Below are positions 1 to 64,000 of a stretch of DNA of 64,000 nucleotides, in pieces (the first letter of the stretch is position 1; each line of letters opens with the position of its first letter). Made by a program: the position numbers and the translations under genes. Source of the DNA: Candidatus Latescibacterota bacterium (lineage in GTDB: Bacteria > Latescibacterota > UBA2968 > UBA8231); the NCBI GenBank assembly GCA_965261395.1, contig OZ253462.1, positions 2,720,001 to 2,784,000 of the forward strand, in the 5' to 3' direction. The notes beneath the pieces were generated by a model. That model did no database searches and was not told where the DNA came from. It saw nothing but the letters and a program-made list of their open reading frames with translations.

Positions 1-519
1 GTAGCGCGTGCGGACTACGAAGCGCCAAGGCTTCTTGCCGAACACGATGCCGAGGCCGGCCAGTGCGCCGAGCTTCTTTTTATTGACTTCTTCGTCAAAG
101 CCGGGCAGGCTGAGGCTCACCTTGTATATCTGGAAGTTGAGGGACGGTCCGACATCGACGAAAGCGCGCGTCGTCTGCGCTGCATCGTTGAGGAACACCC
201 TTGCGTGTACGGGCACACTGACGGTCGTCACGTCTATGCTGCCGTTCACCGAGGATAGCCCATCTGAGAAAAAGAAGGAGTTTTTCGCAGTAAAGCCGCC
301 GATGCCCCCTACCAGAGCCACGCTGGGGGTGATCTGCGTGCCCATATCCCAGTCGATATGGGACCACGTGCCGATCCCGTTCAGGTCGTCGAGGCTGTCG
401 TCGAACACGACTTTCTGGGCGTAGAGATAGCCCCAGTTAAAGGTGCTCATGTGCTGGGCGGTGGCGGGATATGCGCCGAAGGATAGAGCCAAGCAGCAGG
501 CGAAGATGGTGCGGATCAC
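1..519 (-). CDS. Secreted outer-membrane beta-barrel-like protein (3' end runs off the window)
   Basis: Not in the ORF track. Manual translation from GTG at 519 (RBS AGGAGG upstream) gives MIRTIFACCLALSFGAYPATAQ..., a signal peptide followed by amphipathic beta-strand patterns (RAFVDVGPSLNF, LGALAGLGIVF). Frame is open to the window edge. Confidence 0.6.
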   Translation of the reverse strand, partial: MIRTIFACCLALSFGAYPATAQHMSTFNWGYLYAQKVVFDDSLDDLNGIGTWSHIDWDMGTQITPSVALVGGIGGFTAKNSFFFSDGLSSVNGSIDVTTVSVPVHARVFLNDAAQTTRAFVDVGPSLNFQIYKVSLSLPGFDEEVNKKKLGALAGLGIVFGKKPWRFVVRTRY

Positions 520-554
520 GGTGTCCTCCTATGGGTTGAGATGAGTTGTTTTAC

Positions 555-591
555 TCAACAGTAGCCCACAGGTGCGACAGATCGCGTCGCA
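555..591 (-). promoter_or_regulatory. Putative WYL-regulator box 1 plus -10 element
   Basis: TGCGAC-agatcgc-GTCGCA at 573-591. Minus strand reads TGTCGC-N10-TACTGT, upstream of CDS 1..519. Confidence 0.7.
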
Positions 592-671
592 GGCGGAGTT
601 TTTTACGGGGAAATGTCTCCTCCTTTTTGCATTTTGCGGCGGGCGTCAATTACATCGAATGCTCGCGCTAA

Positions 672-1724
672 CTAACTGACGGTCCCCTGTTCGGAGAGGC
701 GCGTCGCAACTTTTTGCAGCAACTCCTCCAAGCGACCCAGGCGCTCGATAGTGGCGTCCATGTTCAAGGCACCGTTGCAGTCAACGGCAAACCAAGGTCC
801 TTGTTCATCAAACATGACGTTTGCAACCGCTGCAGCACCGCCACCCCTGAACGCGCCCGCCTTTTCGATACGGATGTCGTCAAAAGCCTCCTCGTTCAAG
901 GCATCAAGGACTTGGTACATGAATGGGCTGCGAACTTTGTCCAAGGCATTTCCCGATCCAAGCCGGACAGTCAAACGCATCGCATCATGAATTTGCATAT
1001 AGAGGTCAGCGTACCGGTTTTCTGTTCCTATATACTTGAAGCCCAACCAACAGCCGAGGAATCCTCCAGCCGGATTTGGGATATAACCCCAACCACAATC
1101 ACCGCCCCACCTGCGTTCTATCTCGGCATAGAAGCCCTCCCATTGTGTCCACTCCCACTCGTCGTAGCTCGCAGATTCCCACCTGTTCGTATCGTCCTCC
1201 CAACCTTGAAGATAGGTGCGAAAATCGTCCACAATGACATTTCTCGTGTCCTGAAATCCGTTCAGAACCTCGAGAAGATCGCGGCGTAGGAAACGGCCGC
1301 ATCTGCTCTCATTTGGAAGGCTGGCTTTCGATTCGTTTCCCGTCTTGAGGTATACCGCAACCAAGCGATCATATTGGCCGCTGTACTTCTCCCTTGCGGT
1401 CTCTATATGGCCTTCAATCTGGTTCGGGCCCTCTTGGGCGCTCACCTTGTCTTCGATGATCAAGAGGATGCCACGCTCGCCAGCGTTGATCAGCACGAGA
1501 ATGTCAATCCGGTTGACTTGGGTCTCAATGCAAAGCGTCCCGATCTGTGGGAGATCCACTTCGTGCGTCTGAAGGAGTGAACGCAATAATTCGGTGCCGA
1601 GGGTGTGGAGACACGGATGCGATTCGCGGTATGCCGGGTCGGCCCACGCCAAGAGATATGCAATGGTAGCATCCTGTGCGAGTTCCTTTGTTGCGAATCC
1701 GTACAGATTAGGGGTGGTCGTCAT
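672..1724 (-). CDS. PD-(D/E)XK nuclease superfamily protein
   Basis: RIDILVLIN...LLIIEDKV catalytic-like motif; N-terminal ATKELAQDA and later VYLKTG are typical of this family. Confidence 0.7.
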   Translation of the reverse strand: MTTTPNLYGFATKELAQDATIAYLLAWADPAYRESHPCLHTLGTELLRSLLQTHEVDLPQIGTLCIETQVNRIDILVLINAGERGILLIIEDKVSAQEGPNQIEGHIETAREKYSGQYDRLVAVYLKTGNESKASLPNESRCGRFLRRDLLEVLNGFQDTRNVIVDDFRTYLQGWEDDTNRWESASYDEWEWTQWEGFYAEIERRWGGDCGWGYIPNPAGGFLGCWLGFKYIGTENRYADLYMQIHDAMRLTVRLGSGNALDKVRSPFMYQVLDALNEEAFDDIRIEKAGAFRGGGAAAVANVMFDEQGPWFAVDCNGALNMDATIERLGRLEELLQKVATRLSEQGTVS

Positions 1725-1769
1725 GCGACATCTTCCTTTCCATGAGATTGATAAAAGAAAACGGCCATG

Positions 1770-2735
1770 CTATTGGGGCGGGCTAACCAAACGCTCGGCA
1801 AGCTCTAGCGCATCCACCGGCCAGTAGCACTCTGGGCGAGGTCGATAGACATTGGGATCCCCTTCCTTCGGTCGACAGTTCAAGAGCTGGTTCACCCACC
1901 GTTCGGGGACGGCTTCTCGTCCATGCACTGCACCCAGAAGCGCTCCGCAGATGGCGGCGTTGGTGTCGGTATCACCGCCCCTATGGACGGTGTCTACGAC
2001 AGCTTCCTCGAAATTCTCGGTGTGGAGCAGTTGCCATAGCGCATTGCGGAGCGCAGTCAGAACCCAGCCCTGCTGGTGCATATAATCCGCGGGTGGTGCC
2101 GTAGCCGCGCCGTCGATAGCTGACATGAGCGTCGGTTCCGCTGGGATCTTCGCAGCCCACGTTTTTATTCGTTCGTACAGCTCCTGCGGTTCGCATCCGG
2201 TGCTGATCGCGTAGGCGATTGCCGAGGCGTAGAGCGAGTTAGCTTGCTGGCAGACCGGATGGGGATGCGTGAGTGCTGCGTCCTCGCACGCCCATTCCGC
2301 CACCTGTTCGAAGCCGTAGTTCGCGCCGAAGATGCCCAGCGGGCTGATCCGCATCATGGCTCCATTCGCTTGGCTGTTCTGATCCCGTTTCCCTTGGAGA
2401 CCGCTGCGGGTGGTGAAACCGCAGTCGAATGGATCAGAGTTCAACCAGCCAATATAGGCTTTGAGGACAAGCGTTTGATCGTATTTCTTGTGCTCCGCCA
2501 GTACCCGGGCTAGGGCTAGCGCCATTTCGGAATCGTCCGTCGGCTGCCCGGCAATCGTGTCCCAGGCTCCGCCGTCTGCGAGATCTCGGACTCCGGCGGG
2601 GTACTCGCGCTGAATATCCTCGGAGCTTTGGAATTCCACTAGGCTACCCAGCGAATCCCCGGCAAGTTGGCCTAGCAAGCAACCTTGGGCGCGAAAGAGG
2701 ATGCGGTCTCTTTGCATATTAGTCATTGTAATCAT
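1770..2735 (-). CDS. ADP-ribosylglycohydrolase (DraG/ARH family)
   Basis: GQLAGDSLG, GQPTDDSEM, ANGAMMRISP, LTHPHP and GGDTDTNAAICGALLGA motifs. Confidence 0.92.
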   Translation of the reverse strand: MITMTNMQRDRILFRAQGCLLGQLAGDSLGSLVEFQSSEDIQREYPAGVRDLADGGAWDTIAGQPTDDSEMALALARVLAEHKKYDQTLVLKAYIGWLNSDPFDCGFTTRSGLQGKRDQNSQANGAMMRISPLGIFGANYGFEQVAEWACEDAALTHPHPVCQQANSLYASAIAYAISTGCEPQELYERIKTWAAKIPAEPTLMSAIDGAATAPPADYMHQQGWVLTALRNALWQLLHTENFEEAVVDTVHRGGDTDTNAAICGALLGAVHGREAVPERWVNQLLNCRPKEGDPNVYRPRPECYWPVDALELAERLVSPPQ

Positions 2736-2766
2736 CCAATCATCCCTTCATTATCCATATCCATAA

Positions 2767-4848
2767 TCAAAAGCCCATCCTGCGCGAATGGTTCGGCTTG
2801 GCTCCGCACTCGGCGCACAACAATTCAGCGAGAGCCTTCGCATCCTGTAGGTGGCCGAGGATTTCGGCTTTTCGGCGGACTACGGCGAAATCGCCTGGAG
2901 TTAGGGTGGTGAGGTCGCCGACTTCGGGCGGAGCTTCGAGCGCGAAATAGGTATGGAACGCCACCTGCGACTGGTCGGGGGTGAGATAGTCGAGCGCGAT
3001 TTTGAAGGTGAAGCGGCGCAGGGTGGCCGGGTCGAGGTTTTCGCCGAAGTTGGTCGTACATGCGAACGGCAGGGGGTGGCTCTCCATCCAAGTCAGCATT
3101 TCGTTGACTTGGCTGACCTCCCAGGAGCGCACGGCACCCCGGCGGTCGGCGAGCAGGGAGTCGGCCTCATCGAAGACGAGAATGGAGCCTTCGGCGCGTG
3201 CCTCTGCAAAGGCGGCGGCGATCTGCTGTTCGGTTTGGCCGACCCACATCGACATCAGATCGGAGGCCCGCTTTTGGGTGACTTGGAGGCCGAGGCGTCC
3301 GGCTAGGTAGCGGACGAATGCGCTCTTGCCGGTGCCGGGCGGACCTTGCAGACAGAGAGAAAAATGCTTGCCACCGTTTTTTACGATGCTTTCCGCGAAT
3401 CCGACCGGGTCGATGTCGGCCCGGATCAGGACGGGGTCGAATCTCTCGGGTGCTCCCAGATTCGCGGGGGGCTTCTCACCCACAATTACTTGGGACAGGC
3501 TGCGCACGCCAAGGCGCACTGTGGTGAGGTCGCCGCCACAGAGGCTCGCGGCGGCGATGGCCCCAGATGCTACTCCCGGCGTCACATCGAACTCCTTGGC
3601 CAGGGAGCGCGTATCCTCCTCTGTCGCTTTGATATCGTGGCGTGCCAACTCCCGTTTCCAAATGCGCGCCCGGACTTGAGAAGGCGGCTGGCGCAGCTCT
3701 AGGGCGAAGGTCATGCGGCGCAGGACGGTGTGACAGGTCTCCCGGGCGGAGTTTGAGGTCCACAGCGTTGGTACCGGTGTGCGTTCGAGCAGCCGGTTTA
3801 GGAACACCTTGGAGCCGCCGGACCGGAGATGGGAAAAGCCGCCCGGCGAAAACGACATCCAGCTCGAGCTTGGGTCCGAGAGGACGTCCTCCATCTCGTC
3901 AAAGAGCAGAATTGACCCACGGCCCGGCGATAGCAGGCGCTGGGCGAGCCGGAGTTCCTGGAGTCGCTCGCGCCGGTCGGGATCGCGGCCTCGCTCGTCC
4001 TCTTCGCCGACACTGTAGAGGTTCACCCCGAGCCGGGCGGCCAGCGTCTTGCAAAACTCGGTCTTGCCAGTCCCCGGTGGGCCGTACACCAAGATGTTCA
4101 CGCCCGGTGTGCCAGTTGATAGTGCGCCCTTGACCAACTTTTCGATGTGGTCGCGTTCTTCCGCCACGTGATCGAAATCTGCCCACTCCAGCTCGCCCGG
4201 AGTTGCCGTGTCGAGCAGCAGGCGACACACGTCGAGATCGCTGTCGCCTGGGGCGGAGACCAGCCGGAGTAGTCGCTTGACGATCTCGATGTCGCCGTCG
4301 TCATCGACGGACACAAGCCCCGACTTCACGAGCGGTGCATCGGCCGCGAAGCGGGCACGGAATGCGCCAGCCGGTATGCCGAAAATGCAGGGTAGGACGG
4401 GGTGCGTGACGTTGAAAAATCTATGTCCGTGGTAGTGACGGCCAGATTCGAAAGAGTCGATCAGCGACACAAAGATCGGCTGCGTTTCGTGGCGCAGCAA
4501 AATCTCTAGGATCGCGATGTCCTCCGGCGCGAGGTCCATCTCCCGCCCGAACCGCCGGAGCAGTCGCGCCGTGTGATCTTTTCTCTCGCTTTCGCAGGCT
4601 GCTGCGTGCTCTTTTTCTAGGGTTTTCCGCAGGTGCTTCCATTCCCGAGCAGACAATTCCTTTTCGTGATGTCCGCCCGCTTGGTGCTCGTCCGACTCCT
4701 CGTTTTCGTCCTCAAATGCGAGGAGATCGCGGTTCTCGGCGACCCATTCGGCCAGATCTTCCTTCTTTCCCGGGAAGGCGCGGTGGAAGCGCAAGGCGGC
4801 GTTGGAGAGGTAAAAGAGAATAAGCTGTCGTTCGTAGGCGTTGAGCAT
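2767..4848 (-). CDS. AAA+ ATPase with two AAA modules
   Basis: Walker A GPPGTGKT with Walker B LLFDEMED, and a second GPPGTGKS with LVFDEADS; C-terminal RRMGF. Confidence 0.9.
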   Translation of the reverse strand: MLNAYERQLILFYLSNAALRFHRAFPGKKEDLAEWVAENRDLLAFEDENEESDEHQAGGHHEKELSAREWKHLRKTLEKEHAAACESERKDHTARLLRRFGREMDLAPEDIAILEILLRHETQPIFVSLIDSFESGRHYHGHRFFNVTHPVLPCIFGIPAGAFRARFAADAPLVKSGLVSVDDDGDIEIVKRLLRLVSAPGDSDLDVCRLLLDTATPGELEWADFDHVAEERDHIEKLVKGALSTGTPGVNILVYGPPGTGKTEFCKTLAARLGVNLYSVGEEDERGRDPDRRERLQELRLAQRLLSPGRGSILLFDEMEDVLSDPSSSWMSFSPGGFSHLRSGGSKVFLNRLLERTPVPTLWTSNSARETCHTVLRRMTFALELRQPPSQVRARIWKRELARHDIKATEEDTRSLAKEFDVTPGVASGAIAAASLCGGDLTTVRLGVRSLSQVIVGEKPPANLGAPERFDPVLIRADIDPVGFAESIVKNGGKHFSLCLQGPPGTGKSAFVRYLAGRLGLQVTQKRASDLMSMWVGQTEQQIAAAFAEARAEGSILVFDEADSLLADRRGAVRSWEVSQVNEMLTWMESHPLPFACTTNFGENLDPATLRRFTFKIALDYLTPDQSQVAFHTYFALEAPPEVGDLTTLTPGDFAVVRRKAEILGHLQDAKALAELLCAECGAKPNHSRRMGF

Positions 4849-4875
4849 GGTTTCTTCTCCGAGATAACACGGTAC

Positions 4876-5346
4876 TTACTGCGATACTAAAATCGCCAGA
4901 TCGACATTCATGCCATCAAAAAATGACTCTACCGCGACAGATAGAAGATCCCTGTTAGAGTCTACGATTAGGAGAAAACCCTCGGCGACGACGAGGAGCG
5001 GCGTCTCCAACTCGTTTTCTTCGGGTACGATCGATACCGCATACACTAAGAGATAGTCAAGCGGCATGTATACTACTGCGTCAGACCCGAGGTTGGGGAA
5101 TCCTGCCTTGAGATAAAGGGCTTGGAAGGTTGTTGGCGTTATCCGGTCATCCTCGATGAAGATGTTGCCGTCCTCGTCATAGAGTGAACGGGACAGTTGC
5201 CGCTCGATGACGACCCCTTCCCTGGGTGGTCCGGTTTCACCCTGTGGCCCTTGCGGACCCACTGGCCCCATCGGTCCCGCCGGACCTTCGCAGGCGACAA
5301 GACCGAAGGCCAACATAGTTACGAAAAAAGAAAAGCGAGTAAGCAC
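4876..5346 (-). CDS. Lipoprotein with short collagen-like (GXY) repeat
   Basis: Likely start GTG 5346 with RBS GAAGGAGG; lipobox LVAC followed by GPAGPMGPVGPQGPQGETGP. Confidence 0.75.
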   Translation of the reverse strand: MLTRFSFFVTMLAFGLVACEGPAGPMGPVGPQGPQGETGPPREGVVIERQLSRSLYDEDGNIFIEDDRITPTTFQALYLKAGFPNLGSDAVVYMPLDYLLVYAVSIVPEENELETPLLVVAEGFLLIVDSNRDLLSVAVESFFDGMNVDLAILVSQ

Positions 5347-5374
5347 TGCACACCTCCTTCTAGTTGTTGTAAAA

Positions 5375-5411
5375 GGAAACTTACCTAGGAGGCGCGACAG
5401 ATCATGTCGCA
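5375..5411 (-). promoter_or_regulatory. Putative WYL-regulator box 2 plus -10 element
   Basis: cGCGAC-agatcat-GTCGCA at 5393-5411; minus strand TGTCGC-N10-TAAGTT. Confidence 0.7.
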
Positions 5412-5682
5412 GATGGAAATTTTTTATAAAAGGATCGATTTTCGTCAAAATCGTCCGTCTGACCGCGTTGCGGCCAAGGGCTATCGGACCGGGAAAGGGG
5501 TCTTGTAATAAATAGGCACTGGATGGTCTAGGGAAATTTGTCGGGAATAGTCGGCGCATGAGAGCGCTTAGGACGCACCTTCAAGAGGCATGTGTCGATG
5601 GGGCAGGAGGAAGAGGAGGCTCTGGCTTTAGGGGGTCCTTGCGACCAACAGCATTAGATTGTCCAGAGCAACAAGCAGTTTT

Positions 5683-6045
5683 TTATGCGTGTTTCAACTC
5701 CAACAAAAGATCAAAAAGAGCTTCTGCTGCCTTGAGGATCGACTTGTCATCAGACCAAATCGGATGGCCCTCAATCTGACTTTCATAATCCGCGTTACAT
5801 GGTTCGCAGTACGTAAAAAGATCAATGTTATTTTTGATCAAAGTCTTGATTTTGGCAACCATCCCGTCTCTGTCCATAAGGACTCCATCCTCAAATAAGG
5901 CCAAGAGAGCAAAGGCCGCCTGCTCGACATCGTAGGAATCGGTCTCACCAAAAAGTTCGTCGCCGCAATAACTGCAGCGAGAGTGAACTTCGATATTGTC
6001 CTCGATTAGCTTCTCGACTTTGGCGAGCTTCTCTTTTCTGGTCAT
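5683..6045 (-). CDS. Hypothetical protein made of two internal repeats, each with CxxC
   Basis: RBS GGAG upstream; CSYC and CEPC in two homologous halves. Confidence 0.65.
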   Translation of the reverse strand: MTRKEKLAKVEKLIEDNIEVHSRCSYCGDELFGETDSYDVEQAAFALLALFEDGVLMDRDGMVAKIKTLIKNNIDLFTYCEPCNADYESQIEGHPIWSDDKSILKAAEALFDLLLELKHA

Positions 6046-6135
6046 CTCAGGCTCCGTTTAGGCTTTAAAGAGGATTATGAGGATGTCGCCGTCCTCGTCA
6101 GAGAGAATTAGACAAACTCCGCTTAATCTTAATGG

Positions 6136-6172
6136 ATGAATTTACCTAGGAGGTGCGACAGATCGCGTCGCA
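6136..6172 (-). promoter_or_regulatory. Putative WYL-regulator box 3 plus -10 element
   Basis: TGCGAC-agatcgc-GTCGCA at 6154-6172; minus strand TGTCGC-N10-TAAATT. Confidence 0.7.
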
Positions 6173-6289
6173 GGCAGAATTTTTTACAAGGTGCTAGCGT
6201 CAGGCTCGCTTTGATGATATCCGAGGCGGCGTGAACCGGGCTTAATCAGTTGGGAAGTGGCTAATTGAACAGAATACGTAGAGGCCAAT

Positions 6290-6985
6290 TCATGGCCAAG
6301 ACACGTCACACATAGTGCTGACGTCTATGAACAGGTCTTTTACGTTCTCGGAGACCCACCGGGAGTGGGGTATGCCGAGATGCTTGGTGGCGAGCGCGAT
6401 TGCGGTCTCCCATCCTTCCTGCGATACGGGATTACGGACCGTCTGGTCGTTTACGAAATAGACGAACACTAGAAAGGCATTGAGTCTGTTTAATTTCCTC
6501 AGTAGGTAGAGGTGCGCTAGCCTGTTGGTGTATTGGTAGAAGCATTGCGACCAGTCCGTTGAGGACTTGACACCCAGAAACTCCTTGGTCTCCGTCAGCG
6601 CCGCCTTGATTTTCTTGAGGGAGGTTCCCGTCGCACCAGTGGGATTGGTGTCGAACTCGGGGATATTCGCCTTAGCTTCCAGCAGCAGGAGACATCCACT
6701 GCTAGTCAGAGCCAGACCGTCCCATCGGGGGCCACTATTAGGCCAGAAGTCCTTGAGTGGTCGCTTGTCGAGACTCTCACCGAGACGCTTTATGAATTGT
6801 TCGTCTCGGTATTCGACGAAGCCGTCGCATTCCAACGGCGAAAGCCACTCGATCTTTTCACTGGAGCAGAGGCCAAGTTCGTTGACGATGGTCGAGTTTA
6901 TGACTTCGGGGCAGCGGTTGACAGCTATCTGCAGCCAACGTTGGCTGCCGCGTTGGGCTGCAGACTGTTCTACTTTCATATCCAT
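6290..6985 (-). CDS. Hypothetical protein, restriction-endonuclease-like (PD-(D/E)XK) fold
   Basis: PRWDGLA...LLLEAKA and FYQYTNRLAHL motifs; RBS AGGAG. Confidence 0.6.
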   Translation of the reverse strand: MDMKVEQSAAQRGSQRWLQIAVNRCPEVINSTIVNELGLCSSEKIEWLSPLECDGFVEYRDEQFIKRLGESLDKRPLKDFWPNSGPRWDGLALTSSGCLLLLEAKANIPEFDTNPTGATGTSLKKIKAALTETKEFLGVKSSTDWSQCFYQYTNRLAHLYLLRKLNRLNAFLVFVYFVNDQTVRNPVSQEGWETAIALATKHLGIPHSRWVSENVKDLFIDVSTMCDVSWP

Positions 6986-7009
6986 CTCCTTTTCTAGTGT
7001 TAGTAACGG

Positions 7010-7047
7010 ATGAATCTACTTAGGAGATGCGACAGATCACGTCGCAT
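7010..7047 (-). promoter_or_regulatory. Putative WYL-regulator box 4 plus -10 element, overlapping the WYL gene stop codon
   Basis: ATGCGAC-agatcac-GTCGCAT at 7027-7047; minus strand TGTCGC-N10-TAGATT. Confidence 0.7.
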
Positions 7048-8026
7048 CCTCGTCATCCAACCCCAGCGCCGCCCACATCTCCTCTCGCACCGCCGCCCGC
7101 AATTCCTCCGGCTCCAGCACCTCAGCCGCCGCTCCAAAGCTCAACACCCAACTCTTGATCTCGTAGAACCCCCCAGCCCGCAGCCGCAGCACCACCCGCC
7201 CGTCCTCCAGCTCTTCCAGCTCCTGGCTCGGATGCCAAATCCGCTCCCGTATGTAGGGTGCCTGCTCCTCGGTGAACCGAACCACCACATCCATCGGCTC
7301 CTCGGATGAGATGCCGAACGCATTGCTCAATCGTTCGTCAACCGACAGGTGATCCGGCGGCTCGAATTCCTCCTCGGTCACTTCCACCGACTCAAAGCGG
7401 TCCACCGCCTGCGTGATGAGTTGGTCGTAGTAGGGCATCCGCGAAATCACGTATAGACCGCCCCGATGCGGCAGGAGATGCAGCGGTTCGATGTTGTACT
7501 GACGGGCTTCCTCCGCCCATGGCGATCGGTAGCTCACCCAGCACACTCGGCGCTCCAGTATGGCCTCGTGCAGGTTTTCAAGCACTTCGCGGGCGTCCTC
7601 ATAAGACTTCTTGTGTCCCCGGATATGTGGCACATAAGCCTCCGTGGCTCGCTCTAGGAATTGCTGCATCTTCGGGGGCATGGCATCTTTCAGCCTGCTA
7701 CTCACCGATTCCAAGTGCTCGCCGAACGGAGTCCCCACCAGCCCCATGCCCGCCCGCTCGGCGAAGATCATCGCCGCGATTTCCATGATCGGAAAGTTTA
7801 GCGGTAGCCCGGTGTCCTTTTTTAGTTGGTAGTAGATGGTCCGATCGGTAGGCGGTCCTTCTATCCAAAACCCTACCTCACGCAGGTCCCACATATCGCG
7901 CTGTATAGTTTTCCTATCTACTTTGTACTCGGCCGCCAGTTCGCGTGCGCTCTTCCCGCCACGATTAGCCTCCAGCGTCCGCAGGATGCCCAGTTGTCGC
8001 ACAATCTGCTTCATCGTCTGCTTCAT
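7037..8026 (-). CDS. HTH-WYL-WCX transcriptional regulator (PafB/PafC/DriD-like)
   Basis: N-terminal HTH (ARELAAEYKVDRKTIQRDM), WYL core (IEPLHL...GLYV...AVDRF), C-terminal WCX (WVLSFGAAAEVLEPEELR). Confidence 0.92.
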   Translation of the reverse strand: MKQTMKQIVRQLGILRTLEANRGGKSARELAAEYKVDRKTIQRDMWDLREVGFWIEGPPTDRTIYYQLKKDTGLPLNFPIMEIAAMIFAERAGMGLVGTPFGEHLESVSSRLKDAMPPKMQQFLERATEAYVPHIRGHKKSYEDAREVLENLHEAILERRVCWVSYRSPWAEEARQYNIEPLHLLPHRGGLYVISRMPYYDQLITQAVDRFESVEVTEEEFEPPDHLSVDERLSNAFGISSEEPMDVVVRFTEEQAPYIRERIWHPSQELEELEDGRVVLRLRAGGFYEIKSWVLSFGAAAEVLEPEELRAAVREEMWAALGLDDEDAT

Positions 8027-8039
8027 CGGGTCAACTCCC

Positions 8040-8732
8040 CTATCCCGCCGCTCGGCTCACTAAGTGCTCAAAGAGCTTCGACCAAATCGTCCCAGGCATT
8101 CGCTCCGGGTGAAACTGCACGCCGGTCAAGCGGCCATCCGCGCTCTCAACCGCCTCCACGACGCCATCGCCGCTGCGCCCGCTGACGCCCAAGCCCGCGC
8201 CGGGCCGGTCAATGGCCTGCAGGTGATAAGAGTTGACCCGCGAAGGGCTGGCATGGCCCAGCGCGGCCAGCATCGTGCCCGGCTCTACCTGGAGATCGTG
8301 CTCGATGCGCTCGGCCTCGGCCCGCTGGGGCGAATGCGGATCAACGCCGAGCTGGGCCTCCACATCCGCCCAAATCGTACCGCCCAAATCGGCGCTGATA
8401 AACTGCATTCCGTAGCAGATGCCCAAAACCGGCAGCTGGCGCTCTTGCGCGGCCGCAAAGCTCCAGCGGTCGGCTTGGTCGCGCTTGGTTGCCACCGGCG
8501 GTAGATCGCTGGGCAGGGTGCCGATCAGGCCGCGCTCAATGCCTGGGCCGCCGGTGATCAACAGACCGTCGATGCGCTCGAGTACCGCTTGCAGTGGAGT
8601 GCGCTCTGTCGTCATCGGCAGCACCAGCGGAGCCCCGCCCGCCTGTACCACCGCGTCCACGTAGTGGTGGTCGAGGGTTTGCTGGCCATCGGCGTTTAGG
8701 CTGCTGGTGATGCCGATGAGCGGGCGGGACAT
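8040..8732 (-). CDS. Peptidase C26 / gamma-glutamyl-GABA hydrolase family glutamine amidotransferase
   Basis: Start MSRPLIGIT overlaps the upstream stop (TGATG); LGICYGMQ, VNSYHLQAI and GVQFHPE triad motifs. Confidence 0.9.
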   Translation of the reverse strand: MSRPLIGITSSLNADGQQTLDHHYVDAVVQAGGAPLVLPMTTERTPLQAVLERIDGLLITGGPGIERGLIGTLPSDLPPVATKRDQADRWSFAAAQERQLPVLGICYGMQFISADLGGTIWADVEAQLGVDPHSPQRAEAERIEHDLQVEPGTMLAALGHASPSRVNSYHLQAIDRPGAGLGVSGRSGDGVVEAVESADGRLTGVQFHPERMPGTIWSKLFEHLVSRAAG

Positions 8733-10033
8733 CAGACGCCGGCCTTGAGCCTTGCGAAGGAGACCTTGTCGTCGAGGAGGACCAGGGCCGCAAAGCTCTC
8801 GATATCGGTGCGCGAGGCGTCGAGCCGGGAAACGGCGTTGCGCAAGAAGTCCTGCTGCCGGTCGTTGCGCGGGCCAGCGGTCAGGAGCCGTTGGGTAAAC
8901 TCCGCCTTGTCTTCCTCGCTCTTGCCGGAGAGCCGCTCGCCCAGCCACGCCACTAGCGCCTCGTCGGTTCCGTTGGCTGCAATCGCCTCGGCGAAGGCTT
9001 CTTGGTTGATGCCGAGAAAGTCCAGCACTGCACGGTCGAAACCCGAATCTTCGCCGCACCAGTAATCGCCTAAACAATTGCAGTGCGCCGCGCGGAATTT
9101 GTCGATCATCCGCGCGAGGCAGGCGAGGCCGCCGACGCTCAGATCAAACGGGCTGCGCGGTGGGTGCCGGCGCAAGTCCGTCAGCCCAAAGCTCAACTCG
9201 TCGTCGAGGTCTTGCAGGTCGAAGAAGCTCTGGACATCCCCGCGCTCGGGCGCGACCTCGGCGCGGCGCATCTTCAGTCGCTCGTGCATCTCGCCGTAGC
9301 GGCCGACGTTGGCGCGCCAAGCGTTGAAGATGCTTTTGTCGGCGGCCGACTTCTCGCAGCGTTCGGCGACCCACTCGCTCAGCTCGTCGTCGTTGGGATT
9401 TTCGTACGCAGCTTGGCGAAAGGCATCTTCCCCAATGCCCAAGAAATCCAAAATGGCCGCGTCTTGGCTGGAATCGGCACCGAAGCGGTACTCGCCTAAC
9501 TTGCCATAGGTCACCGCCCGCGCCTTGTCGGCCATGCGCGCCGCGCCGGCCACGCCGAAGACGCTGCGGAGGTACGGGCTGCGTGGCGGCTGGGCGGTCA
9601 GGTCTAAGTCCCTGAATGCACCCCAGTCGTCCAATTCAATGGAGGCGAAGACCGTCTTGATGTCCGTGCGCTCCGGGGCGTACTTGGCGATCCGCTCGAC
9701 GAGCAGCCGCTCGTGCAGTTCGTCTTGCGGCTCGCGGGTGAGGTGTTCCTCGTTGAAGGTATCGATCTCCCCTTGACTCTTCTGGGCTCTTTCCAGCGCC
9801 AATACGCCCAGAACCTCGTCGTCCAGTTCGTCGACGGCCTCGGCGAACTCGGCGGCGTTCATATTGATAAATTCGAGCACTTCGACGTCGAGGCCGGAAT
9901 CGTCTCCGTACTTGAACTCGCCGATGGCCTCGGCGTTGTGGCCGCGCGCTTTGTCGATCATGCGCGCCAGCCCGATGATGCCGGCGACGCCGGCGTTGGA
10001 GGGTCGGCGGGGCGGTTGTCTCGTTAAATCCAT
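8732..10033 (-). CDS. Protein of three tandem DUF5069-like domains
   Basis: Three repeats of DL..PPR.P...G...LARM.DK.R...LG.Y..G.DS..D...L.F. Confidence 0.75.
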   Translation of the reverse strand: MDLTRQPPRRPSNAGVAGIIGLARMIDKARGHNAEAIGEFKYGDDSGLDVEVLEFINMNAAEFAEAVDELDDEVLGVLALERAQKSQGEIDTFNEEHLTREPQDELHERLLVERIAKYAPERTDIKTVFASIELDDWGAFRDLDLTAQPPRSPYLRSVFGVAGAARMADKARAVTYGKLGEYRFGADSSQDAAILDFLGIGEDAFRQAAYENPNDDELSEWVAERCEKSAADKSIFNAWRANVGRYGEMHERLKMRRAEVAPERGDVQSFFDLQDLDDELSFGLTDLRRHPPRSPFDLSVGGLACLARMIDKFRAAHCNCLGDYWCGEDSGFDRAVLDFLGINQEAFAEAIAANGTDEALVAWLGERLSGKSEEDKAEFTQRLLTAGPRNDRQQDFLRNAVSRLDASRTDIESFAALVLLDDKVSFARLKAGV

Positions 10034-10098
10034 GGATTAGCTCCTAGGTTTTGGGGTGAAGGTTTTCAATATACCAACCGCAGACCGGTCGGCAATGT

Positions 10099-10127
10099 TT
10101 GACGCCTCTACAGGCGGCTTCTATACT
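10099..10127 (+). promoter_or_regulatory. Sigma70 promoter of mutM (probably leaderless)
   Basis: TTGACG-17 bp-TATACT, 6 nt before ATG 10134, no SD sequence. Confidence 0.65.
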
Positions 10128-10133
10128 CTGCCC

Positions 10134-10940
10134 ATGCCCGAGTTGCCCGAGGTAGAAACCGTCCGCAGCGCGATGGAGTGCCACCTGCTAGGCCGGCCGA
10201 TCACCCGCATCCGCGTCAGTACAAAACGCCTGCGCGAGCCTTTGCCGAGGGCCGCGTTGCGCTCCTTGGTCGGGGATTGCTTTGCGGCCGCTCGCCGCCG
10301 CGCCAAGTTCCTCCTCCTCGACCTGCAATCGGGCCGAACGCTCTTGGTCCATCTCGGCATGAGCGGCAACCTACTCCTGCGGCCGTGGGGCACCAAGCAC
10401 GACCACGTGGGCTTTGAGTTTGCCGACGGGGGGGCCATGGCGTTCAACGACCCTCGGCGCTTTGGTCTGGTGCTGGTGCTCGACGAGGGCGAGGAGCACA
10501 CGTGCCGCTACTTGCAAAACCTCGGCCCCGAGCCGCTCTCCCGCGCCTTCAACGCCCGCTATCTCCAAGCCCAATGCCAGCGGCGCAAAAGCCCGATCAA
10601 GAACCTCATTATGGACAACCGCACGGTCGTTGGCGTGGGCAATATCTACGCCAGCGAGGCCCTCTTCCGGGCGCGCATTCACCCGGCGACTCCGGCCGCG
10701 GCCATTGAGCCGCTGCGCTTGGCCCTGCTCGCCAAGGAGATCAAAAAGGTGCTGCGCGTCGCCATTGATCAGGGCGGCACGACCATCAGCGACTATCGGG
10801 GATCGGGTGCGGGCGGGCGCTTTCAGCAGCGGCTCCACGTGTACGGCCGCCAAGGCGAGGACTGCCGCGTCTGCGACGCACCCATCGAAAGCCTCTACCT
10901 GGGAGGCCGCAACACCTTCTATTGCCCGAGTTGCCAATAA
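10134..10940 (+). CDS. mutM: Formamidopyrimidine-DNA glycosylase
   Basis: MPELPEVE N-terminus, HLGMSG, GVGNIYASE and C-terminal zinc finger CRVC...CPSCQ. Confidence 0.97.
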   Translation: MPELPEVETVRSAMECHLLGRPITRIRVSTKRLREPLPRAALRSLVGDCFAAARRRAKFLLLDLQSGRTLLVHLGMSGNLLLRPWGTKHDHVGFEFADGGAMAFNDPRRFGLVLVLDEGEEHTCRYLQNLGPEPLSRAFNARYLQAQCQRRKSPIKNLIMDNRTVVGVGNIYASEALFRARIHPATPAAAIEPLRLALLAKEIKKVLRVAIDQGGTTISDYRGSGAGGRFQQRLHVYGRQGEDCRVCDAPIESLYLGGRNTFYCPSCQ

Positions 10941-10994
10941 AAACGCCGGCCCCGCTTGGGACCGGCGCAATGAGCAAGAGACGAAGGGACGGCG

Positions 10995-11603
10995 CTACTT
11001 TTTGACGTACCCGTTGGGCGAGGGTGCCGTAGTGGTAATTACGTCGTCGAGCAGGCCGTATACCTTGGCTTCCTCGGCCGACATGAAGAAGTCGCGGTCC
11101 GTGTCTTTGGAGATCTTTTCGACCGCTTGGCCGGTGTGCTTGGCGTAGAGCGCGTTTAGCTCTTCGCGCAGGCGGATGGTCTCCTTGGCGCGGATGTCGA
11201 GGTCAATCGCCGTGCCGGTGATGGTGTGTAGGAGGCTCGGCTGATGGATCATAATCCGGGCGTGCGGCCAGGCGAAGCGCCGCCCCGGCTCGCCAGCGGA
11301 GAGCAGGAACGAGCCCATGCTCATCGCCATGCCCATGCACACAGTGGAAACGGGTGCCTGAATCGCCAGCATGGCGTCGTAAATGGCCATGCCGTCGTGA
11401 ACCGAGCCGCCGGGACTGTTGATGTAGAGGATGATTTCCGCGGTTGGATCGTCGGTATCCAGCGACAGCAGGCGGGTAACTACGCCCTTGGCCGACTCGT
11501 CGTTAACGTCGGACCAAAGAAATATCTTGCGCGCTTTGTACAGGCTTTGCTCTAGGTTTTTTTCCTGAAGAATTTTGAGCAGATCGTCGTCTTTTTCGGC
11601 CAT
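10995..11603 (-). CDS. clpP: ATP-dependent Clp protease proteolytic subunit
   Basis: YINSPGGSV, AMSMGSFLL (Ser), IMIHQP (His), DTDRDFFM (Asp); start MAEKDD with RBS GGAG. Confidence 0.95.
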   Translation of the reverse strand: MAEKDDDLLKILQEKNLEQSLYKARKIFLWSDVNDESAKGVVTRLLSLDTDDPTAEIILYINSPGGSVHDGMAIYDAMLAIQAPVSTVCMGMAMSMGSFLLSAGEPGRRFAWPHARIMIHQPSLLHTITGTAIDLDIRAKETIRLREELNALYAKHTGQAVEKISKDTDRDFFMSAEEAKVYGLLDDVITTTAPSPNGYVKK

Positions 11604-11618
11604 TAAAACATCTCCATA

Positions 11619-13127
11619 ATGCTGAATTGTTCTACCGTGCTTGGGTTTCACAATATACGCGGCTGCCCCAATAGCGTCAATCGGCTGTGGCCTGCCTTGC
11701 TGGGGGCCTACACCCTGCTCAAGCTCTGGCTGGTCGCCGATGTGGAGCTGGGCAAGGACGAGGCCGTGTACTGGTATTGGGGCCAGCACCTCGATGCCTT
11801 GTACGCGCTCTTGCCCTTGGCTGTCTTCAAGCTGACCCACGCGCTCTACCCGCACCAAGAGTGGTTCCTGCGGCTGCCCTCCGCTTTGTTGGGCGCGTTT
11901 TCTACCGCGCTTGTCTATCGGCTTTGCAGAATGCAGGGCCTCGCCGAACGATTGGCGCTGTGGGCTGCCGCCGCTTTTGCGTTCAGCCACTGGACTTGGC
12001 ACACCAGCTCCTACCTGCATCCCGATGGCTTCTTAGTCCCCTGTTGGCTCTTGGCCCTGTGCATGGCGCGGCAGGCCGCAGCAACCAACGCGCTGCGTCC
12101 CTATATGTACATGGGGCTAGTGGCGGGTTTGGCCGTCCTCTGCAAGTACTCGGGGGCCTTTCTCGTCGGTGGGCTTGGCCTGTGGATCGCGCTCGGCCAA
12201 CGCGATAAGAAGCGTTGGCACCTGCTCGCCGCGTTCCTGCTGCCCGCCGTCGCCGTCGCCGCACCGCTCACCTACGCCCAGTTTAGCACCAGCTTCTACC
12301 TGCCGCAGACCTTGAGCACCCTTTCGCGGATCGACGACCTCGGCCATCCCCTCGCGCGCCTGCTCTTCTTTGCGGTCAGTCCACTCTTTTTTCTATCGCC
12401 GTTTTTGCTGTTCCTGCTCTATGCCGGCTTGGTGCGGGCAGCCAAACAGCGCGACCTCCTCGCCTTGCTCCCCGCGCTGTGCACTATCGGCGCTTTTTTG
12501 TTTTTCGCGCTCGACCGCGGTCAAATCAAAGGCAACTGGCTCCTGCCGGGCTTGCTGAGCGTCTGGCCTGTGGCGTTCGCTGCACAGCCCAGACGCTGGC
12601 TGCTCGTCGCCCTCGTCGTCACCGGGCTGCTGCAAGCGCTCACCATCGGCCTAGGACTGAAATACCCCGGCCTCTACAGCGACCTCGCCGAGCGCAGTGG
12701 TTGGAACAAAAGCTATGTTGGCTTGGTGTCGCAGGAAGACCAAGGCCGCGAGCCTTCCTACTCGTGGAGCGAACGGCTCTGCGAGTACAGTGGCTGGCGT
12801 CGCTTCGCCGCCGATATGGAGGAGGTTGTTCCACCGCTGCCGCTGCTGAGCACTCAGTACAGCATACCGTTCGCGCTGGCGTATTACGGGAGGGCCGAGC
12901 GGGAGTACTACACGGTCGATGATCCGAGGTTCCGGGACCTGACGGATTTTTACGGGCAGCGCAAGGCACCCTATCCAGAAGCAGTGCTCTTCGCCGTGCG
13001 AACGGGCGGCACGATCCCCGAATCGCTGCGCGCTACGTATCCACGGCGGGAATTGATCGCGGAAATAGATCGCCGTCGTGCAGGCTGTCCCTCAGTGTCC
13101 TATCAGGTCTTCCGTCTAGGACGATGA
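11619..13127 (+). CDS. Membrane glycosyltransferase, GT39/ArnT-like
   Basis: DEAVYWYWGQHL, LRLPSAL and LCKYSG motifs; multiple TM helices. Exact start uncertain. Confidence 0.8.
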   Translation: MLNCSTVLGFHNIRGCPNSVNRLWPALLGAYTLLKLWLVADVELGKDEAVYWYWGQHLDALYALLPLAVFKLTHALYPHQEWFLRLPSALLGAFSTALVYRLCRMQGLAERLALWAAAAFAFSHWTWHTSSYLHPDGFLVPCWLLALCMARQAAATNALRPYMYMGLVAGLAVLCKYSGAFLVGGLGLWIALGQRDKKRWHLLAAFLLPAVAVAAPLTYAQFSTSFYLPQTLSTLSRIDDLGHPLARLLFFAVSPLFFLSPFLLFLLYAGLVRAAKQRDLLALLPALCTIGAFLFFALDRGQIKGNWLLPGLLSVWPVAFAAQPRRWLLVALVVTGLLQALTIGLGLKYPGLYSDLAERSGWNKSYVGLVSQEDQGREPSYSWSERLCEYSGWRRFAADMEEVVPPLPLLSTQYSIPFALAYYGRAEREYYTVDDPRFRDLTDFYGQRKAPYPEAVLFAVRTGGTIPESLRATYPRRELIAEIDRRRAGCPSVSYQVFRLGR

Positions 13128-16100
13128 TCCGCTCGCTTCTTCCTTGCGCCCAAACGCCGATGTCATAATCCGCTGCATCGCCGTGCGGAAATCATCGAAG
13201 AAAGTGTAAAACAACGGCACCAACATCAGCGTCAGCACCATGGCGGCCAGTAGGCCACCGATCATCGTCCGGCCTAGCGGCGCGTAGGCCAAACCCACCA
13301 TCTTGGAATTGCCCGCGGCCATCGGGATCAGCCCGAAGGCAGTGGTGAAGGTGGTCATCAGGATCGGCCGGAAGCGGTGTCGTCCGGCCTCCAGCAGTGC
13401 GTCGTAGCGCGACTTGCCCTCGGCCCGCAGCCGATTGGCCAAATCGATCAGCACGATGGCGTTGTTGACCACCACGCCGATCAGGATTACCGAGCCGATC
13501 ATCGACATGATCTCAAAGGGTGTGTCCGTTATATATAGAACCCAGTAAACGCCGAGAAAGGAAAATGGGATCGACACGATCACCGACAGCGGCAGCACGA
13601 ACGACTCGAAGAGTACCCCCATCAGCAAAAAGACGAAGGTCACGGACATGATAAGGGCGAATTTTTGCGACTGGTCCTGCTCCTCCAGTTCCACAAAGCG
13701 GGTGCCCTTGTCCCAACGATAGCCGCGCGGCATCTCGAACCCCTGCATCACCTGATCAACTTGGACGAAAAGTTGTTGGACCCGGTCCTTGGAGGCGCGG
13801 GCGCTGACATTGAGCATGGTCTGCCGGTTCTCGCGCCGGATATTGCCCAGCGTGCGCTCGACGTAGATGTCCGCCAGCGATTCGAGGGATACTTCGCGGT
13901 CATCAGCGGTGGGGAAGCTCTGATTGCGCAGATCGTCCAAAGTCTGGCTGTCATAGCTGGCTAGCTGCACGCGGATATTGACCTCGCGGCCGTCGTCGGT
14001 GTGGAACTTGTTGATATCCGTGCCGCGCAGTGCGTAGGCGATGCTTCCCGAAATCATCTGGGGATCTACGCCGAAACGCTGCACTTGGTCGCGGTCGAGG
14101 CGCACCTGTAGCTCGGTGCCGCCGCGGTCCATATCGGTGTTGACCGACAGCAAGCCGGGGATGCTCTCCAGCCGCCGTTCGACCTCGGCGGCCAGTCCGA
14201 CCAGCACCTTGGTGTCCTCGCCATACAGGCTAACATTGACCCGAGGATCTTGCTCGGAGTTTTCCCAGTTGACCCGCAAGTTGACGCCCGGCGGCAGGTA
14301 GAGTCGCTCGCGAAGATCCTTTTCGACCTCCTTGTAGGAGAGGTATTCCCGTTCCTTCAGGCCCAACGCGACGCTCAAATTGTCCCAGGCCACCTCATAC
14401 CACTCCACGTCCTCCTCTTCGGCGAAAAACAGCGTCACCCGGCCCCAGCCACGGCGGAAGTAGGTGCGCAGCATCTCGACGTTGTACTCCGCCTTGCGAG
14501 CCATCACCGTGTCCTCGACGGCGGTCATAAACTTCTCGGCCTGATCCAGCGGCTGGCCCGAAGGCATCTCAAAGGCCAAGTCCATCCGCACCTCGTTGCG
14601 CTCCTGATTGTCGGTGCGCTCCATGCCATCCATCGGGATCTTGATGCTGGCGAAAAGGACCAAGGCAATGACGAAGGCGTCGAGGCGGTTGTTCAGCACC
14701 CAGCCCAGCGAGCGCACGTAGTGTTTGCGGGACCAGAGGATCATCCTCGACTCGCCCCGCTCTTTTTTCGTCGAGAGCTTGAGCGCGGCGAGGGGGATAA
14801 AGATCAGGGCGATGAGCAGCGAGGCCACCAGCCCCACGATGACCGGCAGGCCGATTCTGAGCATCCAGAACGAAAACATCTGCTCGTCGCTCATCAGGAT
14901 CAGGGGCAGGAAGACTACTACCGTCGTTAGGGTCGCCATGGTCACGGCCAGCCCCACCTCGCCGGCCCCCTCAACCGAGGCCGTGCGCGGGGCGATCCCT
15001 TCCTGGCGCTTGCGGTAGATGTTTTCGACGATGACGATGGCGTTGTCAACCACCAGTCCTAGGCTCAGCATCAGACCCATCATCGTCGCCACATTCAACG
15101 ACCAGCCGATGAAGTAGAGGGCGATAATCGTCGTCAGAAGCGATAGCGGGATCGCCAAGGTGATGATCAGCGTGATGCGCACCGCACGTAAGAAGAAGAA
15201 GAGCACTATGGCCGCGAACAGCCCACCCCACAGACCGGAGTTTTTGAGATTGTCAACCGAGTTGGTCACTTGGTCGCCTTGGTTCCAGACCATCTTGAAA
15301 TCCAGCCCTTCAAGCTGGGGGTGATCCTTTAGCTTCTCCATCGCCTCCTTCACGCCGTCGGCGACCTCGACGACATTGGCACCCGATGCCTTGGTGACGC
15401 CGAAGGCCATCGCCTCCTTGCGGTCAATGCGGTTGACCCAGTCTTGCTGTGGCTGCTTGTAGGAAATCTCGGCGATGTCGTCCAATCGTAGCTGGTGCTC
15501 GGGATCGACCACGGTGTTGGCGATCTCCTCGATGTCCTCGAAGCGGCCCACCGAACGCACGTAGATCTTCTTGCCACCCTCGATCACCCAGCCCCCGGGT
15601 ACGGTGAGGTTTTGGGCGCGCAGGCTGTTGAGCGTCTCGAAAACGTTGATCCGGTGGCTGCGCACCTTGCCTTGGTCCAACTCGACGATCACCTGTTTGC
15701 TGGGCGAGCCCCAAAGCTCGATGTTGCCGACCCCATCAACGCGGCGCAACGCCGGCTCCACGTAGGTGTCGATGAGCTGGCGCGGATCGGCGTATTGGCT
15801 TCCGAAGGTGATGACTCCCTCCATGATCGGAATGTCGTTTTGGTCCCAGCGCCGGACCCACAGTTGCTCGATCTCGTCCGGCAACTCGGGCATCACTCGG
15901 TCGAGCCGGTCCTTCATCTCGGCGAAGGCCAGTTGCAGGTCGGTGCCCTTCTGGAACTCGACTTGGACATTGCCGCCGCCACTGTAGGCGTTGGAGCGAA
16001 TCCGCTTGACTTGGCTGACTTGGGCAACGGCCTCTTCGAGGTGATGCACCACCTTCTGTTCGACTTCGACCGCTCCGGCGTTGGGATAGTTGGCCCAGGC

Positions 16101-16259
16101 AAAGAGCCGGGGATAGTCGAAGCCTCCGGGGAAAAGCGTCAGCGGGATCCGCGTATAGGCGATATAGCCCACCACCAGCAGCGCGACCAGCGACATCACC
16201 ACGGTCACCGGCCGGTTGACCGAAAAGCGCGGCAGGGGGTACTGGTTTGGCTTTTCCAT
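13116..16259 (-). CDS. RND efflux permease (AcrB/MdtC-like)
   Basis: RPVTV, GLVVDNAIVIVENI, GVVVNNAIVLID and RFRPILMTT motifs. Confidence 0.95.
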   Translation of the reverse strand: MEKPNQYPLPRFSVNRPVTVVMSLVALLVVGYIAYTRIPLTLFPGGFDYPRLFAWANYPNAGAVEVEQKVVHHLEEAVAQVSQVKRIRSNAYSGGGNVQVEFQKGTDLQLAFAEMKDRLDRVMPELPDEIEQLWVRRWDQNDIPIMEGVITFGSQYADPRQLIDTYVEPALRRVDGVGNIELWGSPSKQVIVELDQGKVRSHRINVFETLNSLRAQNLTVPGGWVIEGGKKIYVRSVGRFEDIEEIANTVVDPEHQLRLDDIAEISYKQPQQDWVNRIDRKEAMAFGVTKASGANVVEVADGVKEAMEKLKDHPQLEGLDFKMVWNQGDQVTNSVDNLKNSGLWGGLFAAIVLFFFLRAVRITLIITLAIPLSLLTTIIALYFIGWSLNVATMMGLMLSLGLVVDNAIVIVENIYRKRQEGIAPRTASVEGAGEVGLAVTMATLTTVVVFLPLILMSDEQMFSFWMLRIGLPVIVGLVASLLIALIFIPLAALKLSTKKERGESRMILWSRKHYVRSLGWVLNNRLDAFVIALVLFASIKIPMDGMERTDNQERNEVRMDLAFEMPSGQPLDQAEKFMTAVEDTVMARKAEYNVEMLRTYFRRGWGRVTLFFAEEEDVEWYEVAWDNLSVALGLKEREYLSYKEVEKDLRERLYLPPGVNLRVNWENSEQDPRVNVSLYGEDTKVLVGLAAEVERRLESIPGLLSVNTDMDRGGTELQVRLDRDQVQRFGVDPQMISGSIAYALRGTDINKFHTDDGREVNIRVQLASYDSQTLDDLRNQSFPTADDREVSLESLADIYVERTLGNIRRENRQTMLNVSARASKDRVQQLFVQVDQVMQGFEMPRGYRWDKGTRFVELEEQDQSQKFALIMSVTFVFLLMGVLFESFVLPLSVIVSIPFSFLGVYWVLYITDTPFEIMSMIGSVILIGVVVNNAIVLIDLANRLRAEGKSRYDALLEAGRHRFRPILMTTFTTAFGLIPMAAGNSKMVGLAYAPLGRTMIGGLLAAMVLTLMLVPLFYTFFDDFRTAMQRIMTSAFGRKEEASGSSS

Positions 16260-16268
16260 CGGTTCCTC

Positions 16269-19200
16269 CTAGGCCCGGCGATCGACCAGCGAATACACTG
16301 TCGGGATCACCACGAGGGTGAGGAAGGTGGAAGACACGAGGCCGGCGATCACGGTCAGGGCCATCGGCGTGCGGATCTCGGCTCCCTCGCCCAGCCCCAA
16401 GGCCATTGGCAACAGCCCCAAGACCGTCGTTGCAGTGGTCATGGCGATCGGGCGCAGCCGCACGGCACCAGCCTGGATGATGGCCTCGGTCTTCTCCATA
16501 CCGGCGCGGCGCAAGGTGTTGATATAGTCGACGAGCACGATGGCGTTGTTGACGACGATGCCGGCCAGCATGATCAGGCCGATAAAGACCACTACGCTCA
16601 GAGATACCTGCGCCAGATAGAGCGCTACTACCACGCCGATCAGTGCCAAGGGCACCGTGAACATGATGATGAAAGGATGCACCAGCGACTCGAATTGGCT
16701 GGCCATCACTACATAGACGAGGAAGATCGCCAGCACCAAGGCGAAGTAGAGGCTCTGCAACGAGGTCTCCATCTCCTCGTTTTGGCCGCTGATCATAAAG
16801 TCGAAACCTAACGGAAAGTCCATCTTCCCTAGTTCGTCGTGGATCAGGCCCGAGGCCGTGCCCAGATCGACGCCTTGGATGTTGGCCGTGACCACCGCGG
16901 CGCGCTGCTGGTCAATGCGGCGGATCTCGCTCGGCCCCTCGTTGACCCGGATATCGGCCACCGCGGAAAGCGGAATCGGAATAGGCGCGTTGGGATTGAT
17001 CACCAGTCGCCGCAGCTCGTCGAGCCCTAGGCGATCCTTCTCGCGTAGCCGCACCAACACGTCGATCTGGCGCTCGTCTTGGCGGAAGTCAGTGGCGACC
17101 TTGCCCTGCACCTTGTGGCGCACCAGCTCGGCGACATTGCGCAGCGACAGGCCGTAGGCCGCGAGCCGGTCGCGCTTGTAGCTGATCTGTAGCTCGGGAT
17201 TGCCCGCCTGCAGCGACGATTTGACGTCGACCAGCCCGGGCAAGCCCGCTAGCCGCGACTCGGCTTCCAAGCTCAACTGGCGCAACTGGCGCAGATTGTA
17301 GCCTCGGACCTCTACTTCGACGGGCGTCTTGAAGCTGAACAGCGCCGGGTGCGAGACTTCGACCTCAATTTCGGGGATCTCGTCAACCGCGTCCCGCAGA
17401 CGCCGGATCAACGCGGTCTCTTGCGCAGCGCTGGACCCTTCCTGCATGCGGACCGTCACTTGGGCGGTGTGCTCTCCCTCTTCAGCCGAAGAACTCGCCG
17501 ACCGGTCGGTGCCTACCGTCGTCGCCACTCGCTCGACTTGGGGCTGTTTGGCGGTGATCTCTTCGATCTGGCGCACGATCTCGGCGGTCCCTTCCAGCGG
17601 CGTACCCACCGGCAGTCTGAGGTCGAGGTTGAATTCAGCTTGATGGACCTGGGGAATCAGCTCGGTGCCCAGCTCGGGCAGGAGCTTGTACCAGCAGACC
17701 AACAGGGCGGCTAGGGCACCGCCGATAATCAGCAAGCGCCGCCTGAGCGCCCAGCCCAACAGGGCAGGATAGGTCTGCTGCACCAGCCCGAAGCCGCGTT
17801 CAAACACAAAGAGCAGCGGCAAAAAGACCGGCATTAGCAGGATGCCTAGCAGCACCAGCACCAGCACCAGCACTAGCCCGATGAGCATCAGCGCCACGTG
17901 CAGGACGATGCCCACTAGCCTGAGTACCGTGCCAAAGACGAAGCGCACGGCCACCAGATAGACCATCGCCAGCGGTAGCGACAATAATTTGAGTGTCTTC
18001 CACACGGGGTATTCGGGCCTGTTCACCCAGTGCCAGTAGCGCTGCACGATCTCGCCGAGGCTGCGCGGCGACTCAAAGCCCAAGATCCCCGGCCAGACGC
18101 GCTCAAAGAAGGTCCACTCGCCGATGCGACTTTCCGCGGCCCAAGCGCTGACCCAGCTCTGAAAGGTCCGCTCGCGCTTGAGCCAGAAGTACTCGACGGG
18201 TTTGATCAGCCACCACGACAGCTCGGAGACGAGGAGGAAGATGCCTTTGAGCACTGCCGCCACGAGGGTCGCCGCGGCCAGCCCGATCCGCAACAGGGCC
18301 TCGCCGATTAAGTAGGGCAGCGAAAGGGCCACCTGCGACGCCTTGCGCCACCGGCTCCCCGGCTCGCTGAGGATCGCGCGGGTCCGGCTCAGGGCCTGTA
18401 AGCGCAGAAAGTCGCTGCGACCGATTTGCTCGGCTAGCCCACCTTGGCGGTCAATTTGGCGCGAGGCCAGCATGGGGATGAAGTACAGCGCCACCCCCAA
18501 CGAGGCCAGCAGCGAGAACACGACCGTCAGCGCCATATCGCCGAAGATCTGCCCGGCCACGCCCTCGACGAAGACGATGGGAAAAAACACAGTGATCGTC
18601 GTCAGCGTCGAGGCGGACACCGCAGTACCGACCTCACGGGTGCCGCGGATGGTGGCCTGGATCAGATCGTCCCCTTCCTCTCGACAGCGGAAGATGCTCT
18701 CCAGCACCACGATTGAGTTATCGACCAGCATCCCGATCCCGAGGGCCAGTCCGCCGAGCGACATGATATTGAGCGACACGTCGAACATGTACATCGGCGC
18801 GAAGGTCGCCATGATCGACACCGGAATCGTCAGGCCGACGATTAGCGTGTGGACCACGTTGCGCAAGAACACAAAGAGTACTAGCACCGCCATCGTCCCG
18901 CCGATGATCGCGTTGATTTGGACCTCGGTGATCGAATTTTTGATAAAACCCGATTGGTCGGACAACAGCTCTAACTTGGCTCCCGGGGGCAGGCGGTGGC
19001 CGATGAAGTCGGTCATCCGCAAATGCTCCATCGCCTTGCGGGCCGCCTCCTGCTTTTTCGCCTGTAGTTCTTCCTTTTGTTGCTCCTCCTTGTTCTTTTT
19101 TGAATCAGCTTTTTCTGCCTCTTGTTTTTTTTCTGCCTCGTCTCTCTCTTGCTTTTTTTGCTCCTCGCTGCGCTGCGCCATCTCTTGGGCTTCTCGGGCC

Positions 19201-20156
19201 TTCTGCTCCACGTACTCGCGCTGCTGTGGCAAGCCGAAGAGCGTATTGCGAACCCTTTCGGCGACGGCGACGATATTGGCGTCGCCTTCCTTGTAGATCT
19301 CGATCTCGACGCTCTCTTTGCCGTTGACCCGGGTGATGATCTCGCGGTCCTTATGCGAGCGGACGACCTCGGCGATATCGCGCAGATAAATATCGGCATC
19401 GCCTTGACGAGCTACGATCAACTCGGCGATCTCATCGACTGTGGCGAACTCGTTGAGCGTGCGGATCAGATATTCGACTTGGCCCTCGCGCAAGTTGCCG
19501 CCGGGCAAATTGACGTTGTTTTGGGCTAGGCGGTTGTTTATCTGGTTGATGTCTAGGCCCATCACCGAGATCTGGCGCTCGTTGAGCGCGACGTGGATCT
19601 CTTCCTCCAAGCCGCCCTTGATTTTGACCGCCGCCACCCCGGCCAGCGCCTCTAGCTCGCGCTTGATTTCGTGCTCGGCGAGGTAGCGCAGTGCGTAGAG
19701 GTCATGCGGGCCGTGCAGGCCGATGCGCATGATCGGATCTAGGGAAGGGTCGTAGCGCAGCAGCAGGGGTTTCTCGGCGTCTTGGGGCAACCAGACGCGG
19801 TCGGCCTTCTCGCGGATCTCTTGGGACATCGCGTTCATGTCGGTGTCCCATTCAAATTCGAGGATGATGTCCGACTGCCCGGCCTTGGAGATGGAGCTGA
19901 TGTTGACGAGGTGAGGGACAATGCCCAATTCCTGCTCCAACGGGCGGGAGAGCAGGGTCTCGACTTCCTCCGGCGCGGTGCCCGGATATTCGGTGCGCAC
20001 CGTCAGGGTCGGGTAGGAAATGTCGGGCATCAGGTTCAGCGAGAGCCGCTGATAGGAGACCCAACCGAAAACGCAGACGGCCAGCACCACCATGAGAATG
20101 GCGACTGGCCGCCGGGTTGCAATAGAGAAGCGCGATGTGCTAACGGGCTGTTGCAC
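16269..20156 (-). CDS. RND efflux permease (AcrB/MdtB-like) with large insertions
   Basis: GMLVDNSIVVLESI, GIVVNNAIVLVD and RLRPIAMTT motifs; 1295 aa. Confidence 0.93.
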   Translation of the reverse strand: MQQPVSTSRFSIATRRPVAILMVVLAVCVFGWVSYQRLSLNLMPDISYPTLTVRTEYPGTAPEEVETLLSRPLEQELGIVPHLVNISSISKAGQSDIILEFEWDTDMNAMSQEIREKADRVWLPQDAEKPLLLRYDPSLDPIMRIGLHGPHDLYALRYLAEHEIKRELEALAGVAAVKIKGGLEEEIHVALNERQISVMGLDINQINNRLAQNNVNLPGGNLREGQVEYLIRTLNEFATVDEIAELIVARQGDADIYLRDIAEVVRSHKDREIITRVNGKESVEIEIYKEGDANIVAVAERVRNTLFGLPQQREYVEQKAREAQEMAQRSEEQKKQERDEAEKKQEAEKADSKKNKEEQQKEELQAKKQEAARKAMEHLRMTDFIGHRLPPGAKLELLSDQSGFIKNSITEVQINAIIGGTMAVLVLFVFLRNVVHTLIVGLTIPVSIMATFAPMYMFDVSLNIMSLGGLALGIGMLVDNSIVVLESIFRCREEGDDLIQATIRGTREVGTAVSASTLTTITVFFPIVFVEGVAGQIFGDMALTVVFSLLASLGVALYFIPMLASRQIDRQGGLAEQIGRSDFLRLQALSRTRAILSEPGSRWRKASQVALSLPYLIGEALLRIGLAAATLVAAVLKGIFLLVSELSWWLIKPVEYFWLKRERTFQSWVSAWAAESRIGEWTFFERVWPGILGFESPRSLGEIVQRYWHWVNRPEYPVWKTLKLLSLPLAMVYLVAVRFVFGTVLRLVGIVLHVALMLIGLVLVLVLVLLGILLMPVFLPLLFVFERGFGLVQQTYPALLGWALRRRLLIIGGALAALLVCWYKLLPELGTELIPQVHQAEFNLDLRLPVGTPLEGTAEIVRQIEEITAKQPQVERVATTVGTDRSASSSAEEGEHTAQVTVRMQEGSSAAQETALIRRLRDAVDEIPEIEVEVSHPALFSFKTPVEVEVRGYNLRQLRQLSLEAESRLAGLPGLVDVKSSLQAGNPELQISYKRDRLAAYGLSLRNVAELVRHKVQGKVATDFRQDERQIDVLVRLREKDRLGLDELRRLVINPNAPIPIPLSAVADIRVNEGPSEIRRIDQQRAAVVTANIQGVDLGTASGLIHDELGKMDFPLGFDFMISGQNEEMETSLQSLYFALVLAIFLVYVVMASQFESLVHPFIIMFTVPLALIGVVVALYLAQVSLSVVVFIGLIMLAGIVVNNAIVLVDYINTLRRAGMEKTEAIIQAGAVRLRPIAMTTATTVLGLLPMALGLGEGAEIRTPMALTVIAGLVSSTFLTLVVIPTVYSLVDRRA

Positions 20157-20160
20157 GGGC

Positions 20161-21324
20161 CTAGCCTTGGCCCACGTCGTCGGCTGAGTTGATCACGCGC
20201 ACCCGCGTGCTGTCTTTGAGGCCGTTTTGCCCGACGACGATGATCGGGGTACCGGAGTCGATGTCGGCGAGTGCTTCGATAAAATCGGCGTCCTCAAACC
20301 CGGGCTGCAACTTGATCCGCGCGGCCGTGGTGTCCTTGACGGCGAACACGAACCGGTCGCCGCCGTCGTACACGATCGCCTGCTTGGGTATCAACACGGC
20401 GTCAGTGTGCGTGGCAGTGACGATGCGCACGTTGACGAAGAGGCCGGGCCGCAAGTACTGCCAGCGGTCGCGCAAGCCCACCGTGACCTTGAAGGTGCCG
20501 CTCCTAGGATCAACTACGGGGCTGATGCGCTTGACCCAGCCGTGAAACTGCTTGTCGGGCAAAAAATCCGAGGTGATGAGGGCCTGCTGGCCGCTGCCGA
20601 CGGTGGTGAGGTACTGGCCGGGCGCGAAGACGCGGGCGATCAGGTCGTCGAGCTTGATTAGGTCGTAGAGCTTGCTACTAGGCCCCACCCGGGCTCCGAC
20701 TTGCACGTAGCGCTCGGTGATCACGCCGGAAAACGGCGCGATGACTTCTGCGTATTCCAACTCTAGGCGAGCGCGCTCTAGCCGGAGCCGGGATTGTTCA
20801 AAGTTGTATTTGGTGGTCTCGAATTCTTGATCGCTGATGAGGTTGCGCTCAAACATGGCCTCGGTGCGCTTGAAGCCGGTCTGCTGATAGTGGTAGTTGG
20901 CGTGGGCCTCCTCCGCGGCGATGCGCAACTGCTTGTCCTCGATGCGGATGAGGGTGTCGCCCATTTCGACGCGCTCGCCCTCCTCGACTCTGAGCTGTTT
21001 GACGAGCCCGCTGATTTGGGGGTAAATCTCGACGGCCGCCTCGGTTTCGATTGTCGAGTTGAAGAGCAGATGCGCGGAAATTTCGCCCGTGTGTGCGAGG
21101 GCGACTTCGACGGGCACCGCTTCTATGAGCTTGGATAGGCTATCGGCGGCCGTGCTGTCGGCTTGGGCTGCTGAGTCTGGGTCGTCGCCCTCGTCTTGCC
21201 CGCCCACTTGCACACTGCAAGCCCCCAAAGCTGCCGCCAACAATAGTACGCTTGTCCTGTGCCATGCGTTCAAAATCGTCTTTCTCCGGGTTTTGTGGGC
21301 TTGTAAGTGGCGAAAGTAGTGCAT
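20161..21324 (-). CDS. RND membrane-fusion (periplasmic adaptor) protein
   Basis: Lipobox-like LGAC, VEEGERVEMGD and APFSGVI motifs. Start may lie slightly downstream. Confidence 0.9.
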   Translation of the reverse strand: MHYFRHLQAHKTRRKTILNAWHRTSVLLLAAALGACSVQVGGQDEGDDPDSAAQADSTAADSLSKLIEAVPVEVALAHTGEISAHLLFNSTIETEAAVEIYPQISGLVKQLRVEEGERVEMGDTLIRIEDKQLRIAAEEAHANYHYQQTGFKRTEAMFERNLISDQEFETTKYNFEQSRLRLERARLELEYAEVIAPFSGVITERYVQVGARVGPSSKLYDLIKLDDLIARVFAPGQYLTTVGSGQQALITSDFLPDKQFHGWVKRISPVVDPRSGTFKVTVGLRDRWQYLRPGLFVNVRIVTATHTDAVLIPKQAIVYDGGDRFVFAVKDTTAARIKLQPGFEDADFIEALADIDSGTPIIVVGQNGLKDSTRVRVINSADDVGQG

Positions 21325-21381
21325 TACTTAACAGTTATTCAACCCTGCAAAGTGGACATTGTCAAATGGAGATGAGCTATC

Positions 21382-21804
21382 GTGAGCTATCAAAACGTCA
21401 GTCCAACTGAGGCGAAGGAATTGCTTGAAGGCGATGCGGGCGCGGTCTATATCGACGTCCGCTCCATCCCCGAATACGAGAGCGGCCATCCGGCCGGCGC
21501 GCTTAACATCCCCATCATGCAACGCCACGCCGTGGGCATGGTTCCCAACCTCGATTTCGTCCAGGTCGTCCAAGCCCATTTTGCCACGGATGTCAAGCTG
21601 CTCGTCGGCTGCCAATCGGGCGCGCGCTCCATGCGCGCTTGTGAGGTCCTCGTCGCCGCTGGCTTTACGGATGTGGCCAACGTCACCGCCGGCTTTGGTG
21701 GGTCGCGCACCGAACGCGGCTGGCAGGGCCTAGGCTTTCCGGTCGAATTCGGCACCAGCGACGACAAAGGCTACGCGGCCCTAAGCGGCGATGCGGGCGC
21801 GTGA
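21382..21804 (+). CDS. Rhodanese-like sulfurtransferase
   Basis: IDVRSIPEYESGHPAGALNIP and active-site CQSGARS. Confidence 0.9.
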   Translation: MSYQNVSPTEAKELLEGDAGAVYIDVRSIPEYESGHPAGALNIPIMQRHAVGMVPNLDFVQVVQAHFATDVKLLVGCQSGARSMRACEVLVAAGFTDVANVTAGFGGSRTERGWQGLGFPVEFGTSDDKGYAALSGDAGA

Positions 21805-22496
21805 GCAAGTTGCTCAATCCCTATTTTCAGGTGGGGCTCGACGTGATGGAGCAGCCCTGCTTGGTCATCGGCGGGGGGCGCGAGGCCGAAGACAAAGCCG
21901 GTCGCTTGCTAACCGCGGGTGCGCGGTTGACGGTGGTTAGCCCGAGCGCGACGCCCGCGCTCGTCGAATGGGCTGCGGCCGGCCGCCTCACCCACCACCC
22001 GCGCTGCTTTGCGGAGCGCGATCTCGATGGCGTCTTCTTGGTGCTGAACACCGTGCGCGACAGCGCGCTGACGGCGCGGGTGTACGAACTCGCCTTGGCG
22101 CGCAAGATCCTGATCAACTCCTACGACAACCCGGCCTATTCCAACTTTGGCATGGTCGCCTTGGTGCATCCGGGCCACTTGCGGCTGAGCATTTCTACCT
22201 CCAACGCCAGCCCTACCCTATCCAGTCGCTTGCGGCAAGATCTCGAAGAGATTTTCGCCGAGGAATTTGCTTCATACCTCGACTGCTTGGCCGAGGCGCG
22301 CCAGCGGGTGCGCGAACGGGTCGCCGACCGCGAGACGCGCTTTGCCCTGCTGCGTTCTTTGGTCAGCGGCTTCCGCCTAGAAGGGACGCTGCGCTATCCA
22401 GCCGACTGGAAGCGGCACGTGGACACGCTGCTGACGTGTGAATTGGAATTTTGCGGGACGGAGGAGCGGTGTGCGGATTGTCCATTGGGAAGCTGA
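21801..22496 (+). CDS. Precorrin-2 dehydrogenase/sirohydrochlorin ferrochelatase (CysG N-terminal/SirC-like)
   Basis: CLVIGGGREAEDK and LSISTSNASPTLSSRLR motifs. Confidence 0.85.
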   Translation: MSKLLNPYFQVGLDVMEQPCLVIGGGREAEDKAGRLLTAGARLTVVSPSATPALVEWAAAGRLTHHPRCFAERDLDGVFLVLNTVRDSALTARVYELALARKILINSYDNPAYSNFGMVALVHPGHLRLSISTSNASPTLSSRLRQDLEEIFAEEFASYLDCLAEARQRVRERVADRETRFALLRSLVSGFRLEGTLRYPADWKRHVDTLLTCELEFCGTEERCADCPLGS

Positions 22497-22530
22497 TACG
22501 GGAAGATTCCATGGCTGGGTGAAAAAACCG

Positions 22531-23169
22531 TCAGCACAACCTCTCCACTTCATCTACCACCTCTCGCACCGATCTTAGCACTTTGTACGCAGGCGAAAAA
22601 TCCCCGTGTTGCGACAACGCATTCGGCACGGCCAACACGCGCAACCCAGCCTTTGCTGCCGCGGCGCATCCCCGCTCAGAATCCTCCACGACAACACATG
22701 AATCGGGTTTTAACCCATGTAGTCGCATGGCCGTCAAGTACGCATCTGGATGTGGCTTGGCTTCTTTGTAATCTTCCTTTGTGACTACAAACTCGAAAAA
22801 TTGGAGCAGATTCGTCTGGGCGTGAATGATGTCAAAGTGATCTTTGCGCGACCCCGTCACCACCCCCATAAGCACGCGACCATGTAATGCCCTGAGCGTC
22901 TCCACCACCCCATCCAAAACCCGCACGTGTTCCCGCAGCAACGCACTGTAGCGCGCATTGCGCTGCAAGCGCAACCGATCAATTAATTCAGCATCTTGGT
23001 TGGGCAATAGGTCAAATACACTTCGCCCCTTTTGCAACGACTGTTCAACAAAATCCTCCTGCGTCAGTTCAATACCCTGTGTTGCCATGACCTCCCGCCC
23101 CGCCTGAAAGTACAGCCCCTCGGTATCTACCAGCACTCCATCGTTATCCCACAAAATAGCGCGAATCAC
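22531..23169 (-). CDS. HAD-family phosphatase
   Basis: WDNDGVLVDTE, KPHPDAY and VVEDSERG motifs. Confidence 0.92.
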   Translation of the reverse strand: MIRAILWDNDGVLVDTEGLYFQAGREVMATQGIELTQEDFVEQSLQKGRSVFDLLPNQDAELIDRLRLQRNARYSALLREHVRVLDGVVETLRALHGRVLMGVVTGSRKDHFDIIHAQTNLLQFFEFVVTKEDYKEAKPHPDAYLTAMRLHGLKPDSCVVVEDSERGCAAAAKAGLRVLAVPNALSQHGDFSPAYKVLRSVREVVDEVERLC

Positions 23170-23521
23170 AAGTTCCTCTTTATTTTAACACCAAAAGCTA
23201 AGTACACGACAGTAAGCTAAGTTGTGGTACAGCCCCAATTTAGGTTTATTTGTAATCGCCCAAGATTGCATCTAAATCCTAAATACAGGAGCTGTACCGT
23301 GCTTATTCATACGCTAAAGAAAGCGCTCATGCAAGGGTCTGTATCCCTCACGCGCCACCGCCTGGACCTGATGAGTGGCTTGGTCTGTGCGCTGATGCAA
23401 GTGCGTTCGGTCAATCTGAGAAAACTCGCGTGTAGTCTGCCCGGCATGGCTCAAATAGACAGTCAATATCGTCGCCTACCGCGTTTTTTCAGCAGCGGAT
23501 TCTCCCCGGCCGTGTTTACTC

Positions 23522-25564
23522 AGTGATATTACGCAGCTCATAGGCATTGGTTTATCTTTTCTGACATGGATAAAAAACTGTTAGCCCTCTATAGTGATTA
23601 TCTGTTGAGTTCTTTTGGCGCTACGACCGCCACCGGCCTTTCGTCTTTGTTGGATGGCCAAATCAGCCACGACCCCGTGACGCGCTTTTTGTCTCAGGCC
23701 GACGACCCGTCGAAAGAGCTCTGGCATCAAGTCAAATCCGTGGTGCGCACCATCGAGCGCGAAGACGGGGTGCTCATTTTCGATGATACGATTCAGCAAA
23801 AGCCGTACACGGATGAAAATGAGTTGATCTGTTGGCCCTTCGATCCTAGTAAAAACCGCTCCGTCAAAGGCTTGAATCTGCTCAATTGCATCTATCAGGC
23901 CGGCGAGGTCCGTGTGCCGGTGGCCTATGCGTTAGTGCGTAAACCGATTCCGTTTTGCGATCGCCAAACGCGGCGGGTCAAACGCAAAAGCGAGGTGACT
24001 AAAAACCAATGGCGGCGGCAGATGCTACAGACCTGCCAGCAGAATCGCCTGCGCTACCGCTAGGTCTGGGCCGATAGTTGGTTTTCGGCCCAGGAAAACC
24101 GGTCATTTATCCGCCCAGACCTGAAGAAACACTGTATCGTCGCCCTCCAATCCAACCGGACGGTCGCCTTGAGCCCACAAGACAAAGCCCACAGCCGCTT
24201 CGTGCGCATCGATACGCTGGACGGGTCAGACCCCACGCCGGTAACCGCCGGGATCAAAGGACTCCCTTTTCCGATCCTGCTGCATCGGCGAGTCTTTACA
24301 AACAAAGACGATTCCACCGGTATTTTGTATCTGGCCTGTAGTGATCTCGACCCACATGGAGACGCCCTTGAGACGATCTATCAAAAACGATGGAAAGTCG
24401 AAGTCTTTCACCAAACGCTCAAGTCCCATGCCGCGCTGGCCAAGGCGCCGACCAAACGGGTCCGTACCCAAAGCAACCACGTCTTTATGGCCATCTATGC
24501 AGCCTTCTCCTTAGAAGCCGTCTGAAAACCCTCTGATGTAGCCGAATTTGAAAGGGCGTACTCATCGAGCCATATTCAGGTTTCACCACAAAATCTGAAC
24601 AGAAAGGCTTGTATAATGAGTACGCCGCGTAGGCAATATGCCACCGATCTAACCGATGGACAATGGCAGCGGATCGAACCGTTGCTGCCCGCGCCGCGCT
24701 GGCGGCTTCACGGTCCGGGTCGGCCGCCGCGGGATCGACGCCAAATCGTCAACGGCCTTTTATATTTGAACAAGACGGGGTGTCCTTGGGCTTTGTTGCC
24801 TGCTTGTTTTGGGCCGTGGAAAACGGGGTATGATTACTTTCGTCGCTGGAGCCTGCAAGGGGTCTGGCCGCCGGTGTTGGATCGGTTGACCAAGCGGGAA
24901 CGCCGCCAGAGCGGCCGGGCGGCGATGCCGTCGGCTGGCTGCGTCGATAGTCAGACGATTAAGACCGCAACGCATGGTAAAACAACCGGGTATGACGCCG
25001 GTAAAAAGATCAAAGGCCGCAAACGGCATTTGTTGGTGGACACGTCGGGTTTGCTTCGACAGGTGGTGGTCACCGCCGCCGATGTCGATGATCGAGAGGG
25101 TTTGAAGCAGGTGTTGACCCGCTTGAAGGCCGCCGGAGTGGCTCGGTTACGCAAGCTGTGGGTTGATGGCGGCTACCAAGGCGAGGCCATCCGAACGTGG
25201 GTGGCCAACCAAAAAAAGACGCACAAAATAGACTTGGAAGTCGTCGCCAAACAAGGCTCCGGATTTACCCTAGTTAAACGCCGGTGGGTCGTCGAGCGCA
25301 CCTTGGCGTGGTTGATGAATTTTCGCCGACATGCGAGAGATTATGAGGTCTTGACCCGCCATAGTGAAGCCTTGATCCAGATTGCCATGATCCACTTGCT
25401 ACTTAAACGAATCAAATGAAAATTAGAGTTTTCAGACGGCTTCTTAGAGTGGCTGCGCATCAAGCAGCGGATGAATCCGTTTGCCCTCCGATCAAAACTC
25501 TATCTCAAGGCCATTCGACACGCCTTTGAAGAATGGCAGCACCTAAAGACTGCGTAACATCACT
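23522..25564 (+). mobile_element. IS701-like element (pseudogene) inserted in the IS4-like transposase
   Basis: IRs AGTGATATTACGCAG / CTGCGTAACATCACT; ORF MDKKLLALYSDYLLSSF...VLIFDDTI with internal TAG at 24061. Its C-terminus resumes after the IS5 copy (LEWLRIK...KTA*). Confidence 0.8.
24514..25443 (+). mobile_element. IS5-family element (IS1031-like), copy 1; transposase 24616..25419
   Basis: TIR GAAGCCGTCTGAAAAC / GTTTTCAGACGGCTTC; TTA duplication; YATDLTD, VDSQT, GRKRHLLVDT and RWVVERT motifs. Confidence 0.93.
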
Positions 25565-25924
25565 AATATAAGTTGATCGTCTCTAAGCTGGTGCGCCCCG
25601 GCCAGCCCCAGGTGTTGGTCATGGATCGTAGCCATTGGAAGTTGGGTCGCACCGATCTGAATCTGTTATGTGTCGGTCTGGTCTACCAAAGGGTGTCTAT
25701 TCCGTTGGTCTATCAGTCGTTGCAAAAGCCGGGCAACTCCCATACCGAAGAACGTAAACACCTGCGGACCCAAGTATGGGCCTAGCTGGATGCCAGCGTG
25801 TGTTGTTTAGTCGCAGACCGCGAGTTTATCGGTCGAGATTGGTTGGCCTTTTTGTTGGAGCAATCCGTCGATTTTGTCATTCGCCTACGGGGCAATACCT
25901 CGCTTACGCTTGACGATGGTCGGC

Positions 25925-25964
25925 GGCGTTATGCGGCCACCTTTGGCGTTATGCGGCCACCTTT
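25925..25964 (+). repeat. 20-bp tandem duplication that frameshifts the IS4-like transposase
   Basis: GGCGTTATGCGGCCACCTTT present twice. Confidence 0.85.
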
Positions 25965-26432
25965 AATGAACGGATGCCCCGAAACACCACCCGATACTAT
26001 CCACACCCGACCCTCTATAACGGCCTAACGCTGCATCTGGTGTGCCACCGCCCCGCCCGCGGCGAACGCATCCTGCTGATTACCAACCGAACCGACCTCC
26101 AACAGGGGCTGGCCGTCTATGGACAGCGCTGGGCTATTGAGACGACGTTTGCTTGTTTGAAATCGAGAGGATTTAATCTCGAAGATACCCACATGACCCA
26201 TCCTCAACGCATACATTTGCTGCTGGGACTGCTGGCATGGACGCTGCTATGGGCACTGCTCATGGGCGAGCAACTCCATCAAAGAAAACCCAGCCCCCTA
26301 AAAAAACATGGACAACCCGCCATAAGCCTCTTTCGACGAGGACTTGATCAACTCACCCAGATCATACACCAAGTGCGTGAGCAGCCTAAACAGGCCCAAC
26401 AATATCAACCCATTTTACTGTCGTGTACTTAG

Positions 26433-26703
26433 GGTACGGACTAATATCGCCGCCATCAAGAATTAACTGCTCAATCTCCGCAAGGGCATTACAATGCTCC
26501 AGAATACACGAGAAGTTTTTCGACTTGAGGATGTGACGAGGCTCCAACGCTATCAACCTCCTACATACACCAAAGTAGCCGCACACCAACTCGTGGTCAT
26601 CGGTAACATCGACTACATTATAGCCTAGCCGAACGAGTTCGGTTCGGAAAAACGTCACAAGGTCGCGGCGGAGATCTATGTCGATAGTGTGCTGTTCGGG
26701 CAT
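26433..26703 (-). pseudogene. 5' fragment of a hypothetical gene truncated by the IS4-like element
   Basis: ORF 26386..26703 reads into the IS right end; no continuation found at the other IS end. Confidence 0.55.
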
Positions 26704-26843
26704 ATCTCGGAATCAATGGCTGGCCTATGTGCTAGGCGTGTTGATAGATTGAAGAATAAAATTAAGGAGAACCTATGCCCAAACGCAAGATCGTCGTCAC
26801 CCGTGCCGCCGGGTCCGTCGCCGGCCGCACAGAGAAACAACTT

Positions 26844-27010
26844 ATGCGGATTGAGCAGATTGAAATCAAGAACTACCGTTCCTTCCGCCATGCCGTGTTT
26901 GAGGACTTACCCCCGATGGTCGTCGTCGTGGGCGCGAACGGCACGGGCAAGTCAACGCTACTCGACGTGTTTAACTTTCTCAAGGACGCGCTGACCCAGA
27001 ACTCGCCATG
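26844..27010 (+). pseudogene. N-terminal fragment of an ABC/AAA_21-type ATPase
   Basis: MRIEQIEIKNYRSF...VVGANGTGKSTLLD, then similarity is lost; no Walker B. Confidence 0.7.
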
Positions 27011-27163
27011 GCGGTGGCCGAGCCAGGCGGTCGACCTAGCCATTGCGTGGCAATCCAATCGATTGGATATTGAAGGAGCGTACTGCCTTACCGCTGACCG
27101 TGCGGTCTCGGTCTTCGACGGTAAACAATATCTCGTTCAAATTGCAGCAAAGGAGAGATATAA

Positions 27164-27628
27164 ATGGCCAAACTACTCGAAGAGATACTGAAGCAGAAAC
27201 AAGAGCAACAGGAAGCGTCGGAATTTAAACATGTAGCAGTTCGTCAGGAATGGATAGCCAACTGCGAACAGCTTATGTCGAAGATAGCTGGGTGGTTACA
27301 GCCTCTTAAAGACAAAAACTGGCTGGAGATCCAGTCAGGGGATATTCCGATTCGGGAAGACCAGCTTGGGGATTACGAAGCCCGATCTCTACGACTTATC
27401 TTTTTAGACAGCCAGATTCTCACCTTCAGACCGGTCGGGCATTTCATTGTAGGTGCTCAAGGACGAGTCGATGTGGTCTCGGGCAGCACCCTTCTCGCAA
27501 TGCTGCTGCATAAAGGAAATGACGAGTGGGACTTTGCGAGAAGAGAGAGCAGATCCGGGAAACCTGTACGGTGGGAATTCAATAGAAGTACCTTAGAGGA
27601 ATTTCTGGTTAAGTTCCTAGAAGAGTAA
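27164..27628 (+). CDS. Hypothetical protein
   Basis: RBS AAGGAG; 154 aa; 2 bp from the next gene. Confidence 0.7.
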   Translation: MAKLLEEILKQKQEQQEASEFKHVAVRQEWIANCEQLMSKIAGWLQPLKDKNWLEIQSGDIPIREDQLGDYEARSLRLIFLDSQILTFRPVGHFIVGAQGRVDVVSGSTLLAMLLHKGNDEWDFARRESRSGKPVRWEFNRSTLEEFLVKFLEE

Positions 27629-27630
27629 AA

Positions 27631-28161
27631 ATGCGCGAGTTCACTGGTGATTCGCTCCTCGAATGGTACGCCTTACTCCAACAAAATGTGCGCGACCTCG
27701 GCGACGAGCATTTCGAATCTTTCACACCGACTGAGCGCGACGAGTTACGTGCCGACCTGCTTGAGGAGATACGCAAGGACTACGCGTTCAAGCTCCTTAC
27801 GCTCTTGGAGGCAGGTATCCGAGAGGATTTTCTCGTATCTCTAAAACGAAAAAAGCGCGATAGAGTAAGCAGAGCGTATCGCGATCTGTGTAAGGAATAT
27901 CGCCGTGAGACTCGTCAAGTTGGCAAGCAGGCTACTCAGGCGTGTAGGCGGATTCCCCTTGAGCGGATCTTCGACAAGTTACGAGACTGTTTCAGCGACA
28001 TCGACGAGGCGTTTCGGAGGGTTTGCTCGGTGACCAAAGGATACTTCGGGTTTCGGAATTGGTATGCACACGGTCGGATTCGCACAATGCCAATTGTTCC
28101 CGATCCAGAGGACGTATATGATGCGTACGAGCGGTTTCAGGAGAAGGTACTGAATAGGTAA
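27631..28161 (+). CDS. Putative HEPN-domain protein
   Basis: Predominantly helical composition with C-terminal RNWYAHG (Rx4H). Confidence 0.6.
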   Translation: MREFTGDSLLEWYALLQQNVRDLGDEHFESFTPTERDELRADLLEEIRKDYAFKLLTLLEAGIREDFLVSLKRKKRDRVSRAYRDLCKEYRRETRQVGKQATQACRRIPLERIFDKLRDCFSDIDEAFRRVCSVTKGYFGFRNWYAHGRIRTMPIVPDPEDVYDAYERFQEKVLNR

Positions 28162-28202
28162 CTATTCAGCTTAGGACGAATTGGGGGTCACCTACAGGCA
28201 TT

Positions 28203-30380
28203 ATGAATACCGACGAACCAATCCCATTTGCAGCATTCGCCCGCTTCGAGCGGCTCACCGCCGAGAAGCCGCTGCTATACTGCGAGCCACCCGCGTGGGC
28301 GGCTGCCAGTCACGCCATCGTCGTTGGCGACACCGTGCATTATCTATGGGCCAAAAAGGGAGGGGACAATAGCTGGGTACACATGCACAGCTCCGCGCCA
28401 GTCGCCGATCCCACGGCGGTGACGCACGACTAGCGCAATCCCATCCTGCGGCCTTCCGCAGACGGCTTCGACAACCAAGGTGTAGAATACCCATTCCCGT
28501 TCTGGAATCCCGCCGACCAGCGCTACTACGCCTATTATCTCGGCAGCCAAGGCGAGAACAGGCCTCGTCGCAAACAGACCGGCCTACTAGTCAGCGACGG
28601 CGATTTAGGGGCGTGGACGCGGATTAGCGATGCACCCGTAGTTGCCGTCGGCGGCGCGCACGAGCAACACGGCTCTTCCCATCCGTCGGTGGCCGTGTCG
28701 GGCGATGTCATTCACATGGTCTATACCGGCGAATGGCTTTGTTGCATGAAAACCGGTCGGGGCCGTGTTGGCTTCTTTCGCGTGTGATTTACGCTTTTTT
28801 GGTTAGCGGATAGGACTCAGGTTTCGCCAACGCCCGCATCCGGTTGAGCAAGGCACAGCCCAACCGCGCTTCGGTCTGTTGGTTGGTTAGGGTTCGGGTG
28901 CGCAAGGTGTCACCAAGTATCTGTTTGTAGCGGCCTATCTGCGTTTCGGCTACCGAGCGTCGATGATAGCCGCTCTCGTGTTTCCAACCTCGACGGCCCC
29001 GTTTGCGGATGGCTCGAATCGTCTCATCGCGGGGCAACGGCTCGGCGTTGGTGTTGCCATGTTGCTCGATTTTGGCGTCCTTGCGCGGCGGAATGATCGG
29101 ATGAATAGGTGCCCCCTGCTCGGGCGCGGCCAACGCCTTGAACACCTTGCGTTTGTCATAGGCCCCATCGCCGCCCAACGCCTCCACGGGGGCCTCGATC
29201 TGTGCCAGCAACGGCTCCACCTGCCCCGCATCATCGTGGCTATTCGTCGTCAAGGTCTGCGCGACGATCTCGCCGGTGGCTTCATTAACCCCGAGGTGCA
29301 ATTTGCGCCACGTGCGCCGCTTGCTCCAGCCGTGCTGACGCACCTTCCATTCGCCTTCGCCATACACTTTCAGCCCGGTCGAATCCACCACCAAGTGCAT
29401 CGGTTGGTCTCCCCGCTGGGGCGGCCACGCCACGGCTAAACCCGCCTGACGGCGCGACAGGGTCGTGTGATCGGGCACCCGCAGATCCAAGCCCATCAGG
29501 GCCAACACCGAAGCGACAAACCCCTCGGTTTGGCGTAGGGGCAAGTGATACAAAAGACGCAGCGTCAACGCCGTTTGGATGGCGACCTCCGAAAAGGTAT
29601 ATTGCGCCCCCCGCTGAGGCGGCCCTTGATAATACCAAGCTTCGACGGCCTGGGGCGTGAACCACACCGTCAGACTACCGCGCTGTTGCAGCCCGGCCTC
29701 ATAGTCGGCCCAATTACGTACCCGGTACACGACGTTGGAGCGACGGCGAGGCGAGCGACCAGGCTTGACGGAAGAGGGGCAAGACGATAGGTTGGCCATG
29801 ACAGGTTCCTTGGACGAGAAAGCATGGGTTTTTTGGCGAAAGTCGTGCTCAATCTACTGAGGAGCCTGTTTTTATTCAACCGATCAACCGAAAAAAACAC
29901 CAATTCATGCACCAAAGCCCCGGCGAATCGCCAGCGCCTCCTGCACGGCGCGATATCCTCTACAACGTGCCGACCATCTGTCACGCCACTGCACCAACCA
30001 GCGACCCAGCGCAGGTCACCAAAAATCCCGCCAATCCCGTGTTCTGCGGATCGGGGCAGGCGTGGGATCGCTATGGGGTGCGCGAAGCCGAAATCCTCAA
30101 AGGGCCGAGCTACTTCCATCTGTTCTACGGAGGCTACGACGGCGAGGTCTGGGCCATTGGGCACGTCCGCACGCGCGACTTCCGCGCTTTCGAACCCAAC
30201 CCACACAACCCGATCTTCACGCCTGCGACCGATGCCGATGCTTGGGACCGCGATGGCCTCCTGACCCCACAGGTGTTCGCGATCAATGGGACCTATTACA
30301 TGATATATGCTGGTCTCAGAGGATCGGGATGGAATCGCGTGTCAGCAGTCGGGACGGGCTTAGCCGTAGCCAACCCATAG
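28203..30380 (+). pseudogene. Five-bladed beta-propeller glycosidase-like gene (GH32/43/130-like), with an internal stop and an IS insertion
   Basis: Repeated NPIL/NPVF...WD blades; TAG at 28431; IS at 28735-29919; reading frame resumes in ORF 29907..30380. Confidence 0.75.
28735..29919 (-). mobile_element. IS5-family element (IS903-like); transposase 28789..29799
   Basis: TIR GGCTTTGTTGCATGAA / TTCATGCACCAAAGCC; 9-bp duplication CCGGCGAAT; VDSTGLKVYGEGEW, DGAYD and YHRRSVAET motifs. Confidence 0.95.
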
Positions 30381-30387
30381 GGATCCC

Positions 30388-31842
30388 TCACCCACGCTCA
30401 TCGGCCCGCTCAATAACCCGCATACTCTTCCAGCGCCCCGTGCGAAAGCGCAAGTAGAAAGCCACGCCTTGGACGCATATATACGCACAGGCAAAGCTCC
30501 ATATCAGGTACAGTCCTCCGTCGAAATAAGTTAGGGCGACAAAAGACGGCACGACCATGAGCACCCAAGCCAGCGAGATCGACATCCACATGACGAAGCG
30601 GGTGTCGCCTGCGCCCTTAAGGGTCGCTGTGAAGACCATATAGGCGACGTCGGAGACGCCGTACAGGGCCACGAAGCGCAGCAAGACCACGGCGATCTGA
30701 TGCGCGGCCGCAAAGTTGGCGTCCCTGTCTGCGCCAAAGGGCGCAAGGAAAAACTCCGGCACCACGATGTAACCCAAGGACATCGTCCCCATGTACAGCA
30801 TGGCCAAGTGTAAACCCGACCACGTGCAGTACTCGGCGGTTTCGGGCTGATCGCGCCCCAAGCGCTGGCCGACCATCGTCGATACGGCAATGCTGCAACC
30901 AATGAGCGGCATAAAGGCGAGGCTGTTGATGTGAAAGGCCAAATTCGTTGCCGCCAACGGGATCGGCCCCAAGCGGCCCACGATAAACAAAAAGGAGGTA
31001 AAGGCCATGATGTCGAGCATGAAGTTGACGCCGTTGGGGCCGCCGAAGCGCAATAGGCGCCGCAGCAGCTTGAGGTCGGGCTTCCAGCCGCGCAACGTGG
31101 CGTACTCGCTGCGATATCGCGGCCTCAAAAACAGCACCGCGAAACACAAGGCCGAGACCACCAAGCCGATATTGGTGGCCCACGCCGCCCCGACGATCCC
31201 CAACTCAGGCAGTCCCCAGTGCCCGAATATCAAGGCGTAGTCGCAGATGATGTTGACACTGATGGCCAAGGCATTGACTGCCAGCACCACCCACGTCTGG
31301 CCTCGCCCGCTGAAAAAGCACGAGAAGGCCGTGGACAAGACTTGCGGACCGGTGCCGTAGCAAAGGATGCGGAAGTACTGGGTTTCAGCGGCGCGGATGT
31401 CCGAGTCGTGGCCAATGAACGCGAAAAGTTCGCCAGCAAAGGCGGCCGGCAGCAAGGCCAAGAGGCCGCCGAACAAAGCCACGTATGCCCCTTGCCACAC
31501 GGCCGGCCCTACGCGCGTCAGCCGCCGCGCACCCATGTATTGGGCGACAAACGTGTTGGCGTATTGGGCCGTGCCCATAAAGAGGCTGATGAAGGTGAAG
31601 TTGGCCATGCCCGCCGGCAGCGCGGCCGCCAACGCCTCGGTGGAATACCAAGAGAGAAAGACCCGATCGACAAAGTGCTGGATGCTCCAGCTAGCCGTGC
31701 TCAGAATCAGCGGCAGGGCAAGCCCTAAAAACTCCCGGTACCCGCCTGCGGCTCCCCACCGCCTAGCGATGCGACCCACGCTCAGTTCGCCATAAATTCG
31801 GCCACGGCAATCAATTCGCCGCCGCGCCGCGCCGACTCCCAC
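30388..31842 (-). CDS. MATE-family efflux transporter
   Basis: LALPLILS...VDRVFL, GLPELGIVGAAWAT and LKGAGDT motifs. Start probably near 31785. Confidence 0.9.
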   Translation of the reverse strand: MGVGAARRRIDCRGRIYGELSVGRIARRWGAAGGYREFLGLALPLILSTASWSIQHFVDRVFLSWYSTEALAAALPAGMANFTFISLFMGTAQYANTFVAQYMGARRLTRVGPAVWQGAYVALFGGLLALLPAAFAGELFAFIGHDSDIRAAETQYFRILCYGTGPQVLSTAFSCFFSGRGQTWVVLAVNALAISVNIICDYALIFGHWGLPELGIVGAAWATNIGLVVSALCFAVLFLRPRYRSEYATLRGWKPDLKLLRRLLRFGGPNGVNFMLDIMAFTSFLFIVGRLGPIPLAATNLAFHINSLAFMPLIGCSIAVSTMVGQRLGRDQPETAEYCTWSGLHLAMLYMGTMSLGYIVVPEFFLAPFGADRDANFAAAHQIAVVLLRFVALYGVSDVAYMVFTATLKGAGDTRFVMWMSISLAWVLMVVPSFVALTYFDGGLYLIWSFACAYICVQGVAFYLRFRTGRWKSMRVIERADERG

Positions 31843-32801
31843 CCCGCCAATACCGGGGCCAGCGAATAGAGGCCGTCGGCATAGTCGTTGAGCAGCAGGG
31901 CGCGGTTGCCGGTGCGCACGGCCTCAATGAAGACGCGGTCTTGCGCAAACCACGGGTCAAATTCCTCCGGCGCGTACACGACCTCGCCATTGACCTCGAT
32001 CCGGTCGTACATCCACAGCGCCAAGTAGCCCCCTTCGTAAAAAATGGTAAAACGCGGCTCGTCGCCCGGAGCGGTGGGCGTGGTGGCGAGAAACGTCGAG
32101 GTCATGGTCGCCCCGTTTGCCAACAAAAAGTTAAACGAACACGACAGCGGCGTGTTGTACCGAGGGGGATGGTGGTAAAACGCTTGGGCTTGGGTAATAT
32201 CGAGACCGCTCATAAAGCGCGCGTAGTCAACGGCGTGCACCCCCCAGTCGAAGGCCGAGCCGCCGGCCTTGTCCATCTGATAGTGCCAACTGTCTGGGTC
32301 GGGGACCTCGGCTTCGAGCAGGGGCAGGCCAGCCGTGCTCTGGAAGCAGATGTGGGTGATGGCCTTATCCGCGAGCAGGCGGCGGGCCTCCTGAAAGAGC
32401 GGGCGGTAGCGCTCGCGGAAACAGACCGTTGAAATCGCGCCACCCTCTGCGACCGCATCGGCGATGCGCCGCGCAACAGCCATACGGGTCGCTTGCGGTT
32501 TCTCACTGAAGAGGTGGATGCCCCGCGCTGCGGCCGCGGCTTCCACATCGGTGCGCGCAAAGGCCGGCACGACCGAATAGAGCGCGTCGAGCTGCTCCTC
32601 CGCGAGCATCTGGTGCGGGTCCGCATAGGTGCGGGTGATGGAGTATTTTTGCGCGGTGGCGGCGAGGTTGTCCGGGTTGGGGTCACTCGCGGCGACCAGT
32701 TCGACGCCAGCTAGCTTACTCAGGTTGGGCAGGTGAGTTTGGTTGGCGAAACGGCCGGTGCCATAGATGCCGACGCGTACCGGGCGATTGTCTGCGGACA
32801 T
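31782..32801 (-). CDS. Gfo/Idh/MocA oxidoreductase
   Basis: GIYGTGRFA, FSEKP and DWGVHAVD motifs. Confidence 0.9.
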   Translation of the reverse strand: MSADNRPVRVGIYGTGRFANQTHLPNLSKLAGVELVAASDPNPDNLAATAQKYSITRTYADPHQMLAEEQLDALYSVVPAFARTDVEAAAAARGIHLFSEKPQATRMAVARRIADAVAEGGAISTVCFRERYRPLFQEARRLLADKAITHICFQSTAGLPLLEAEVPDPDSWHYQMDKAGGSAFDWGVHAVDYARFMSGLDITQAQAFYHHPPRYNTPLSCSFNFLLANGATMTSTFLATTPTAPGDEPRFTIFYEGGYLALWMYDRIEVNGEVVYAPEEFDPWFAQDRVFIEAVRTGNRALLLNDYADGLYSLAPVLAGWESARRGGELIAVAEFMAN

Positions 32802-33054
32802 GAGTGAATCCTTTGTTGACAGCTTTTATACAGCGGAGCGGAATGGGCAAGAAAAGGAAAAAGGAAACCATGCGCCAGACCGCTCTGCGGCAGGTCACAG
32901 GGCAATCTGAGGCGTCTGTCCTACGCTCGTGCCGCCTTCGCCACCGAGTAGGCGAACGCAGAATATTTCAGCCCCGTGGTACCAATTGCAACTGTTCACA
33001 CGAGTAAGTACCTTCGCGTCAGATAACGGCCATTAACCATCGAAAGACACACCT

Positions 33055-33528
33055 ATGATTCAGCGAAAGGCTGTACGCGCGGTCATTATGACGCCGGATC
33101 ATCGAGTACTGCTGATGAAGCTCCAAGAGCCTGTCGCAGGATTTCAAGTTTGGATTACGCCCGGCGGCGGCTTGAAACCCCATGAGTCTGATGAAGAAGG
33201 ACTACGGCGAGAAGTAGCTGAAGAGACAGGTGTTAGGAATTTCTGTCTGGGGCCACCCGTATGGACCAGAAAACACGAATTCTCTTGGAACGGTCGAAGC
33301 TATAGCCAAAATGAAGTCTATTATCTCGTACAAGCAGACCAATTTGATCCGGTAATGGACGTGGAGGCGGCTCCAGGTGAGGCAGCGGCGTTCCACGAGT
33401 TCCATTGGTGGTCAATCGACGCCATCGCTAGGTCCGCAGAGAAATTCGCTCCTCGCAATCTTCATTGTCTGCTTGAGAGTATCGCCAAGAACGGGCCACC
33501 AGATAAGCCTATCGCCGTAGGAGCATGA
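33055..33528 (+). CDS. NUDIX hydrolase
   Basis: PGGGLKPHESDEEGLRREVAEETG Nudix box. Confidence 0.92.
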   Translation: MIQRKAVRAVIMTPDHRVLLMKLQEPVAGFQVWITPGGGLKPHESDEEGLRREVAEETGVRNFCLGPPVWTRKHEFSWNGRSYSQNEVYYLVQADQFDPVMDVEAAPGEAAAFHEFHWWSIDAIARSAEKFAPRNLHCLLESIAKNGPPDKPIAVGA

Positions 33529-33775
33529 GCGTTAGGGGCCACCAGCGTTTAACGGCACTATTCGGTTCTTGGCCTTAGGCAACTTGCTTTACAGTCTCGA
33601 AAACCGTGGAAACTTTATGGGAAATGCGAATACAGAAGATCCGAATCCCACAAGAAAACTGAGGTGCCATGGAGCATGTGACGTTCCGAACTCACGTTAT
33701 TCATTAATATTGCGAACGTTCTCACGCAGATGATCAAACCAAAAGAGTTGCTTACGCTACTCCTCGTTTAGTCGA

Positions 33776-35275
33776 ATGAGAAAGATACCCATGTTACGCA
33801 TTGTCTTGCTCACCCTATCATTTCTAGCCCTTTCCTGCTCGAAACATCAACCGCCACCTGTCGCGCCAGCGGGTAAGGCCAACTGTGCCCTGTGCGGCTT
33901 CCTCGGCGATGGGAATCATCAAGCCCCTGACGGCTCGGGCGGACATACGGCACCTCAAGATAGCACCGAAACCGAAACCGATTCGCTTCCTGCTGATTCA
34001 ACGGCAACTACTCAGACCGATGATATAGAAGAGACTGATACCACAGCTACAGAGGCTGATACCACGGCTACAGATATAGAAGGCGATGATAACGTCAGTA
34101 CTGGCGGCGATACGAACCAGTATATTCGTATCCATCGCAGTTACGCGCCCATGGCCGACCACTGGATTGTCGGTGATATGCTTGCCGAGGATGCTTTAGA
34201 CGAGTTAACGTATGGCCAAATGGAGATCTACCGCGAGGCGGCGGCGGCGTGGGACCGCGTCATTGTCAATGGCTTGCCCGAAGGCATAGACATTTATCCC
34301 TTCATATCGTCTAATGTGGACTATTTCGTTTATGCTTATGCAACTACCGCCGACACAGAAGTCGGTACCAACGGCATTGAGTTTATCAAGTCATGCATAA
34401 TCGGCACTACCTCTTTTCCGTTTGGTGATGCCATCACCGACGAGCTATGGAGCATCACCGAGCGCGAGTTTGCGCTACGTGTTGCCAAACATGAAATAGG
34501 GCATTGTATCGGCATAGGTGCTAACAATGTCACCTTCATTGAAATGACTGAAGAGGAAACCATATACCCTTACGAAGTGATAGACGATTCTACTGCACCA
34601 GATGACTGGGATTTAGAGATAGACACTACGGCCCAGGACATGTATAGAGTCTATTTCACCGGTACTAGCACCGTGCGAGAGTTCAACCGGTTGGCCGACG
34701 ATAAGTGGGGCCATACCGGTGTGCCGCTGAATTCTGGCGAGTCCCCGGGTCAATTAGATTACGGTCATTGGGACAGCCCCATCCTTATGCGAAGCGTTAT
34801 GAGCATTCGCCCGGTTAGCTACGGCAACTTACAGTATAATGGCATCCATGCCATAGACGTAGCTGCGCTCAAGGACTTGGGCTATTCAGTCAACAAGGCG
34901 GGCATTGAAGCCGAGAGGCTTATCGCCGGGTTCCGGTATATCAGTACTGACGAAGGCTATCCTTACCTAGGCGTCGAGACGCTTATGTTTCCCGACCACG
35001 AGCTTCACTTTCCCGAGCGCGCCCACTATTACCTTGTCATCGACGAGGGGCGCACTATCAAAAAATATATGAACGCTATCAATGCCCACGTAGTCCCGAG
35101 AACCCATCCCAATATCGTCTGGCGTAATGTGCTATGGACGCCTCAGCATTTGCAGAAGCCCTCCGAAGTCTTTTGGGGTGGCTTGTCGGGGCCACCGGCG
35201 GGGAAAGCGGTCGCGCGACCTTCCTTTACTTGCTTATTGAGTTCTGCAAATATAAAGGAAGGTTTTACAGTTTAA
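33776..35275 (+). CDS. Lipoprotein zinc metallopeptidase, leishmanolysin (M8)-like
   Basis: Lipobox LALSC, acidic Thr-rich linker, HEIGH motif, distal GHW and Met-turn-like SVMS, AALKDLGY. Confidence 0.75.
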   Translation: MRKIPMLRIVLLTLSFLALSCSKHQPPPVAPAGKANCALCGFLGDGNHQAPDGSGGHTAPQDSTETETDSLPADSTATTQTDDIEETDTTATEADTTATDIEGDDNVSTGGDTNQYIRIHRSYAPMADHWIVGDMLAEDALDELTYGQMEIYREAAAAWDRVIVNGLPEGIDIYPFISSNVDYFVYAYATTADTEVGTNGIEFIKSCIIGTTSFPFGDAITDELWSITEREFALRVAKHEIGHCIGIGANNVTFIEMTEEETIYPYEVIDDSTAPDDWDLEIDTTAQDMYRVYFTGTSTVREFNRLADDKWGHTGVPLNSGESPGQLDYGHWDSPILMRSVMSIRPVSYGNLQYNGIHAIDVAALKDLGYSVNKAGIEAERLIAGFRYISTDEGYPYLGVETLMFPDHELHFPERAHYYLVIDEGRTIKKYMNAINAHVVPRTHPNIVWRNVLWTPQHLQKPSEVFWGGLSGPPAGKAVARPSFTCLLSSANIKEGFTV

Positions 35276-36303
35276 GTTGTGCATACTTGAAGAAGCCTCT
35301 AATCAGGTCGTTATCGTGATGCTGGGCGGTGATCGACATGCAGACCGCATCTGCTACGTCGTCGATGTGGTCTGGAATGAAGTGGGCTAGATCGCCATAC
35401 TTAGTATGATTCCAGACCTGTTCAGCCGGATTCAATTCGGGTGCATAGGCGGGTAACCATTCGATGGTGAGTCGATCCGGATACCTTTTGTGCAATACCG
35501 CCACCGCGGCGCGATGCACACTCCACCGATCCAAAATGAGCACGACCTTGCGCCGTATCATACGCCGCAGAGGACCGACAAAGGATACCACATCCTGCCG
35601 GTCAATATTATGCTCATACATTCGGAAATAAACGCCCAACCGCTGGCGCCGAGGCGGCAAGGTAACGGCGGCCTGAACCGACAAGCGATCATGGCGATCC
35701 CACACCTTGTGTATGGGCGTGTGACCCGACAAAGCCCACGTCCTACGACGGGTGGGTTGCAGCATGAAGCCCCTCTGATCCATCAAGGCGATGGTCGCCC
35801 CTTGGTGCCGGGCTTTTTTTTAATCCGCGGCCACTCCACTAAGCGCCATTGGCGGATGGCCTCCTCCTCCCGTTCGCGCGCCCGGTGCTGGGGATACTGG
35901 CATGAAAAACCCAACCCATGCAGCAGACGACCCACGTGATCGGGATGATAGGACACCCCAAACGTTTGGGCCATCACCTGCGCGACACGCCGACAGGTCC
36001 ACAGCGCTATCAAAGCCAGCCGCCTGGGGGCCTTGGAGCAGAAGCTGTTTCAACTGATCCTTGTCTTGGGGACTCAACTGACAGCCCCGACCCGGATGCG
36101 GTTTGGCTTTGAGCCCCTCCTCGCCGGCTTGCGCTTTCATCGCCTTCCAACGAGACACCGAGGAAGGGGAGACTTGGACCAGACGAGCTACTTCGTTGAC
36201 GCCTTTGCCGGCATCAAGCAACTGAGCCGCCCATTGACGACGATATTCCAGCCGATCGGCACTACCTTTAGGTCGCATATAAATGAATATAACTATTCCT
36301 TTA
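35253..36303 (-). mobile_element. IS630-family element (two ORFs, frameshifted)
   Basis: Imperfect IRs TAAAGGAA.../...TTCCTTTA with TA ends; HTH ORF from about 36278; DDE ORF 35265..35786 (LILDRW, PAYAPELNPAEQVW). Confidence 0.85.
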
Positions 36304-36351
36304 AAAATGCAGAGGTCAATAACGGGAATGTTTGCCCCCACCATCCCGTAA

Positions 36352-36560
36352 GAGGCTGTCTGAAAACCATATTTTTTTATTTGATCCGTTTGAGTAGCAA
36401 GTGGATCATGGCAATCTGAATCAAGGCCTCGCTATGGCGGGTCAACACCTCATAATCTCGGGCATGTCGACGAAAATTCATCAACCACGCCAAGGTGCGC
36501 TCGACGACCCAAGTTTGAGTACGGTAAATCCGGGGCCTTGTTTGGCGACGACTTCCAAGC
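36352..36560 (-). mobile_element. 3'-end remnant of a related IS5 (IS1031-like) element
   Basis: GAGGCTGTCTGAAAAC end, followed by the reverse complement of the WVVERTLAWL...LLKRIK coding segment, diverged from the three intact copies. Confidence 0.8.
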
Positions 36561-36761
36561 TATAAGAACAGTGAACGGTTCACAGAGAACGGGTATCTAG
36601 AGTAAGCGGTTGTGCTAGATACTAGATATGTCCGTGTCTGGCTCCAGGCTATGTCCTTTGCGGTCCGAGTACGGCGGACGTTAGCCGAAAACCTTGGTGA
36701 AACACATAACCCAGACTAGGAAAGGGACACATGCCATTCAAGATTGCTGACGATCCAGAGG

Positions 36762-37937
36762 GGCTTTGGTGCATGGATCGGTATTTTTGGGTTTCTCGGT
36801 TGAATAAAGACAGGCTCCTCAGTAGATTGGGCATGACTTTTTTGCGAAAAGACTCTATGCCTTCTCTTCCAAGGAACCTGTCCTGTCCAACGTATCGTCT
36901 GCTCCGTCTTCGGTCAAGCCCCGTCGCCGTCGCTCGAAGGTTGTGTATCGGGTGCGTAATTGGCCTGATTATGATGCGGGGCTTACCCAGCGCGGTAGCC
37001 TGACGGTGTGGTTTTCCCCCCAAGCGGTCGAAGCGTGGTATTATCAAGGGCCGCGCCAACGGGGGGCGCAATATACCTTTTCGGACGTAGCCATCCACAC
37101 GGCGTTGACGTTGCGGCTTATGTATCACTTGCCGCTACGCCAAACCGAGGGGTTTGTCGCTTCCATTGTAGCCTTGATGGGCTTGGCTATACGGGTGCCG
37201 GATCATACGACCCTCTCGCGGCGTCAGGCTGACTTGACAGTAGCGTTGCCTACCCAGCCCACGGATCAACCCCGGCATTGGGTCGTTGATTCGACGGGGT
37301 TGAAGGGGTATGGCGAAGGCGAGTGGAAGGTGCGTCAGCACGGCTGGGGCAAGCGGCGCACCTGGCGCAAATTGCACCTTGGGGTCGACGAAGCCACCGG
37401 CGAGATCGTCGCCCAGACGTTGACGGCCAATCGCCCAGATGATGCCGGGCAGGTCGAGCCGTTGCTGGAGCAAGTCGCGGCCCCCATCGCGGCGGTGGGC
37501 GGGGATGGAGCCTATGATAAACGCAAGGTGTTTGAGGCGTTGGCTGCGCCGGACCGAGGGCCGCCGATCCGGCCGATCATTCCGCCGCGCAAAGACGCCA
37601 AAATCCAGCAACATGGCAACTGCAACGCGGAGCCGTTGCCCCGCGATGAGACGATCCGAACCATCCGTAGCCGGGGCCGTCGAACCTGGAAAAAAACCAG
37701 TGGCTATCATCGCCGATCCCTCGTCGAAACCCAGATCGGCCGCTACAAACAGAGCCTCGGCGACACCTTGCACGCCCGAACCCTATCCCACCAACAAACC
37801 GAAACACGAGTGGGATGTGCCATACTCAACCGGCTATTGCATTTGGCTAAGCCCGAGTCCTATCCGATAACCAAGGAAGTCTAAAACACACCAGACAAGG
37901 GGCAACACGGCCCCGACAGTTTTCATGCACCAAAGCC
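36762..37937 (+). mobile_element. Second IS903-like element, degenerate; transposase about 36883..37884
   Basis: TIR GGCTTTGGTGCATG / CATGCACCAAAGCC; start ATG replaced by CTG; no target duplication. Confidence 0.9.
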
Positions 37938-38958
37938 ACAAAGCAATACACGCAACGTCGCTTACGCTCCTTAGAAGCCGTCTGAAAACCCTCTGATGTA
38001 GCCGAATTTGAAAGGGCGTACTCATCGAGCCATATTCAGGTTTCACCACAAAATCTGAACAGAAAGGCTTGTATAATGAGTACGCCGCGTAGGCAATATG
38101 CCACCGATCTAACCGATGGACAATGGCAGCGGATCGAACCGTTGCTGCCCGCGCCGCGCTGGCGGCTTCACGGTCCGGGTCGGCCGCCGCGGGATCGACG
38201 CCAAATCGTCAACGGCCTTTTATATTTGAACAAGACGGGGTGTCCTTGGGCTTTGTTGCCTGCTTGTTTTGGGCCGTGGAAAACGGGGTATGATTACTTT
38301 CGTCGCTGGAGCCTGCAAGGGGTCTGGCCGCCGGTGTTGGATCGGTTGACCAAGCGGGAACGCCGCCAGAGCGGCCGGGCGGCGATGCCGTCGGCTGGCT
38401 GCGTCGATAGTCAGACGATTAAGACCGCAACGCATGGTAAAACAACCGGGTATGACGCCGGTAAAAAGATCAAAGGCCGCAAACGGCATTTGTTGGTGGA
38501 CACGTCGGGTTTGCTTCGACAGGTGGTGGTCACCGCCGCCGATGTCGATGATCGAGAGGGTTTGAAGCAGGTGTTGACCCGCTTGAAGGCCGCCGGAGTG
38601 GCTCGGTTACGCAAGCTGTGGGTTGATGGCGGCTACCAAGGCGAGGCCATCCGAACGTGGGTGGCCAACCAAAAAAAGACGCACAAAATAGACTTGGAAG
38701 TCGTCGCCAAACAAGGCTCCGGATTTACCCTAGTTAAACGCCGGTGGGTCGTCGAGCGCACCTTGGCGTGGTTGATGAATTTTCGCCGACATGCGAGAGA
38801 TTATGAGGTCTTGACCCGCCATAGTGAAGCCTTGATCCAGATTGCCATGATCCACTTGCTACTTAAACGAATCAAATGAAAATTAGAGTTTTCAGACGGC
38901 TTCTTAGGGCTTCGCCCACCCCGCATGCGCGGGGTCATGAATTGTGAAAGCGTTATGT
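37938..38958 (+). other. Probable integron attC site split by IS5 copy 2 and clipped on the left by the IS903-like element
   Basis: Removing the IS gives ..acaaagcaatacacgc...catgaattgtgaaagcGTTATGT, with internal hairpins (gggc-ttc-gccc, ccccgc-at-gcgcgggg). Confidence 0.5.
37974..38903 (+). mobile_element. IS5-family element, copy 2; transposase 38076..38879
   Basis: Same TIRs and protein as copy 1; TTA duplication. Confidence 0.93.
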
Positions 38959-39008
38959 GAAAACGGGGTTCATGTTTCGTATATTCATAAAGGCATGGAG
39001 GTCATAGG

Positions 39009-39233
39009 ATGAATGAACGAATCATAATCGATCCCTCGATCCGCCATGGCAAGCCGGTGGTGCGAGGGACCCGAGTGCCGGTGCATCGGATTATTGGGAG
39101 CCTTGCAGGTGGGGCAACCCCAGAAGAAGTCTGTGAGGAATATGGCATTATCGACGCGGATGTACGGGCCGCTCTTGAGTACGCGGAGGAACTCGTAGAA
39201 GCAGAAGAAGCTCATCCTCTACCTGCATCCTAA
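39009..39233 (+). CDS. DUF433-family antitoxin
   Basis: IIIDPSIRHGKPVVRGTRVPV...DVRAALEYA. Confidence 0.9.
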   Translation: MNERIIIDPSIRHGKPVVRGTRVPVHRIIGSLAGGATPEEVCEEYGIIDADVRAALEYAEELVEAEEAHPLPAS

Positions 39234-39239
39234 ATCGGT

Positions 39240-39602
39240 TTGCGATTCATCATCGACGCTGATCTTCCTCGCGCTGTAGCCGTTGTGATTGCCGATTTCG
39301 ATCACGAGTCGGTTGACGTTCGGGACATAGGCATGGGGGTTTCCAGTGACGAGCAGATCGCGGAGTATGCGCGCTTGAGAAGGCTGTGTTTGCTAACTGC
39401 CGATTTGGGTTTCGGGGATGTCCGGCAATATCCTCCGTCAAGGCATGTTGGCATTGTGATCTTACGTTTACCTCGCCACGCAACGACTTCCTTCATACTA
39501 TGGCTGCTTTCATCGTTCCTCCGACGAGGAGAGATACTGTTGAAGCTTGAGGGTAAACTGGCAGTGGTGGAAGCAGGTCGCGTCCTGCTTCGAACACGGT
39601 GA
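39240..39602 (+). CDS. DUF5615 PIN-like toxin
   Basis: MRFIIDADLP, SDEQI and LLTADLGFG motifs. Confidence 0.85.
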   Translation: MRFIIDADLPRAVAVVIADFDHESVDVRDIGMGVSSDEQIAEYARLRRLCLLTADLGFGDVRQYPPSRHVGIVILRLPRHATTSFILWLLSSFLRRGEILLKLEGKLAVVEAGRVLLRTR

Positions 39603-39622
39603 GATCTGTCTTGCCCGTCTTC

Positions 39623-39676
39623 ACATAACACATCGGTGTTGCTCTGCGCGGGTTCGCAAACCGGAAGACGTTAGGC
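39623..39676 (+). other. Integron attC-like recombination site
   Basis: R'' ACATAAC, L'' CGGT(G)TTGC pairing with L' GCAAACCG (one extrahelical G), R' GTTAGGC; begins 20 bp after the toxin stop. Confidence 0.65.
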
Positions 39677-39835
39677 GACATAGAAAAAAACGAGTGGACG
39701 TTATTTTGGTATCTCTCCAGAATAGACGGATATATATCGCATTTTTGCAGTATAATCACTATTTCGCATCACGAGGGCACGCCAGAATCCGTCGCAGACG
39801 AGGATGGATGACACGATACCGAGGAACTGACACGA

Positions 39836-41907
39836 TATAGCAATCCTAAATCATTTAAGAGATATTGCATATTGTTTCAACTTGGGGAAATGGAAGTATC
39901 TGCTCTGTCGAATTCCCTTGACGAATAGGTCTTTAATCTGTTTAAAACAGGTGGTCCATAACGCATGGGTGCGCACAAAGGTTTTGCCTTTTAACCAGAG
40001 GTCTTCGACCGGATTTTCTTGCGGTGCATACGGGGCCAATCGCGTACCGTCGATCTTCCACTCGTGGGGTGCTCGATCGGCTTGGAGCGCTTGCAGAAAA
40101 TCACGCATGGCCCGTTGGTGATGATAGGAAACGCCGTCCCCAAAGATCAACAACTTTTGCCCGGGACGACGCTGTTGTAGGTAGCGTACAAAGTCCACGG
40201 TATGCTGTGAGTTGGCCTTCGGGTAGCTTTGCATGAGGAAGGTGCCCTTGACCACATCCAAGGCTCCATAATAGGTTTGTCGTTGACGGCCATTTTCAAT
40301 GGAAACCTCAAGCCGTTGGTCTTGGCGTCCCCAAGCATAGCCACAGGCTTCGTCCCCGTGCAGGTGCGACTCATCAACGAAAAAGGCACTGAGAAGCCGT
40401 CTGAAAACCCTCTGATGTAGCCGAATTTGAAAGGGCGTACTCATCGAGCCATATTCAGGTTTCACCACAAAATCTGAACAGAAAGGCTTGTATAATGAGT
40501 ACGCCGCGTAGGCAATATGCCACCGATCTAACCGATGGACAATGGCAGCGGATCGAACCGTTGCTGCCCGCGCCGCGCTGGCGGCTTCACGGTCCGGGTC
40601 GGCCGCCGCGGGATCGACGCCAAATCGTCAACGGCCTTTTATATTTGAACAAGACGGGGTGTCCTTGGGCTTTGTTGCCTGCTTGTTTTGGGCCGTGGAA
40701 AACGGGGTATGATTACTTTCGTCGCTGGAGCCTGCAAGGGGTCTGGCCGCCGGTGTTGGATCGGTTGACCAAGCGGGAACGCCGCCAGAGCGGCCGGGCG
40801 GCGATGCCGTCGGCTGGCTGCGTCGATAGTCAGACGATTAAGACCGCAACGCATGGTAAAACAACCGGGTATGACGCCGGTAAAAAGATCAAAGGCCGCA
40901 AACGGCATTTGTTGGTGGACACGTCGGGTTTGCTTCGACAGGTGGTGGTCACCGCCGCCGATGTCGATGATCGAGAGGGTTTGAAGCAGGTGTTGACCCG
41001 CTTGAAGGCCGCCGGAGTGGCTCGGTTACGCAAGCTGTGGGTTGATGGCGGCTACCAAGGCGAGGCCATCCGAACGTGGGTGGCCAACCAAAAAAAGACG
41101 CACAAAATAGACTTGGAAGTCGTCGCCAAACAAGGCTCCGGATTTACCCTAGTTAAACGCCGGTGGGTCGTCGAGCGCACCTTGGCGTGGTTGATGAATT
41201 TTCGCCGACATGCGAGAGATTATGAGGTCTTGACCCGCCATAGTGAAGCCTTGATCCAGATTGCCATGATCCACTTGCTACTTAAACGAATCAAATGAAA
41301 ATTAGAGTTTTCAGACGGCTTCTGACGTGGCCGGCTTCAAGATCGGCCTTATGATCGGCTAGTTTTTTTTAATGACTTCTCGCTGGTCCATCGCCTGTTG
41401 CAGATCAGCTTTCGGCCTACGGGCTTGCGTCTTTTTCCAGCTATAGCGAGCCTGCGAAAGTAGGTCGTAATAGCTTTGCGACGAGCGAAAGACCACGCCA
41501 AACTGGGTTTGGATATAGGCGGCTAACCCGGCGACCGAAGGCGGCGGTTGGGTGGCTAACCACGCGTGGATTTGTGCACATTGATCGGCCGACAAAAAAG
41601 GCTGCGACCCGGTATAAGCCAAGCGCAAACCGTCCACGCCCTCGGCCTGATAGCGTTTCTTCCACGTGCTAATGAAGCTCGACGGTACGCCGAGAATGGA
41701 TTGAATCACCCGTTGTTTGAAGCCCAACTGCGTCCTGTGAACCGCTAACGCCCGTTTCAATTCCCGTGCATCGGGATTGCTGGCGATAAACGCCGTAAGA
41801 GAAGTATCCGAAGGCATAGATATGCTCCTAAAAAAGGGGGGCCATACCAAACGCAGGATAACATAGAAAAATTAAATAATGCTCTCAACTCATTCAGGAT
41901 TGCTATA
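39836..41907 (-). mobile_element. IS630-family element, degenerate and interrupted by IS5 copy 3
   Basis: IRs TATAGCAATCCT / AGGATTGCTATA; HTH ORF ending IKKN at 41359; DDE ORF 39851-40390 (FVDESHL, APYAPQENPVEDLW). Confidence 0.88.
40393..41322 (+). mobile_element. IS5-family element, copy 3; transposase 40495..41298
   Basis: Same TIRs and protein as copy 1; TGA duplication. Confidence 0.93.
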
Positions 41908-42388
41908 GGTACGAATACCGGTCTGGTATGCCCGGCCCTTCCGCCCATCTGATCCGCACATTCACGGCCAGTTCCGGCATTGGTCCTTCCTTCACCTCCC
42001 GGATGACCCGATCTAGCCGATAGTCCACTTCCATATTCTGTTCGTAGCGATAGTTCAGCAGAGCGTACTCCGGTACTGTGTCCTCCGTCCGTCCGGTCAC
42101 CGCCAAAAACGACCGGAACCACGCCTCGTGCCCGATAAACAGTGGCAGTCCGTCTGGATCGCGATCCTTAGCTTGCCGCACAAGATAAAACACCACATCC
42201 GCCAACCACGCGCCATTGGTCGTCGCTGTTAGTTCATAATCACCATAATGCTGCCGCATCGCCTCCAGCACCTCCGACCGATCCACCACATTATACGCTC
42301 CCTCTACACCTGCCAGCGGACCGGGTAATACCAAAAAACAGAGGAGGGCTGCGATCCTTAAACTCCCAAGGTATTGAAAGCTTGTCAT
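41903..42388 (-). pseudogene. Secreted hypothetical protein, probably truncated by IS630
   Basis: Signal peptide; stop codon is supplied by the IS end (cta TAG caatcc). Confidence 0.6.
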
Positions 42389-42469
42389 AACCTATATCCC
42401 GTCTCCATAAAAGGTTCGTGTCTATGGGTTATCGGACGCGCAGAGCGTTAAAACGGCAATGCGAGATTC

Positions 42470-43261
42470 CTATTGCAGAAGTTCGCCGGGTATGCGCGAG
42501 CCGGGGTATTCCTTCTCCGGGTCGCGCTCGGCAATGATGGCCGGCACTTCGTCGGTCCAATAGGCGGGAACGGTATCTGGACGCCGGTGCCAAGCCAATA
42601 CCAACGTGCGGCGTTCGTCGGTCTGATTGCGATACGCCGAGTGCAGCACGCGGGCATCGGCTAGCACTAAATCGCCAGCCTTGACGCAGATATCGACTTG
42701 GGCTGGGTGGTCGCTGAACATGGTCGGGTGGTCTTCTTCGATGAAACGCGCCCCTTGCTCGTGGGCTGGCACCATTTCGTCGTGCAAGGAGATGCGCTTG
42801 TGGTGCGTGCCGGGGATGACTTTGAGGCAGCCGTTTTCCGGCGCGGTATCGCTCAAGTAGTAGGACACAAAAATGATCTGCGGCCACGGCGAACAGCTCA
42901 AGGGATCGTTCCACTGCATCCAATCTTGGTGCCAATACAGGGCCGGTTCGTCGGGGTCTTTGGTCAAGAGGATGATGCCGCCCGTGCTGGCAAAGTCGCC
43001 CAAGCCCATCTGTTCGAGGGCGCGGCGCGTGGGAGGCCAGTCGAGCAATTTCTGGATGGTCGGGTTGTCCTCCCCGCGCGCGGTGACGTGCTGGCCTTGG
43101 TACTTGAAGTCGGGCGGCGGCACCCAGTCCTCCATCATGCGCTCGGTCTCGTCGCGCAATTCCTGTAAGAATTCGTCGCTGAGAATATTATCGACCGCGC
43201 AGAATCCGTCGCGCAGTAGCTGTTGGCGTTTTTCTATGGCTTGTTCGGGAGTCATCGGCAA
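42470..43261 (-). CDS. Phytanoyl-CoA dioxygenase (PhyH) family
   Basis: WHQD, NGCLKVIPGTH and RVLHSA...N...R motifs. Confidence 0.92.
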   Translation of the reverse strand: MPMTPEQAIEKRQQLLRDGFCAVDNILSDEFLQELRDETERMMEDWVPPPDFKYQGQHVTARGEDNPTIQKLLDWPPTRRALEQMGLGDFASTGGIILLTKDPDEPALYWHQDWMQWNDPLSCSPWPQIIFVSYYLSDTAPENGCLKVIPGTHHKRISLHDEMVPAHEQGARFIEEDHPTMFSDHPAQVDICVKAGDLVLADARVLHSAYRNQTDERRTLVLAWHRRPDTVPAYWTDEVPAIIAERDPEKEYPGSRIPGELLQ

Positions 43262-43289
43262 CCTCGTCGAAAGGTGTGGGATCTGTGTT

Positions 43290-44489
43290 TCAATTTTGAT
43301 AAGGCTCGGTGCGGCCTCCGGTCAAGTCGCGGTCAAAGCTGGGGCGCAGCAGTTCGGTTAAAACGGGGGGCAACTCGCCCCGCTGCGCTTTGAGTGCCCA
43401 TAGCGGCGGCACGGCGTGAGGCGGCTGCGCCAAGCCAGTGCGATCATCGGCTTTTTTGTACGCGTATAGGCTACACCAGCGGGTCTGCCGATCCTCCCCT
43501 TTGGGAGCTACGCCGTGTGCTCCGTGCGACAGGCAGCAGACGACCGAGCCGGGGGGCAGTTTGAGGTGTTCTATGGTCAGCGGTTTCCCGGTAATGGGAT
43601 GGACGCGCCCCTTCAGCCAACCAGCTTCGATCTCCTCGTCGGTATCCCCTCGGCAGTTGTCCGGGTCGCGGAACAGGTGGCTGCCGCGGATGAGCTTGAG
43701 GCCGCCGTCGGCGGCGGCGCTAAAGCCCTGGGGATAGCACAAGGTGAGGTTGGTATTGGGCTGGGCTTGGTATTCGGCCACATCGCGGACGGGGCTGCGG
43801 TCGTAGCCAGCACCTATCTTGTGGCTGTGCCAACTGCCGCCAGCATAATCCGGTGGCCGAGTGAGAAGCTGATTGTGATCGAAATACACGGCCTCCGTGC
43901 CCAAGCACAGCTTCTGTAAATGCAGCATTTGTGGATGGGTCATCACGTCCATGAGGAACGGGACATGACCAGCGGGGAAATACTCGGTAAAAACGCTGTG
44001 CCGCCGCAGAGTCGGCACACCGGCCTCGTCGGTTTTCTGCGGGGCTTTCTGGCTGCTGCCCAAGGCACCGGCAATGGCCTCGGCGCTCAGTTGGCACTCG
44101 GGCGGGCGGCGGCCCAAGGTGAGCCAATCTATTTGCCTCCAGTCCGCCTGCAAGAGGATGTCGTTGCGCTGTTGGCCGTACTGCAGCGCCTTGGTCCAAG
44201 TCTTAATGACGTACGGAGGCATGATGCCCCGTAGCACGGCGTACCCATCGCGCAGATAGGCGTCGTGGTCGAATTGGGCCTCCAGCTTGTCCAAGTCGAA
44301 AATATCGCGGCGCTCGGCCTCCAAGCGGTCCCAATCAGCAGCGGACCACTGCACAGGCGTCGGCTCGTCGCCTAGAAAATCCGGCCGACTCGCCCGAGCC
44401 AAATCGCTGGTGGGACTGTGTAGAAAGCGTTCCCACAGAGGATCGGCTAATTGGTCTTCGAGCAAGGGGTTGTGAGGCATTGACCTCAT
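43290..44489 (-). CDS. PhyH-like Fe/2-oxoglutarate dioxygenase, atypical
   Basis: YLRDGYAVL, WHSH, GGLKLIRGSH and HGAHGV motifs. Confidence 0.75.
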   Translation of the reverse strand: MRSMPHNPLLEDQLADPLWERFLHSPTSDLARASRPDFLGDEPTPVQWSAADWDRLEAERRDIFDLDKLEAQFDHDAYLRDGYAVLRGIMPPYVIKTWTKALQYGQQRNDILLQADWRQIDWLTLGRRPPECQLSAEAIAGALGSSQKAPQKTDEAGVPTLRRHSVFTEYFPAGHVPFLMDVMTHPQMLHLQKLCLGTEAVYFDHNQLLTRPPDYAGGSWHSHKIGAGYDRSPVRDVAEYQAQPNTNLTLCYPQGFSAAADGGLKLIRGSHLFRDPDNCRGDTDEEIEAGWLKGRVHPITGKPLTIEHLKLPPGSVVCCLSHGAHGVAPKGEDRQTRWCSLYAYKKADDRTGLAQPPHAVPPLWALKAQRGELPPVLTELLRPSFDRDLTGGRTEPYQN

Positions 44490-45277
44490 GGGACGTCCTC
44501 TTCTTCAACGCCTTCAAAGAGCGAGGGGAAAAAGCGGTGCGGATCGGCCGGCTCGCCAAAGAGGATCTGCTGCCGTCGGGTCAGATCGGCCGGCGGTTGC
44601 ACGCGCCTGTTGGTCCAGGCCATTTGCGAGACGCAGTATTTGTAGAGCAAAGCGCGCCGCTGGTGGTGCCCGTGCCAAGCGGCTGTCCCGTGAGTCAGAG
44701 CTTCGGAGAATAACGTAACGGAGCCGGCCGGGGCCGAGGGGATGATCACGCAGGGGGCCTGTTCGGGTGCGTCAGCAATTGGTTGCGGCAGTTTGAAATT
44801 GCTCTTGTGGCTACCGGGAATGCAGCAGAAGCCGCCGTAGTCCGGACCGGCGTCGGTCAAGTTCCAAGTCGCCACGACAAAGCCGTTGAGGATCTGGTTA
44901 TCGCGCAGAGGATGGTACTGGCCCGGCTGCGCCCCGGAGGTAGGCGACGTGGGGCCGTAGTCACAGTGCAGGGCTCCTCTGGCCATGCCGTGGCGCAAAC
45001 ACAAGCCGTAGATCCGGTCGAGGCGGAAGCAATCTCCTAGGCGGAAGCGCAGCACGGGCATGATCTGGGGGTGGTCGAGCAGGTCGATGAAGGGCTGGCC
45101 CCAGTCCAAAAAGCCCGAGCCATCGGGAGCAGCACCAAAGCGGTTGCCCTTTGCCGGCGGCAGGTGCGCGTCGAGCAAGTGGTTGAGATCGGCCACTTGC
45201 TCGGGGCCGAGGACGCTTTCGAGCACCAAATAGCCCTGCACGTCGAATAGGTATTGCAGCGTTTCGAAATCGTTCAT
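44486..45277 (-). CDS. PhyH family dioxygenase
   Basis: FDVQGYL, LHCD, GGFCCIPGSHKS and EALTHGT motifs. Confidence 0.9.
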   Translation of the reverse strand: MNDFETLQYLFDVQGYLVLESVLGPEQVADLNHLLDAHLPPAKGNRFGAAPDGSGFLDWGQPFIDLLDHPQIMPVLRFRLGDCFRLDRIYGLCLRHGMARGALHCDYGPTSPTSGAQPGQYHPLRDNQILNGFVVATWNLTDAGPDYGGFCCIPGSHKSNFKLPQPIADAPEQAPCVIIPSAPAGSVTLFSEALTHGTAAWHGHHQRRALLYKYCVSQMAWTNRRVQPPADLTRRQQILFGEPADPHRFFPSLFEGVEEEDVP

Positions 45278-45314
45278 GGCTTTGGATCCCTAAAAAACCT
45301 TTTCTCGCCGATCT

Positions 45315-45740
45315 TCATTCCGACCACGGGTTGAAGACCGGGACGGCGGCCCTGAGAAAGTCGCCCTCGTTGCGGGTACAGACGGTCAGGGAATGCACGT
45401 GCGCGGTGGCGGCTATAAAAAGATCTGGCTGGCTAAAAGTGATTGACTGTTCCCGGCCCCGTGCAACCATTCGGCGCCATTCCAAGATTGCTTCCTCGTC
45501 CACGGGTAGGATACGTCCTGCAAACCAGGGTCTCAGCCTGTGGTCAAGCCACGTTGCGAGTTCTTTGCGGAACTCAGGGTCCGACTGTTTTTCGATGCCG
45601 TACCGAATCTCGGCCAGCGTGACGTTGCTGAGGAACAGGCTGTCCGCTACTTGCACATCCGACCATGCTTTCACCCGACGATCGGGCCGCTTTTTCCGCA
45701 ACTCGGACACGACGTTGGTGTCGAGCAGCCATCCATTCAC
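45315..45740 (-). CDS. vapC: VapC PIN-domain toxin
   Basis: WLLDTNVVSE, DLFIAATA and TRNEGDF motifs. Confidence 0.93.
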   Translation of the reverse strand: MNGWLLDTNVVSELRKKRPDRRVKAWSDVQVADSLFLSNVTLAEIRYGIEKQSDPEFRKELATWLDHRLRPWFAGRILPVDEEAILEWRRMVARGREQSITFSQPDLFIAATAHVHSLTVCTRNEGDFLRAAVPVFNPWSE

Positions 45741-46033
45741 AACTCGACCTCTCGAACCGGGCTCCGAATACTATCGTCGCCGAACTCGATGCGGTTCAGA
45801 GGGGATTGTGACAGGAGTTCGTGCAAACTGGCCGATTTTTCCCGCGCCTGGAGATTTTCAAATTCATCTACTGCGACGATGACCACGACGTCCTTACCGT
45901 GAACCGTTACCCGTTGTGGCTGGCCCGCAGCAGCAAGGCGGACCACCTCGCTAAACTTGGCTTTGGCCTCTCCCAACTTCCAGCCGGGAATCGACACCGG
46001 CCCAATCTGTTCGGCTCGACGAGACTTTCCCAC
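45737..46033 (-). CDS. Phd/YefM-family antitoxin
   Basis: WKLGEAKAKFSEVV...PQRVTVHG; GTGA overlap with the toxin. Confidence 0.9.
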   Translation of the reverse strand: MGKSRRAEQIGPVSIPGWKLGEAKAKFSEVVRLAAAGQPQRVTVHGKDVVVIVAVDEFENLQAREKSASLHELLSQSPLNRIEFGDDSIRSPVREVEL

Positions 46034-46048
46034 GGATTTTCCTCCTTA

Positions 46049-46063
46049 TGACTATGTTAGTCA
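46049..46063. promoter_or_regulatory. Palindromic operator upstream of the TA operon
   Basis: TGACTA-N3-TAGTCA immediately upstream of the antitoxin RBS. Confidence 0.55.
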
Positions 46064-46085
46064 AATATATATGAAGTTGCGGTAA

Positions 46086-47456
46086 GCCTCAATGAAGACG
46101 GGGCGGGGCCTCCCCGGAAATATGAGAAATGGCGCTGTAGGGGCGACCGGCCGGTCGCCCCTACGGACTTCAATGAGGCCGGGGCGTTTCCACCCCGGAA
46201 ATCTTCGGCGACCCGCATCCTCTCCCAGCCGCGCATCTTACTTCAATGAGGCCGGGGCGTTTCCACCCCGGAAATGGAACAAAACCAAGCATACCTTGGC
46301 GAGATTATCGTCACTTCAATGAGGCCGGGGCGTTTCCACCCCGGAAATGTCGAGCTGAACCCCCTCGCGTCGATGGTCATAGGGTTGAACTTCAATGAGG
46401 CCGGGGCGTTTCCACCCCGGAAATCCAACGCTCCAGGATCGTCGCCTACGATTTCGATAAGGACTTCAATGAGGCCGGGGCGTTTCCACCCCGGAAATGC
46501 ATCAAAAGCAGATATATGAGCGCTCGGTAGGCCCGCTTCAATGAGGCCGGGGCGTTTCCACCCCGGAAATCATGCCCGCAGCTATCCTGGGCGTCCCGCT
46601 CCTGAATAAGCTTCAATGAGGCCGGGGCGTTGCCACCCCGGAAATCGCGACCGACGATCTTCTGTCCGAGCTCCTCGAACTTGCTTCAATGAGGCCGGGG
46701 CGTTTCCACCCCGGAAATCCTGCACCGGATGCCTGTCAAGGCCGCCCCTCGATATGTGCTTCAATGAGGCCGGGGCGTTTCCACCCCGGAAATCTCCTCG
46801 TGGTGAGTTCGTTGGGGCGTCATTGCCCTGCTTCAATGAGGCCGGGGCGTTGCCACCCCGGAAATGATCCTCGACGTTGACCTCTTTCTTGCCCAACAGG
46901 CCGCTTCAATGAGGCCGGGGCGTTGCCACCCCGGAAATAAGCGTCGGCAGCCTGCTTTAGCGCATCAGCCGATTGCTGCTTCAATGAGGCCGGGGCGTTG
47001 CCACCCCGGAAATGGTACGCCACAGCTTTTGCGGCTCGCCCGAGCCGTCGCAGCTTCAATGAGGCCGGGGCGTTGCCACCCCGGAAATGAAGTAAGGGAA
47101 GTATTAGGTCTCTCGGCTTCTATCGCTTCAATGAGGCCGGGGCGTTGCCACCCCGGAAATTCCTCGACGATCCGGAGTTTCTCCCAGCCACGCAGCTTGC
47201 TTCAATGAGGCCGGGGCGTTGCCACCCCGGAAATCGATACCCAGCAGACGGCGCTGGACTTGGTTCGTCCGATGCTTCAATGAGGCCGGGGCGTTGCCAC
47301 CCCGGAAATGGACCAAATTCATTCCGTCCAGACCGCAGCCATAAGTGCTTCAATGAGGCCGGGGCGTTGCCACCCCGGAAATGGCCTCATCAAGTCCAGC
47401 GCCGTCTGCTGGGTATCGTCGCTTCAATGAGGCCGGGGCGTTGCCACCCCGGAAAT
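46086..47456 (-). CRISPR. CRISPR array: 19 repeats of 36 bp (including a degenerate terminal repeat) and 18 spacers
   Basis: Plus-strand repeat (G/A)CTTCAATGAGGCCGGGGCGTT(G/T)CCACCCCGGAAAT. Degenerate copy at 46086-46121 marks the trailer. Minus-strand repeat ends ATTGAAGC. Spacers 36-45 bp. Confidence 0.99.
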
Positions 47457-47665
47457 AGTCCCTGCGGAACTCCTTGTGCGGCTTGGGTTTTCCACCCGTT
47501 TTGCGAGCGGTGGCCGCTTTGTCTTCTCGAACATGCAAATTGTTCGCCAAACGCATACCATGATACGGTCTATCTCCTTGTAATACAAATAGAAAGCACA
47601 TTGCGAGAGCTACCAGCCTTTTTCCTTCCACCAGAGCACTCGCAGGGGACACGGCAGATTCCCCG
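47457..47665 (-). promoter_or_regulatory. CRISPR leader
   Basis: Non-coding, relatively AT-richer stretch between cas2 and the first repeat. Confidence 0.75.
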
Positions 47666-47959
47666 CTAAACAATTGTCGCCTGCCGACTCGGCGCTTCAT
47701 ACGTCTTGCCCAGACTTTCTACCAGAGGATCAACTTGGTCAGCAGGCCCCAAGTCCAAAATCAGGATGTGATCCTCTGCCAATTTGATCAAACCTTCCAA
47801 CCGCGCCGTCATCTCAGCCCGTCGCCGGGCCGTCAGCCGACACTGGAAAACCGACAACTGCAACCAGTGCCCATAGCCTTTCATCACCTTGAACACGCGT
47901 CGCCAACGCTTTGGCTCGGCAATGTCATAAGCAACGATGTAGAGGCGCTCGTTGGCCAT
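47666..47959 (-). CDS. cas2: CRISPR-associated endonuclease Cas2
   Basis: YIVAYDI...RWRRVFKVMKGYG.WLQLSVFQC. Confidence 0.97.
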   Translation of the reverse strand: MANERLYIVAYDIAEPKRWRRVFKVMKGYGHWLQLSVFQCRLTARRRAEMTARLEGLIKLAEDHILILDLGPADQVDPLVESLGKTYEAPSRQATIV

Positions 47960-47964
47960 ATTCG

Positions 47965-49677
47965 CTACCGGGGCAGATAATGCGGATAGGGGACAATTTC
48001 GCCCTGCAAATGCCGGGCAAACAACCGAGCCTGCACCTCAATCAGCCGCCGCATGGAGACGCGATAGCCAAAAAGCGGATGCGTGGTTTCCTGCTCCAGA
48101 CGACGCTCAAATGCGGCGATAAACGCCTTGCGCCCATTAGTCTTTAGCGAACACGCGGGACCGTTGAAAACGAAATCGCCCGGTTTGACCTCGCCGTTAT
48201 TGATAGCCTGAATTACGCAGGAGTCCGCGACAATAGGCCGGAACGGCTCCATCAAATCGAGAGCCAGCGCCGGGCGACCATGACGCGGGCGATGATAGAG
48301 GCCCATGTAAGGGTCCAAGCCAGTCGCCGAGATCGCGGTCGTGAAAACCCGCGTCAACAAGGCATAAGCCAGCGAGAGCATGGCATTTACCGGATCGGTG
48401 GGCGGACGCCGATTGCGCTTTGCAAAAGCGAACGCGGGCACAGCCTCTTTCACACTCTCGGCGAGCATGTTCTCAAAACAGGCGAAATAGATCGCCGCGG
48501 CCTCGCCCTCAATGCCCAGCAGTTGACGGTCGTCTTTAGCGCGGGGCACCCGCTGGACAATGCGCTGTAATCGCACCAAGACGTCGCTTTTCGCCTCCGC
48601 GTCTCCACTGACACGCCAGTTGCGCCGCAGCATCGTCCGCGCATTACGCACCTTAGCCGCTACCAAGTCACGCGCAAAGGCGAGGCGGCGAGGCTCGTCA
48701 AAAGCAGCTTGGTACTGGGCTTGGCGCACAGCCACATTGCCATTGCCAGTCCCCACGGTGTGGCCGAGAAACCAGCCGCCCGTAGAAAACCACGACACTG
48801 GAATCTCGGCGTTCATCAGCGCGTGTAGAGCCGGCGTAGTCACCGAGACCGGGCCGAACAGATCGACTTGGGAAACGTCAATCAGAGGCACTTCCACGGT
48901 CTCTTCTTTGGTCTCCACCACCAAGCGCTCGCCGCTTTTACGCAGCCGCGCCCCTGGCGTTTGCACGTAGAGCGGCAGCGCCGGATCGTCGGACGGGTTC
49001 AGCGGGCGCGGCGGATACCCCTTGCGAAACAGATTGGTCTCATCCGGCAGACAGATGCCAGCCAGCGAACAGCGCGGGCACTTGGGGCTATTTTCAAGCG
49101 GCGGTGGCCGACGACCACTGGCCGCTGCCCATCGCAGGCCGGCAATCGCCTCCAGAGTCTGGGCGCGGAGTTCTTCGTCGATAACGACCTGTACCCGCTC
49201 GCGTGAACCGGCGTACCAAAGCACGCCCTGCTCGACCTTATAGCCATTGTCTTCGAGGATCATGGCTTGGGTGCAGATTTGGACGCGTTCAGGCTCGTAG
49301 GCTCCGGCGGCGACGTGAGGCCGCTTTCCTTTCTTGAAGTCCACCGGCATTGCGATACCCTCGTCGGCCTCCACGACATCCATCTTGGCGATAACGCCGA
49401 GGCGCTCCGAGGCAAGAGTGACAGACCGGGCGCGAGCCATATCCTCGCCGAGTTCGTCGGGTGCAGGTAAGTGGCCCCCACCTTCATCAACCCTCCCGTG
49501 AGCACGCCGCCCCTCGGCTGTGTCCCCGCTCTCGGCCCACTCGCCTTCCACCCATTCCAAATAGGCCAGCCGGGGGCAATAGACCCATTCGTTGACCATG
49601 CGGGCCGGGACGAGCGGCGTGTTCGCATCGGCTGGCGGTGGGGGCAGGGCGAGGGTGAGTTGGCGGTCGTGGGTCAT
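47965..49677 (-). CDS. cas1: Cas4-Cas1 fusion
   Basis: Cas4 part: YCPR, MDVVE..PVDFKKG, CPRCSLAGIC. Cas1 part: LGIEGEAA..YF, RNRRPPTDPVNAMLS, DLMEPFRP. Confidence 0.96.
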   Translation of the reverse strand: MTHDRQLTLALPPPPADANTPLVPARMVNEWVYCPRLAYLEWVEGEWAESGDTAEGRRAHGRVDEGGGHLPAPDELGEDMARARSVTLASERLGVIAKMDVVEADEGIAMPVDFKKGKRPHVAAGAYEPERVQICTQAMILEDNGYKVEQGVLWYAGSRERVQVVIDEELRAQTLEAIAGLRWAAASGRRPPPLENSPKCPRCSLAGICLPDETNLFRKGYPPRPLNPSDDPALPLYVQTPGARLRKSGERLVVETKEETVEVPLIDVSQVDLFGPVSVTTPALHALMNAEIPVSWFSTGGWFLGHTVGTGNGNVAVRQAQYQAAFDEPRRLAFARDLVAAKVRNARTMLRRNWRVSGDAEAKSDVLVRLQRIVQRVPRAKDDRQLLGIEGEAAAIYFACFENMLAESVKEAVPAFAFAKRNRRPPTDPVNAMLSLAYALLTRVFTTAISATGLDPYMGLYHRPRHGRPALALDLMEPFRPIVADSCVIQAINNGEVKPGDFVFNGPACSLKTNGRKAFIAAFERRLEQETTHPLFGYRVSMRRLIEVQARLFARHLQGEIVPYPHYLPR

Positions 49678-49721
49678 GCGGTGAGAGCTAAGGGCCGTTT
49701 GCTATACGGTTAAAGGCAGCT

Positions 49722-49931
49722 TCATCTGCCCTTCACAGCACGTCCGGTCTGTACGGAATCCTCAAGGCCAGCGCCCAAAATACCGTCCGTGGGCTCGTCG
49801 CGGAGGTGCTGCCGAATGTAGGTTTGCTCTTCCTCGAACGTCATGCCGCTGATCTGCTCGCTAAGTTTGTCCCGGATCGAGCGCATCATCTGCACGGCGT
49901 CGAACGGCTTGTTATTCGTCTTCATAGTCAA
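49722..49931 (-). CDS. Small hypothetical protein, probable orphan partner of a PIN toxin
   Basis: FDAVQMMRSIRDKLS...MTFEE resembles small proteins I recall downstream of PIN-domain genes. Confidence 0.55.
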   Translation of the reverse strand: MTMKTNNKPFDAVQMMRSIRDKLSEQISGMTFEEEQTYIRQHLRDEPTDGILGAGLEDSVQTGRAVKGR

Positions 49932-49960
49932 TATAGCGATGTGCGAATTCGGCGGTTTCT

Positions 49961-51511
49961 TCAGTCAATATTTACGGTTTTCTCTAAACCAATGACAGGG
50001 ACGCAAAGGCCAAGCCCAAAATGTGATGAGTGGCCGACAGCAATGGGACCGCGAATAGGTGTGTCGAAAGTAAGGGATACGTAATAGCCCCGCTTTTCGA
50101 TATTGGTTGGATCGTCTTGACTTCGCCGAGACCTATGCACCCGAATCCACTCGGACACTCCATAATCGACTTCAATCATCAGCCTGCTTATATCGAATCC
50201 CATTCTTTTTAACTCTAGCTGAAGTTGCTCTTCGGGTGTCTCCCCTGGCTTGATGCGGCCTCGACGATCGTACACATGGCGTGGCGGAACATATGGAGTC
50301 GCTGTTTCCCATCGCTCATAGGATTGCGCGTCAAAGCCGCGAGGCGGCGGCACTTGTGAATCCAATGGCACGAGCCGAACGGCCCAAGGATCATTCCGTC
50401 GTGCTTTGCCGAACGCGATCTGAAGTTCTCGCTCAGCCGCGTTCAGAATCGCCCGCTGTTCAGCGTCGGTAAACGGTTGATCGCGCCAGACGATCAATCT
50501 TGTCGCTTTGTTCGTCTCTTTGTCGAAAAGGATGCCAAAGCGTGCATGAGGATGCTGGTGATCTTGCAGCGGCTTTCCATCGGCTTCCTTCCCCGTAAGC
50601 AGACGCGCCGCTTCCCTTTGCTCCATGCTCGCCCGTTTCCAATCTACTCCAAGAAACTCGCGGATGACACGACCTCTAAATCGTTGGGTAAGGACGACAA
50701 TAGATTTGCGCGGTGGGCTGACTCGGGTTCCAATTGCAAACTGGAGGAATCGCATCGGCTTCTTCGATCTCCGCTTCGGCGACGGCAGCTTGACCGGAGG
50801 TATAGCAGGACGCTTGGCGTAAAGCCATTGAGTGCCCGGCGGAACCGTGGAATTCGCCACCAGCGGATCATCAGTAAGCAACTGCACCTGTTCCAGCGTA
50901 GCGTCGGGTGTTGGCACCAGCACGGGCACTGAGCCGGACGAAGGCATGCCTTCCAGCACGCAGTTGATGTCAGCGTTCGGCGGTACGTTCTCGACGCGCC
51001 GGATTTCAGTGAGTGACTCCGCACGACCGAAGTAGGTCATTCGCGCCAAGCTCGCGTCGAGCCAGTCAAAAAGGTCTCGCGACCATTCCGTACCTTCCAC
51101 TGACCACCAAATGACGTCACTGCCAGAGTCGCTCCTAGGGTCGCCAATGATCCAGAAATTATCGCGAGTCAATGTACTCTGGTACTTTTTTTCGCGTGGC
51201 TTTTTTTTACCTGGCGGGACAAAAGTAAACACGGCTGGCTGGTACTGGCGAAGCCCCGGGCCCCGCCAACTGAACGGCGGTAGGCTCCAACTGATATTGC
51301 TGGCACAAAACGCCCTTACGGTCTGTTCGCGCCACGCTGTGCCCTCGACGCCGCACTCCCGTTCATACTGGTGGGACCGTGCCAAGATTGCACGGAGCAA
51401 TCGCCAAGGGCTCGGCGGCCACTCCCCGTGGGGGTCCTCGAAGGGGAACGCCCGCCATGGGTTGGCGTGGAATCGTCCAAGTGGAAATGTCTGTCGCAAA
51501 ATGACTTTCAT
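49961..51511 (-). CDS. csb2: Type I-G Cas5/Cas6 fusion Csb2
   Basis: GRFHANPW...EWPPSPWRLLRA N-terminus and G-rich GHSSHFGLGLC C-terminus. Confidence 0.92.
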   Translation of the reverse strand: MKVILRQTFPLGRFHANPWRAFPFEDPHGEWPPSPWRLLRAILARSHQYERECGVEGTAWREQTVRAFCASNISWSLPPFSWRGPGLRQYQPAVFTFVPPGKKKPREKKYQSTLTRDNFWIIGDPRSDSGSDVIWWSVEGTEWSRDLFDWLDASLARMTYFGRAESLTEIRRVENVPPNADINCVLEGMPSSGSVPVLVPTPDATLEQVQLLTDDPLVANSTVPPGTQWLYAKRPAIPPVKLPSPKRRSKKPMRFLQFAIGTRVSPPRKSIVVLTQRFRGRVIREFLGVDWKRASMEQREAARLLTGKEADGKPLQDHQHPHARFGILFDKETNKATRLIVWRDQPFTDAEQRAILNAAERELQIAFGKARRNDPWAVRLVPLDSQVPPPRGFDAQSYERWETATPYVPPRHVYDRRGRIKPGETPEEQLQLELKRMGFDISRLMIEVDYGVSEWIRVHRSRRSQDDPTNIEKRGYYVSLTFDTPIRGPIAVGHSSHFGLGLCVPVIGLEKTVNID

Positions 51512-51524
51512 GGCATGCCCCCTG

Positions 51525-52616
51525 TTAGTTCTCGGTATCCTCGTCTTCCTCCGAGTCGGACTCTTCCTGCTCATCGTCCGCACCGGCCTGAAACAGTTTC
51601 TTGGCGGGCCAGTAAACCTGCGTCACGGCCGGATCAGGGAATTCCGCCTGCCTGATGGCCTCTTCGATGTCGATGGAAGGAGCGTCGACAGCTTCGTCGT
51701 GCCCGTAAATCCGTAGTTCGTGAAGCTCAAGATCACAATTGGTTCGATACCTGAACGGCGCTCGGAGGATACGTTCGATCTTCCACAACGCTAGAGACAG
51801 GAGGAATTTCTTCTGTGCGTCGTTCAGACCGCGATCCCCCCTTCCGAAAGAGCGCAGCAGTGCCATGTCGACGACGAATGTAGCAGCGATTTCGCCTGCC
51901 ACCTCTTCGTCGACCGCGAAGATCGGTTGTCCAGAAGTCGTCTTGCCGAGTTTGTCGAACTTGATTCCAGAGCTGCGGACTCGGGATGCGTCAAACGCCT
52001 CAAGATGCGCCGTCAGCATTCGGGGTAGCTTGATCCCTAGCGCGAGGAAAAGCACCCCGTGAACAAGCGAATTGGGGTCGTAGCGAAAGATTGTTGTAAA
52101 AACATCCCACCATTGCTCCGGAAGTGGATGAGACGATTTGCCGAGATCGGTGATCCCGAATTCCTGACGAAGCACATCTTCGAACTTCCGCTGACTTGCC
52201 TCACCGTTCTCTACCAGCAGGCCATTTAGAAAGTACGTCGAGGCCAAGCGATGCCCTTCCGAAAGCGTTGTCACGACAAGTCTCCTCGGCCCACACGTCG
52301 TGACTTCCGGCCACCCTTCATCGGTGCGGCACTCTACATACGGCATACCTGCAAGTTCATCCGCCAACTCGAGCGAATGTTCGCTTGCCAAACATATCGT
52401 CTCCAGGTGATTGGCCATGCTCGCCGCGCTGTCAACAATGCAGACTTTCTGCGTGCTGTCGTCGGAGCGTGGTGCATCGTAGATGACGTGACCGATCTCC
52501 GGGAAACCAGCCGGTTGAAATCGGTCAAGCCCGGATGTCGGCGTAAGGCTCGCCCGGAGCGTCAAGCGGGTCTCGCTTCCCTGAAGCAGTGCCGCAGGGT
52601 CAAGTGTATTGGACAT
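51525..52616 (-). CDS. csb1: Type I-G Cas7 (Csb1)
   Basis: RFQPAGFP, VDSAASMANHLE, EGHRLAS, DPNSLVHGV and RYRTNCDL motifs; start MSNTL with RBS AAGGAG. Confidence 0.88.
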   Translation of the reverse strand: MSNTLDPAALLQGSETRLTLRASLTPTSGLDRFQPAGFPEIGHVIYDAPRSDDSTQKVCIVDSAASMANHLETICLASEHSLELADELAGMPYVECRTDEGWPEVTTCGPRRLVVTTLSEGHRLASTYFLNGLLVENGEASQRKFEDVLRQEFGITDLGKSSHPLPEQWWDVFTTIFRYDPNSLVHGVLFLALGIKLPRMLTAHLEAFDASRVRSSGIKFDKLGKTTSGQPIFAVDEEVAGEIAATFVVDMALLRSFGRGDRGLNDAQKKFLLSLALWKIERILRAPFRYRTNCDLELHELRIYGHDEAVDAPSIDIEEAIRQAEFPDPAVTQVYWPAKKLFQAGADDEQEESDSEEDEDTEN

Positions 52617-52633
52617 GATAAGTCTCCTTATGC

Positions 52634-54727
52634 TTATGTTAGATCCGAAGATCGGGTTGGCGTCTGCCACCGCTGGAAGACCGAGATAACGTCCTCGGCG
52701 CGGGATGGAATGACCAAGGCCGCCAGCAGCCGCTCCGTGTCAGATACGGCTATTGATGTGTCGAAGTCGGCCAGGTTTACACCAGCGGAACGATATGCCG
52801 CTCGCGCCGCGTCCGCCGCGGTATTCAGGTCACCACGCCGAAGCAGCGCGATGATTCGGGCGAGATGCGTGCAACTCGCGCCCTTCTTGGAGCGAACGCC
52901 GTTTTCGCTGACAACTCGGCTAAACAACCTGTCACTCACCAAGGGGCGGAACAGTCCGTAAAGTGCCAGTGCGCCGTCAACAGTCGGGTTTTCGCGTTTC
53001 CCAAGGTCGCGCTGCAGCGGTCTCGCCGCCTCTCTGTTTTCCTTCCTGCTCCAGTCGAAAAGACAGAGGCGATCCAGCCAGAGGCGCATTCGACCTTCGT
53101 CCACTTCGCCGGACAACCAGGCATGCACGTCTTTCAGCCCCGCGGGCACTGTCGCGCCGAACGGCGGCGATGCACTTGCCTTTGCTTGGGATGCCTCCAC
53201 AACGCGCCGTTCGCCCGTCGCGCATAGGTTCGCTGCAAGCTCGGCATCGCTCCATACACGACGGGCCGGCACGGACTCGGGGAATTCCCAGAGTCCTCCC
53301 GCTTCGCAGACGCCGATGCGATACGCGATGAACTGCGGACACGCAGGCGTTCTTGTTAGGGAAGACATCGCCAGCGCTAGGCGGGCCTCACGATCAGGCG
53401 GGCTTTCCCCAAACAAGCTCGCCGCCCATTCGCCCGGCAACAATCGGAATCGAACGTCGTGGCTGCGAAACGCACTATTTCGGCCTACTCTGACGAGGAC
53501 TTCGAACATTTCGTCAACCAGCGCCCAGGCTTTTTCGACGCGTCCGGTGCCAGGTTCCGAGGCGGCCAAGTCCACAAGCGCCTGCTCGAGAGGGCCTCGC
53601 AGCCCGATGAACCTCCACCGCTGGCCGACCTTTCGATCCGGTGGTAGCGTATCGCGAAGCGCGATAACGGTCTGGGTCGCCCGTGTCGTCGCCCCGTCTT
53701 CGGCTTCCTTCGGCGTTGGTACTACGTTGGCCAACCGCGATTCAAACGTCTGGCTGCTGGTTGTATGAAGAAGCAGAAAGCGCCGAAATTCGGTAATGCC
53801 ACTATCGACGCCGCGCGCCAGGATCGCGACGGAGAACGCCGAGGACGTCGTGGCCCCCCTTCCTCTGACTTCCGACCGACCACGCATAAACAGCAATGAC
53901 AGTTCGGGTTTAGTCATTGGCCGGTTCCATAGCGGTAGCCAGACTTCAGCTTCTACGCCGCCCGCTTCGTCCGCGTTCTTGGGCGCCATTGCCGCCGTGA
54001 CGAACGGGAATGCCCCCTTCGGTTGCCTGCGGCTGCCTAGTTGACGGGATGTCTCTCCTGCAAAGAAGGTCAAACCTTCACAGGCCAACGCCATCGCCCA
54101 TGGCGTCACCTCCCCTTCGCGGAACGGTCCTTTCATTCCGGTGCCGTGGTTGTATATCTTGTTGGCAGCGCCGAACCATGATCCCGCTTGGAAGGGTTTA
54201 AGATACGTGCATGGGCCGCCTCCGATAAAGGCTTTGAGATCTCTGTTGAGGGTTTCCCGGTTCTGTCTTCGGGGCGGATTTCTAATCACTTGCACGGCGG
54301 TTTTCCAGCCCTTTGCGAAGTCACGTTTCCCAGCGTTTCCTCCGGTGCCGAGCAAAGGATTCATCCTGACACGTCCGTCAAGCGCCAAGTGCGCTCCGAA
54401 CAAAGGCAGCAATTTTTCATCCGCTTCCGAGGCGCGCCAACGGGCCGTGCGCATGGATGTCTTCGCCTTCACATCATTCTTCTTGTCCTGATCCCATGGT
54501 TTTTGGTACTCAGTCCAATCGCTCTCTTCTCCAACCTCGCCCACAAAATTGACGACATCTTCCAGGGCGGTTGGTCCACCAACGAGACAGAATCGCCCGT
54601 TACGCCAAGAAGCCCGAACGCCCGGCCACTTCCTTGCCGCGAGCGAGAACAACCCCAACGATGCGAGGTAGGTTCCGAGCGAATCCGCGCTCAGGCCGAT
54701 GAACGTCACGACAGGCAGCCCGTTCAT
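52634..54727 (-). CDS. csx17: Type I-G large subunit Cas8g/Csx17
   Basis: LGTYLASLGL, PLLGTGGNAG, PWAMALACEG, FPF and EVWLPLW...ARGVDSGI..F.RF motifs. Confidence 0.88.
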   Translation of the reverse strand: MNGLPVVTFIGLSADSLGTYLASLGLFSLAARKWPGVRASWRNGRFCLVGGPTALEDVVNFVGEVGEESDWTEYQKPWDQDKKNDVKAKTSMRTARWRASEADEKLLPLFGAHLALDGRVRMNPLLGTGGNAGKRDFAKGWKTAVQVIRNPPRRQNRETLNRDLKAFIGGGPCTYLKPFQAGSWFGAANKIYNHGTGMKGPFREGEVTPWAMALACEGLTFFAGETSRQLGSRRQPKGAFPFVTAAMAPKNADEAGGVEAEVWLPLWNRPMTKPELSLLFMRGRSEVRGRGATTSSAFSVAILARGVDSGITEFRRFLLLHTTSSQTFESRLANVVPTPKEAEDGATTRATQTVIALRDTLPPDRKVGQRWRFIGLRGPLEQALVDLAASEPGTGRVEKAWALVDEMFEVLVRVGRNSAFRSHDVRFRLLPGEWAASLFGESPPDREARLALAMSSLTRTPACPQFIAYRIGVCEAGGLWEFPESVPARRVWSDAELAANLCATGERRVVEASQAKASASPPFGATVPAGLKDVHAWLSGEVDEGRMRLWLDRLCLFDWSRKENREAARPLQRDLGKRENPTVDGALALYGLFRPLVSDRLFSRVVSENGVRSKKGASCTHLARIIALLRRGDLNTAADAARAAYRSAGVNLADFDTSIAVSDTERLLAALVIPSRAEDVISVFQRWQTPTRSSDLT

Positions 54728-57546
54728 GAGTCTACATCCTTCTTGGTGTTAGGGTCTTTACTGGCCTGTTCGTCGGCGCACCGAACCAAGGCCTCAAGGT
54801 ATGCCAACCCAAAAGGCCCGATATTTCGCGGTTCACTGTCGGGAACGGCACTGCTGATAGCCTGTGGGGCACCGTCTTCCCACCCGCCAAGCAGATCGGT
54901 GACAAGCCCTGTCCAGCCCGGTGCTTCAAAGATGAACTCCGAGCCGTCTTCGGAGAAGTGACCTGACGCTCCATCAACAGCGCACTCGAAATCCAGCGGC
55001 ATATCGTTCCACGGCAACGGATTTGTGGTTTTTTCTATGCCGCATACGTCCTGACTCGCTGGTGTTCGAGCCGTAAGGACCGTACGCACTTTCCCGTGGT
55101 GCGCCGCTGCGAGATAGATCGATAGTGCGGTGAAATCCCTATTCCGTTGCCGATAGTAGCTGTGCCAGAGCGCCAGTGCTGTCGCTGCTTCATGACGGAG
55201 CCCCGGACGAAATGGAACGTTCCACGCACGGAGGATCCCTTGCGTCGCTCGGATTTGTTCGATGTTATTGCGAGAGACCTTTGAATCTGCGTGCCATTCA
55301 TACCTCGTTTCGCCCCGTACACTCTCTTTAGCCCACAACTCAGCCCGGCGAATACGTACGCCGTTCCGCTGTAGGATGGTCTCAGTCGCTTCCGCTGCAT
55401 CGGCTACTTTTGCGATGACTGCGAACTGGTACGGTGCTTTCGCCCACACCTCACCGCTTTGAGGGGGTGGCTTAGGTAACTCCCCCTGCCATTGGGACAG
55501 CGCCTTGCCAATGTCGTGCTCTGCCGAGGCGTGAATGACCGCCGCGCCGATGTTCTTGTTCAGTTCGATTGCCTCGACAATACGCGTCGCCTCGTCCTTG
55601 GCATCCCGAAGATGGTCCCCCAGCTTGACCCAAAACCCGCTCTCGCTGAATCGGTCATCCTCGAATCGCTCGTGCGGTCCACCGGGCGGCGGCACATTAT
55701 GCAGCTTGTCGCTCTTGCACCCTGTCCATCCCATTTCGTCGGAGTATCCACCGTCAGGTCGACGAAGCATCACCAACATGCCGGGGCAAATGTCCAAAGC
55801 ACGGGTGGCCTGCCATGCTTCAGCTTTGTCATCCCAAACCCAAGCTCTTCCCGACGTATCCAGAAACTCTCGAAGTCTGCCGAGGGCTACCGGGCAGCCC
55901 TCGGCGCGACAAAACGCCGGTCCGATCATTTCTGCCGAACGTCGTAGCTGAGCCTCCGAACTCCACTCGCGCCAGAAGACGGTCACATCAGGATTCTCGT
56001 CCTGGCTTCGGACAAACGGACTCACGTCGGTGAAGCCGCCGAAGACGTCCGGCTCCGTCGAGAACAGTCCATGTACGTCGATGGCGCGCGGAAAGGGCTC
56101 GGGTGTCGGAGTAAGTGCCTGCTTCAACTTGTCCGCGTTTTCGTTCTGTGCCCTAAGCGTTTCCAAAGCCTCTCTCGCGGACAACTCTTCGTCGCTTCGG
56201 TACAATATGGCCAACTCACGGAGCAGTTGCGTACCGAGGTTGACCGCTTCGGCCTCATAAGGTCCGATCAACCGCGCCCCTCTTTTCGGTTTCTCCGATC
56301 CCTCCCAAAAATACGCACGCGCATCTCCGTTTAGTCGGCCATCCCGGTTCAGCCTTCCGAGGCGTTGGATGATCGATGGCCAAGGAGCGACCTCGGACCA
56401 CAGCCGCCGGGCCGACACATCCACACCTGCCTCTATGACTTGTGTGGAGACGCATATCAGCCCCGGTACAGTGACCGAGCTATCACTCCCCGCACGTTTG
56501 CGCACCGCTTCAAAGTTAAGGAGCTTGAGTTGGTTCCTTTCGCGGTCCTTGGGGCGAAAGCGAGACGTTAGCAGGACGACTTCATCGTCTCCTTTGTACG
56601 TACTTTTGACCGCAGCGTATATTTTTTGCGCTTCCGCGACGGTGTTGCAGACGACGAGGCTTAGACTCGCTGCACGGTGTTCATCAACCACGGCGTTAGC
56701 TAGTGCTTGCGCGAATGCCGCTTGACGATCGTCGGCGGATGCCTGCTTGCGTTTCATTCTTGTCGGCGGTGCCTTCCATATCTCGCACGGACGGCGAGCT
56801 TGAAGGATCGCGTGTATCTGGTCGTGGGTGCTCAATCGTAGCGGTGTTGGTTTTGGTAACTTTGCGTTTTTGCGATCCCGCGTATCAAGAAACTCTGGGC
56901 GAATCGTTGCGCTCATCCACCATGTCGCGCAAGGCTTCAAGCTCTTGAACCGGTCGCTTCTCATCCAGTCCAGTTGAGCAGATGTCCAGAGTCCCGGCCC
57001 CATCAACTGCACCTCGTCCATGACCCACAGGCAGTCGTTGTTCAATAGCCCGAAGTGCATCGGCCAGCGATAGCGGCTCATTCCGTAGCCTCGGTTGAGG
57101 GCACGGGAAAGAAGCATGTCTTGAGTGCCCACAAGTACGGCATCGCGTTCCGGGTGGATGTCCCAGTCAGCAGCGTCTTCGCCTCCCATGAGTACATGAA
57201 CGCCGACTCTACCCGCGAGGTCGAGATTTTCCAGCCACCCGTTGACGCTCTGTTGCGTCTGTTCGACTAGTGTGCGCATAGGTAGGCAGTAGACGAGGCG
57301 ACGTGGCCAATCGTCTCGCTGTTTGAACACCCGGTTCCAGAGCCATGCTAGCACGACTGCGCCGGTCTTTCCAAACCCCGTTGGGATGTCAATAAGCATG
57401 GATTCGCATTCACTGCTGCCGCTTAGCCACTCGTCTTCGCTACACTTAAAGCGTTCGCCGCATGCGAGACGCACTTGGTATTCGTGGCGTCGGAACCCTG
57501 TAGCCGCCGCAAAAAAACAATCAAATCTTGTTATTGGTCGATTCAC
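54724..57546 (-). CDS. cas3: Type I-G Cas3 (helicase with C-terminal HD nuclease)
   Basis: PTGFGKT, DEVQ, MSAT and QRLGRLNR motifs; C-terminal L.DH...HDIGK...RHE...AAHHGKVR. Confidence 0.95.
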   Translation of the reverse strand: MNRPITRFDCFFAAATGFRRHEYQVRLACGERFKCSEDEWLSGSSECESMLIDIPTGFGKTGAVVLAWLWNRVFKQRDDWPRRLVYCLPMRTLVEQTQQSVNGWLENLDLAGRVGVHVLMGGEDAADWDIHPERDAVLVGTQDMLLSRALNRGYGMSRYRWPMHFGLLNNDCLWVMDEVQLMGPGLWTSAQLDWMRSDRFKSLKPCATWWMSATIRPEFLDTRDRKNAKLPKPTPLRLSTHDQIHAILQARRPCEIWKAPPTRMKRKQASADDRQAAFAQALANAVVDEHRAASLSLVVCNTVAEAQKIYAAVKSTYKGDDEVVLLTSRFRPKDRERNQLKLLNFEAVRKRAGSDSSVTVPGLICVSTQVIEAGVDVSARRLWSEVAPWPSIIQRLGRLNRDGRLNGDARAYFWEGSEKPKRGARLIGPYEAEAVNLGTQLLRELAILYRSDEELSAREALETLRAQNENADKLKQALTPTPEPFPRAIDVHGLFSTEPDVFGGFTDVSPFVRSQDENPDVTVFWREWSSEAQLRRSAEMIGPAFCRAEGCPVALGRLREFLDTSGRAWVWDDKAEAWQATRALDICPGMLVMLRRPDGGYSDEMGWTGCKSDKLHNVPPPGGPHERFEDDRFSESGFWVKLGDHLRDAKDEATRIVEAIELNKNIGAAVIHASAEHDIGKALSQWQGELPKPPPQSGEVWAKAPYQFAVIAKVADAAEATETILQRNGVRIRRAELWAKESVRGETRYEWHADSKVSRNNIEQIRATQGILRAWNVPFRPGLRHEAATALALWHSYYRQRNRDFTALSIYLAAAHHGKVRTVLTARTPASQDVCGIEKTTNPLPWNDMPLDFECAVDGASGHFSEDGSEFIFEAPGWTGLVTDLLGGWEDGAPQAISSAVPDSEPRNIGPFGLAYLEALVRCADEQASKDPNTKKDVDS

Positions 57547-57570
57547 CTGATGCCTCGATTTCTGATGATG

Positions 57571-57795
57571 TCAGTACTCAACAGTAAAATCGTCATTGAC
57601 TGTTTTCCCCGCGAGGACTTCGCCCACGACTTGAGCAATCTCCCGTTTGCTTTTTCTCAGCAACTCAATTTCTTCCGGCGTCAGCATTCGGCAAGCGGGC
57701 GAGGTGCCTATTAGCTGCTTGAGTTTGACCGCCGAAGGGATAGTTCGAGTGTTCTCACTCTCTGAAGGCTGCTCTGTATCGTTGCCCTTAGCCAT
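57571..57795 (-). CDS. Small hypothetical protein upstream of cas3
   Basis: MAKGND... 74 aa; overlaps the end of the VOC gene and ends 24 bp before cas3. Confidence 0.45.
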   Translation of the reverse strand: MAKGNDTEQPSESENTRTIPSAVKLKQLIGTSPACRMLTPEEIELLRKSKREIAQVVGEVLAGKTVNDDFTVEY

Positions 57796-58303
57796 CTTCT
57801 TTCGTCTCATCGCCCCCTTCCTCCTCCTCACCGCCCTCTCCCTTGCTAGGAGGCCCGCCAATCCGCAGAACATGCCCATCCAAGTCCTCAACTAGCATTT
57901 CCCGCGCCCCCCAAGGCTCATCAACAGGCACCTTCTTTATGTTCGCCCCCGCCGCCGCGTACTCCTCGTGCAGCTTGTCAACATCGCCGACGTTGTAGTA
58001 GATCCACACAGGCCGGGCACCCTGCGAATTCTCGGCGAGAAAGACGTGTACTTCGCCATTGGATAGGGAGGCAAAGGTTTTGTCCTCCTCCTCGGCTGGC
58101 CAGTCCCAATCCTTGTTGAAACCGAGAACCGAAGTGTAGTGCTCGAGGCTCGCCTCGACGCTTGCGACGTTCAGAATCGGCGTCATTGCGGTGAACGCCG
58201 TGGGTGCGGAAGCCTTGTCGTGGTCCTCGTGGGCGACGGCGATTGAGCTAATGCCGATGGCGATTCCTGCAACTACTGCTGCGGCAATTCTGCGACCTCT
58301 CAT
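57788..58303 (-). CDS. Secreted VOC/glyoxalase (bleomycin-resistance-like) protein
   Basis: Signal peptide, SLEHYTSVLGF and DEPWGAREMLVEDLDGHVLRIG motifs. Confidence 0.85.
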   Translation of the reverse strand: MRGRRIAAAVVAGIAIGISSIAVAHEDHDKASAPTAFTAMTPILNVASVEASLEHYTSVLGFNKDWDWPAEEEDKTFASLSNGEVHVFLAENSQGARPVWIYYNVGDVDKLHEEYAAAGANIKKVPVDEPWGAREMLVEDLDGHVLRIGGPPSKGEGGEEEEGGDETKEDG

Positions 58304-58345
58304 ATTTTCCTCCCGTGGATGAGTTTAAGTCGATAGAATTCGATT

Positions 58346-58388
58346 GTACCGGGTGCGTTGAACCCGGTCAATTTTGACAGCCGCCCCC
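58346..58388 (+). repeat. 43-bp direct repeat, left copy
   Basis: GTACCGGGTGCGTTGAACCCGGTCAATTTTGACAGCCGCCCCC; 40/43 identical to 59997-60039. Confidence 0.9.
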
Positions 58389-58393
58389 GACGC

Positions 58394-59941
58394 TCACGCC
58401 CGCTCCACCGCAAACGCCGCCACATTGCGTGTATCCTTACTAAATTCCACGCCAATCAGGTATATCGGCTGCCCCAAAGCGCGATACTTATCCGCGTAGC
58501 ACCGCTCCTGCAACTGCGCCATCGCCGCGCCACTGGACGCCAACTCGACCACCTTGAATTCAAATAGATAGATATTGCCGTTGAACAGAACCGCCATGTC
58601 CAATCGTCCGTGGCTACTGCTGTCCTCTACCTTGATGTCCAGCCCTAGCCCGGCGAAATAGGAGTAGAACACGCTGGCGTAATAGCCTTCGTACCGGGCG
58701 ATGTCGTTGTTGGTGTACCACTCATAGGGAATGCTGGCGAAAAAGGCGTGGAATAGCGTCTCCAGCCCGGCGAAGTCGTTGGCCTCCAATAGCCGGTAGA
58801 GTCGGACGCTATTGGCCATCTGCCGCGTGGCATCCTGCACCAAGTAGCGCAGCAGGCTGCGGTTCAGGCTCTGCCGTACCTCGCGGTTGGGATAGCCTAG
58901 CCGATAGACGGGCTCACCGCCGAGGTCTTCCTCGTCTTGGATGGTGAGGTAGCCGGTCTGGAACAGCAGGGCCTCGGTCGCTATGTCGTCCACGTCGAAG
59001 GTGGACAACAGGGCGCTGCCGCCCTCCATGCTGCCCAACTCCAAGGAACTGACGTGGCGCTTGCACAGGGTTTCGATTAAGAACGTCGGCGTGCCGGTCT
59101 CAAACCAATAGGCACCGAACTTGCGGCTGTCGAACAGCAGCAGAATGTCGAAGGGGTTGTACACCTTCTCGTCGCCGAGCCAACTGTAGCCGTTGTACCA
59201 GTCGCGGATCTGATCCCGGTCCAAGCCTGGTAGTTCCGGTGCGAATACCGTGGCGAGGTCTGCCTCGGTGTAGCCACAAATAGCGGAGTAGCGCGGATCA
59301 ATGGTGATGTCCTTGAGGTTGTTGAGTCCCGAAAACAAGCTAACCTTGGAAAACTTGCTCACCCCCGTAATGAAGGCGAAGCGGATGTGTGCATCGCTGG
59401 ATTTGATCATCGCGTACAGGTCGCGCAGAAAGTCGCGGTTAGACCGCGCGATGTCCGGCACCTCCAGCGCATCCAAAATCGGCTTGTCATACTCATCTAC
59501 CAGCACGACAACGCGCTGCCCAGCCTGCCGACTCAGCGCCCCAAGCAGATGGCGAAAGCACGCCGAGGCGCTCTCGTAACGGGTCGTAACCCCGGCCTCT
59601 TCTGCCAAATCTTGTAGTTGCGCCATCGCGTCTTCGTGCAGACCGCCCCGCTCGTAGTAACTGCCGCCGCTGAAGTCCAGCCGCACAACCGGATACCGCC
59701 GTGACCAATCCCAGTGGTCGTGGATGTCCAACCCCTCAAACAGCGGCTCGTTGCCCTCGAACACCTCCTTGAGCGTGTCCAACAACAGGCTTTTGCCAAA
59801 GCGGCGCGGACGCGACAGAAAGTAGTGCTTGCCCTCGTCGAGCAGCCGGCAGATGTAGCCGGTCTTATCGACGTAGTAGCAGTCTTCCTCGCGGATCTCG
59901 CGGAAGGTTTGAATGCCGATGGGCAGTCTGCGTTTGGTCAT
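58394..59941 (-). CDS. AAA-ATPase-like domain plus PD-(D/E)XK nuclease (DUF1703-type)
   Basis: LPIGIQTF..IRE...YYVDKT, SRPRRFGKSL, VDEYDKP, YEGYY and GRLDMAV...FEFK motifs. Confidence 0.93.
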   Translation of the reverse strand: MTKRRLPIGIQTFREIREEDCYYVDKTGYICRLLDEGKHYFLSRPRRFGKSLLLDTLKEVFEGNEPLFEGLDIHDHWDWSRRYPVVRLDFSGGSYYERGGLHEDAMAQLQDLAEEAGVTTRYESASACFRHLLGALSRQAGQRVVVLVDEYDKPILDALEVPDIARSNRDFLRDLYAMIKSSDAHIRFAFITGVSKFSKVSLFSGLNNLKDITIDPRYSAICGYTEADLATVFAPELPGLDRDQIRDWYNGYSWLGDEKVYNPFDILLLFDSRKFGAYWFETGTPTFLIETLCKRHVSSLELGSMEGGSALLSTFDVDDIATEALLFQTGYLTIQDEEDLGGEPVYRLGYPNREVRQSLNRSLLRYLVQDATRQMANSVRLYRLLEANDFAGLETLFHAFFASIPYEWYTNNDIARYEGYYASVFYSYFAGLGLDIKVEDSSSHGRLDMAVLFNGNIYLFEFKVVELASSGAAMAQLQERCYADKYRALGQPIYLIGVEFSKDTRNVAAFAVERA

Positions 59942-59996
59942 GGCGTACGTTACTCCAGACAGAGGATCCGACTTCTATTCCTTCAGACCGGCCAAA

Positions 59997-60039
59997 GTAC
60001 CGAGTGCGTCGAACCCGGTCAATGTTGACAGCCGCCCCC
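59997..60039 (+). repeat. 43-bp direct repeat, right copy (contains TTGACA upstream of the sulfatase)
   Basis: GTACCGAGTGCGTCGAACCCGGTCAATGTTGACAGCCGCCCCC. Confidence 0.9.
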
Positions 60040-60086
60040 CAGTGCGAAGATATTGGGGCTGTTCATTCCAACGCAGGAGACGCGCA

Positions 60087-61433
60087 GTGCCCAACAAACC
60101 GCCGAATGTCGTTCTCGTCTTCGCCGACCAATGGCGTGCCCAAGCCTGCGGATACGCCGGCGACCCCAACGTGCAAACCCCCAACCTGGACTCACTAGCG
60201 AGCCGCAGCGTCAACTGCACCCACGCGGTGTCTGGCTGCTCGGTGTGCTCACCGGCGCGAGCCTCGATCCTGACTGGTCAATACCCCCTCACACACGGCG
60301 TCTTCGTCAATGACGTAGAGCTGGGCCAAGACGCCACGAGCCTCGCGCAGGCTTTCAGCGCGGGCGGCTACGACACGGCCTATACCGGCAAATGGCACGT
60401 CAATGGCCGCGGCCGCTCCCGCTATATCCCGCCCGAGCGACGACAGGGCTTCGAGTACTGGAAGGTGCTCGAATGCACCCACGACTACAACCATTCCGCG
60501 TACTATGCCGGCGACTCGGACGAGCAGCTCATGTGGGAGGGCTACGACGCCTTGGCCCAGACCCGCGACGCCCAAGCGTACCTGCGCAACCGAGGCGACA
60601 ACAACCCCTTTTTGCTGGTCCTGTCATGGGGGCCGCCGCACGCCCCCTATCACACGGCCCCGGAAGCATACCAAGCTCTGTACGATCCAGGAGAGATCGT
60701 CCTGCACCCCAACGTACCACCCGACTGGGCCGAGCGCGCGCGGCAGTGGCTCGCTGGGTACTACGCCCATTGCACGGCCTTGGACGACTGCGTCGCCATG
60801 TTATTCCAGACCTTACAAGAGGAGGGATTGGAGCAAGAGACGGTCTTTCTGTTCTTCTCGGATCACGGCGACATGCTCGGCTCGCAGGGCATGGACAAAA
60901 AGCAAAAGCCCTATGAAGAGTCTATCCGCGTGCCGTTCCTGCTGCGCTATCCAGGAATGGGTGCCGACGGTCGCCAGCTCGATGCGCTGATTGACCTGCC
61001 GGACATCATGCCGACCCTGTTGGGCCTGTGCGGCCTACCGATTCCTTCCACTGTGGAGGGAATCGACTTTTCCGAGTACCTACAAGGCGGTTCAGACCCT
61101 TCGGACGGCACCGCGCTCTTGCAGTGCCCCCATCCCTTTGGGCAGTGGTGGCCCGGCGTCGGCGGTCGGTCCTACCGGGGCCTACGCTCCCGCCGCCACA
61201 CGTACGTGCGCGCCCTAGAGGGGCCGTGGCTGCTCTACGACAACGAGGCCGATCCTTTCCAACAGGATAACCTCGTCGGACAGCCCGGCCAACAGGACTT
61301 GCTCGACGAATTAGACGCGACCCTAACGCGCCGCCTCGCCGCCGCCGACGACCCCTTCCTCCCCGGCCCAGCCTATCTCGAACGCTGGGGGTACCAAGTA
61401 GATGCACGAGGCACTGTTCCCTACACTGGATGA
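60087..61433 (+). CDS. Sulfatase (formylglycine-dependent)
   Basis: PNVVLVFADQWR, CSPARASILTG, GKWH and SDHG motifs; start GTG 60087 with RBS AGGAG. Confidence 0.95.
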   Translation: MPNKPPNVVLVFADQWRAQACGYAGDPNVQTPNLDSLASRSVNCTHAVSGCSVCSPARASILTGQYPLTHGVFVNDVELGQDATSLAQAFSAGGYDTAYTGKWHVNGRGRSRYIPPERRQGFEYWKVLECTHDYNHSAYYAGDSDEQLMWEGYDALAQTRDAQAYLRNRGDNNPFLLVLSWGPPHAPYHTAPEAYQALYDPGEIVLHPNVPPDWAERARQWLAGYYAHCTALDDCVAMLFQTLQEEGLEQETVFLFFSDHGDMLGSQGMDKKQKPYEESIRVPFLLRYPGMGADGRQLDALIDLPDIMPTLLGLCGLPIPSTVEGIDFSEYLQGGSDPSDGTALLQCPHPFGQWWPGVGGRSYRGLRSRRHTYVRALEGPWLLYDNEADPFQQDNLVGQPGQQDLLDELDATLTRRLAAADDPFLPGPAYLERWGYQVDARGTVPYTG

Positions 61434-61436
61434 GAA

Positions 61437-62453
61437 GTGAATCCCCAAACAAAGGAGCACGACATGTATAAAGCTGGAGTCATTGGCTGTCGCGGCATTG
61501 GCGTGGCCCACGCCACCGGGATTGTCGGGTCGGACCGCGCCAGCCTCACAGCGGCTTGCGACCTCGACGAAGCAACCCTCCGCGAGTTTGAGCAACGCTG
61601 GCCGGACGCAGACCTTACCCTGTACCGCGATCACCGCGAGATGCTCGCCCGCGAATCGCTGGACATCGTCACCGTCGCCACCTCGGACCACCGCCACGCC
61701 GACTTAGTCGTCGATGCGGCCAACGCCGGGGCCAAGGGCATCTTCTGCGAAAAACCGCTAGCTACCAACCTCGCAGACGCCGACCGCATGATCGCCGCTT
61801 GCGATGCCAACAACACCACCCTGTCGGTCGATCACACCCGGCGCTTCATGCCCCTGTGGCGGCACGCCAAAGAAGAGATCGTCGATCAAGGCGTCATCGG
61901 CCCGGTGCAATACGTCGTCGGCACGCTCTCCGGCCCCCGCGCCATGCTCTTCCGCAACGGCACCCACACTCTCGACGCTATATGCTACTACGCGGGCGCG
62001 CAGCCCCAGTGGGTAGTCGCCGAGCTGGAGGAGGGATACGAGGACTACGCCGAGTACCGCGGCGACGGCGGCCACGTGCCAGCCACCGAGCCAGGGGCCA
62101 ACGGATACATCCACTTTTCTGGGGGTGTGCGGGGCTTCTACATCGGCGGCTCTAAGACCACGCCGTCGCCCAAGCAGCAACTTGAAGTGGTCGGCACCAC
62201 CGGACGATTACTCCTCGGCAACGACGGCGGCACCCTACTTCGCGGCGAAGAGTCCGAATCCCTCGCGCCGCCGACTTGGCCGATCGAGGGCATTCCCGCC
62301 GGCATCCACGAGCTGATCTCAGCCATGGACCAAGGCGTCGAGTCGGTGTCGCCGGGCCGAGCCGGACGCACTGTAGTAGAGCTGATTATCGGGTTTTTAG
62401 AATCGCAAAAACAGGGCAACGTGCCGGTGTCCATCCCGGTGCCGAGAGCCTAG
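61437..62453 (+). CDS. Gfo/Idh/MocA oxidoreductase
   Basis: GVIGCRGIG, FCEKPLA and NGTHTLD motifs. Start may be ATG 61464. Confidence 0.92.
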   Translation: MNPQTKEHDMYKAGVIGCRGIGVAHATGIVGSDRASLTAACDLDEATLREFEQRWPDADLTLYRDHREMLARESLDIVTVATSDHRHADLVVDAANAGAKGIFCEKPLATNLADADRMIAACDANNTTLSVDHTRRFMPLWRHAKEEIVDQGVIGPVQYVVGTLSGPRAMLFRNGTHTLDAICYYAGAQPQWVVAELEEGYEDYAEYRGDGGHVPATEPGANGYIHFSGGVRGFYIGGSKTTPSPKQQLEVVGTTGRLLLGNDGGTLLRGEESESLAPPTWPIEGIPAGIHELISAMDQGVESVSPGRAGRTVVELIIGFLESQKQGNVPVSIPVPRA

Positions 62454-62815
62454 CCCAGTTCCACGAGCACCCGGCCATCCTCCACGCGAGCCGGATAGGT
62501 CCGCACCCGCACCTTCTCGGGCTCACAGAGCGAGCGGCCCGTGCGCACGTCGTATTCCCAGCCGTGCCACGGGCAGCTCAGAATTTCGCCCGCGCGTCCC
62601 AAGACAATCTCGTCCCCTGGATGACGCGCCAGCGCCGTGCCCCCAACCCGGCCGTCCGACAGACGCGCCCCTTGATGTGGGCAAATATCGCGGAGCGCGT
62701 ACCAAGCATTCCCCTGCCGCACGATAGCCAAGCCCCGCCCCTCGACCTCGACCCGGCGAACCTCGCCGCCGGCAAAGGCATCGACCGGCCCTACGTCAAC
62801 GCGCCGCGAACCCAT
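62450..62815 (-). CDS. Rieske 2Fe-2S ferredoxin
   Basis: CPHQG...CPWHGWEYD. Confidence 0.92.
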
Positions 62816-63890
62816 AAAAAGCCTCGGCATTATCGACCCTGATCCTCTGGCGCAGCGCGTCGTCAATCACGGGCGGCAGAGCGCGGGCCGGCGAATCAAA
62901 GTCCCAATGCGGATAATCCGTGGCGAACATCAAGAATTCCTCGCTGCCAATCATGTCGATGATGTGCAACAAGTGCTGGGGATCGTCTGGCTCTTCCATA
63001 GGTTGGGTCGTGGCGCAGAAGTGCTCGCGGATGTATTCGCTGGGGCGCTTCTTCAGCCACGGCACCTCGCTGCGCAGGCCCCGGTAGTTTTTGTCCAGCC
63101 GCCACATCAGTCCGGGCAACCACGCGAATCCCCCCTCAATGAGTGCGACGCGCAGCTCTGGGAACTCGCAGAACACCCCTTCGCAAACAAGGCTGATGAC
63201 CTGGGCCTCAAAGGCTTGCGACATGGCCGTGTGATCTTCGATGTAATAGGAAGGCCAGCCGCAGGCCGTGATGGGCTGACCGCTGCCGCCGAAGTGGATA
63301 CCCACCGGCAGACCGACTTCGCAGGCTGCGGCAAAAATCGGCCGGAACTGCCGCTTGCCATACGGCGCGCTCGACCGCACTAAGAGCAGCACCTGCGCAA
63401 AGCGCGGATCAGCCGCTGCCCGTTTGATTTCCCCGACTGCCTCCGCCGGGTCGTTGGCATTGACCACAATCGAGCCGCGCCAGCGCGGATCGTGGTCGAG
63501 CCAAGTGTGCGCAGTCCACTCGTTGACCGCCCGCATTAGCGCGTTGGCAAAGTCGAGGTTGTGCAGGGACGTCATGCCGTAGAGCGGATTGAGCAAGGCC
63601 ACGTCAATGCCCCAAGCATCGAGCAATTGGGTGCGCGCAAAATCCGGGTCGCCGCCCGGCCGCAGGCCCGAAGGCGGCCAAGCATCGCGCCGCGCAGCTT
63701 GGGCAAATCCCTTGGGATAGGTTGGGCCGGGCGGGCCGCTAAACCCGGATTGCCGCACGTACGCCTGCCAGCGCGCCGACAAAAAGGGCATGAGGTCGTC
63801 GATGGAGTTCGGGTAGTTGTGGACATCGCAGTCGATCAGCGAAACGTCAGCCGAGGACGCGACTTCGACGGCGTATTCGGTTTGGGACAT
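62796..63890 (-). CDS. Amidohydrolase_2 family protein
   Basis: IDCDVH, GIHFGG, IEGGFAW and FATDYPHWD motifs. Confidence 0.92.
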
Positions 63891-64000
63891 GGTAGCAATT
63901 GGTTGGTGAAGGGTGAGGGGCGAGTGATTTTTAGAAGAATGGGTGCGAACATAGGCTGCGTCAACTCCTCGCGCCCGGGAGGAGCAGATTTGTTCACCAG

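Follow-up and report, generated by a model that had tools for sequence, protein, structure and literature searches.

A DriD-like WYL regulator and four palindromic promoter boxes form a probable local regulon on an accessory island of a Latescibacterota bacterium

Four palindromic boxes precede minus-strand genes

All four exact copies of a palindrome (YGCGAC-AGATCNN-GTCGCA on the plus strand) in the 6.55-Mb genome of an uncultured Latescibacterota bacterium lie within 6.5 kb, and comparative evidence indicates that these four identical sequences are very probably where the WYL-domain regulator encoded next to them docks. Judging from sequence, we propose a real local regulon whose control is most likely exerted by an activator. 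A search with YGCGACAGATCNNGTCGCA at up to 2 mismatches in the window, the 64,000-nucleotide stretch of DNA analysed here, returned 4 matches, all with 0 mismatches, at the positions given in the original prediction (573, 5393, 6154 and 7028; Table 1), whereas shuffled windows held 0.07 copies on average and reached 4 in 0 of 100 shuffles. Across the whole genome of 6,549,484 bases, GCGACAGATCNNGTCGC at up to 1 mismatch matched 5 times, namely the four exact boxes and a single 1-mismatch site 490 kb from them, and the reversed control pattern gave 0 matches; REP-like scatter is absent from the 6.55 Mb, as are exact copies beyond the 4. Every box reads TGTCGC-N10-TA-N3-T on the minus strand and stands upstream of a minus-strand start codon (519, 5346, 6045 and 6985), those at 573, 5393 and 6154 have a six-A run on that strand 7-8 nt upstream, and the one at 7028-7046 spans the stop codon of the HTH_11-WYL-WCX gene (TGA, 7037-7039). 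The minus-strand reading, the gene starts, the three A-tracts and the stop-codon overlap had been correctly noted before.

Table 1. Boxes and genes of the predicted regulon (window coordinates).
Feature	Position	Strand	Remarks
OMP-like protein, 198 aa, signal peptide	1..519	-	runs off window; PF13568 OMP_b-brl_2 E 0.0046, below cut-off
Box 1	573..591	-	-10 TACTGT 563-558; A-run 599-604; predicted promoter of OMP-like gene
PDDEXK_4 nuclease-family protein, 350 aa	672..1724	-	Pfam 1.4e-9; last gene of operon
ADP-ribosylglycohydrolase, 321 aa	1770..2735	-	Pfam ADP_ribosyl_GH 2e-66
Double-AAA ATPase, 693 aa	2767..4848	-	Pfam AAA 1.4e-33 in 2 stretches, WHD 4.6e-5
Lipoprotein, 156 aa	4876..5346	-	GTG start, lipobox LVAC (translation)
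Box 2	5393..5411	-	distal arm CGCGAC; -10 TAAGTT 5383-5378; A-run 5420-5425; predicted promoter of lipoprotein-AAA-ARH-nuclease operon
CxxC protein, 120 aa	5683..6045	-	two CxxC motifs: CSYC, CEPC
Box 3	6154..6172	-	-10 TAAATT 6144-6139; A-run 6180-6185; predicted promoter of CxxC gene
231-aa protein	6290..6985	-	at least 1004 homologues, none named; no Pfam hit
-10-like hexamer TAGATT of box 4	7013..7018	-	9 nt after box
Box 4	7028..7046	-	TGCGAC-GTGATCT-GTCGCA, on WYL stop codon; predicted promoter of 231-aa gene
HTH_11-WYL-WCX regulator, 329 aa	7037..8026	-	Pfam WCX 5.2e-23, WYL 3.1e-13, HTH_11 3.5e-7

The boxes keep a fixed distance to a -10-like hexamer

The hexamer lies 38, 31, 93 and 27 nt from the start codon for boxes 1 to 4, and neither a -35 hexamer nor a TG extended -10 was found in the four window promoters. 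We compared the layout across 55 distinct contexts of the box, drawn from this genome and its close relatives and not independent of one another. TAnnnT stands exactly 9 nt past GTCGCA in 43 of the 55 and nAnnnT in 7 more; in 54, no -35 candidate at 16-18 nt spacing agrees with more than 3 of 6 positions. In 33 contexts an A-run precedes the box and stops 7-9 nt short of it, a Shine-Dalgarno sequence and start codon follow 20-40 nt past the hexamer in 31, and the box overlaps the WYL stop codon in 15. This geometry supports the view that the boxes stand in for the -35 element at a set distance from the -10 hexamer. If transcription starts about 7 nt past the hexamer, each box would extend over roughly -40 to -22 in a promoter of sigma-70 type with a TAnnnT -10 and no -35 or extended -10, and the A-run of three of the four would fall at about -48 to -55.

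The neighbouring regulator resembles DriD

The WYL regulator gene is the first of the island, 13 nt after a Peptidase_C26 gene, and has no box upstream of itself; its orthologues begin at the second methionine, which would place the start at 8014. By sequence and predicted fold, the protein is a distant relative of Caulobacter DriD. In a sequence search against solved relatives DriD came first (8e-13); PafBC reached 0.08, and neither CapW nor BrxR matched up to E 10. Foldseek on a moderately confident model (pLDDT 74.5, pTM 0.53) gave the same leader (DriD 2.3e-16, PafBC 1.8e-12, BrxR 1.1e-5, CapW 2.7e-5), the CapW/BrxR values ranging overall from 1e-5 to 3e-4 against 2e-16 for DriD. Three helices occupy residues 80-135 of the model, the position of the three-helix bundle described in DriD (PMC13004042), and the recognition helix R-K-T-I-Q-R aligns to R-R-T-A-E-R of DriD, within which R37, E40 and R41 contact bases (PMC10853764). 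DriD residues that contact single-stranded DNA are kept at 4 of 11 places (Y168, R176, R189, Y192) and altered at 7 (S172, R178, R204, W206, R207, Y240, R288), and three that touch RNA polymerase differ (A20 to Arg, R121 to Pro, P125 to Gln). Since 7 of the 11 contacts have changed, and since these residues were mapped by hand on an alignment of about 22% identity, sensing of single-stranded DNA by this regulator is uncertain.

Boxes and WYL genes travel together across genomes and plasmids

Comparison with relatives supports a reading of the boxes as operator-promoters that belong with the WYL gene beside them. The box is present in 16 of 30 congeners, clustered on the same strand, and 14 of these 16 also have a WYL orthologue; 13 congeners have neither, and the sole congener with only a WYL gene has it interrupted by stops. 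No WYL orthologue was found in the two box-only congeners (G026 and G027), whose boxes, exact and intact, precede nuclease and ATPase genes. Gene content between boxes varies greatly among congeners, and in G010 and G020 a half-site is duplicated just upstream of the box. A genome of another family (G054) combines two boxes with a WYL gene of 83% identity and has, at a separate locus, a 48% identical paralogue with its own variant box. In the sister genus, where the WYL proteins are 43-49% identical, a variant box directly follows the WYL stop codon in 11 of 12 loci examined: nine read CGAC-N7-GTCATA-N9-TATCTT (or TATGTT) with spacing unchanged, one is the DriD-like ACGAC-N7-GTCGTA and one a diverged copy, and further copies precede a PIN pair and McrBC genes.

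The double-AAA ATPase has homologues on 86 plasmid records. On proteobacterial plasmids, the ATPase homologue has a WYL gene no more than 5 kb away in 9 of 10 loci inspected. In 7 of the 10, a box stands 21-151 nt ahead of the ATPase gene, or of a small gene preceding it, and departs from TGCGAC-N7-GTCGCA at no more than 2 positions (no more than 1 in five cases). The proposed linkage of box and WYL gene is borne out in congeners, sister genus and proteobacterial plasmids. The regulon was also said to be self-contained, which is true of this genome, where it is confined to the island, but not of the genus, since boxes stand at unlinked loci in G003, G018, G022 and G030.

The island carries genes resembling defence functions

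The regulated genes sit on a 12.7-kb accessory, strain-variable island that also holds an extra DnaB gene, toxin-antitoxin pairs, an ECF sigma-TPR fusion and HTH_3 genes. Pfam, motif and translation checks agree with the gene list originally drawn up for this array, including its two PD-(D/E)XK-like proteins. One has the PDDEXK_4 match and a weak PADLOC PDC-S26 match (1.8e-7). The other, the 231-aa protein, is probably a PD-(D/E)XK-fold nuclease, judging from invariant residues (D89, E103, A104 and K105 across 36 aligned homologues) and modest model scores: with a model of pLDDT 87.7, Foldseek ranks Shedu nuclease and NucS highest, at E 0.04-0.09, and VIA-align found mostly PD-(D/E)XK nucleases (NucS Z 7.2, BstEII 6.8, SfsA 6.4), where a Z under 8 is, by the tool's own note, moderate support only.

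The ATPase has a winged-helix N-terminal part and a GPPGTGK Walker A and hhhhDE Walker B in both AAA domains; its matches to the IetA/IteA profiles are partial and far below cut-off. The hydrolase scores 142.9 bits against NCBIfam DraG (cut-off 337) and is, by these profile matches, DraG/Tri1-like and an equivalog of neither; one congener has a Pfam 'REase-ARP' protein in its place (E 6.4e-6; 26.4 bits, cut-off 27). Seven collagen-like G-x-y triplets follow the cysteine of the translated lipoprotein, and no family was found for the CxxC protein, for which an atlas search gave no match above 0.80. Just outside the window, 10 nt after the OMP-like gene, lies the second DnaB helicase gene (locus L079; DnaB_C 3.1e-89), of which box 1 is probably also the promoter. 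Its product is 70% identical to that of the genome's copy at 4.68 Mb, and five box-less congeners have DnaB of the 4.68-Mb type only. Overall the cargo looks like defence genes, and a defence function is our prediction.

Activation is the favoured reading of the boxes

We consider it probable that the boxes are operators at which the adjacent DriD-like WYL protein, as a homodimer, activates four promoters. The regulator would probably be made constitutively, by read-through from the DUF5069/Peptidase_C26 genes ahead of it. Once its WYL domain has bound a stress ligand, the dimer would attach to the boxes and recruit RNA polymerase to four otherwise weak promoters. The likeliest ligand would be single-stranded DNA from damage or phage replication, the alternative being an ADP-ribose-related one. 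The first promoter (box 4) would switch on the PD-(D/E)XK-fold protein, the second the small CxxC protein, the third the operon of lipoprotein, double-AAA ATPase, ADP-ribosylglycohydrolase and PDDEXK_4 nuclease, and the fourth the envelope protein and the accessory DnaB helicase, with a presumed role in defence or the damage response.

The same sites could instead be operators of a CapW/BrxR-style WYL repressor, which would occupy the promoters in unstressed cells and let go when it binds single-stranded DNA or an ADP-ribose-derived ligand, de-repressing the island; we judge this unlikely. The box occupies the region for sigma region 4, a palindrome at -40 to -22 suits a repressor equally, and the A-run could serve as an UP element that lends basal strength without an activator. 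Many defence systems are guarded by WYL repressors (PMC11662680), and the WYL factors of ADP-ribosylglycohydrolase systems have been termed negative regulators (PMC9503650). Against a repressor stand the poor -35 matches in 54 of 55 contexts and the missing TG extended -10 in the window's four promoters, and the regulator lacks the RWHVR motif typical of CapW/BrxR repressors (PMC11662680), its translation reading G-L-Y-V-I at the equivalent place. CapW and BrxR also match it far less well than DriD does, in sequence as in fold. A weak argument is that the boxes without a regulator in G026 and G027 are easier to bear if the genes fall silent when the regulator is lost than if they are unleashed.

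We give very little credence to the boxes being primarily recombination or cassette-boundary sites (integron- or Xer-like) that move gene cassettes, not transcription signals. The very different cassettes between boxes in congeners and the duplicated half-sites would fit such sites, but homologous recombination between repeated promoters would account for the shuffling as a by-product. Pfam shows no recombinase gene in the island, several of whose proteins have no Pfam hit; clustered boxes share the orientation of their downstream genes, the fixed -10 spacing and a nearby start codon; and the same box stands before single AAA genes on plasmids of other phyla. Binding by another island regulator, for which the ECF sigma-TPR protein and an HTH_3 antitoxin are at hand, or a REP-like selfish repeat is likewise highly improbable, because a 6-7-6 palindrome is unlike an ECF promoter with its -35/-10 layout, the box occurs together with the WYL gene in 14 of 16 box-bearing congeners and accompanies it on plasmids of other phyla where ECF sigma-TPR and HTH_3 genes are not annotated, and its exact copies are not scattered through the genome.

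Comparison with known WYL systems

The closest counterpart of the favoured activator is DriD, whose site ATACGAC-N7-GTCGTAT overlies the -35 position at a single set spacing from the -10, and which leaves its own gene unregulated (PMC13004042, 2026). By our own reading of the oligonucleotides printed in that paper, its promoters show the GTCGCA-N9-nAnnnT spacing found here. Because published DriD promoters have the same geometry, the hybrid DriD/PafBC architecture that had been proposed is no new combination but the plain DriD design, with its fixed, -35-overlapping site (PMC13004042). The two regulators share the layout of wHTH, helical linker, WYL and WCX and a CGAC-N7-GTCG core (PMC9186387, PMC10853764, PMC13004042), the absence of a box before their own gene (PMC13004042), and kinds of target: Caulobacter boxes are described before bapE, dnaG, recJ and a TonB-dependent transporter, and nuclease genes, an extra dnaB and an OMP-like protein are found here. 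They differ in sequence (about 22% identity, most single-stranded DNA contacts changed), in box flanks (TG/CA here, TA/TA in DriD) and in spacer (GC-containing with GATC here, AT-rich in DriD). Unlike in Caulobacter crescentus, the regulon here, in an uncultured Latescibacterota, lies on one accessory island, with the first regulated promoter written over the regulator's stop codon.

PafBC recognizes tGTCgg-N10-tA-N3-T, an element at -23 to -28 (PMC8635444), and the proximal half-site TGTCGC takes the same place here, again with N10 before tA-N3-T and no -35. However, PafBC is a heterodimer of which PafB alone touches DNA at a single half-site (PMC8635444), whereas the island has one gene and a full palindrome, and PafBC is a much weaker sequence match than DriD.

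A homodimeric WYL activator of a local array stands as a reading, but its design is already published. SiwR of M. smegmatis is a homodimeric WYL activator of adjacent genes that acts via the -26 region in a purely local regulon (PMC10693628), and DdaA of Moraxellaceae is a WYL activator acting directly on DNA-damage and anti-phage genes (PMC12392091). DdaA governs a genome-wide network, as opposed to four promoters here, and both are likened to the island regulator by description, not by sequence. CapW/BrxR, repressors of CBASS, BREX and other systems, are likewise homodimeric wHTH-WYL-WCX proteins with a palindrome of about 20 bp beside defence-type genes (PMC11662680), unlike the island regulator in motif, in their very distant sequence and fold, and in that the promoters here have no -35.

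The description of the system as undescribed holds only in part. Iyer et al. 2022 predicted by comparative genomics systems of ADP-ribosylglycohydrolases, WYL regulators and restriction-endonuclease-fold effectors (PMC9503650), thought there to counteract ADP-ribosylation by viruses. They resemble the island in having an HTH-WYL factor, variable effectors of that fold, linked helicases and a hydrolase next to which no ADP-ribosyltransferase was detected. The rhodanese-type and other phosphatase, ARPP and chaperone families of that paper were not found here, the partner here is a double-AAA ATPase, a term absent from its main text, and its regulator is assumed to be negative and to sense ADP-ribose. 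The island regulon is a further, well-supported case of a type of switch that was described recently and is not itself new, and in an uncultured Latescibacterota bacterium it would drive predicted nuclease, ATPase and ADP-ribose-hydrolase genes.

Four exact copies of a probable operator are confined to a single island

Searching the window for the predicted 19-bp palindrome (YGCGACAGATCNNGTCGCA, hereafter the box) returned four matches, all with 0 mismatches and at the positions first proposed; shuffled sequence gave a mean of 0.07 and never reached four. The skeleton GCGAC-N7-GTCGC with 1 mismatch allowed gave 8 matches in the window against 5.4 expected, hence no enrichment past these four. 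Across the whole genome (one contig of 6,549,484 bases, with the window at 2,720,001-2,784,000), they are the sole exact copies, with one single-mismatch site 490 kb off and 0 matches for the reversed control pattern. Genome-wide scatter in the manner of a REP-like repeat, which the original prediction had named among the findings that would speak against it, is therefore excluded. The looser promoter pattern TGTCGC-N10-TANNNT occurs at 39 genome sites versus 32 for its reversed control, giving no sign of targets outside the island in this genome. Rfam gave no match in window positions 1-10500 at E up to 1, and among sequencing runs listed as containing this stretch there was no RNA run, only 6 contig-type DNA entries out of 2 studies.

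Promoter layout and putative units

Every gene in window positions 1-8026 lies on the minus strand, where the sites read in one order: an A-run (three of the four), 7-8 nt, TGCGAC, a 7-nt spacer, GTCGCA, 9 nt and a -10-like hexamer. Site 5393 differs by CGCGAC for TGCGAC and GTCGCG for GTCGCA. The spacer ends GATCT in each site, TAnnnT stands at N9 after the box in all four, and TGTCGC with PafBC-identical spacing to tA-N3-T is likewise present in 4/4, while a recognisable -35 hexamer or TG extended -10 is absent from all four window sites. If transcription starts about 7 nt past the hexamer, the box would cover about -40 to -22 of the predicted start and its proximal half, TGTCGC, -28 to -23. 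The stop codon of the gene for the HTH_11-WYL-WCX regulator (the WYL gene) lies under box 7028. This gene has no box of its own. It starts 13 nt after the Peptidase_C26 gene and is therefore probably transcribed by read-through from the DUF5069/C26 operon.

Coordinates of the boxes, their putative units and associated features (window positions unless a genome contig, C1, or a fetched locus, L, is named)
Feature	Position	Strand	7-nt spacer with GATC	Hexamer	Hexamer to start codon (nt)	Putative unit or content
Box 573	573	-	579-585	TACTGT	38	OMP-like protein, continues past window edge
Box 5393	5393	-	5399-5405	TAAGTT	31	Operon: lipoprotein (collagen-like G-x-y), 693-aa two-AAA protein, ADP-ribosylglycohydrolase, PDDEXK_4 protein
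Box 6154	6154	-	6160-6166	TAAATT	93	120-aa protein with two CxxC motifs
Box 7028	7028	-	7034-7040	TAGATT	27	231-aa protein
OMP-like gene	1-519	-
PDDEXK_4 gene	672-1724	-
ADP-ribosylglycohydrolase gene	1770-2735	-
Two-AAA gene	2767-4848	-
Lipoprotein gene	4876-5346	-
CxxC gene	5683-6045	-
231-aa gene	6290-6985	-
WYL gene	7037-8026	-				329-aa regulator
Peptidase_C26 ORF	8040-9077					345 aa as predicted
DUF5069 gene	8732-10033
Accessory island	C1:2715368-2728038					12.7 kb
Island DnaB	C1:2718557-2719912 (L079 6555-7913)					Left of window
ECF sigma-TPR fusion	L079 3617-5293					558 aa
D12-class adenine methyltransferase ORF	C1:2433121
Extra half-site	L035 about 6760 and 15525; L040 about 9130					Positions on promoter strand

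The Peptidase_C26 ORF appears over-extended, as its orthologues measure 230 aa; the start would then be 8732, overlapping the DUF5069 gene by one base at its end. All boxes in this genus have GATC in the spacer, half a base pair off the dyad, whereas those of the sister genus and the plasmids lack it. Methylation of this GATC was considered as a possible switch: the genome shows no avoidance or enrichment of GATC (observed/expected 0.925) and contains one ORF of the D12 adenine methyltransferase class.

The WYL protein is a distant relative of DriD

The WYL protein carries the Pfam domains HTH_11, WYL and WCX. In its structural model (built on 22 sequences, pLDDT 74.5) the HTH domain is joined to the WYL domain by helices 80-91, 100-115 and 118-135, and it is in this segment of residues 80-135 that DriD has its three-helix bundle. 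Using phmmer against the PDB, the best solved relatives were entries 9PFQ and 8TP8 (8e-13), which are DriD according to their papers, with PafBC at 0.08. Foldseek on the model gave DriD at 2.3e-16, PafBC at 1.8e-12, BrxR at 1.1e-5 and CapW at 2.7e-5. Further sequence features agree with this kinship, though incompletely. The recognition helix R-K-T-I-Q-R aligns to R-R-T-A-E-R of DriD at about 22% identity. The base-reading residues R37, E40 and R41 of DriD sit in this segment (PMC10853764), and in the same alignment they correspond to K/Q/R here; orthologues have R/Q/R. Mapped by hand at low identity, only 4 of the 11 DriD ssDNA contacts described in PMC10853764 are kept, and the RNA polymerase contact residues are kept only in part.

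The palindrome suggests that the protein is a homodimer, and it very likely binds the boxes, which are predicted sites. DriD-type activation is the best reading of its action and, in our judgement, a likely one. Repression by the WYL protein is the main rival and, in our judgement, rather improbable. The fold class is shared with the repressors CapW and BrxR, at Foldseek matches (1.1e-5 to 3.4e-4 overall) far more distant than DriD; phmmer against the PDB gave no sequence match to either up to E 10, and where their WYL domain has the RWHVR motif (described in PMC11662680) the protein reads HRGGLYVISR.

Box and WYL orthologue among congeners

Of 30 congeners, 16 carry exact boxes; these form clusters, the largest with six copies, and keep to a single strand within each cluster; the reversed control pattern gave 0 matches in 61/61 genomes searched. 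WYL orthologues of at least 74% identity are present in 15/30 congeners. Box and orthologue occur together in 14 congeners, the box with no orthologue found in 2 (G026, G027), an orthologue broken by stops with the box absent in 1 (G025), and neither in 13; since the genomes are kin, this cross-table is descriptive and not a test. The original prediction had suggested testing linkage to WYL orthologues in relatives; the two co-occur in 14 of the 16 box-bearing congeners. G054, from another family, is a more independent case than the congeners. It has two WYL genes at separate loci: one is 83% identical and accompanied by two boxes of the type described here, while the other, 48% identical, is the form usual in its own genus and comes with the variant box of that genus. 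G027 (L045) and G026 (94% and 93% complete) keep exact boxes, with no WYL homologue found at E <=1e-10, and in G027 a box lies directly behind the C26 gene. Several congeners have further boxes at loci unlinked to the cluster.

The loci fetched comprise 55 distinct box contexts. TAnnnT lies exactly 9 nt past the box in 43, nAnnnT in 7 and neither in 5, and the best -35 match is at most 3/6 in 54 of the 55. An A-run ends 7-9 nt upstream of the box in 33/55; in a class of 15 the box overlaps the WYL stop codon, and no A-run is present since coding sequence lies upstream.

Gene cassettes between the boxes are highly variable in content among congeners. One type pairs a protein of no named family with a PDDEXK_4 protein matching the PADLOC candidate PDC-S26 (3.1e-23), and another has the lipoprotein-AAA core followed by the ADP-ribosylglycohydrolase, a protein with a sub-threshold REase-ARP match or a PDDEXK_4 protein. 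Others hold several unnamed proteins, or AbiEi/AbiEii adjoining the WYL gene. Ahead of the lipoprotein gene in G010 and G020, the full box has an extra half-site, CTGCGACATGC, directly on its 5' side; this may be left over from recombination or serve as an auxiliary half-site.

A co-varying box in a sister genus

WYL proteins of the sister genus g8 are 43-49% identical and end in ...FYKKT, with the tail codons supplying the A-run. A box variant directly follows the WYL stop in 11 of the 12 g8 loci examined: nine loci read CGAC-N7-GTCATA, 9 nt, TATCTT (or TATGTT), and one combines the DriD-like ACGAC-N7-GTCGTA with an RRTIER recognition helix. The remaining two comprise one diverged box copy and one locus without a box. 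Variant arrays also precede a PIN-domain pair and McrB/McrC genes in 2 of 5 g8 genomes searched. As the geometry stays constant while the half-site changes with the protein, comparison of these sequences argues that box and WYL protein are paired by function, and against mere inheritance of the sequence.

After the WYL stop in g8 (L088-L098), the variant box and hexamer are followed immediately by a GC-rich hairpin and T-run resembling an intrinsic terminator, and a start predicted about 7 nt past the hexamer would sit within the left arm of the hairpin. The PIN and McrBC arrays have the same leader without the T-run.

The regulon lies on an accessory island with a second DnaB

Synteny with the box-less congeners compared (G004, G008 and G011) breaks at the WYL start in 3/3. 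G008 lacks the island altogether, with the break exactly at the junction of C26 stop and WYL start. The island comprises the WYL gene, the four putative box-driven units, DnaB, HTH_3, a Phd/ParE pair and an ECF-type sigma (regions 2 and 4)-TPR fusion. Its DnaB, 10 nt behind the OMP-like gene, is a second copy, 70% identical to the other at 4.68 Mb. In each of the five box-less congeners searched, only one DnaB occurs; it lies far from the C26 gene and shares 68-72% identity with the island copy. The box immediately precedes a 450-aa gene in G009 and G028 that clusters with DnaB genes, as judged by Pfam on cluster members. The OMP-like gene is present in 7 of 22 congeners searched (one a remnant only), all seven box-bearing.

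An atlas search with the CxxC protein reached a best score of 0.80 and was uninformative. The 231-aa protein has at least 1004 matches at E <=1e-5, with 57-100% identity among the best 120 listed; its family has no named member and no Pfam domain, and the atlas search led to clusters partly with DUF6946. Seven collagen-like G-x-y triplets directly follow the lipobox cysteine of the lipoprotein. Its gene is conserved at the head of the AAA operon in most congeners, an odd partner for a cytoplasmic ATPase.

The AAA protein recurs beside WYL genes on proteobacterial plasmids

Searching plasmids with the AAA protein (tblastn) returned 86 records, of which 10 loci were inspected. Nine have an annotated WYL gene no more than 5 kb from the AAA gene (Leisingera, Fuscovulum, Sphingobium, Novosphingobium, Rhodoferax, Pantoea, Diaphorobacter, Thiodictyon and Methylomonas); the Croceicoccus locus has no annotated WYL gene in that range. 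Boxes with at most 2 mismatches to TGCGAC-N7-GTCGCA stand 21-151 nt before the ATPase or a preceding small gene in 7/10 loci, five of them with at most 1 mismatch, for which hand arithmetic gives about 0.0007 expected matches per locus in a 150-nt window. Several of these boxes have an nAnnnT hexamer 9 nt downstream. Leisingera, Sphingobium and Croceicoccus have no box with up to 2 mismatches before the AAA gene. Neighbouring genes encode PD-(D/E)XK or DUF2779, ADP-ribosylglycohydrolase (two loci), macro, HEPN, PLD and SNF2 proteins. Our literature search found nothing joining WYL with DUF2779, and, judged by title and abstract start, nothing related for WYL with Latescibacter.

Significance

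These results describe an unusually clean in-silico WYL regulon, with perfect operators, none elsewhere in a 6.5-Mb genome, that co-vary with the regulator across two genera. They add an uncultured phylum to those known to use the DriD type of promoter and show no new regulatory principle. The same box precedes a conserved double-AAA ATPase beside WYL genes in Alpha-, Beta- and Gammaproteobacteria, and this cross-phylum AAA-WYL-nuclease module is the most useful lead. As several of the hosts are culturable, among them Pantoea sp. At-9b (plasmid pPAT9B03), Rhodoferax antarcticus, Novosphingobium humi and Sphingobium yanoikuyae, the AAA/nuclease/ADP-ribosylglycohydrolase cargo is testable in proteobacteria, and such tests would cover the 2022 prediction of phage ADP-ribosylation reversal (PMC9503650). 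Phage T4 is one that ADP-ribosylates proteins of its host, through Alt, ModA and ModB.

Gene content points to damage response, phage defence or ADP-ribosylation reversal as candidate roles, and the signal that the WYL protein would sense can be conjectured from the same genes. Speculatively, the double-AAA ATPase might form, together with its WYL factor, an exchangeable nuclease and in some cases the ADP-ribosylglycohydrolase, an autonomous inducible anti-phage or anti-plasmid module across phyla, in which the box serves as a portable plug for acquired cassettes and the diverged WYL pocket may sense a ligand other than ssDNA, e.g., an ADP-ribose-derived product of phage ADP-ribosyltransferases. 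If the box is such a plug, a new cassette carrying it joins the same alarm circuit, which would explain why each cassette of this island has its own copy, including the extra DnaB and the envelope proteins.

Comparison with known systems

DriD binds ATACGAC-N7-GTCGTAT, and its promoters are described as lacking good -35 hexamers (PMC13004042). The pseudo-palindromic core of its site, CGAC-N7-GTCG, is present in the four predicted sites here, which are exact TGCGAC/CGCGAC-N7-GTCGCA; the layout, with the site over the -35 position, a fixed distance to the -10 and a poor -35, is the same. In our own reading, the oligonucleotides in the Methods of PMC13004042 contain GTCGCA, 9 nt, CAATCT and GGCGCA, 9 nt, CAAGGT, a spacing equal to that found here, the authors' own -10 marks being placed in their figures. 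An AAA ATPase as neighbour of Caulobacter driD was considered and rejected, as that operon holds an unknown protein and a TonB-dependent transporter (PMC13004042).

PafBC is a heterodimer of the paralogous PafB and PafC with one HTH on DNA, in contrast to the single WYL gene and symmetric two-arm site here. Its motif tGTCgg-N10-tA-N3-T has the element at -23 to -28 (PMC8635444), the same place in the promoter as the proximal half of a DriD-type box. The "hybrid DriD/PafBC" architecture that had been proposed thus reduces to the normal DriD layout, in which half-box and PafBC element coincide.

What is new here is narrowed by work on three further systems. SiwR acts as a homodimer on the -26 region to activate the genes next to its own (PMC10693628), the WYL protein DdaA switches on genes for the damage response and against phage (PMC12392091), and section 3.8 of PMC9503650 describes ADP-ribosylglycohydrolase-centred systems with WYL/Nudix factors, REase effectors and helicases, predicted to act against phage ADP-ribosylation. 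The main text of that paper leaves AAA ATPases unmentioned and assumes negative regulation. A coupled phosphatase (in a little over 55%), ARPP and vWA/SseB/TY chaperones are frequent but not obligatory in these systems, and none was found among the island and congener proteins scanned with Pfam. As those systems are described, the ADP-ribosylglycohydrolase comes without a linked ADP-ribosyltransferase or sirtuin, and the same holds here (ADP_ribosyl_GH, 2e-66): neither family was found among the island proteins scanned with Pfam, three of which have no Pfam hit. The reported pairing of HTH-WYL or HTH-Nudix factors with variable REase-fold effectors is matched here by WYL with PDDEXK_4, and congener G020 has a REase-ARP match just under the cut-off (E 6.4e-6).

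Follow-up and report, generated by a model that had tools for sequence, protein, structure and literature searches.

Do insertion sequences (IS) decay along a mutational route of their own? The question is raised by a window of 64,000 nucleotides from Candidatus Latescibacterota bacterium (contig OZ253462.1, positions 2,720,001 to 2,784,000), in which the lesions of several unrelated IS families had looked, to the initial annotation, dominated by A:T>C:G transversions. We find that A:T>C:G changes are far commoner in broken IS than in neighbouring genes in this sponge-associated bacterial group. The elements and genes of the window are the following.

23198..23524, plus strand: left arm of a dead element of the IS4/IS5 superfamily (DDE_Tnp_1), split by IS701
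23526..24515, plus strand: dead IS701-family element (DDE_5), with three near-identical genomic copies
24516..25447, plus strand: open IS5-family element (DUF4096 + DDE_Tnp_1) inserted in IS701, with 10 near-identical genomic copies
25444..25570, plus strand: 3' tail of IS701 past the IS5 insertion
25571..26432, plus strand: right arm of the dead IS4-like element, with a stop at 25783 and a 20-bp duplication
28204..30380, plus strand: host glycosidase-like gene (putative name) interrupted by IS903a, a young pseudogene
28746..29905, minus strand: open IS903-like element (IS903a; DDE_Tnp_1_5), 20/20 genomic copies identical
30388..32801, minus strand: two intact host genes inside the IS cluster, serving as local control
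35240..36322, minus strand: frameshifted IS630-family copy, 6/20 differences from four intact copies being A:T>C:G
36345..36563, minus strand: IS5-family 3' fragment
36770..37937, plus strand: second IS903-like subfamily (IS903b), seven copies, CTG replacing the start codon in six
37976..38907, plus strand: IS5-family copy identical to 24516-25447
39836..41907, minus strand: second IS630-family element, split by an IS5 copy (40395-41323)

The window element most loaded with A:T>C:G is IS701, where this class makes up 23 of 42 private changes; read on the coding strand, these 23 split into 11 A>C and 12 T>G. The excess that had been picked out by eye holds under a systematic count: against the intact copy of the sister species (G037), 24 of the 36 nonsynonymous differences of IS701 are A:T>C:G, against 1641 of 12504 across 839 pairs of intact genes (Fisher p 2e-13). 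In the same comparison against G037 the IS701 copies are the top five of 2356 1-kb windows, and at the kilobase scale the excess is restricted to IS. Private changes of this class number 11/33 in the whole IS4-like element, which has an unsplit twin at genome 2644894-2646079, 13/49 in IS903b and 2/14 in the open IS5 element at 24516..25447, while the second IS630 element has six among 19 changes private to G000 versus one of nine in its G037 sibling. The intact host genes have a normal spectrum (0/30 and 2/16). The glycosidase-like pseudogene (1/18) is too young to inform as a neutral control; its TAG at 28431, already set apart from the pattern, is indeed of C>T type (CGG in G037).

Of 17 codons cited as examples, 16 could be placed in a comparison with further lineages of the IS concerned, and 14 are clear A:T>C:G. 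These comprise all six in IS701 (including 23836, 23845 and the TAG at 24061), all five in the second IS903 copy (including the CTG at 36883), Q>P (23479) and N>H in the IS4-like element, and V>G in IS5. Two are ambiguous, namely the TAG at 25783 (relatives have TAC seven times and TAT five times) and, in the first IS903 copy, TTG>TGG. AAC>CAC, the seventeenth, is visible, unpolarised, in the pairwise comparison of the IS903-like copies. W>G, I>L and M>R in IS630 fit three of the six changes private to the G000 element. The two IS903-like copies had been compared as one family and are in fact separate subfamilies with 81% identity and 20 and 7 copies. The IS5 and first-IS903 examples sit in open families of 10 and 20 copies, and the lesions of IS701, IS903a and IS903b are common to the copies of each family and not private to the window.

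The pattern extends over the genus. With lineages assigned as broken or open by stop or frameshift alone, and changes polarised by the majority of other lineages or by an outgroup, A:T>C:G accounts for 94 of 200 nonsynonymous changes in broken IS (47%; 22 IS lineages), 54 of 177 in open IS (31%) and 145 of 936 in host genes (15.5%), all under the same filter; the pooled IS counts omit IS630b (too few clusters), an Rpn-like family (non-IS) and one small IS5-like family (doubtful frame). A>C loading is repeated across several IS families and at least five genomes, with loads of 4-6% of A:T sites and transposases destroyed in several species. Counted without direction, A<->C exchanges form 29% of differences in IS pairs (186/643), 18% in dispersed non-IS duplicates (322/1747) and 16% in single-copy sequence (10075/64141); the duplicates, which are live genes, hardly exceed single-copy sequence at 18-19%. 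Short-repeat array variants, the window's own array left out, give 3/32. In the literature searched, we found no description of an A:T>C:G change confined to IS.

A weaker genome-wide bias explains part of this pattern. At host fourfold sites A>C stands at 0.052 per site, which equals C>T, is nine times C>A and comes close to the load per site in IS701 (0.046-0.048). One could go further and suppose that the whole genome mutates mainly by A:T>C:G, in a mutT-like manner from oxidised dGTP, dead IS being its sole long-lived unselected DNA and richer in A+T. We regard this as doubtful, although it has real support besides the fourfold rate: host synonymous rates alone predict a 29% share at IS composition, A>C makes up 40/154 host nonsynonymous changes in G030 and 52/240 in G006, and 11 broken gene fragments of relatives, one row being an IS701-like piece, hold 25 A>C and six C>A among 127 changes. 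Moreover, the broken genes found among the 1198 and 962 aligned genes are young and lightly broken, with no long-dead one that could exclude a general bias.

Several comparisons speak against so general a cause. Host fourfold and intergenic rates predict IS shares of 28% and 15%, and these as well as the synonymous expectation are rejected (p 5e-11 or less). Non-repeated neutral DNA, whose spectrum the initial annotation had made a touchstone, shares the per-site A>C bias, but its A>C:A>G ratio per opportunity is only 0.43-0.55, versus 3.1 in broken IS. In the G000 lineage this ratio is 0.55 at fourfold and 0.43 at intergenic sites, with A:T>C:G at 108/1541 and 38/367 in sites that are not selection-free. 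A>C is just 7/72 in G000 host genes, and in 19 broken real host genes it makes up, by subtraction, some 19 of the 119 nonsynonymous changes in excess (16%, or 26% in both directions). Host DNA adjoining four loaded IS5 copies of G034 is balanced, with 150 nonsynonymous A>C and 148 C>A. The residue beyond the genome-wide bias is 2-6-fold and limited to IS. The suggestion of an IS-specific mutation thus stands as regards an excess over host neutral reference sites that is confined to IS, while the genome-wide per-site bias lies behind a good part of what had been seen.

At fourfold sites themselves, A>C:A>G is not significantly higher in IS than in the host under the same filter (p 0.06 open, 0.40 broken); the contrast is significant only against unfiltered host counts. 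Synonymous A>C per site is 0.033 in open IS, close to 0.038 in the host, and the reading that it is not raised in open IS was dropped, as opportunities had been ignored.

The repair genes bear on the same alternative. A mutT mutator, driven by 8-oxo-dGTP, is described as producing, with high specificity, transversions from AT to CG on both strands (PMC12606429), and dead IS resemble it in A:T>C:G dominance and strand symmetry; it acts genome-wide, however, whereas host neutral sites here are transition-rich and the MutT-like Nudix domain is intact. Loss of mutT, one of the causes first proposed, is not supported: MutY is fused to a Nudix domain whose Nudix box is intact, and fpg, mutS and mutL are present. 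The search for mutT itself gave a divided answer: no protein exceeds the TIGR00586 cut-off in a profile search, in keeping with a general bias, and the best mutT match, alongside 12 Nudix matches, is the intact C-terminal domain of MutY (89.2 bits versus a cut-off of 97.9). A mutY match exists in 31/31 genus genomes, above the TIGR01084 cut-off and free of stops in G000, with stops listed within the match in 24 of the 31 rows.

That the changes stem from sequencing or assembly error, or from examples selected by eye, is barely credible. At several IS701 positions no contig with the window base is listed in any of four runs, contigs being prone to drop rare variants, and the read-level table covers 40 of about 1100 differences. 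Yet at lesion sites 24014, 24101 and 24116 the window base has a depth of 156 in run X15, against about 52 for single-copy contigs, so three copies carry it. A contig of 548 bases covers the second IS903 element and differs from it once, X15 being perhaps the source sample, and the joint between the IS4-like element and IS701 (23521-25571) is present in the sequencing runs. The same class of change appears in independently assembled relatives, and the classing of IS by stop or frameshift owes nothing to the spectrum. A search of metagenome contigs for a conspecific strain found none (best match 92% protein identity).

Four dead IS5 copies of G034 have derived bases in common, in patterns incompatible with one another, and are mosaics, which appears to show gene conversion between them, recurrent mutation being the formal alternative. 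They carry eight A>C and eight T>G on the coding strand, and near-equal A>C and T>G rule out a transcription-linked strand bias. Active gene conversion among copies, like the genome-wide A>C bias, had been overlooked at first.

Could the loaded elements have acquired their changes before arrival, in a different host or replicon whose spectrum was of mutT type? IS families are spread patchily over species, all three IS701 copies have identical lesions, as one mutated ancestor would leave, and some lesions recur in other lineages. Such an import is nonetheless very unlikely: with 30 synonymous differences over about 350 codons, IS701 is about as distant from G037 as host genes are, and the loading returns across the genomes and families counted above. 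The A>C changes of the G034 copies are private as well as partly shared, so the process continued among resident copies.

Fungal repeat-induced point mutation (RIP) makes C>T and strikes each duplicate independently, soon after duplication. Dead IS here are like its targets in that a single mutation class affects repeated mobile DNA on both strands, possibly with a context preference; the differences are that A>C is the change involved, that large families of recent origin have been spared and that copies have their lesions in common. A RIP-like hit on every new duplicate is not supported, given the 20-copy IS903a family, which is without any variation, and those shared lesions. A dedicated host defence recognising IS or repeats and killing them by A:T to C:G mutation would account for IS confinement, action on both strands and destructive loads, and the discovery set has a C[A]NNT preference at A>C sites (31/157 versus 140/2259 distinct sites, OR 3.7). 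We nevertheless judge it distinctly improbable. Besides IS903a, the two 10-copy IS5 families are nearly identical, the lesions are not independent, and no candidate enzyme was found. The motif was picked post hoc from 1056 patterns and is weak in hold-out families (broken 9/225 versus 73/4101, OR 2.3, p 0.04, "broken" for IS630b being set by indels against one reference and possibly overcalled; open copies not significant). It is absent from unpolarised G000 IS pairs (8/2606 versus 178/40922, OR 0.7) and from host changes, the latter also counting against a general bias. CRISPR targeting was rejected, 144 spacer pieces giving just 13-14-nt matches to IS, as was a Dam-type context (GATC 6/309, no enrichment). 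The broader idea of a homology-dependent rewriting of A:T to C:G that inactivates mobile-element repeats, a bacterial counterpart of RIP with different chemistry and possibly a C[A]NNT preference, is improbable too.

We give about an even chance (roughly 0.5) to a different process, in which recombination between IS copies resolves towards C:G through MutY or through repair synthesis with oxidised dGTP. Dead copies would persist, homogenised by recombination with each other, and this recombination would be one-sided, towards C:G. Mosaic copies imply the heteroduplex that MutY correction needs, and mutY is present. The enzyme step, which we infer, could take two forms. In the first, tentatively possible, MutY would remove the A of an A:G mismatch in A:T/C:G heteroduplex, and each rare A>C would spread across the family while other mutations drift. 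In the second, which is unlikely, conversion repair synthesis would put oxidised dGTP opposite A and MutY would fix the change; a Y-family polymerase with only a weak partial match weakens this variant. Selection on the transposase would purge most A:T>C:G changes from open elements and dead ones would accumulate them, the weaker genome-wide A>C bias underlying the whole.

Copy number offers some bearing on biased conversion. Broken lineages with sibling copies have 68/112 A:T>C:G and lone ones 26/88 (p 2e-5), with copy status assigned by hand; the lone group includes long live branches and fragmented assemblies, which confound the contrast. In the G034 family, 10 of 24 derived A>C alleles are fixed versus five of 23 others (one-sided p 0.08), and C>A did not prove significantly suppressed. 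The small rise in A<->C among dispersed non-IS duplicates, live genes though they are, counts against biased conversion, as do the stops listed within mutY matches.

Elements of such a process are known elsewhere. MutY takes the A out of G:A mispairs (PMC12606429), and heteroduplex formed in recombination has been proposed as a substrate for it (PMC2582958); the A:G to C:G correction attributed to it in E. coli and in Helicobacter pylori recombination has the same direction as the changes seen here (PMC12606429, PMC2582958). This correction has been described from crosses and transformation, as an effect on repair or markers, and is proposed here as a cause of IS decay, for which we found no report in the literature searched. 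Pneumococcal hyper-recombination is likewise said to involve MutY-dependent correction of A:G to C:G in heteroduplex DNA. In Wolbachia, gene conversion among non-functional IS copies is reported to keep dead copies alike, as proposed here; PMC3205602 describes no directional A:T>C:G outcome and does not contain the word 'transversion'.

In this group one transversion class carries dead IS towards G+C at several times the pace that host neutral sites would permit. The neutral mutation spectrum of bacteria is widely read off pseudogenes and IS remnants, and is usually taken as AT-biased. If a dedicated system were at work, it would be a new defence, and if the bias were genome-wide, fourfold sites would conceal the mutation spectrum. 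If recombination and MutY are responsible, bacteria would have a named and testable pathway of GC-biased conversion, which as a side effect would put a brake on IS families.

The genome carrying the window is a single contig of 6.55 Mb with 59% G+C, and it was compared with 30 other species of the genus, the closest at about 94% identity across aligned blocks. Sponge metagenomes are among the sequencing runs containing part of the window sequence. IS-derived DNA amounts to about 105 kb in the whole genome, and within the window it forms a nest:

23198-41907, IS nest of IS4-like, IS701, IS5, IS903-like and IS630 elements
28746-29905, minus strand, IS903a, one of two IS903-like subfamilies
36770-37937, plus strand, IS903b, the other subfamily

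Several boundaries of the nest were confirmed by joints in the four runs examined. The window copies belong to genome-wide families (20 identical copies of IS903a, seven of IS903b, ten of IS5, three of IS701 and two IS4-like), and lesions are common to the members of each family. The two dead IS4-like copies (window 23198-26432; genome 2644894-2646079) flank a segment of about 98 kb. In the relative G037 the two ends of this segment lie next to each other in opposite orientation, which suggests an IS-mediated inversion.

The initial annotation had described IS lesions dominated by A:T>C:G changes (A>C hereafter, counting both strands). Its 17 named codons were tested against other lineages; 16 could be located, of which 14 were clear and two ambiguous, so that the observation stands. 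IS701 provides the strongest case: 23 of the 42 private changes in the window element are A>C, whereas nine copies found in five relatives have 0-4 among their 14-34, and A>C makes up 24 of the 36 nonsynonymous differences between the dead element and an intact copy in G037. The change is equal on both strands. Three lesion sites are backed at about three times single-copy depth in run X15, perhaps the source sample; at several others, none of the contigs listed from the runs had the window base. The excess in IS is real, and an artefact is most improbable. A lesion-free IS701 variant (window 23526-24515) occurs in runs X15, X19, X1 and X2 at a depth far above that of the dead one, and therefore many intact copies exist in co-occurring strains or species.

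The excess extends across the genus. With the lineages of seven IS alignments classed by stop or frameshift only, and not by spectrum, nonsynonymous A>C accounts for 94/200 changes in broken IS (22 lineages), 54/177 in open IS (47 lineages) and 145/936 in host genes under the same filter (28 genes, 20 genomes). Two hold-out IS families gave 67/207 and 31/118. Heavy loads are also found in G034 (IS5, 14-19 per copy), G036, G037, G038 and G033 (IS630); that loaded elements arrived from a mutator host is very unlikely. The host DNA flanking the G034 copies has a normal spectrum.

A general mutational bias would act on all DNA alike, and the genome-wide share is indeed larger than the initial annotation had supposed. 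Per-site rates on the branch of G000 (the window's genome), counted over 24,647 host fourfold sites, are A>C 0.052, C>T 0.052, A>G 0.094 and C>A 0.0056; A>C is just 7% of counts there because only 13% of these sites are A or T. Applied to IS composition, host fourfold or synonymous rates predict 28-29% A>C and intergenic rates 15%. The 47% observed in broken IS exceeds all of these predictions (p 5e-11 or less, although p-values for IS counts are overstated since lineages inside a family are kin). Broken IS have an A>C:A>G ratio of 3.1, compared with 0.43-0.55 for host sites, and the excess after death may be 2- to 6-fold relative to C>T, a small-number estimate clocked by a few nonsynonymous transitions in IS701 and G034 IS5. 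At fourfold sites C:G>G:C relative to C>T is about 2.5 times higher in IS than in host genes.

When 2356 1-kb windows were compared with G037, the five strongest deviations all fell on IS701 copies (p 3e-12 to 1e-6), against p 3e-4 for the best repeat-free window, and host genes amid the IS cluster have a normal spectrum. There are few genuine broken host genes and those are young; their excess nonsynonymous changes are, by subtraction, about 16% A>C, or 26% when both directions are counted. The first host pseudogene sets were discarded as wrong-frame artefacts. Old host pseudogenes are nearly absent from the aligned part of the genome despite its abundant IS-derived DNA; long-dead single-copy DNA, the proper control, was absent from the examined 1.6 of 7.3 Mb of G037 and 0.4 of 5.0 Mb of G004. 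Other counts speak against confinement: broken fragments from relatives, 11 in all, show 25 A>C and 6 C>A, synonymous A>C in G034 host genes leans towards G034 (181 vs 114), and host genes of G030 and G006 reach 22-26% A>C. In these two genomes nonsynonymous A>C is raised across many intact genes (40/154 and 52/240; sequence handles L309-L335), a lineage-level shift of spectrum. On balance, general bias alone is a rather doubtful explanation.

Large recent IS families show zero variation, so transposition and duplication do not cause mutations in themselves. In four dead G034 IS5 copies derived bases are shared in patterns incompatible with any tree, implying sequence exchange between copies; the two terminal repeats carry matching changes at mirrored positions, and derived C:G alleles tend to higher frequency (p 0.08). 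Broken lineages with siblings carry 68/112 A>C against 26/88 in lone ones, a confounded comparison. In broken IS, A>C favours C[A]NNT (31/157 vs 140/2259 sites), significantly so in each of three subsets (IS701, G034 and the remainder), and host A>C lacks the preference. As it is weak in the hold-out families (OR 2.3, p 0.04) and absent from unpolarised IS pairs within G000, we treat the motif as a lead only. Judged on what defines RIP, the pattern is not RIP, and a dedicated RIP-like defence, the other alternative initially raised, is unlikely.

Repair genes include fpg, mutS and mutL, the only fpg/mutM lying in the window at 10134-10937. No mutT match above cut-off was found in the genome, and a Y-family polymerase gave only a weak partial match. 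MutY, matched in 31/31 genus genomes, is fused at its C-terminus to a Nudix domain whose Nudix box is intact (handle L271:1201-2568, genome about 1882200-1883560) and may thus be a bifunctional MutY-MutT.

Elsewhere in the window, a dispersed repeat of 47 nt, whose core is palindromic, lies at gene ends (558-604, 5378-5424, 6139-6185, 7013-7059). At 46087-57546 some 19 CRISPR repeats are accompanied by cas2, a cas4-cas1 fusion, GSU0053 and cas3, a system that we take to be type I-U/I-G-like. The array has a T/G variant along its repeats, three T>G changes in the degenerate end repeat, and two spacers (47235-47418) that are mutual reverse complements over 28 nt.

We favour, at a probability of about one half, recombination between IS copies resolving towards C:G. 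MutY might strip A from A:G mismatches in heteroduplex between copies, or oxidised dGTP might be inserted in the course of repair synthesis. The action of MutY at G:A mispairs is described in PMC12606429, as is the mutT spectrum; a MutY role on recombination heteroduplex is proposed (PMC2582958) and conversion among dead IS is reported (PMC3205602). A weak form of the C:G bias in host recombination could likewise produce the asymmetry at fourfold sites, 9-fold for A<->C against 1.8-fold for transitions. No description of IS-confined A:T>C:G change was found in literature coverage that mostly left out subscription papers. The phenomenon is best filed under biased conversion or oxidative mutagenesis, as a novel form.
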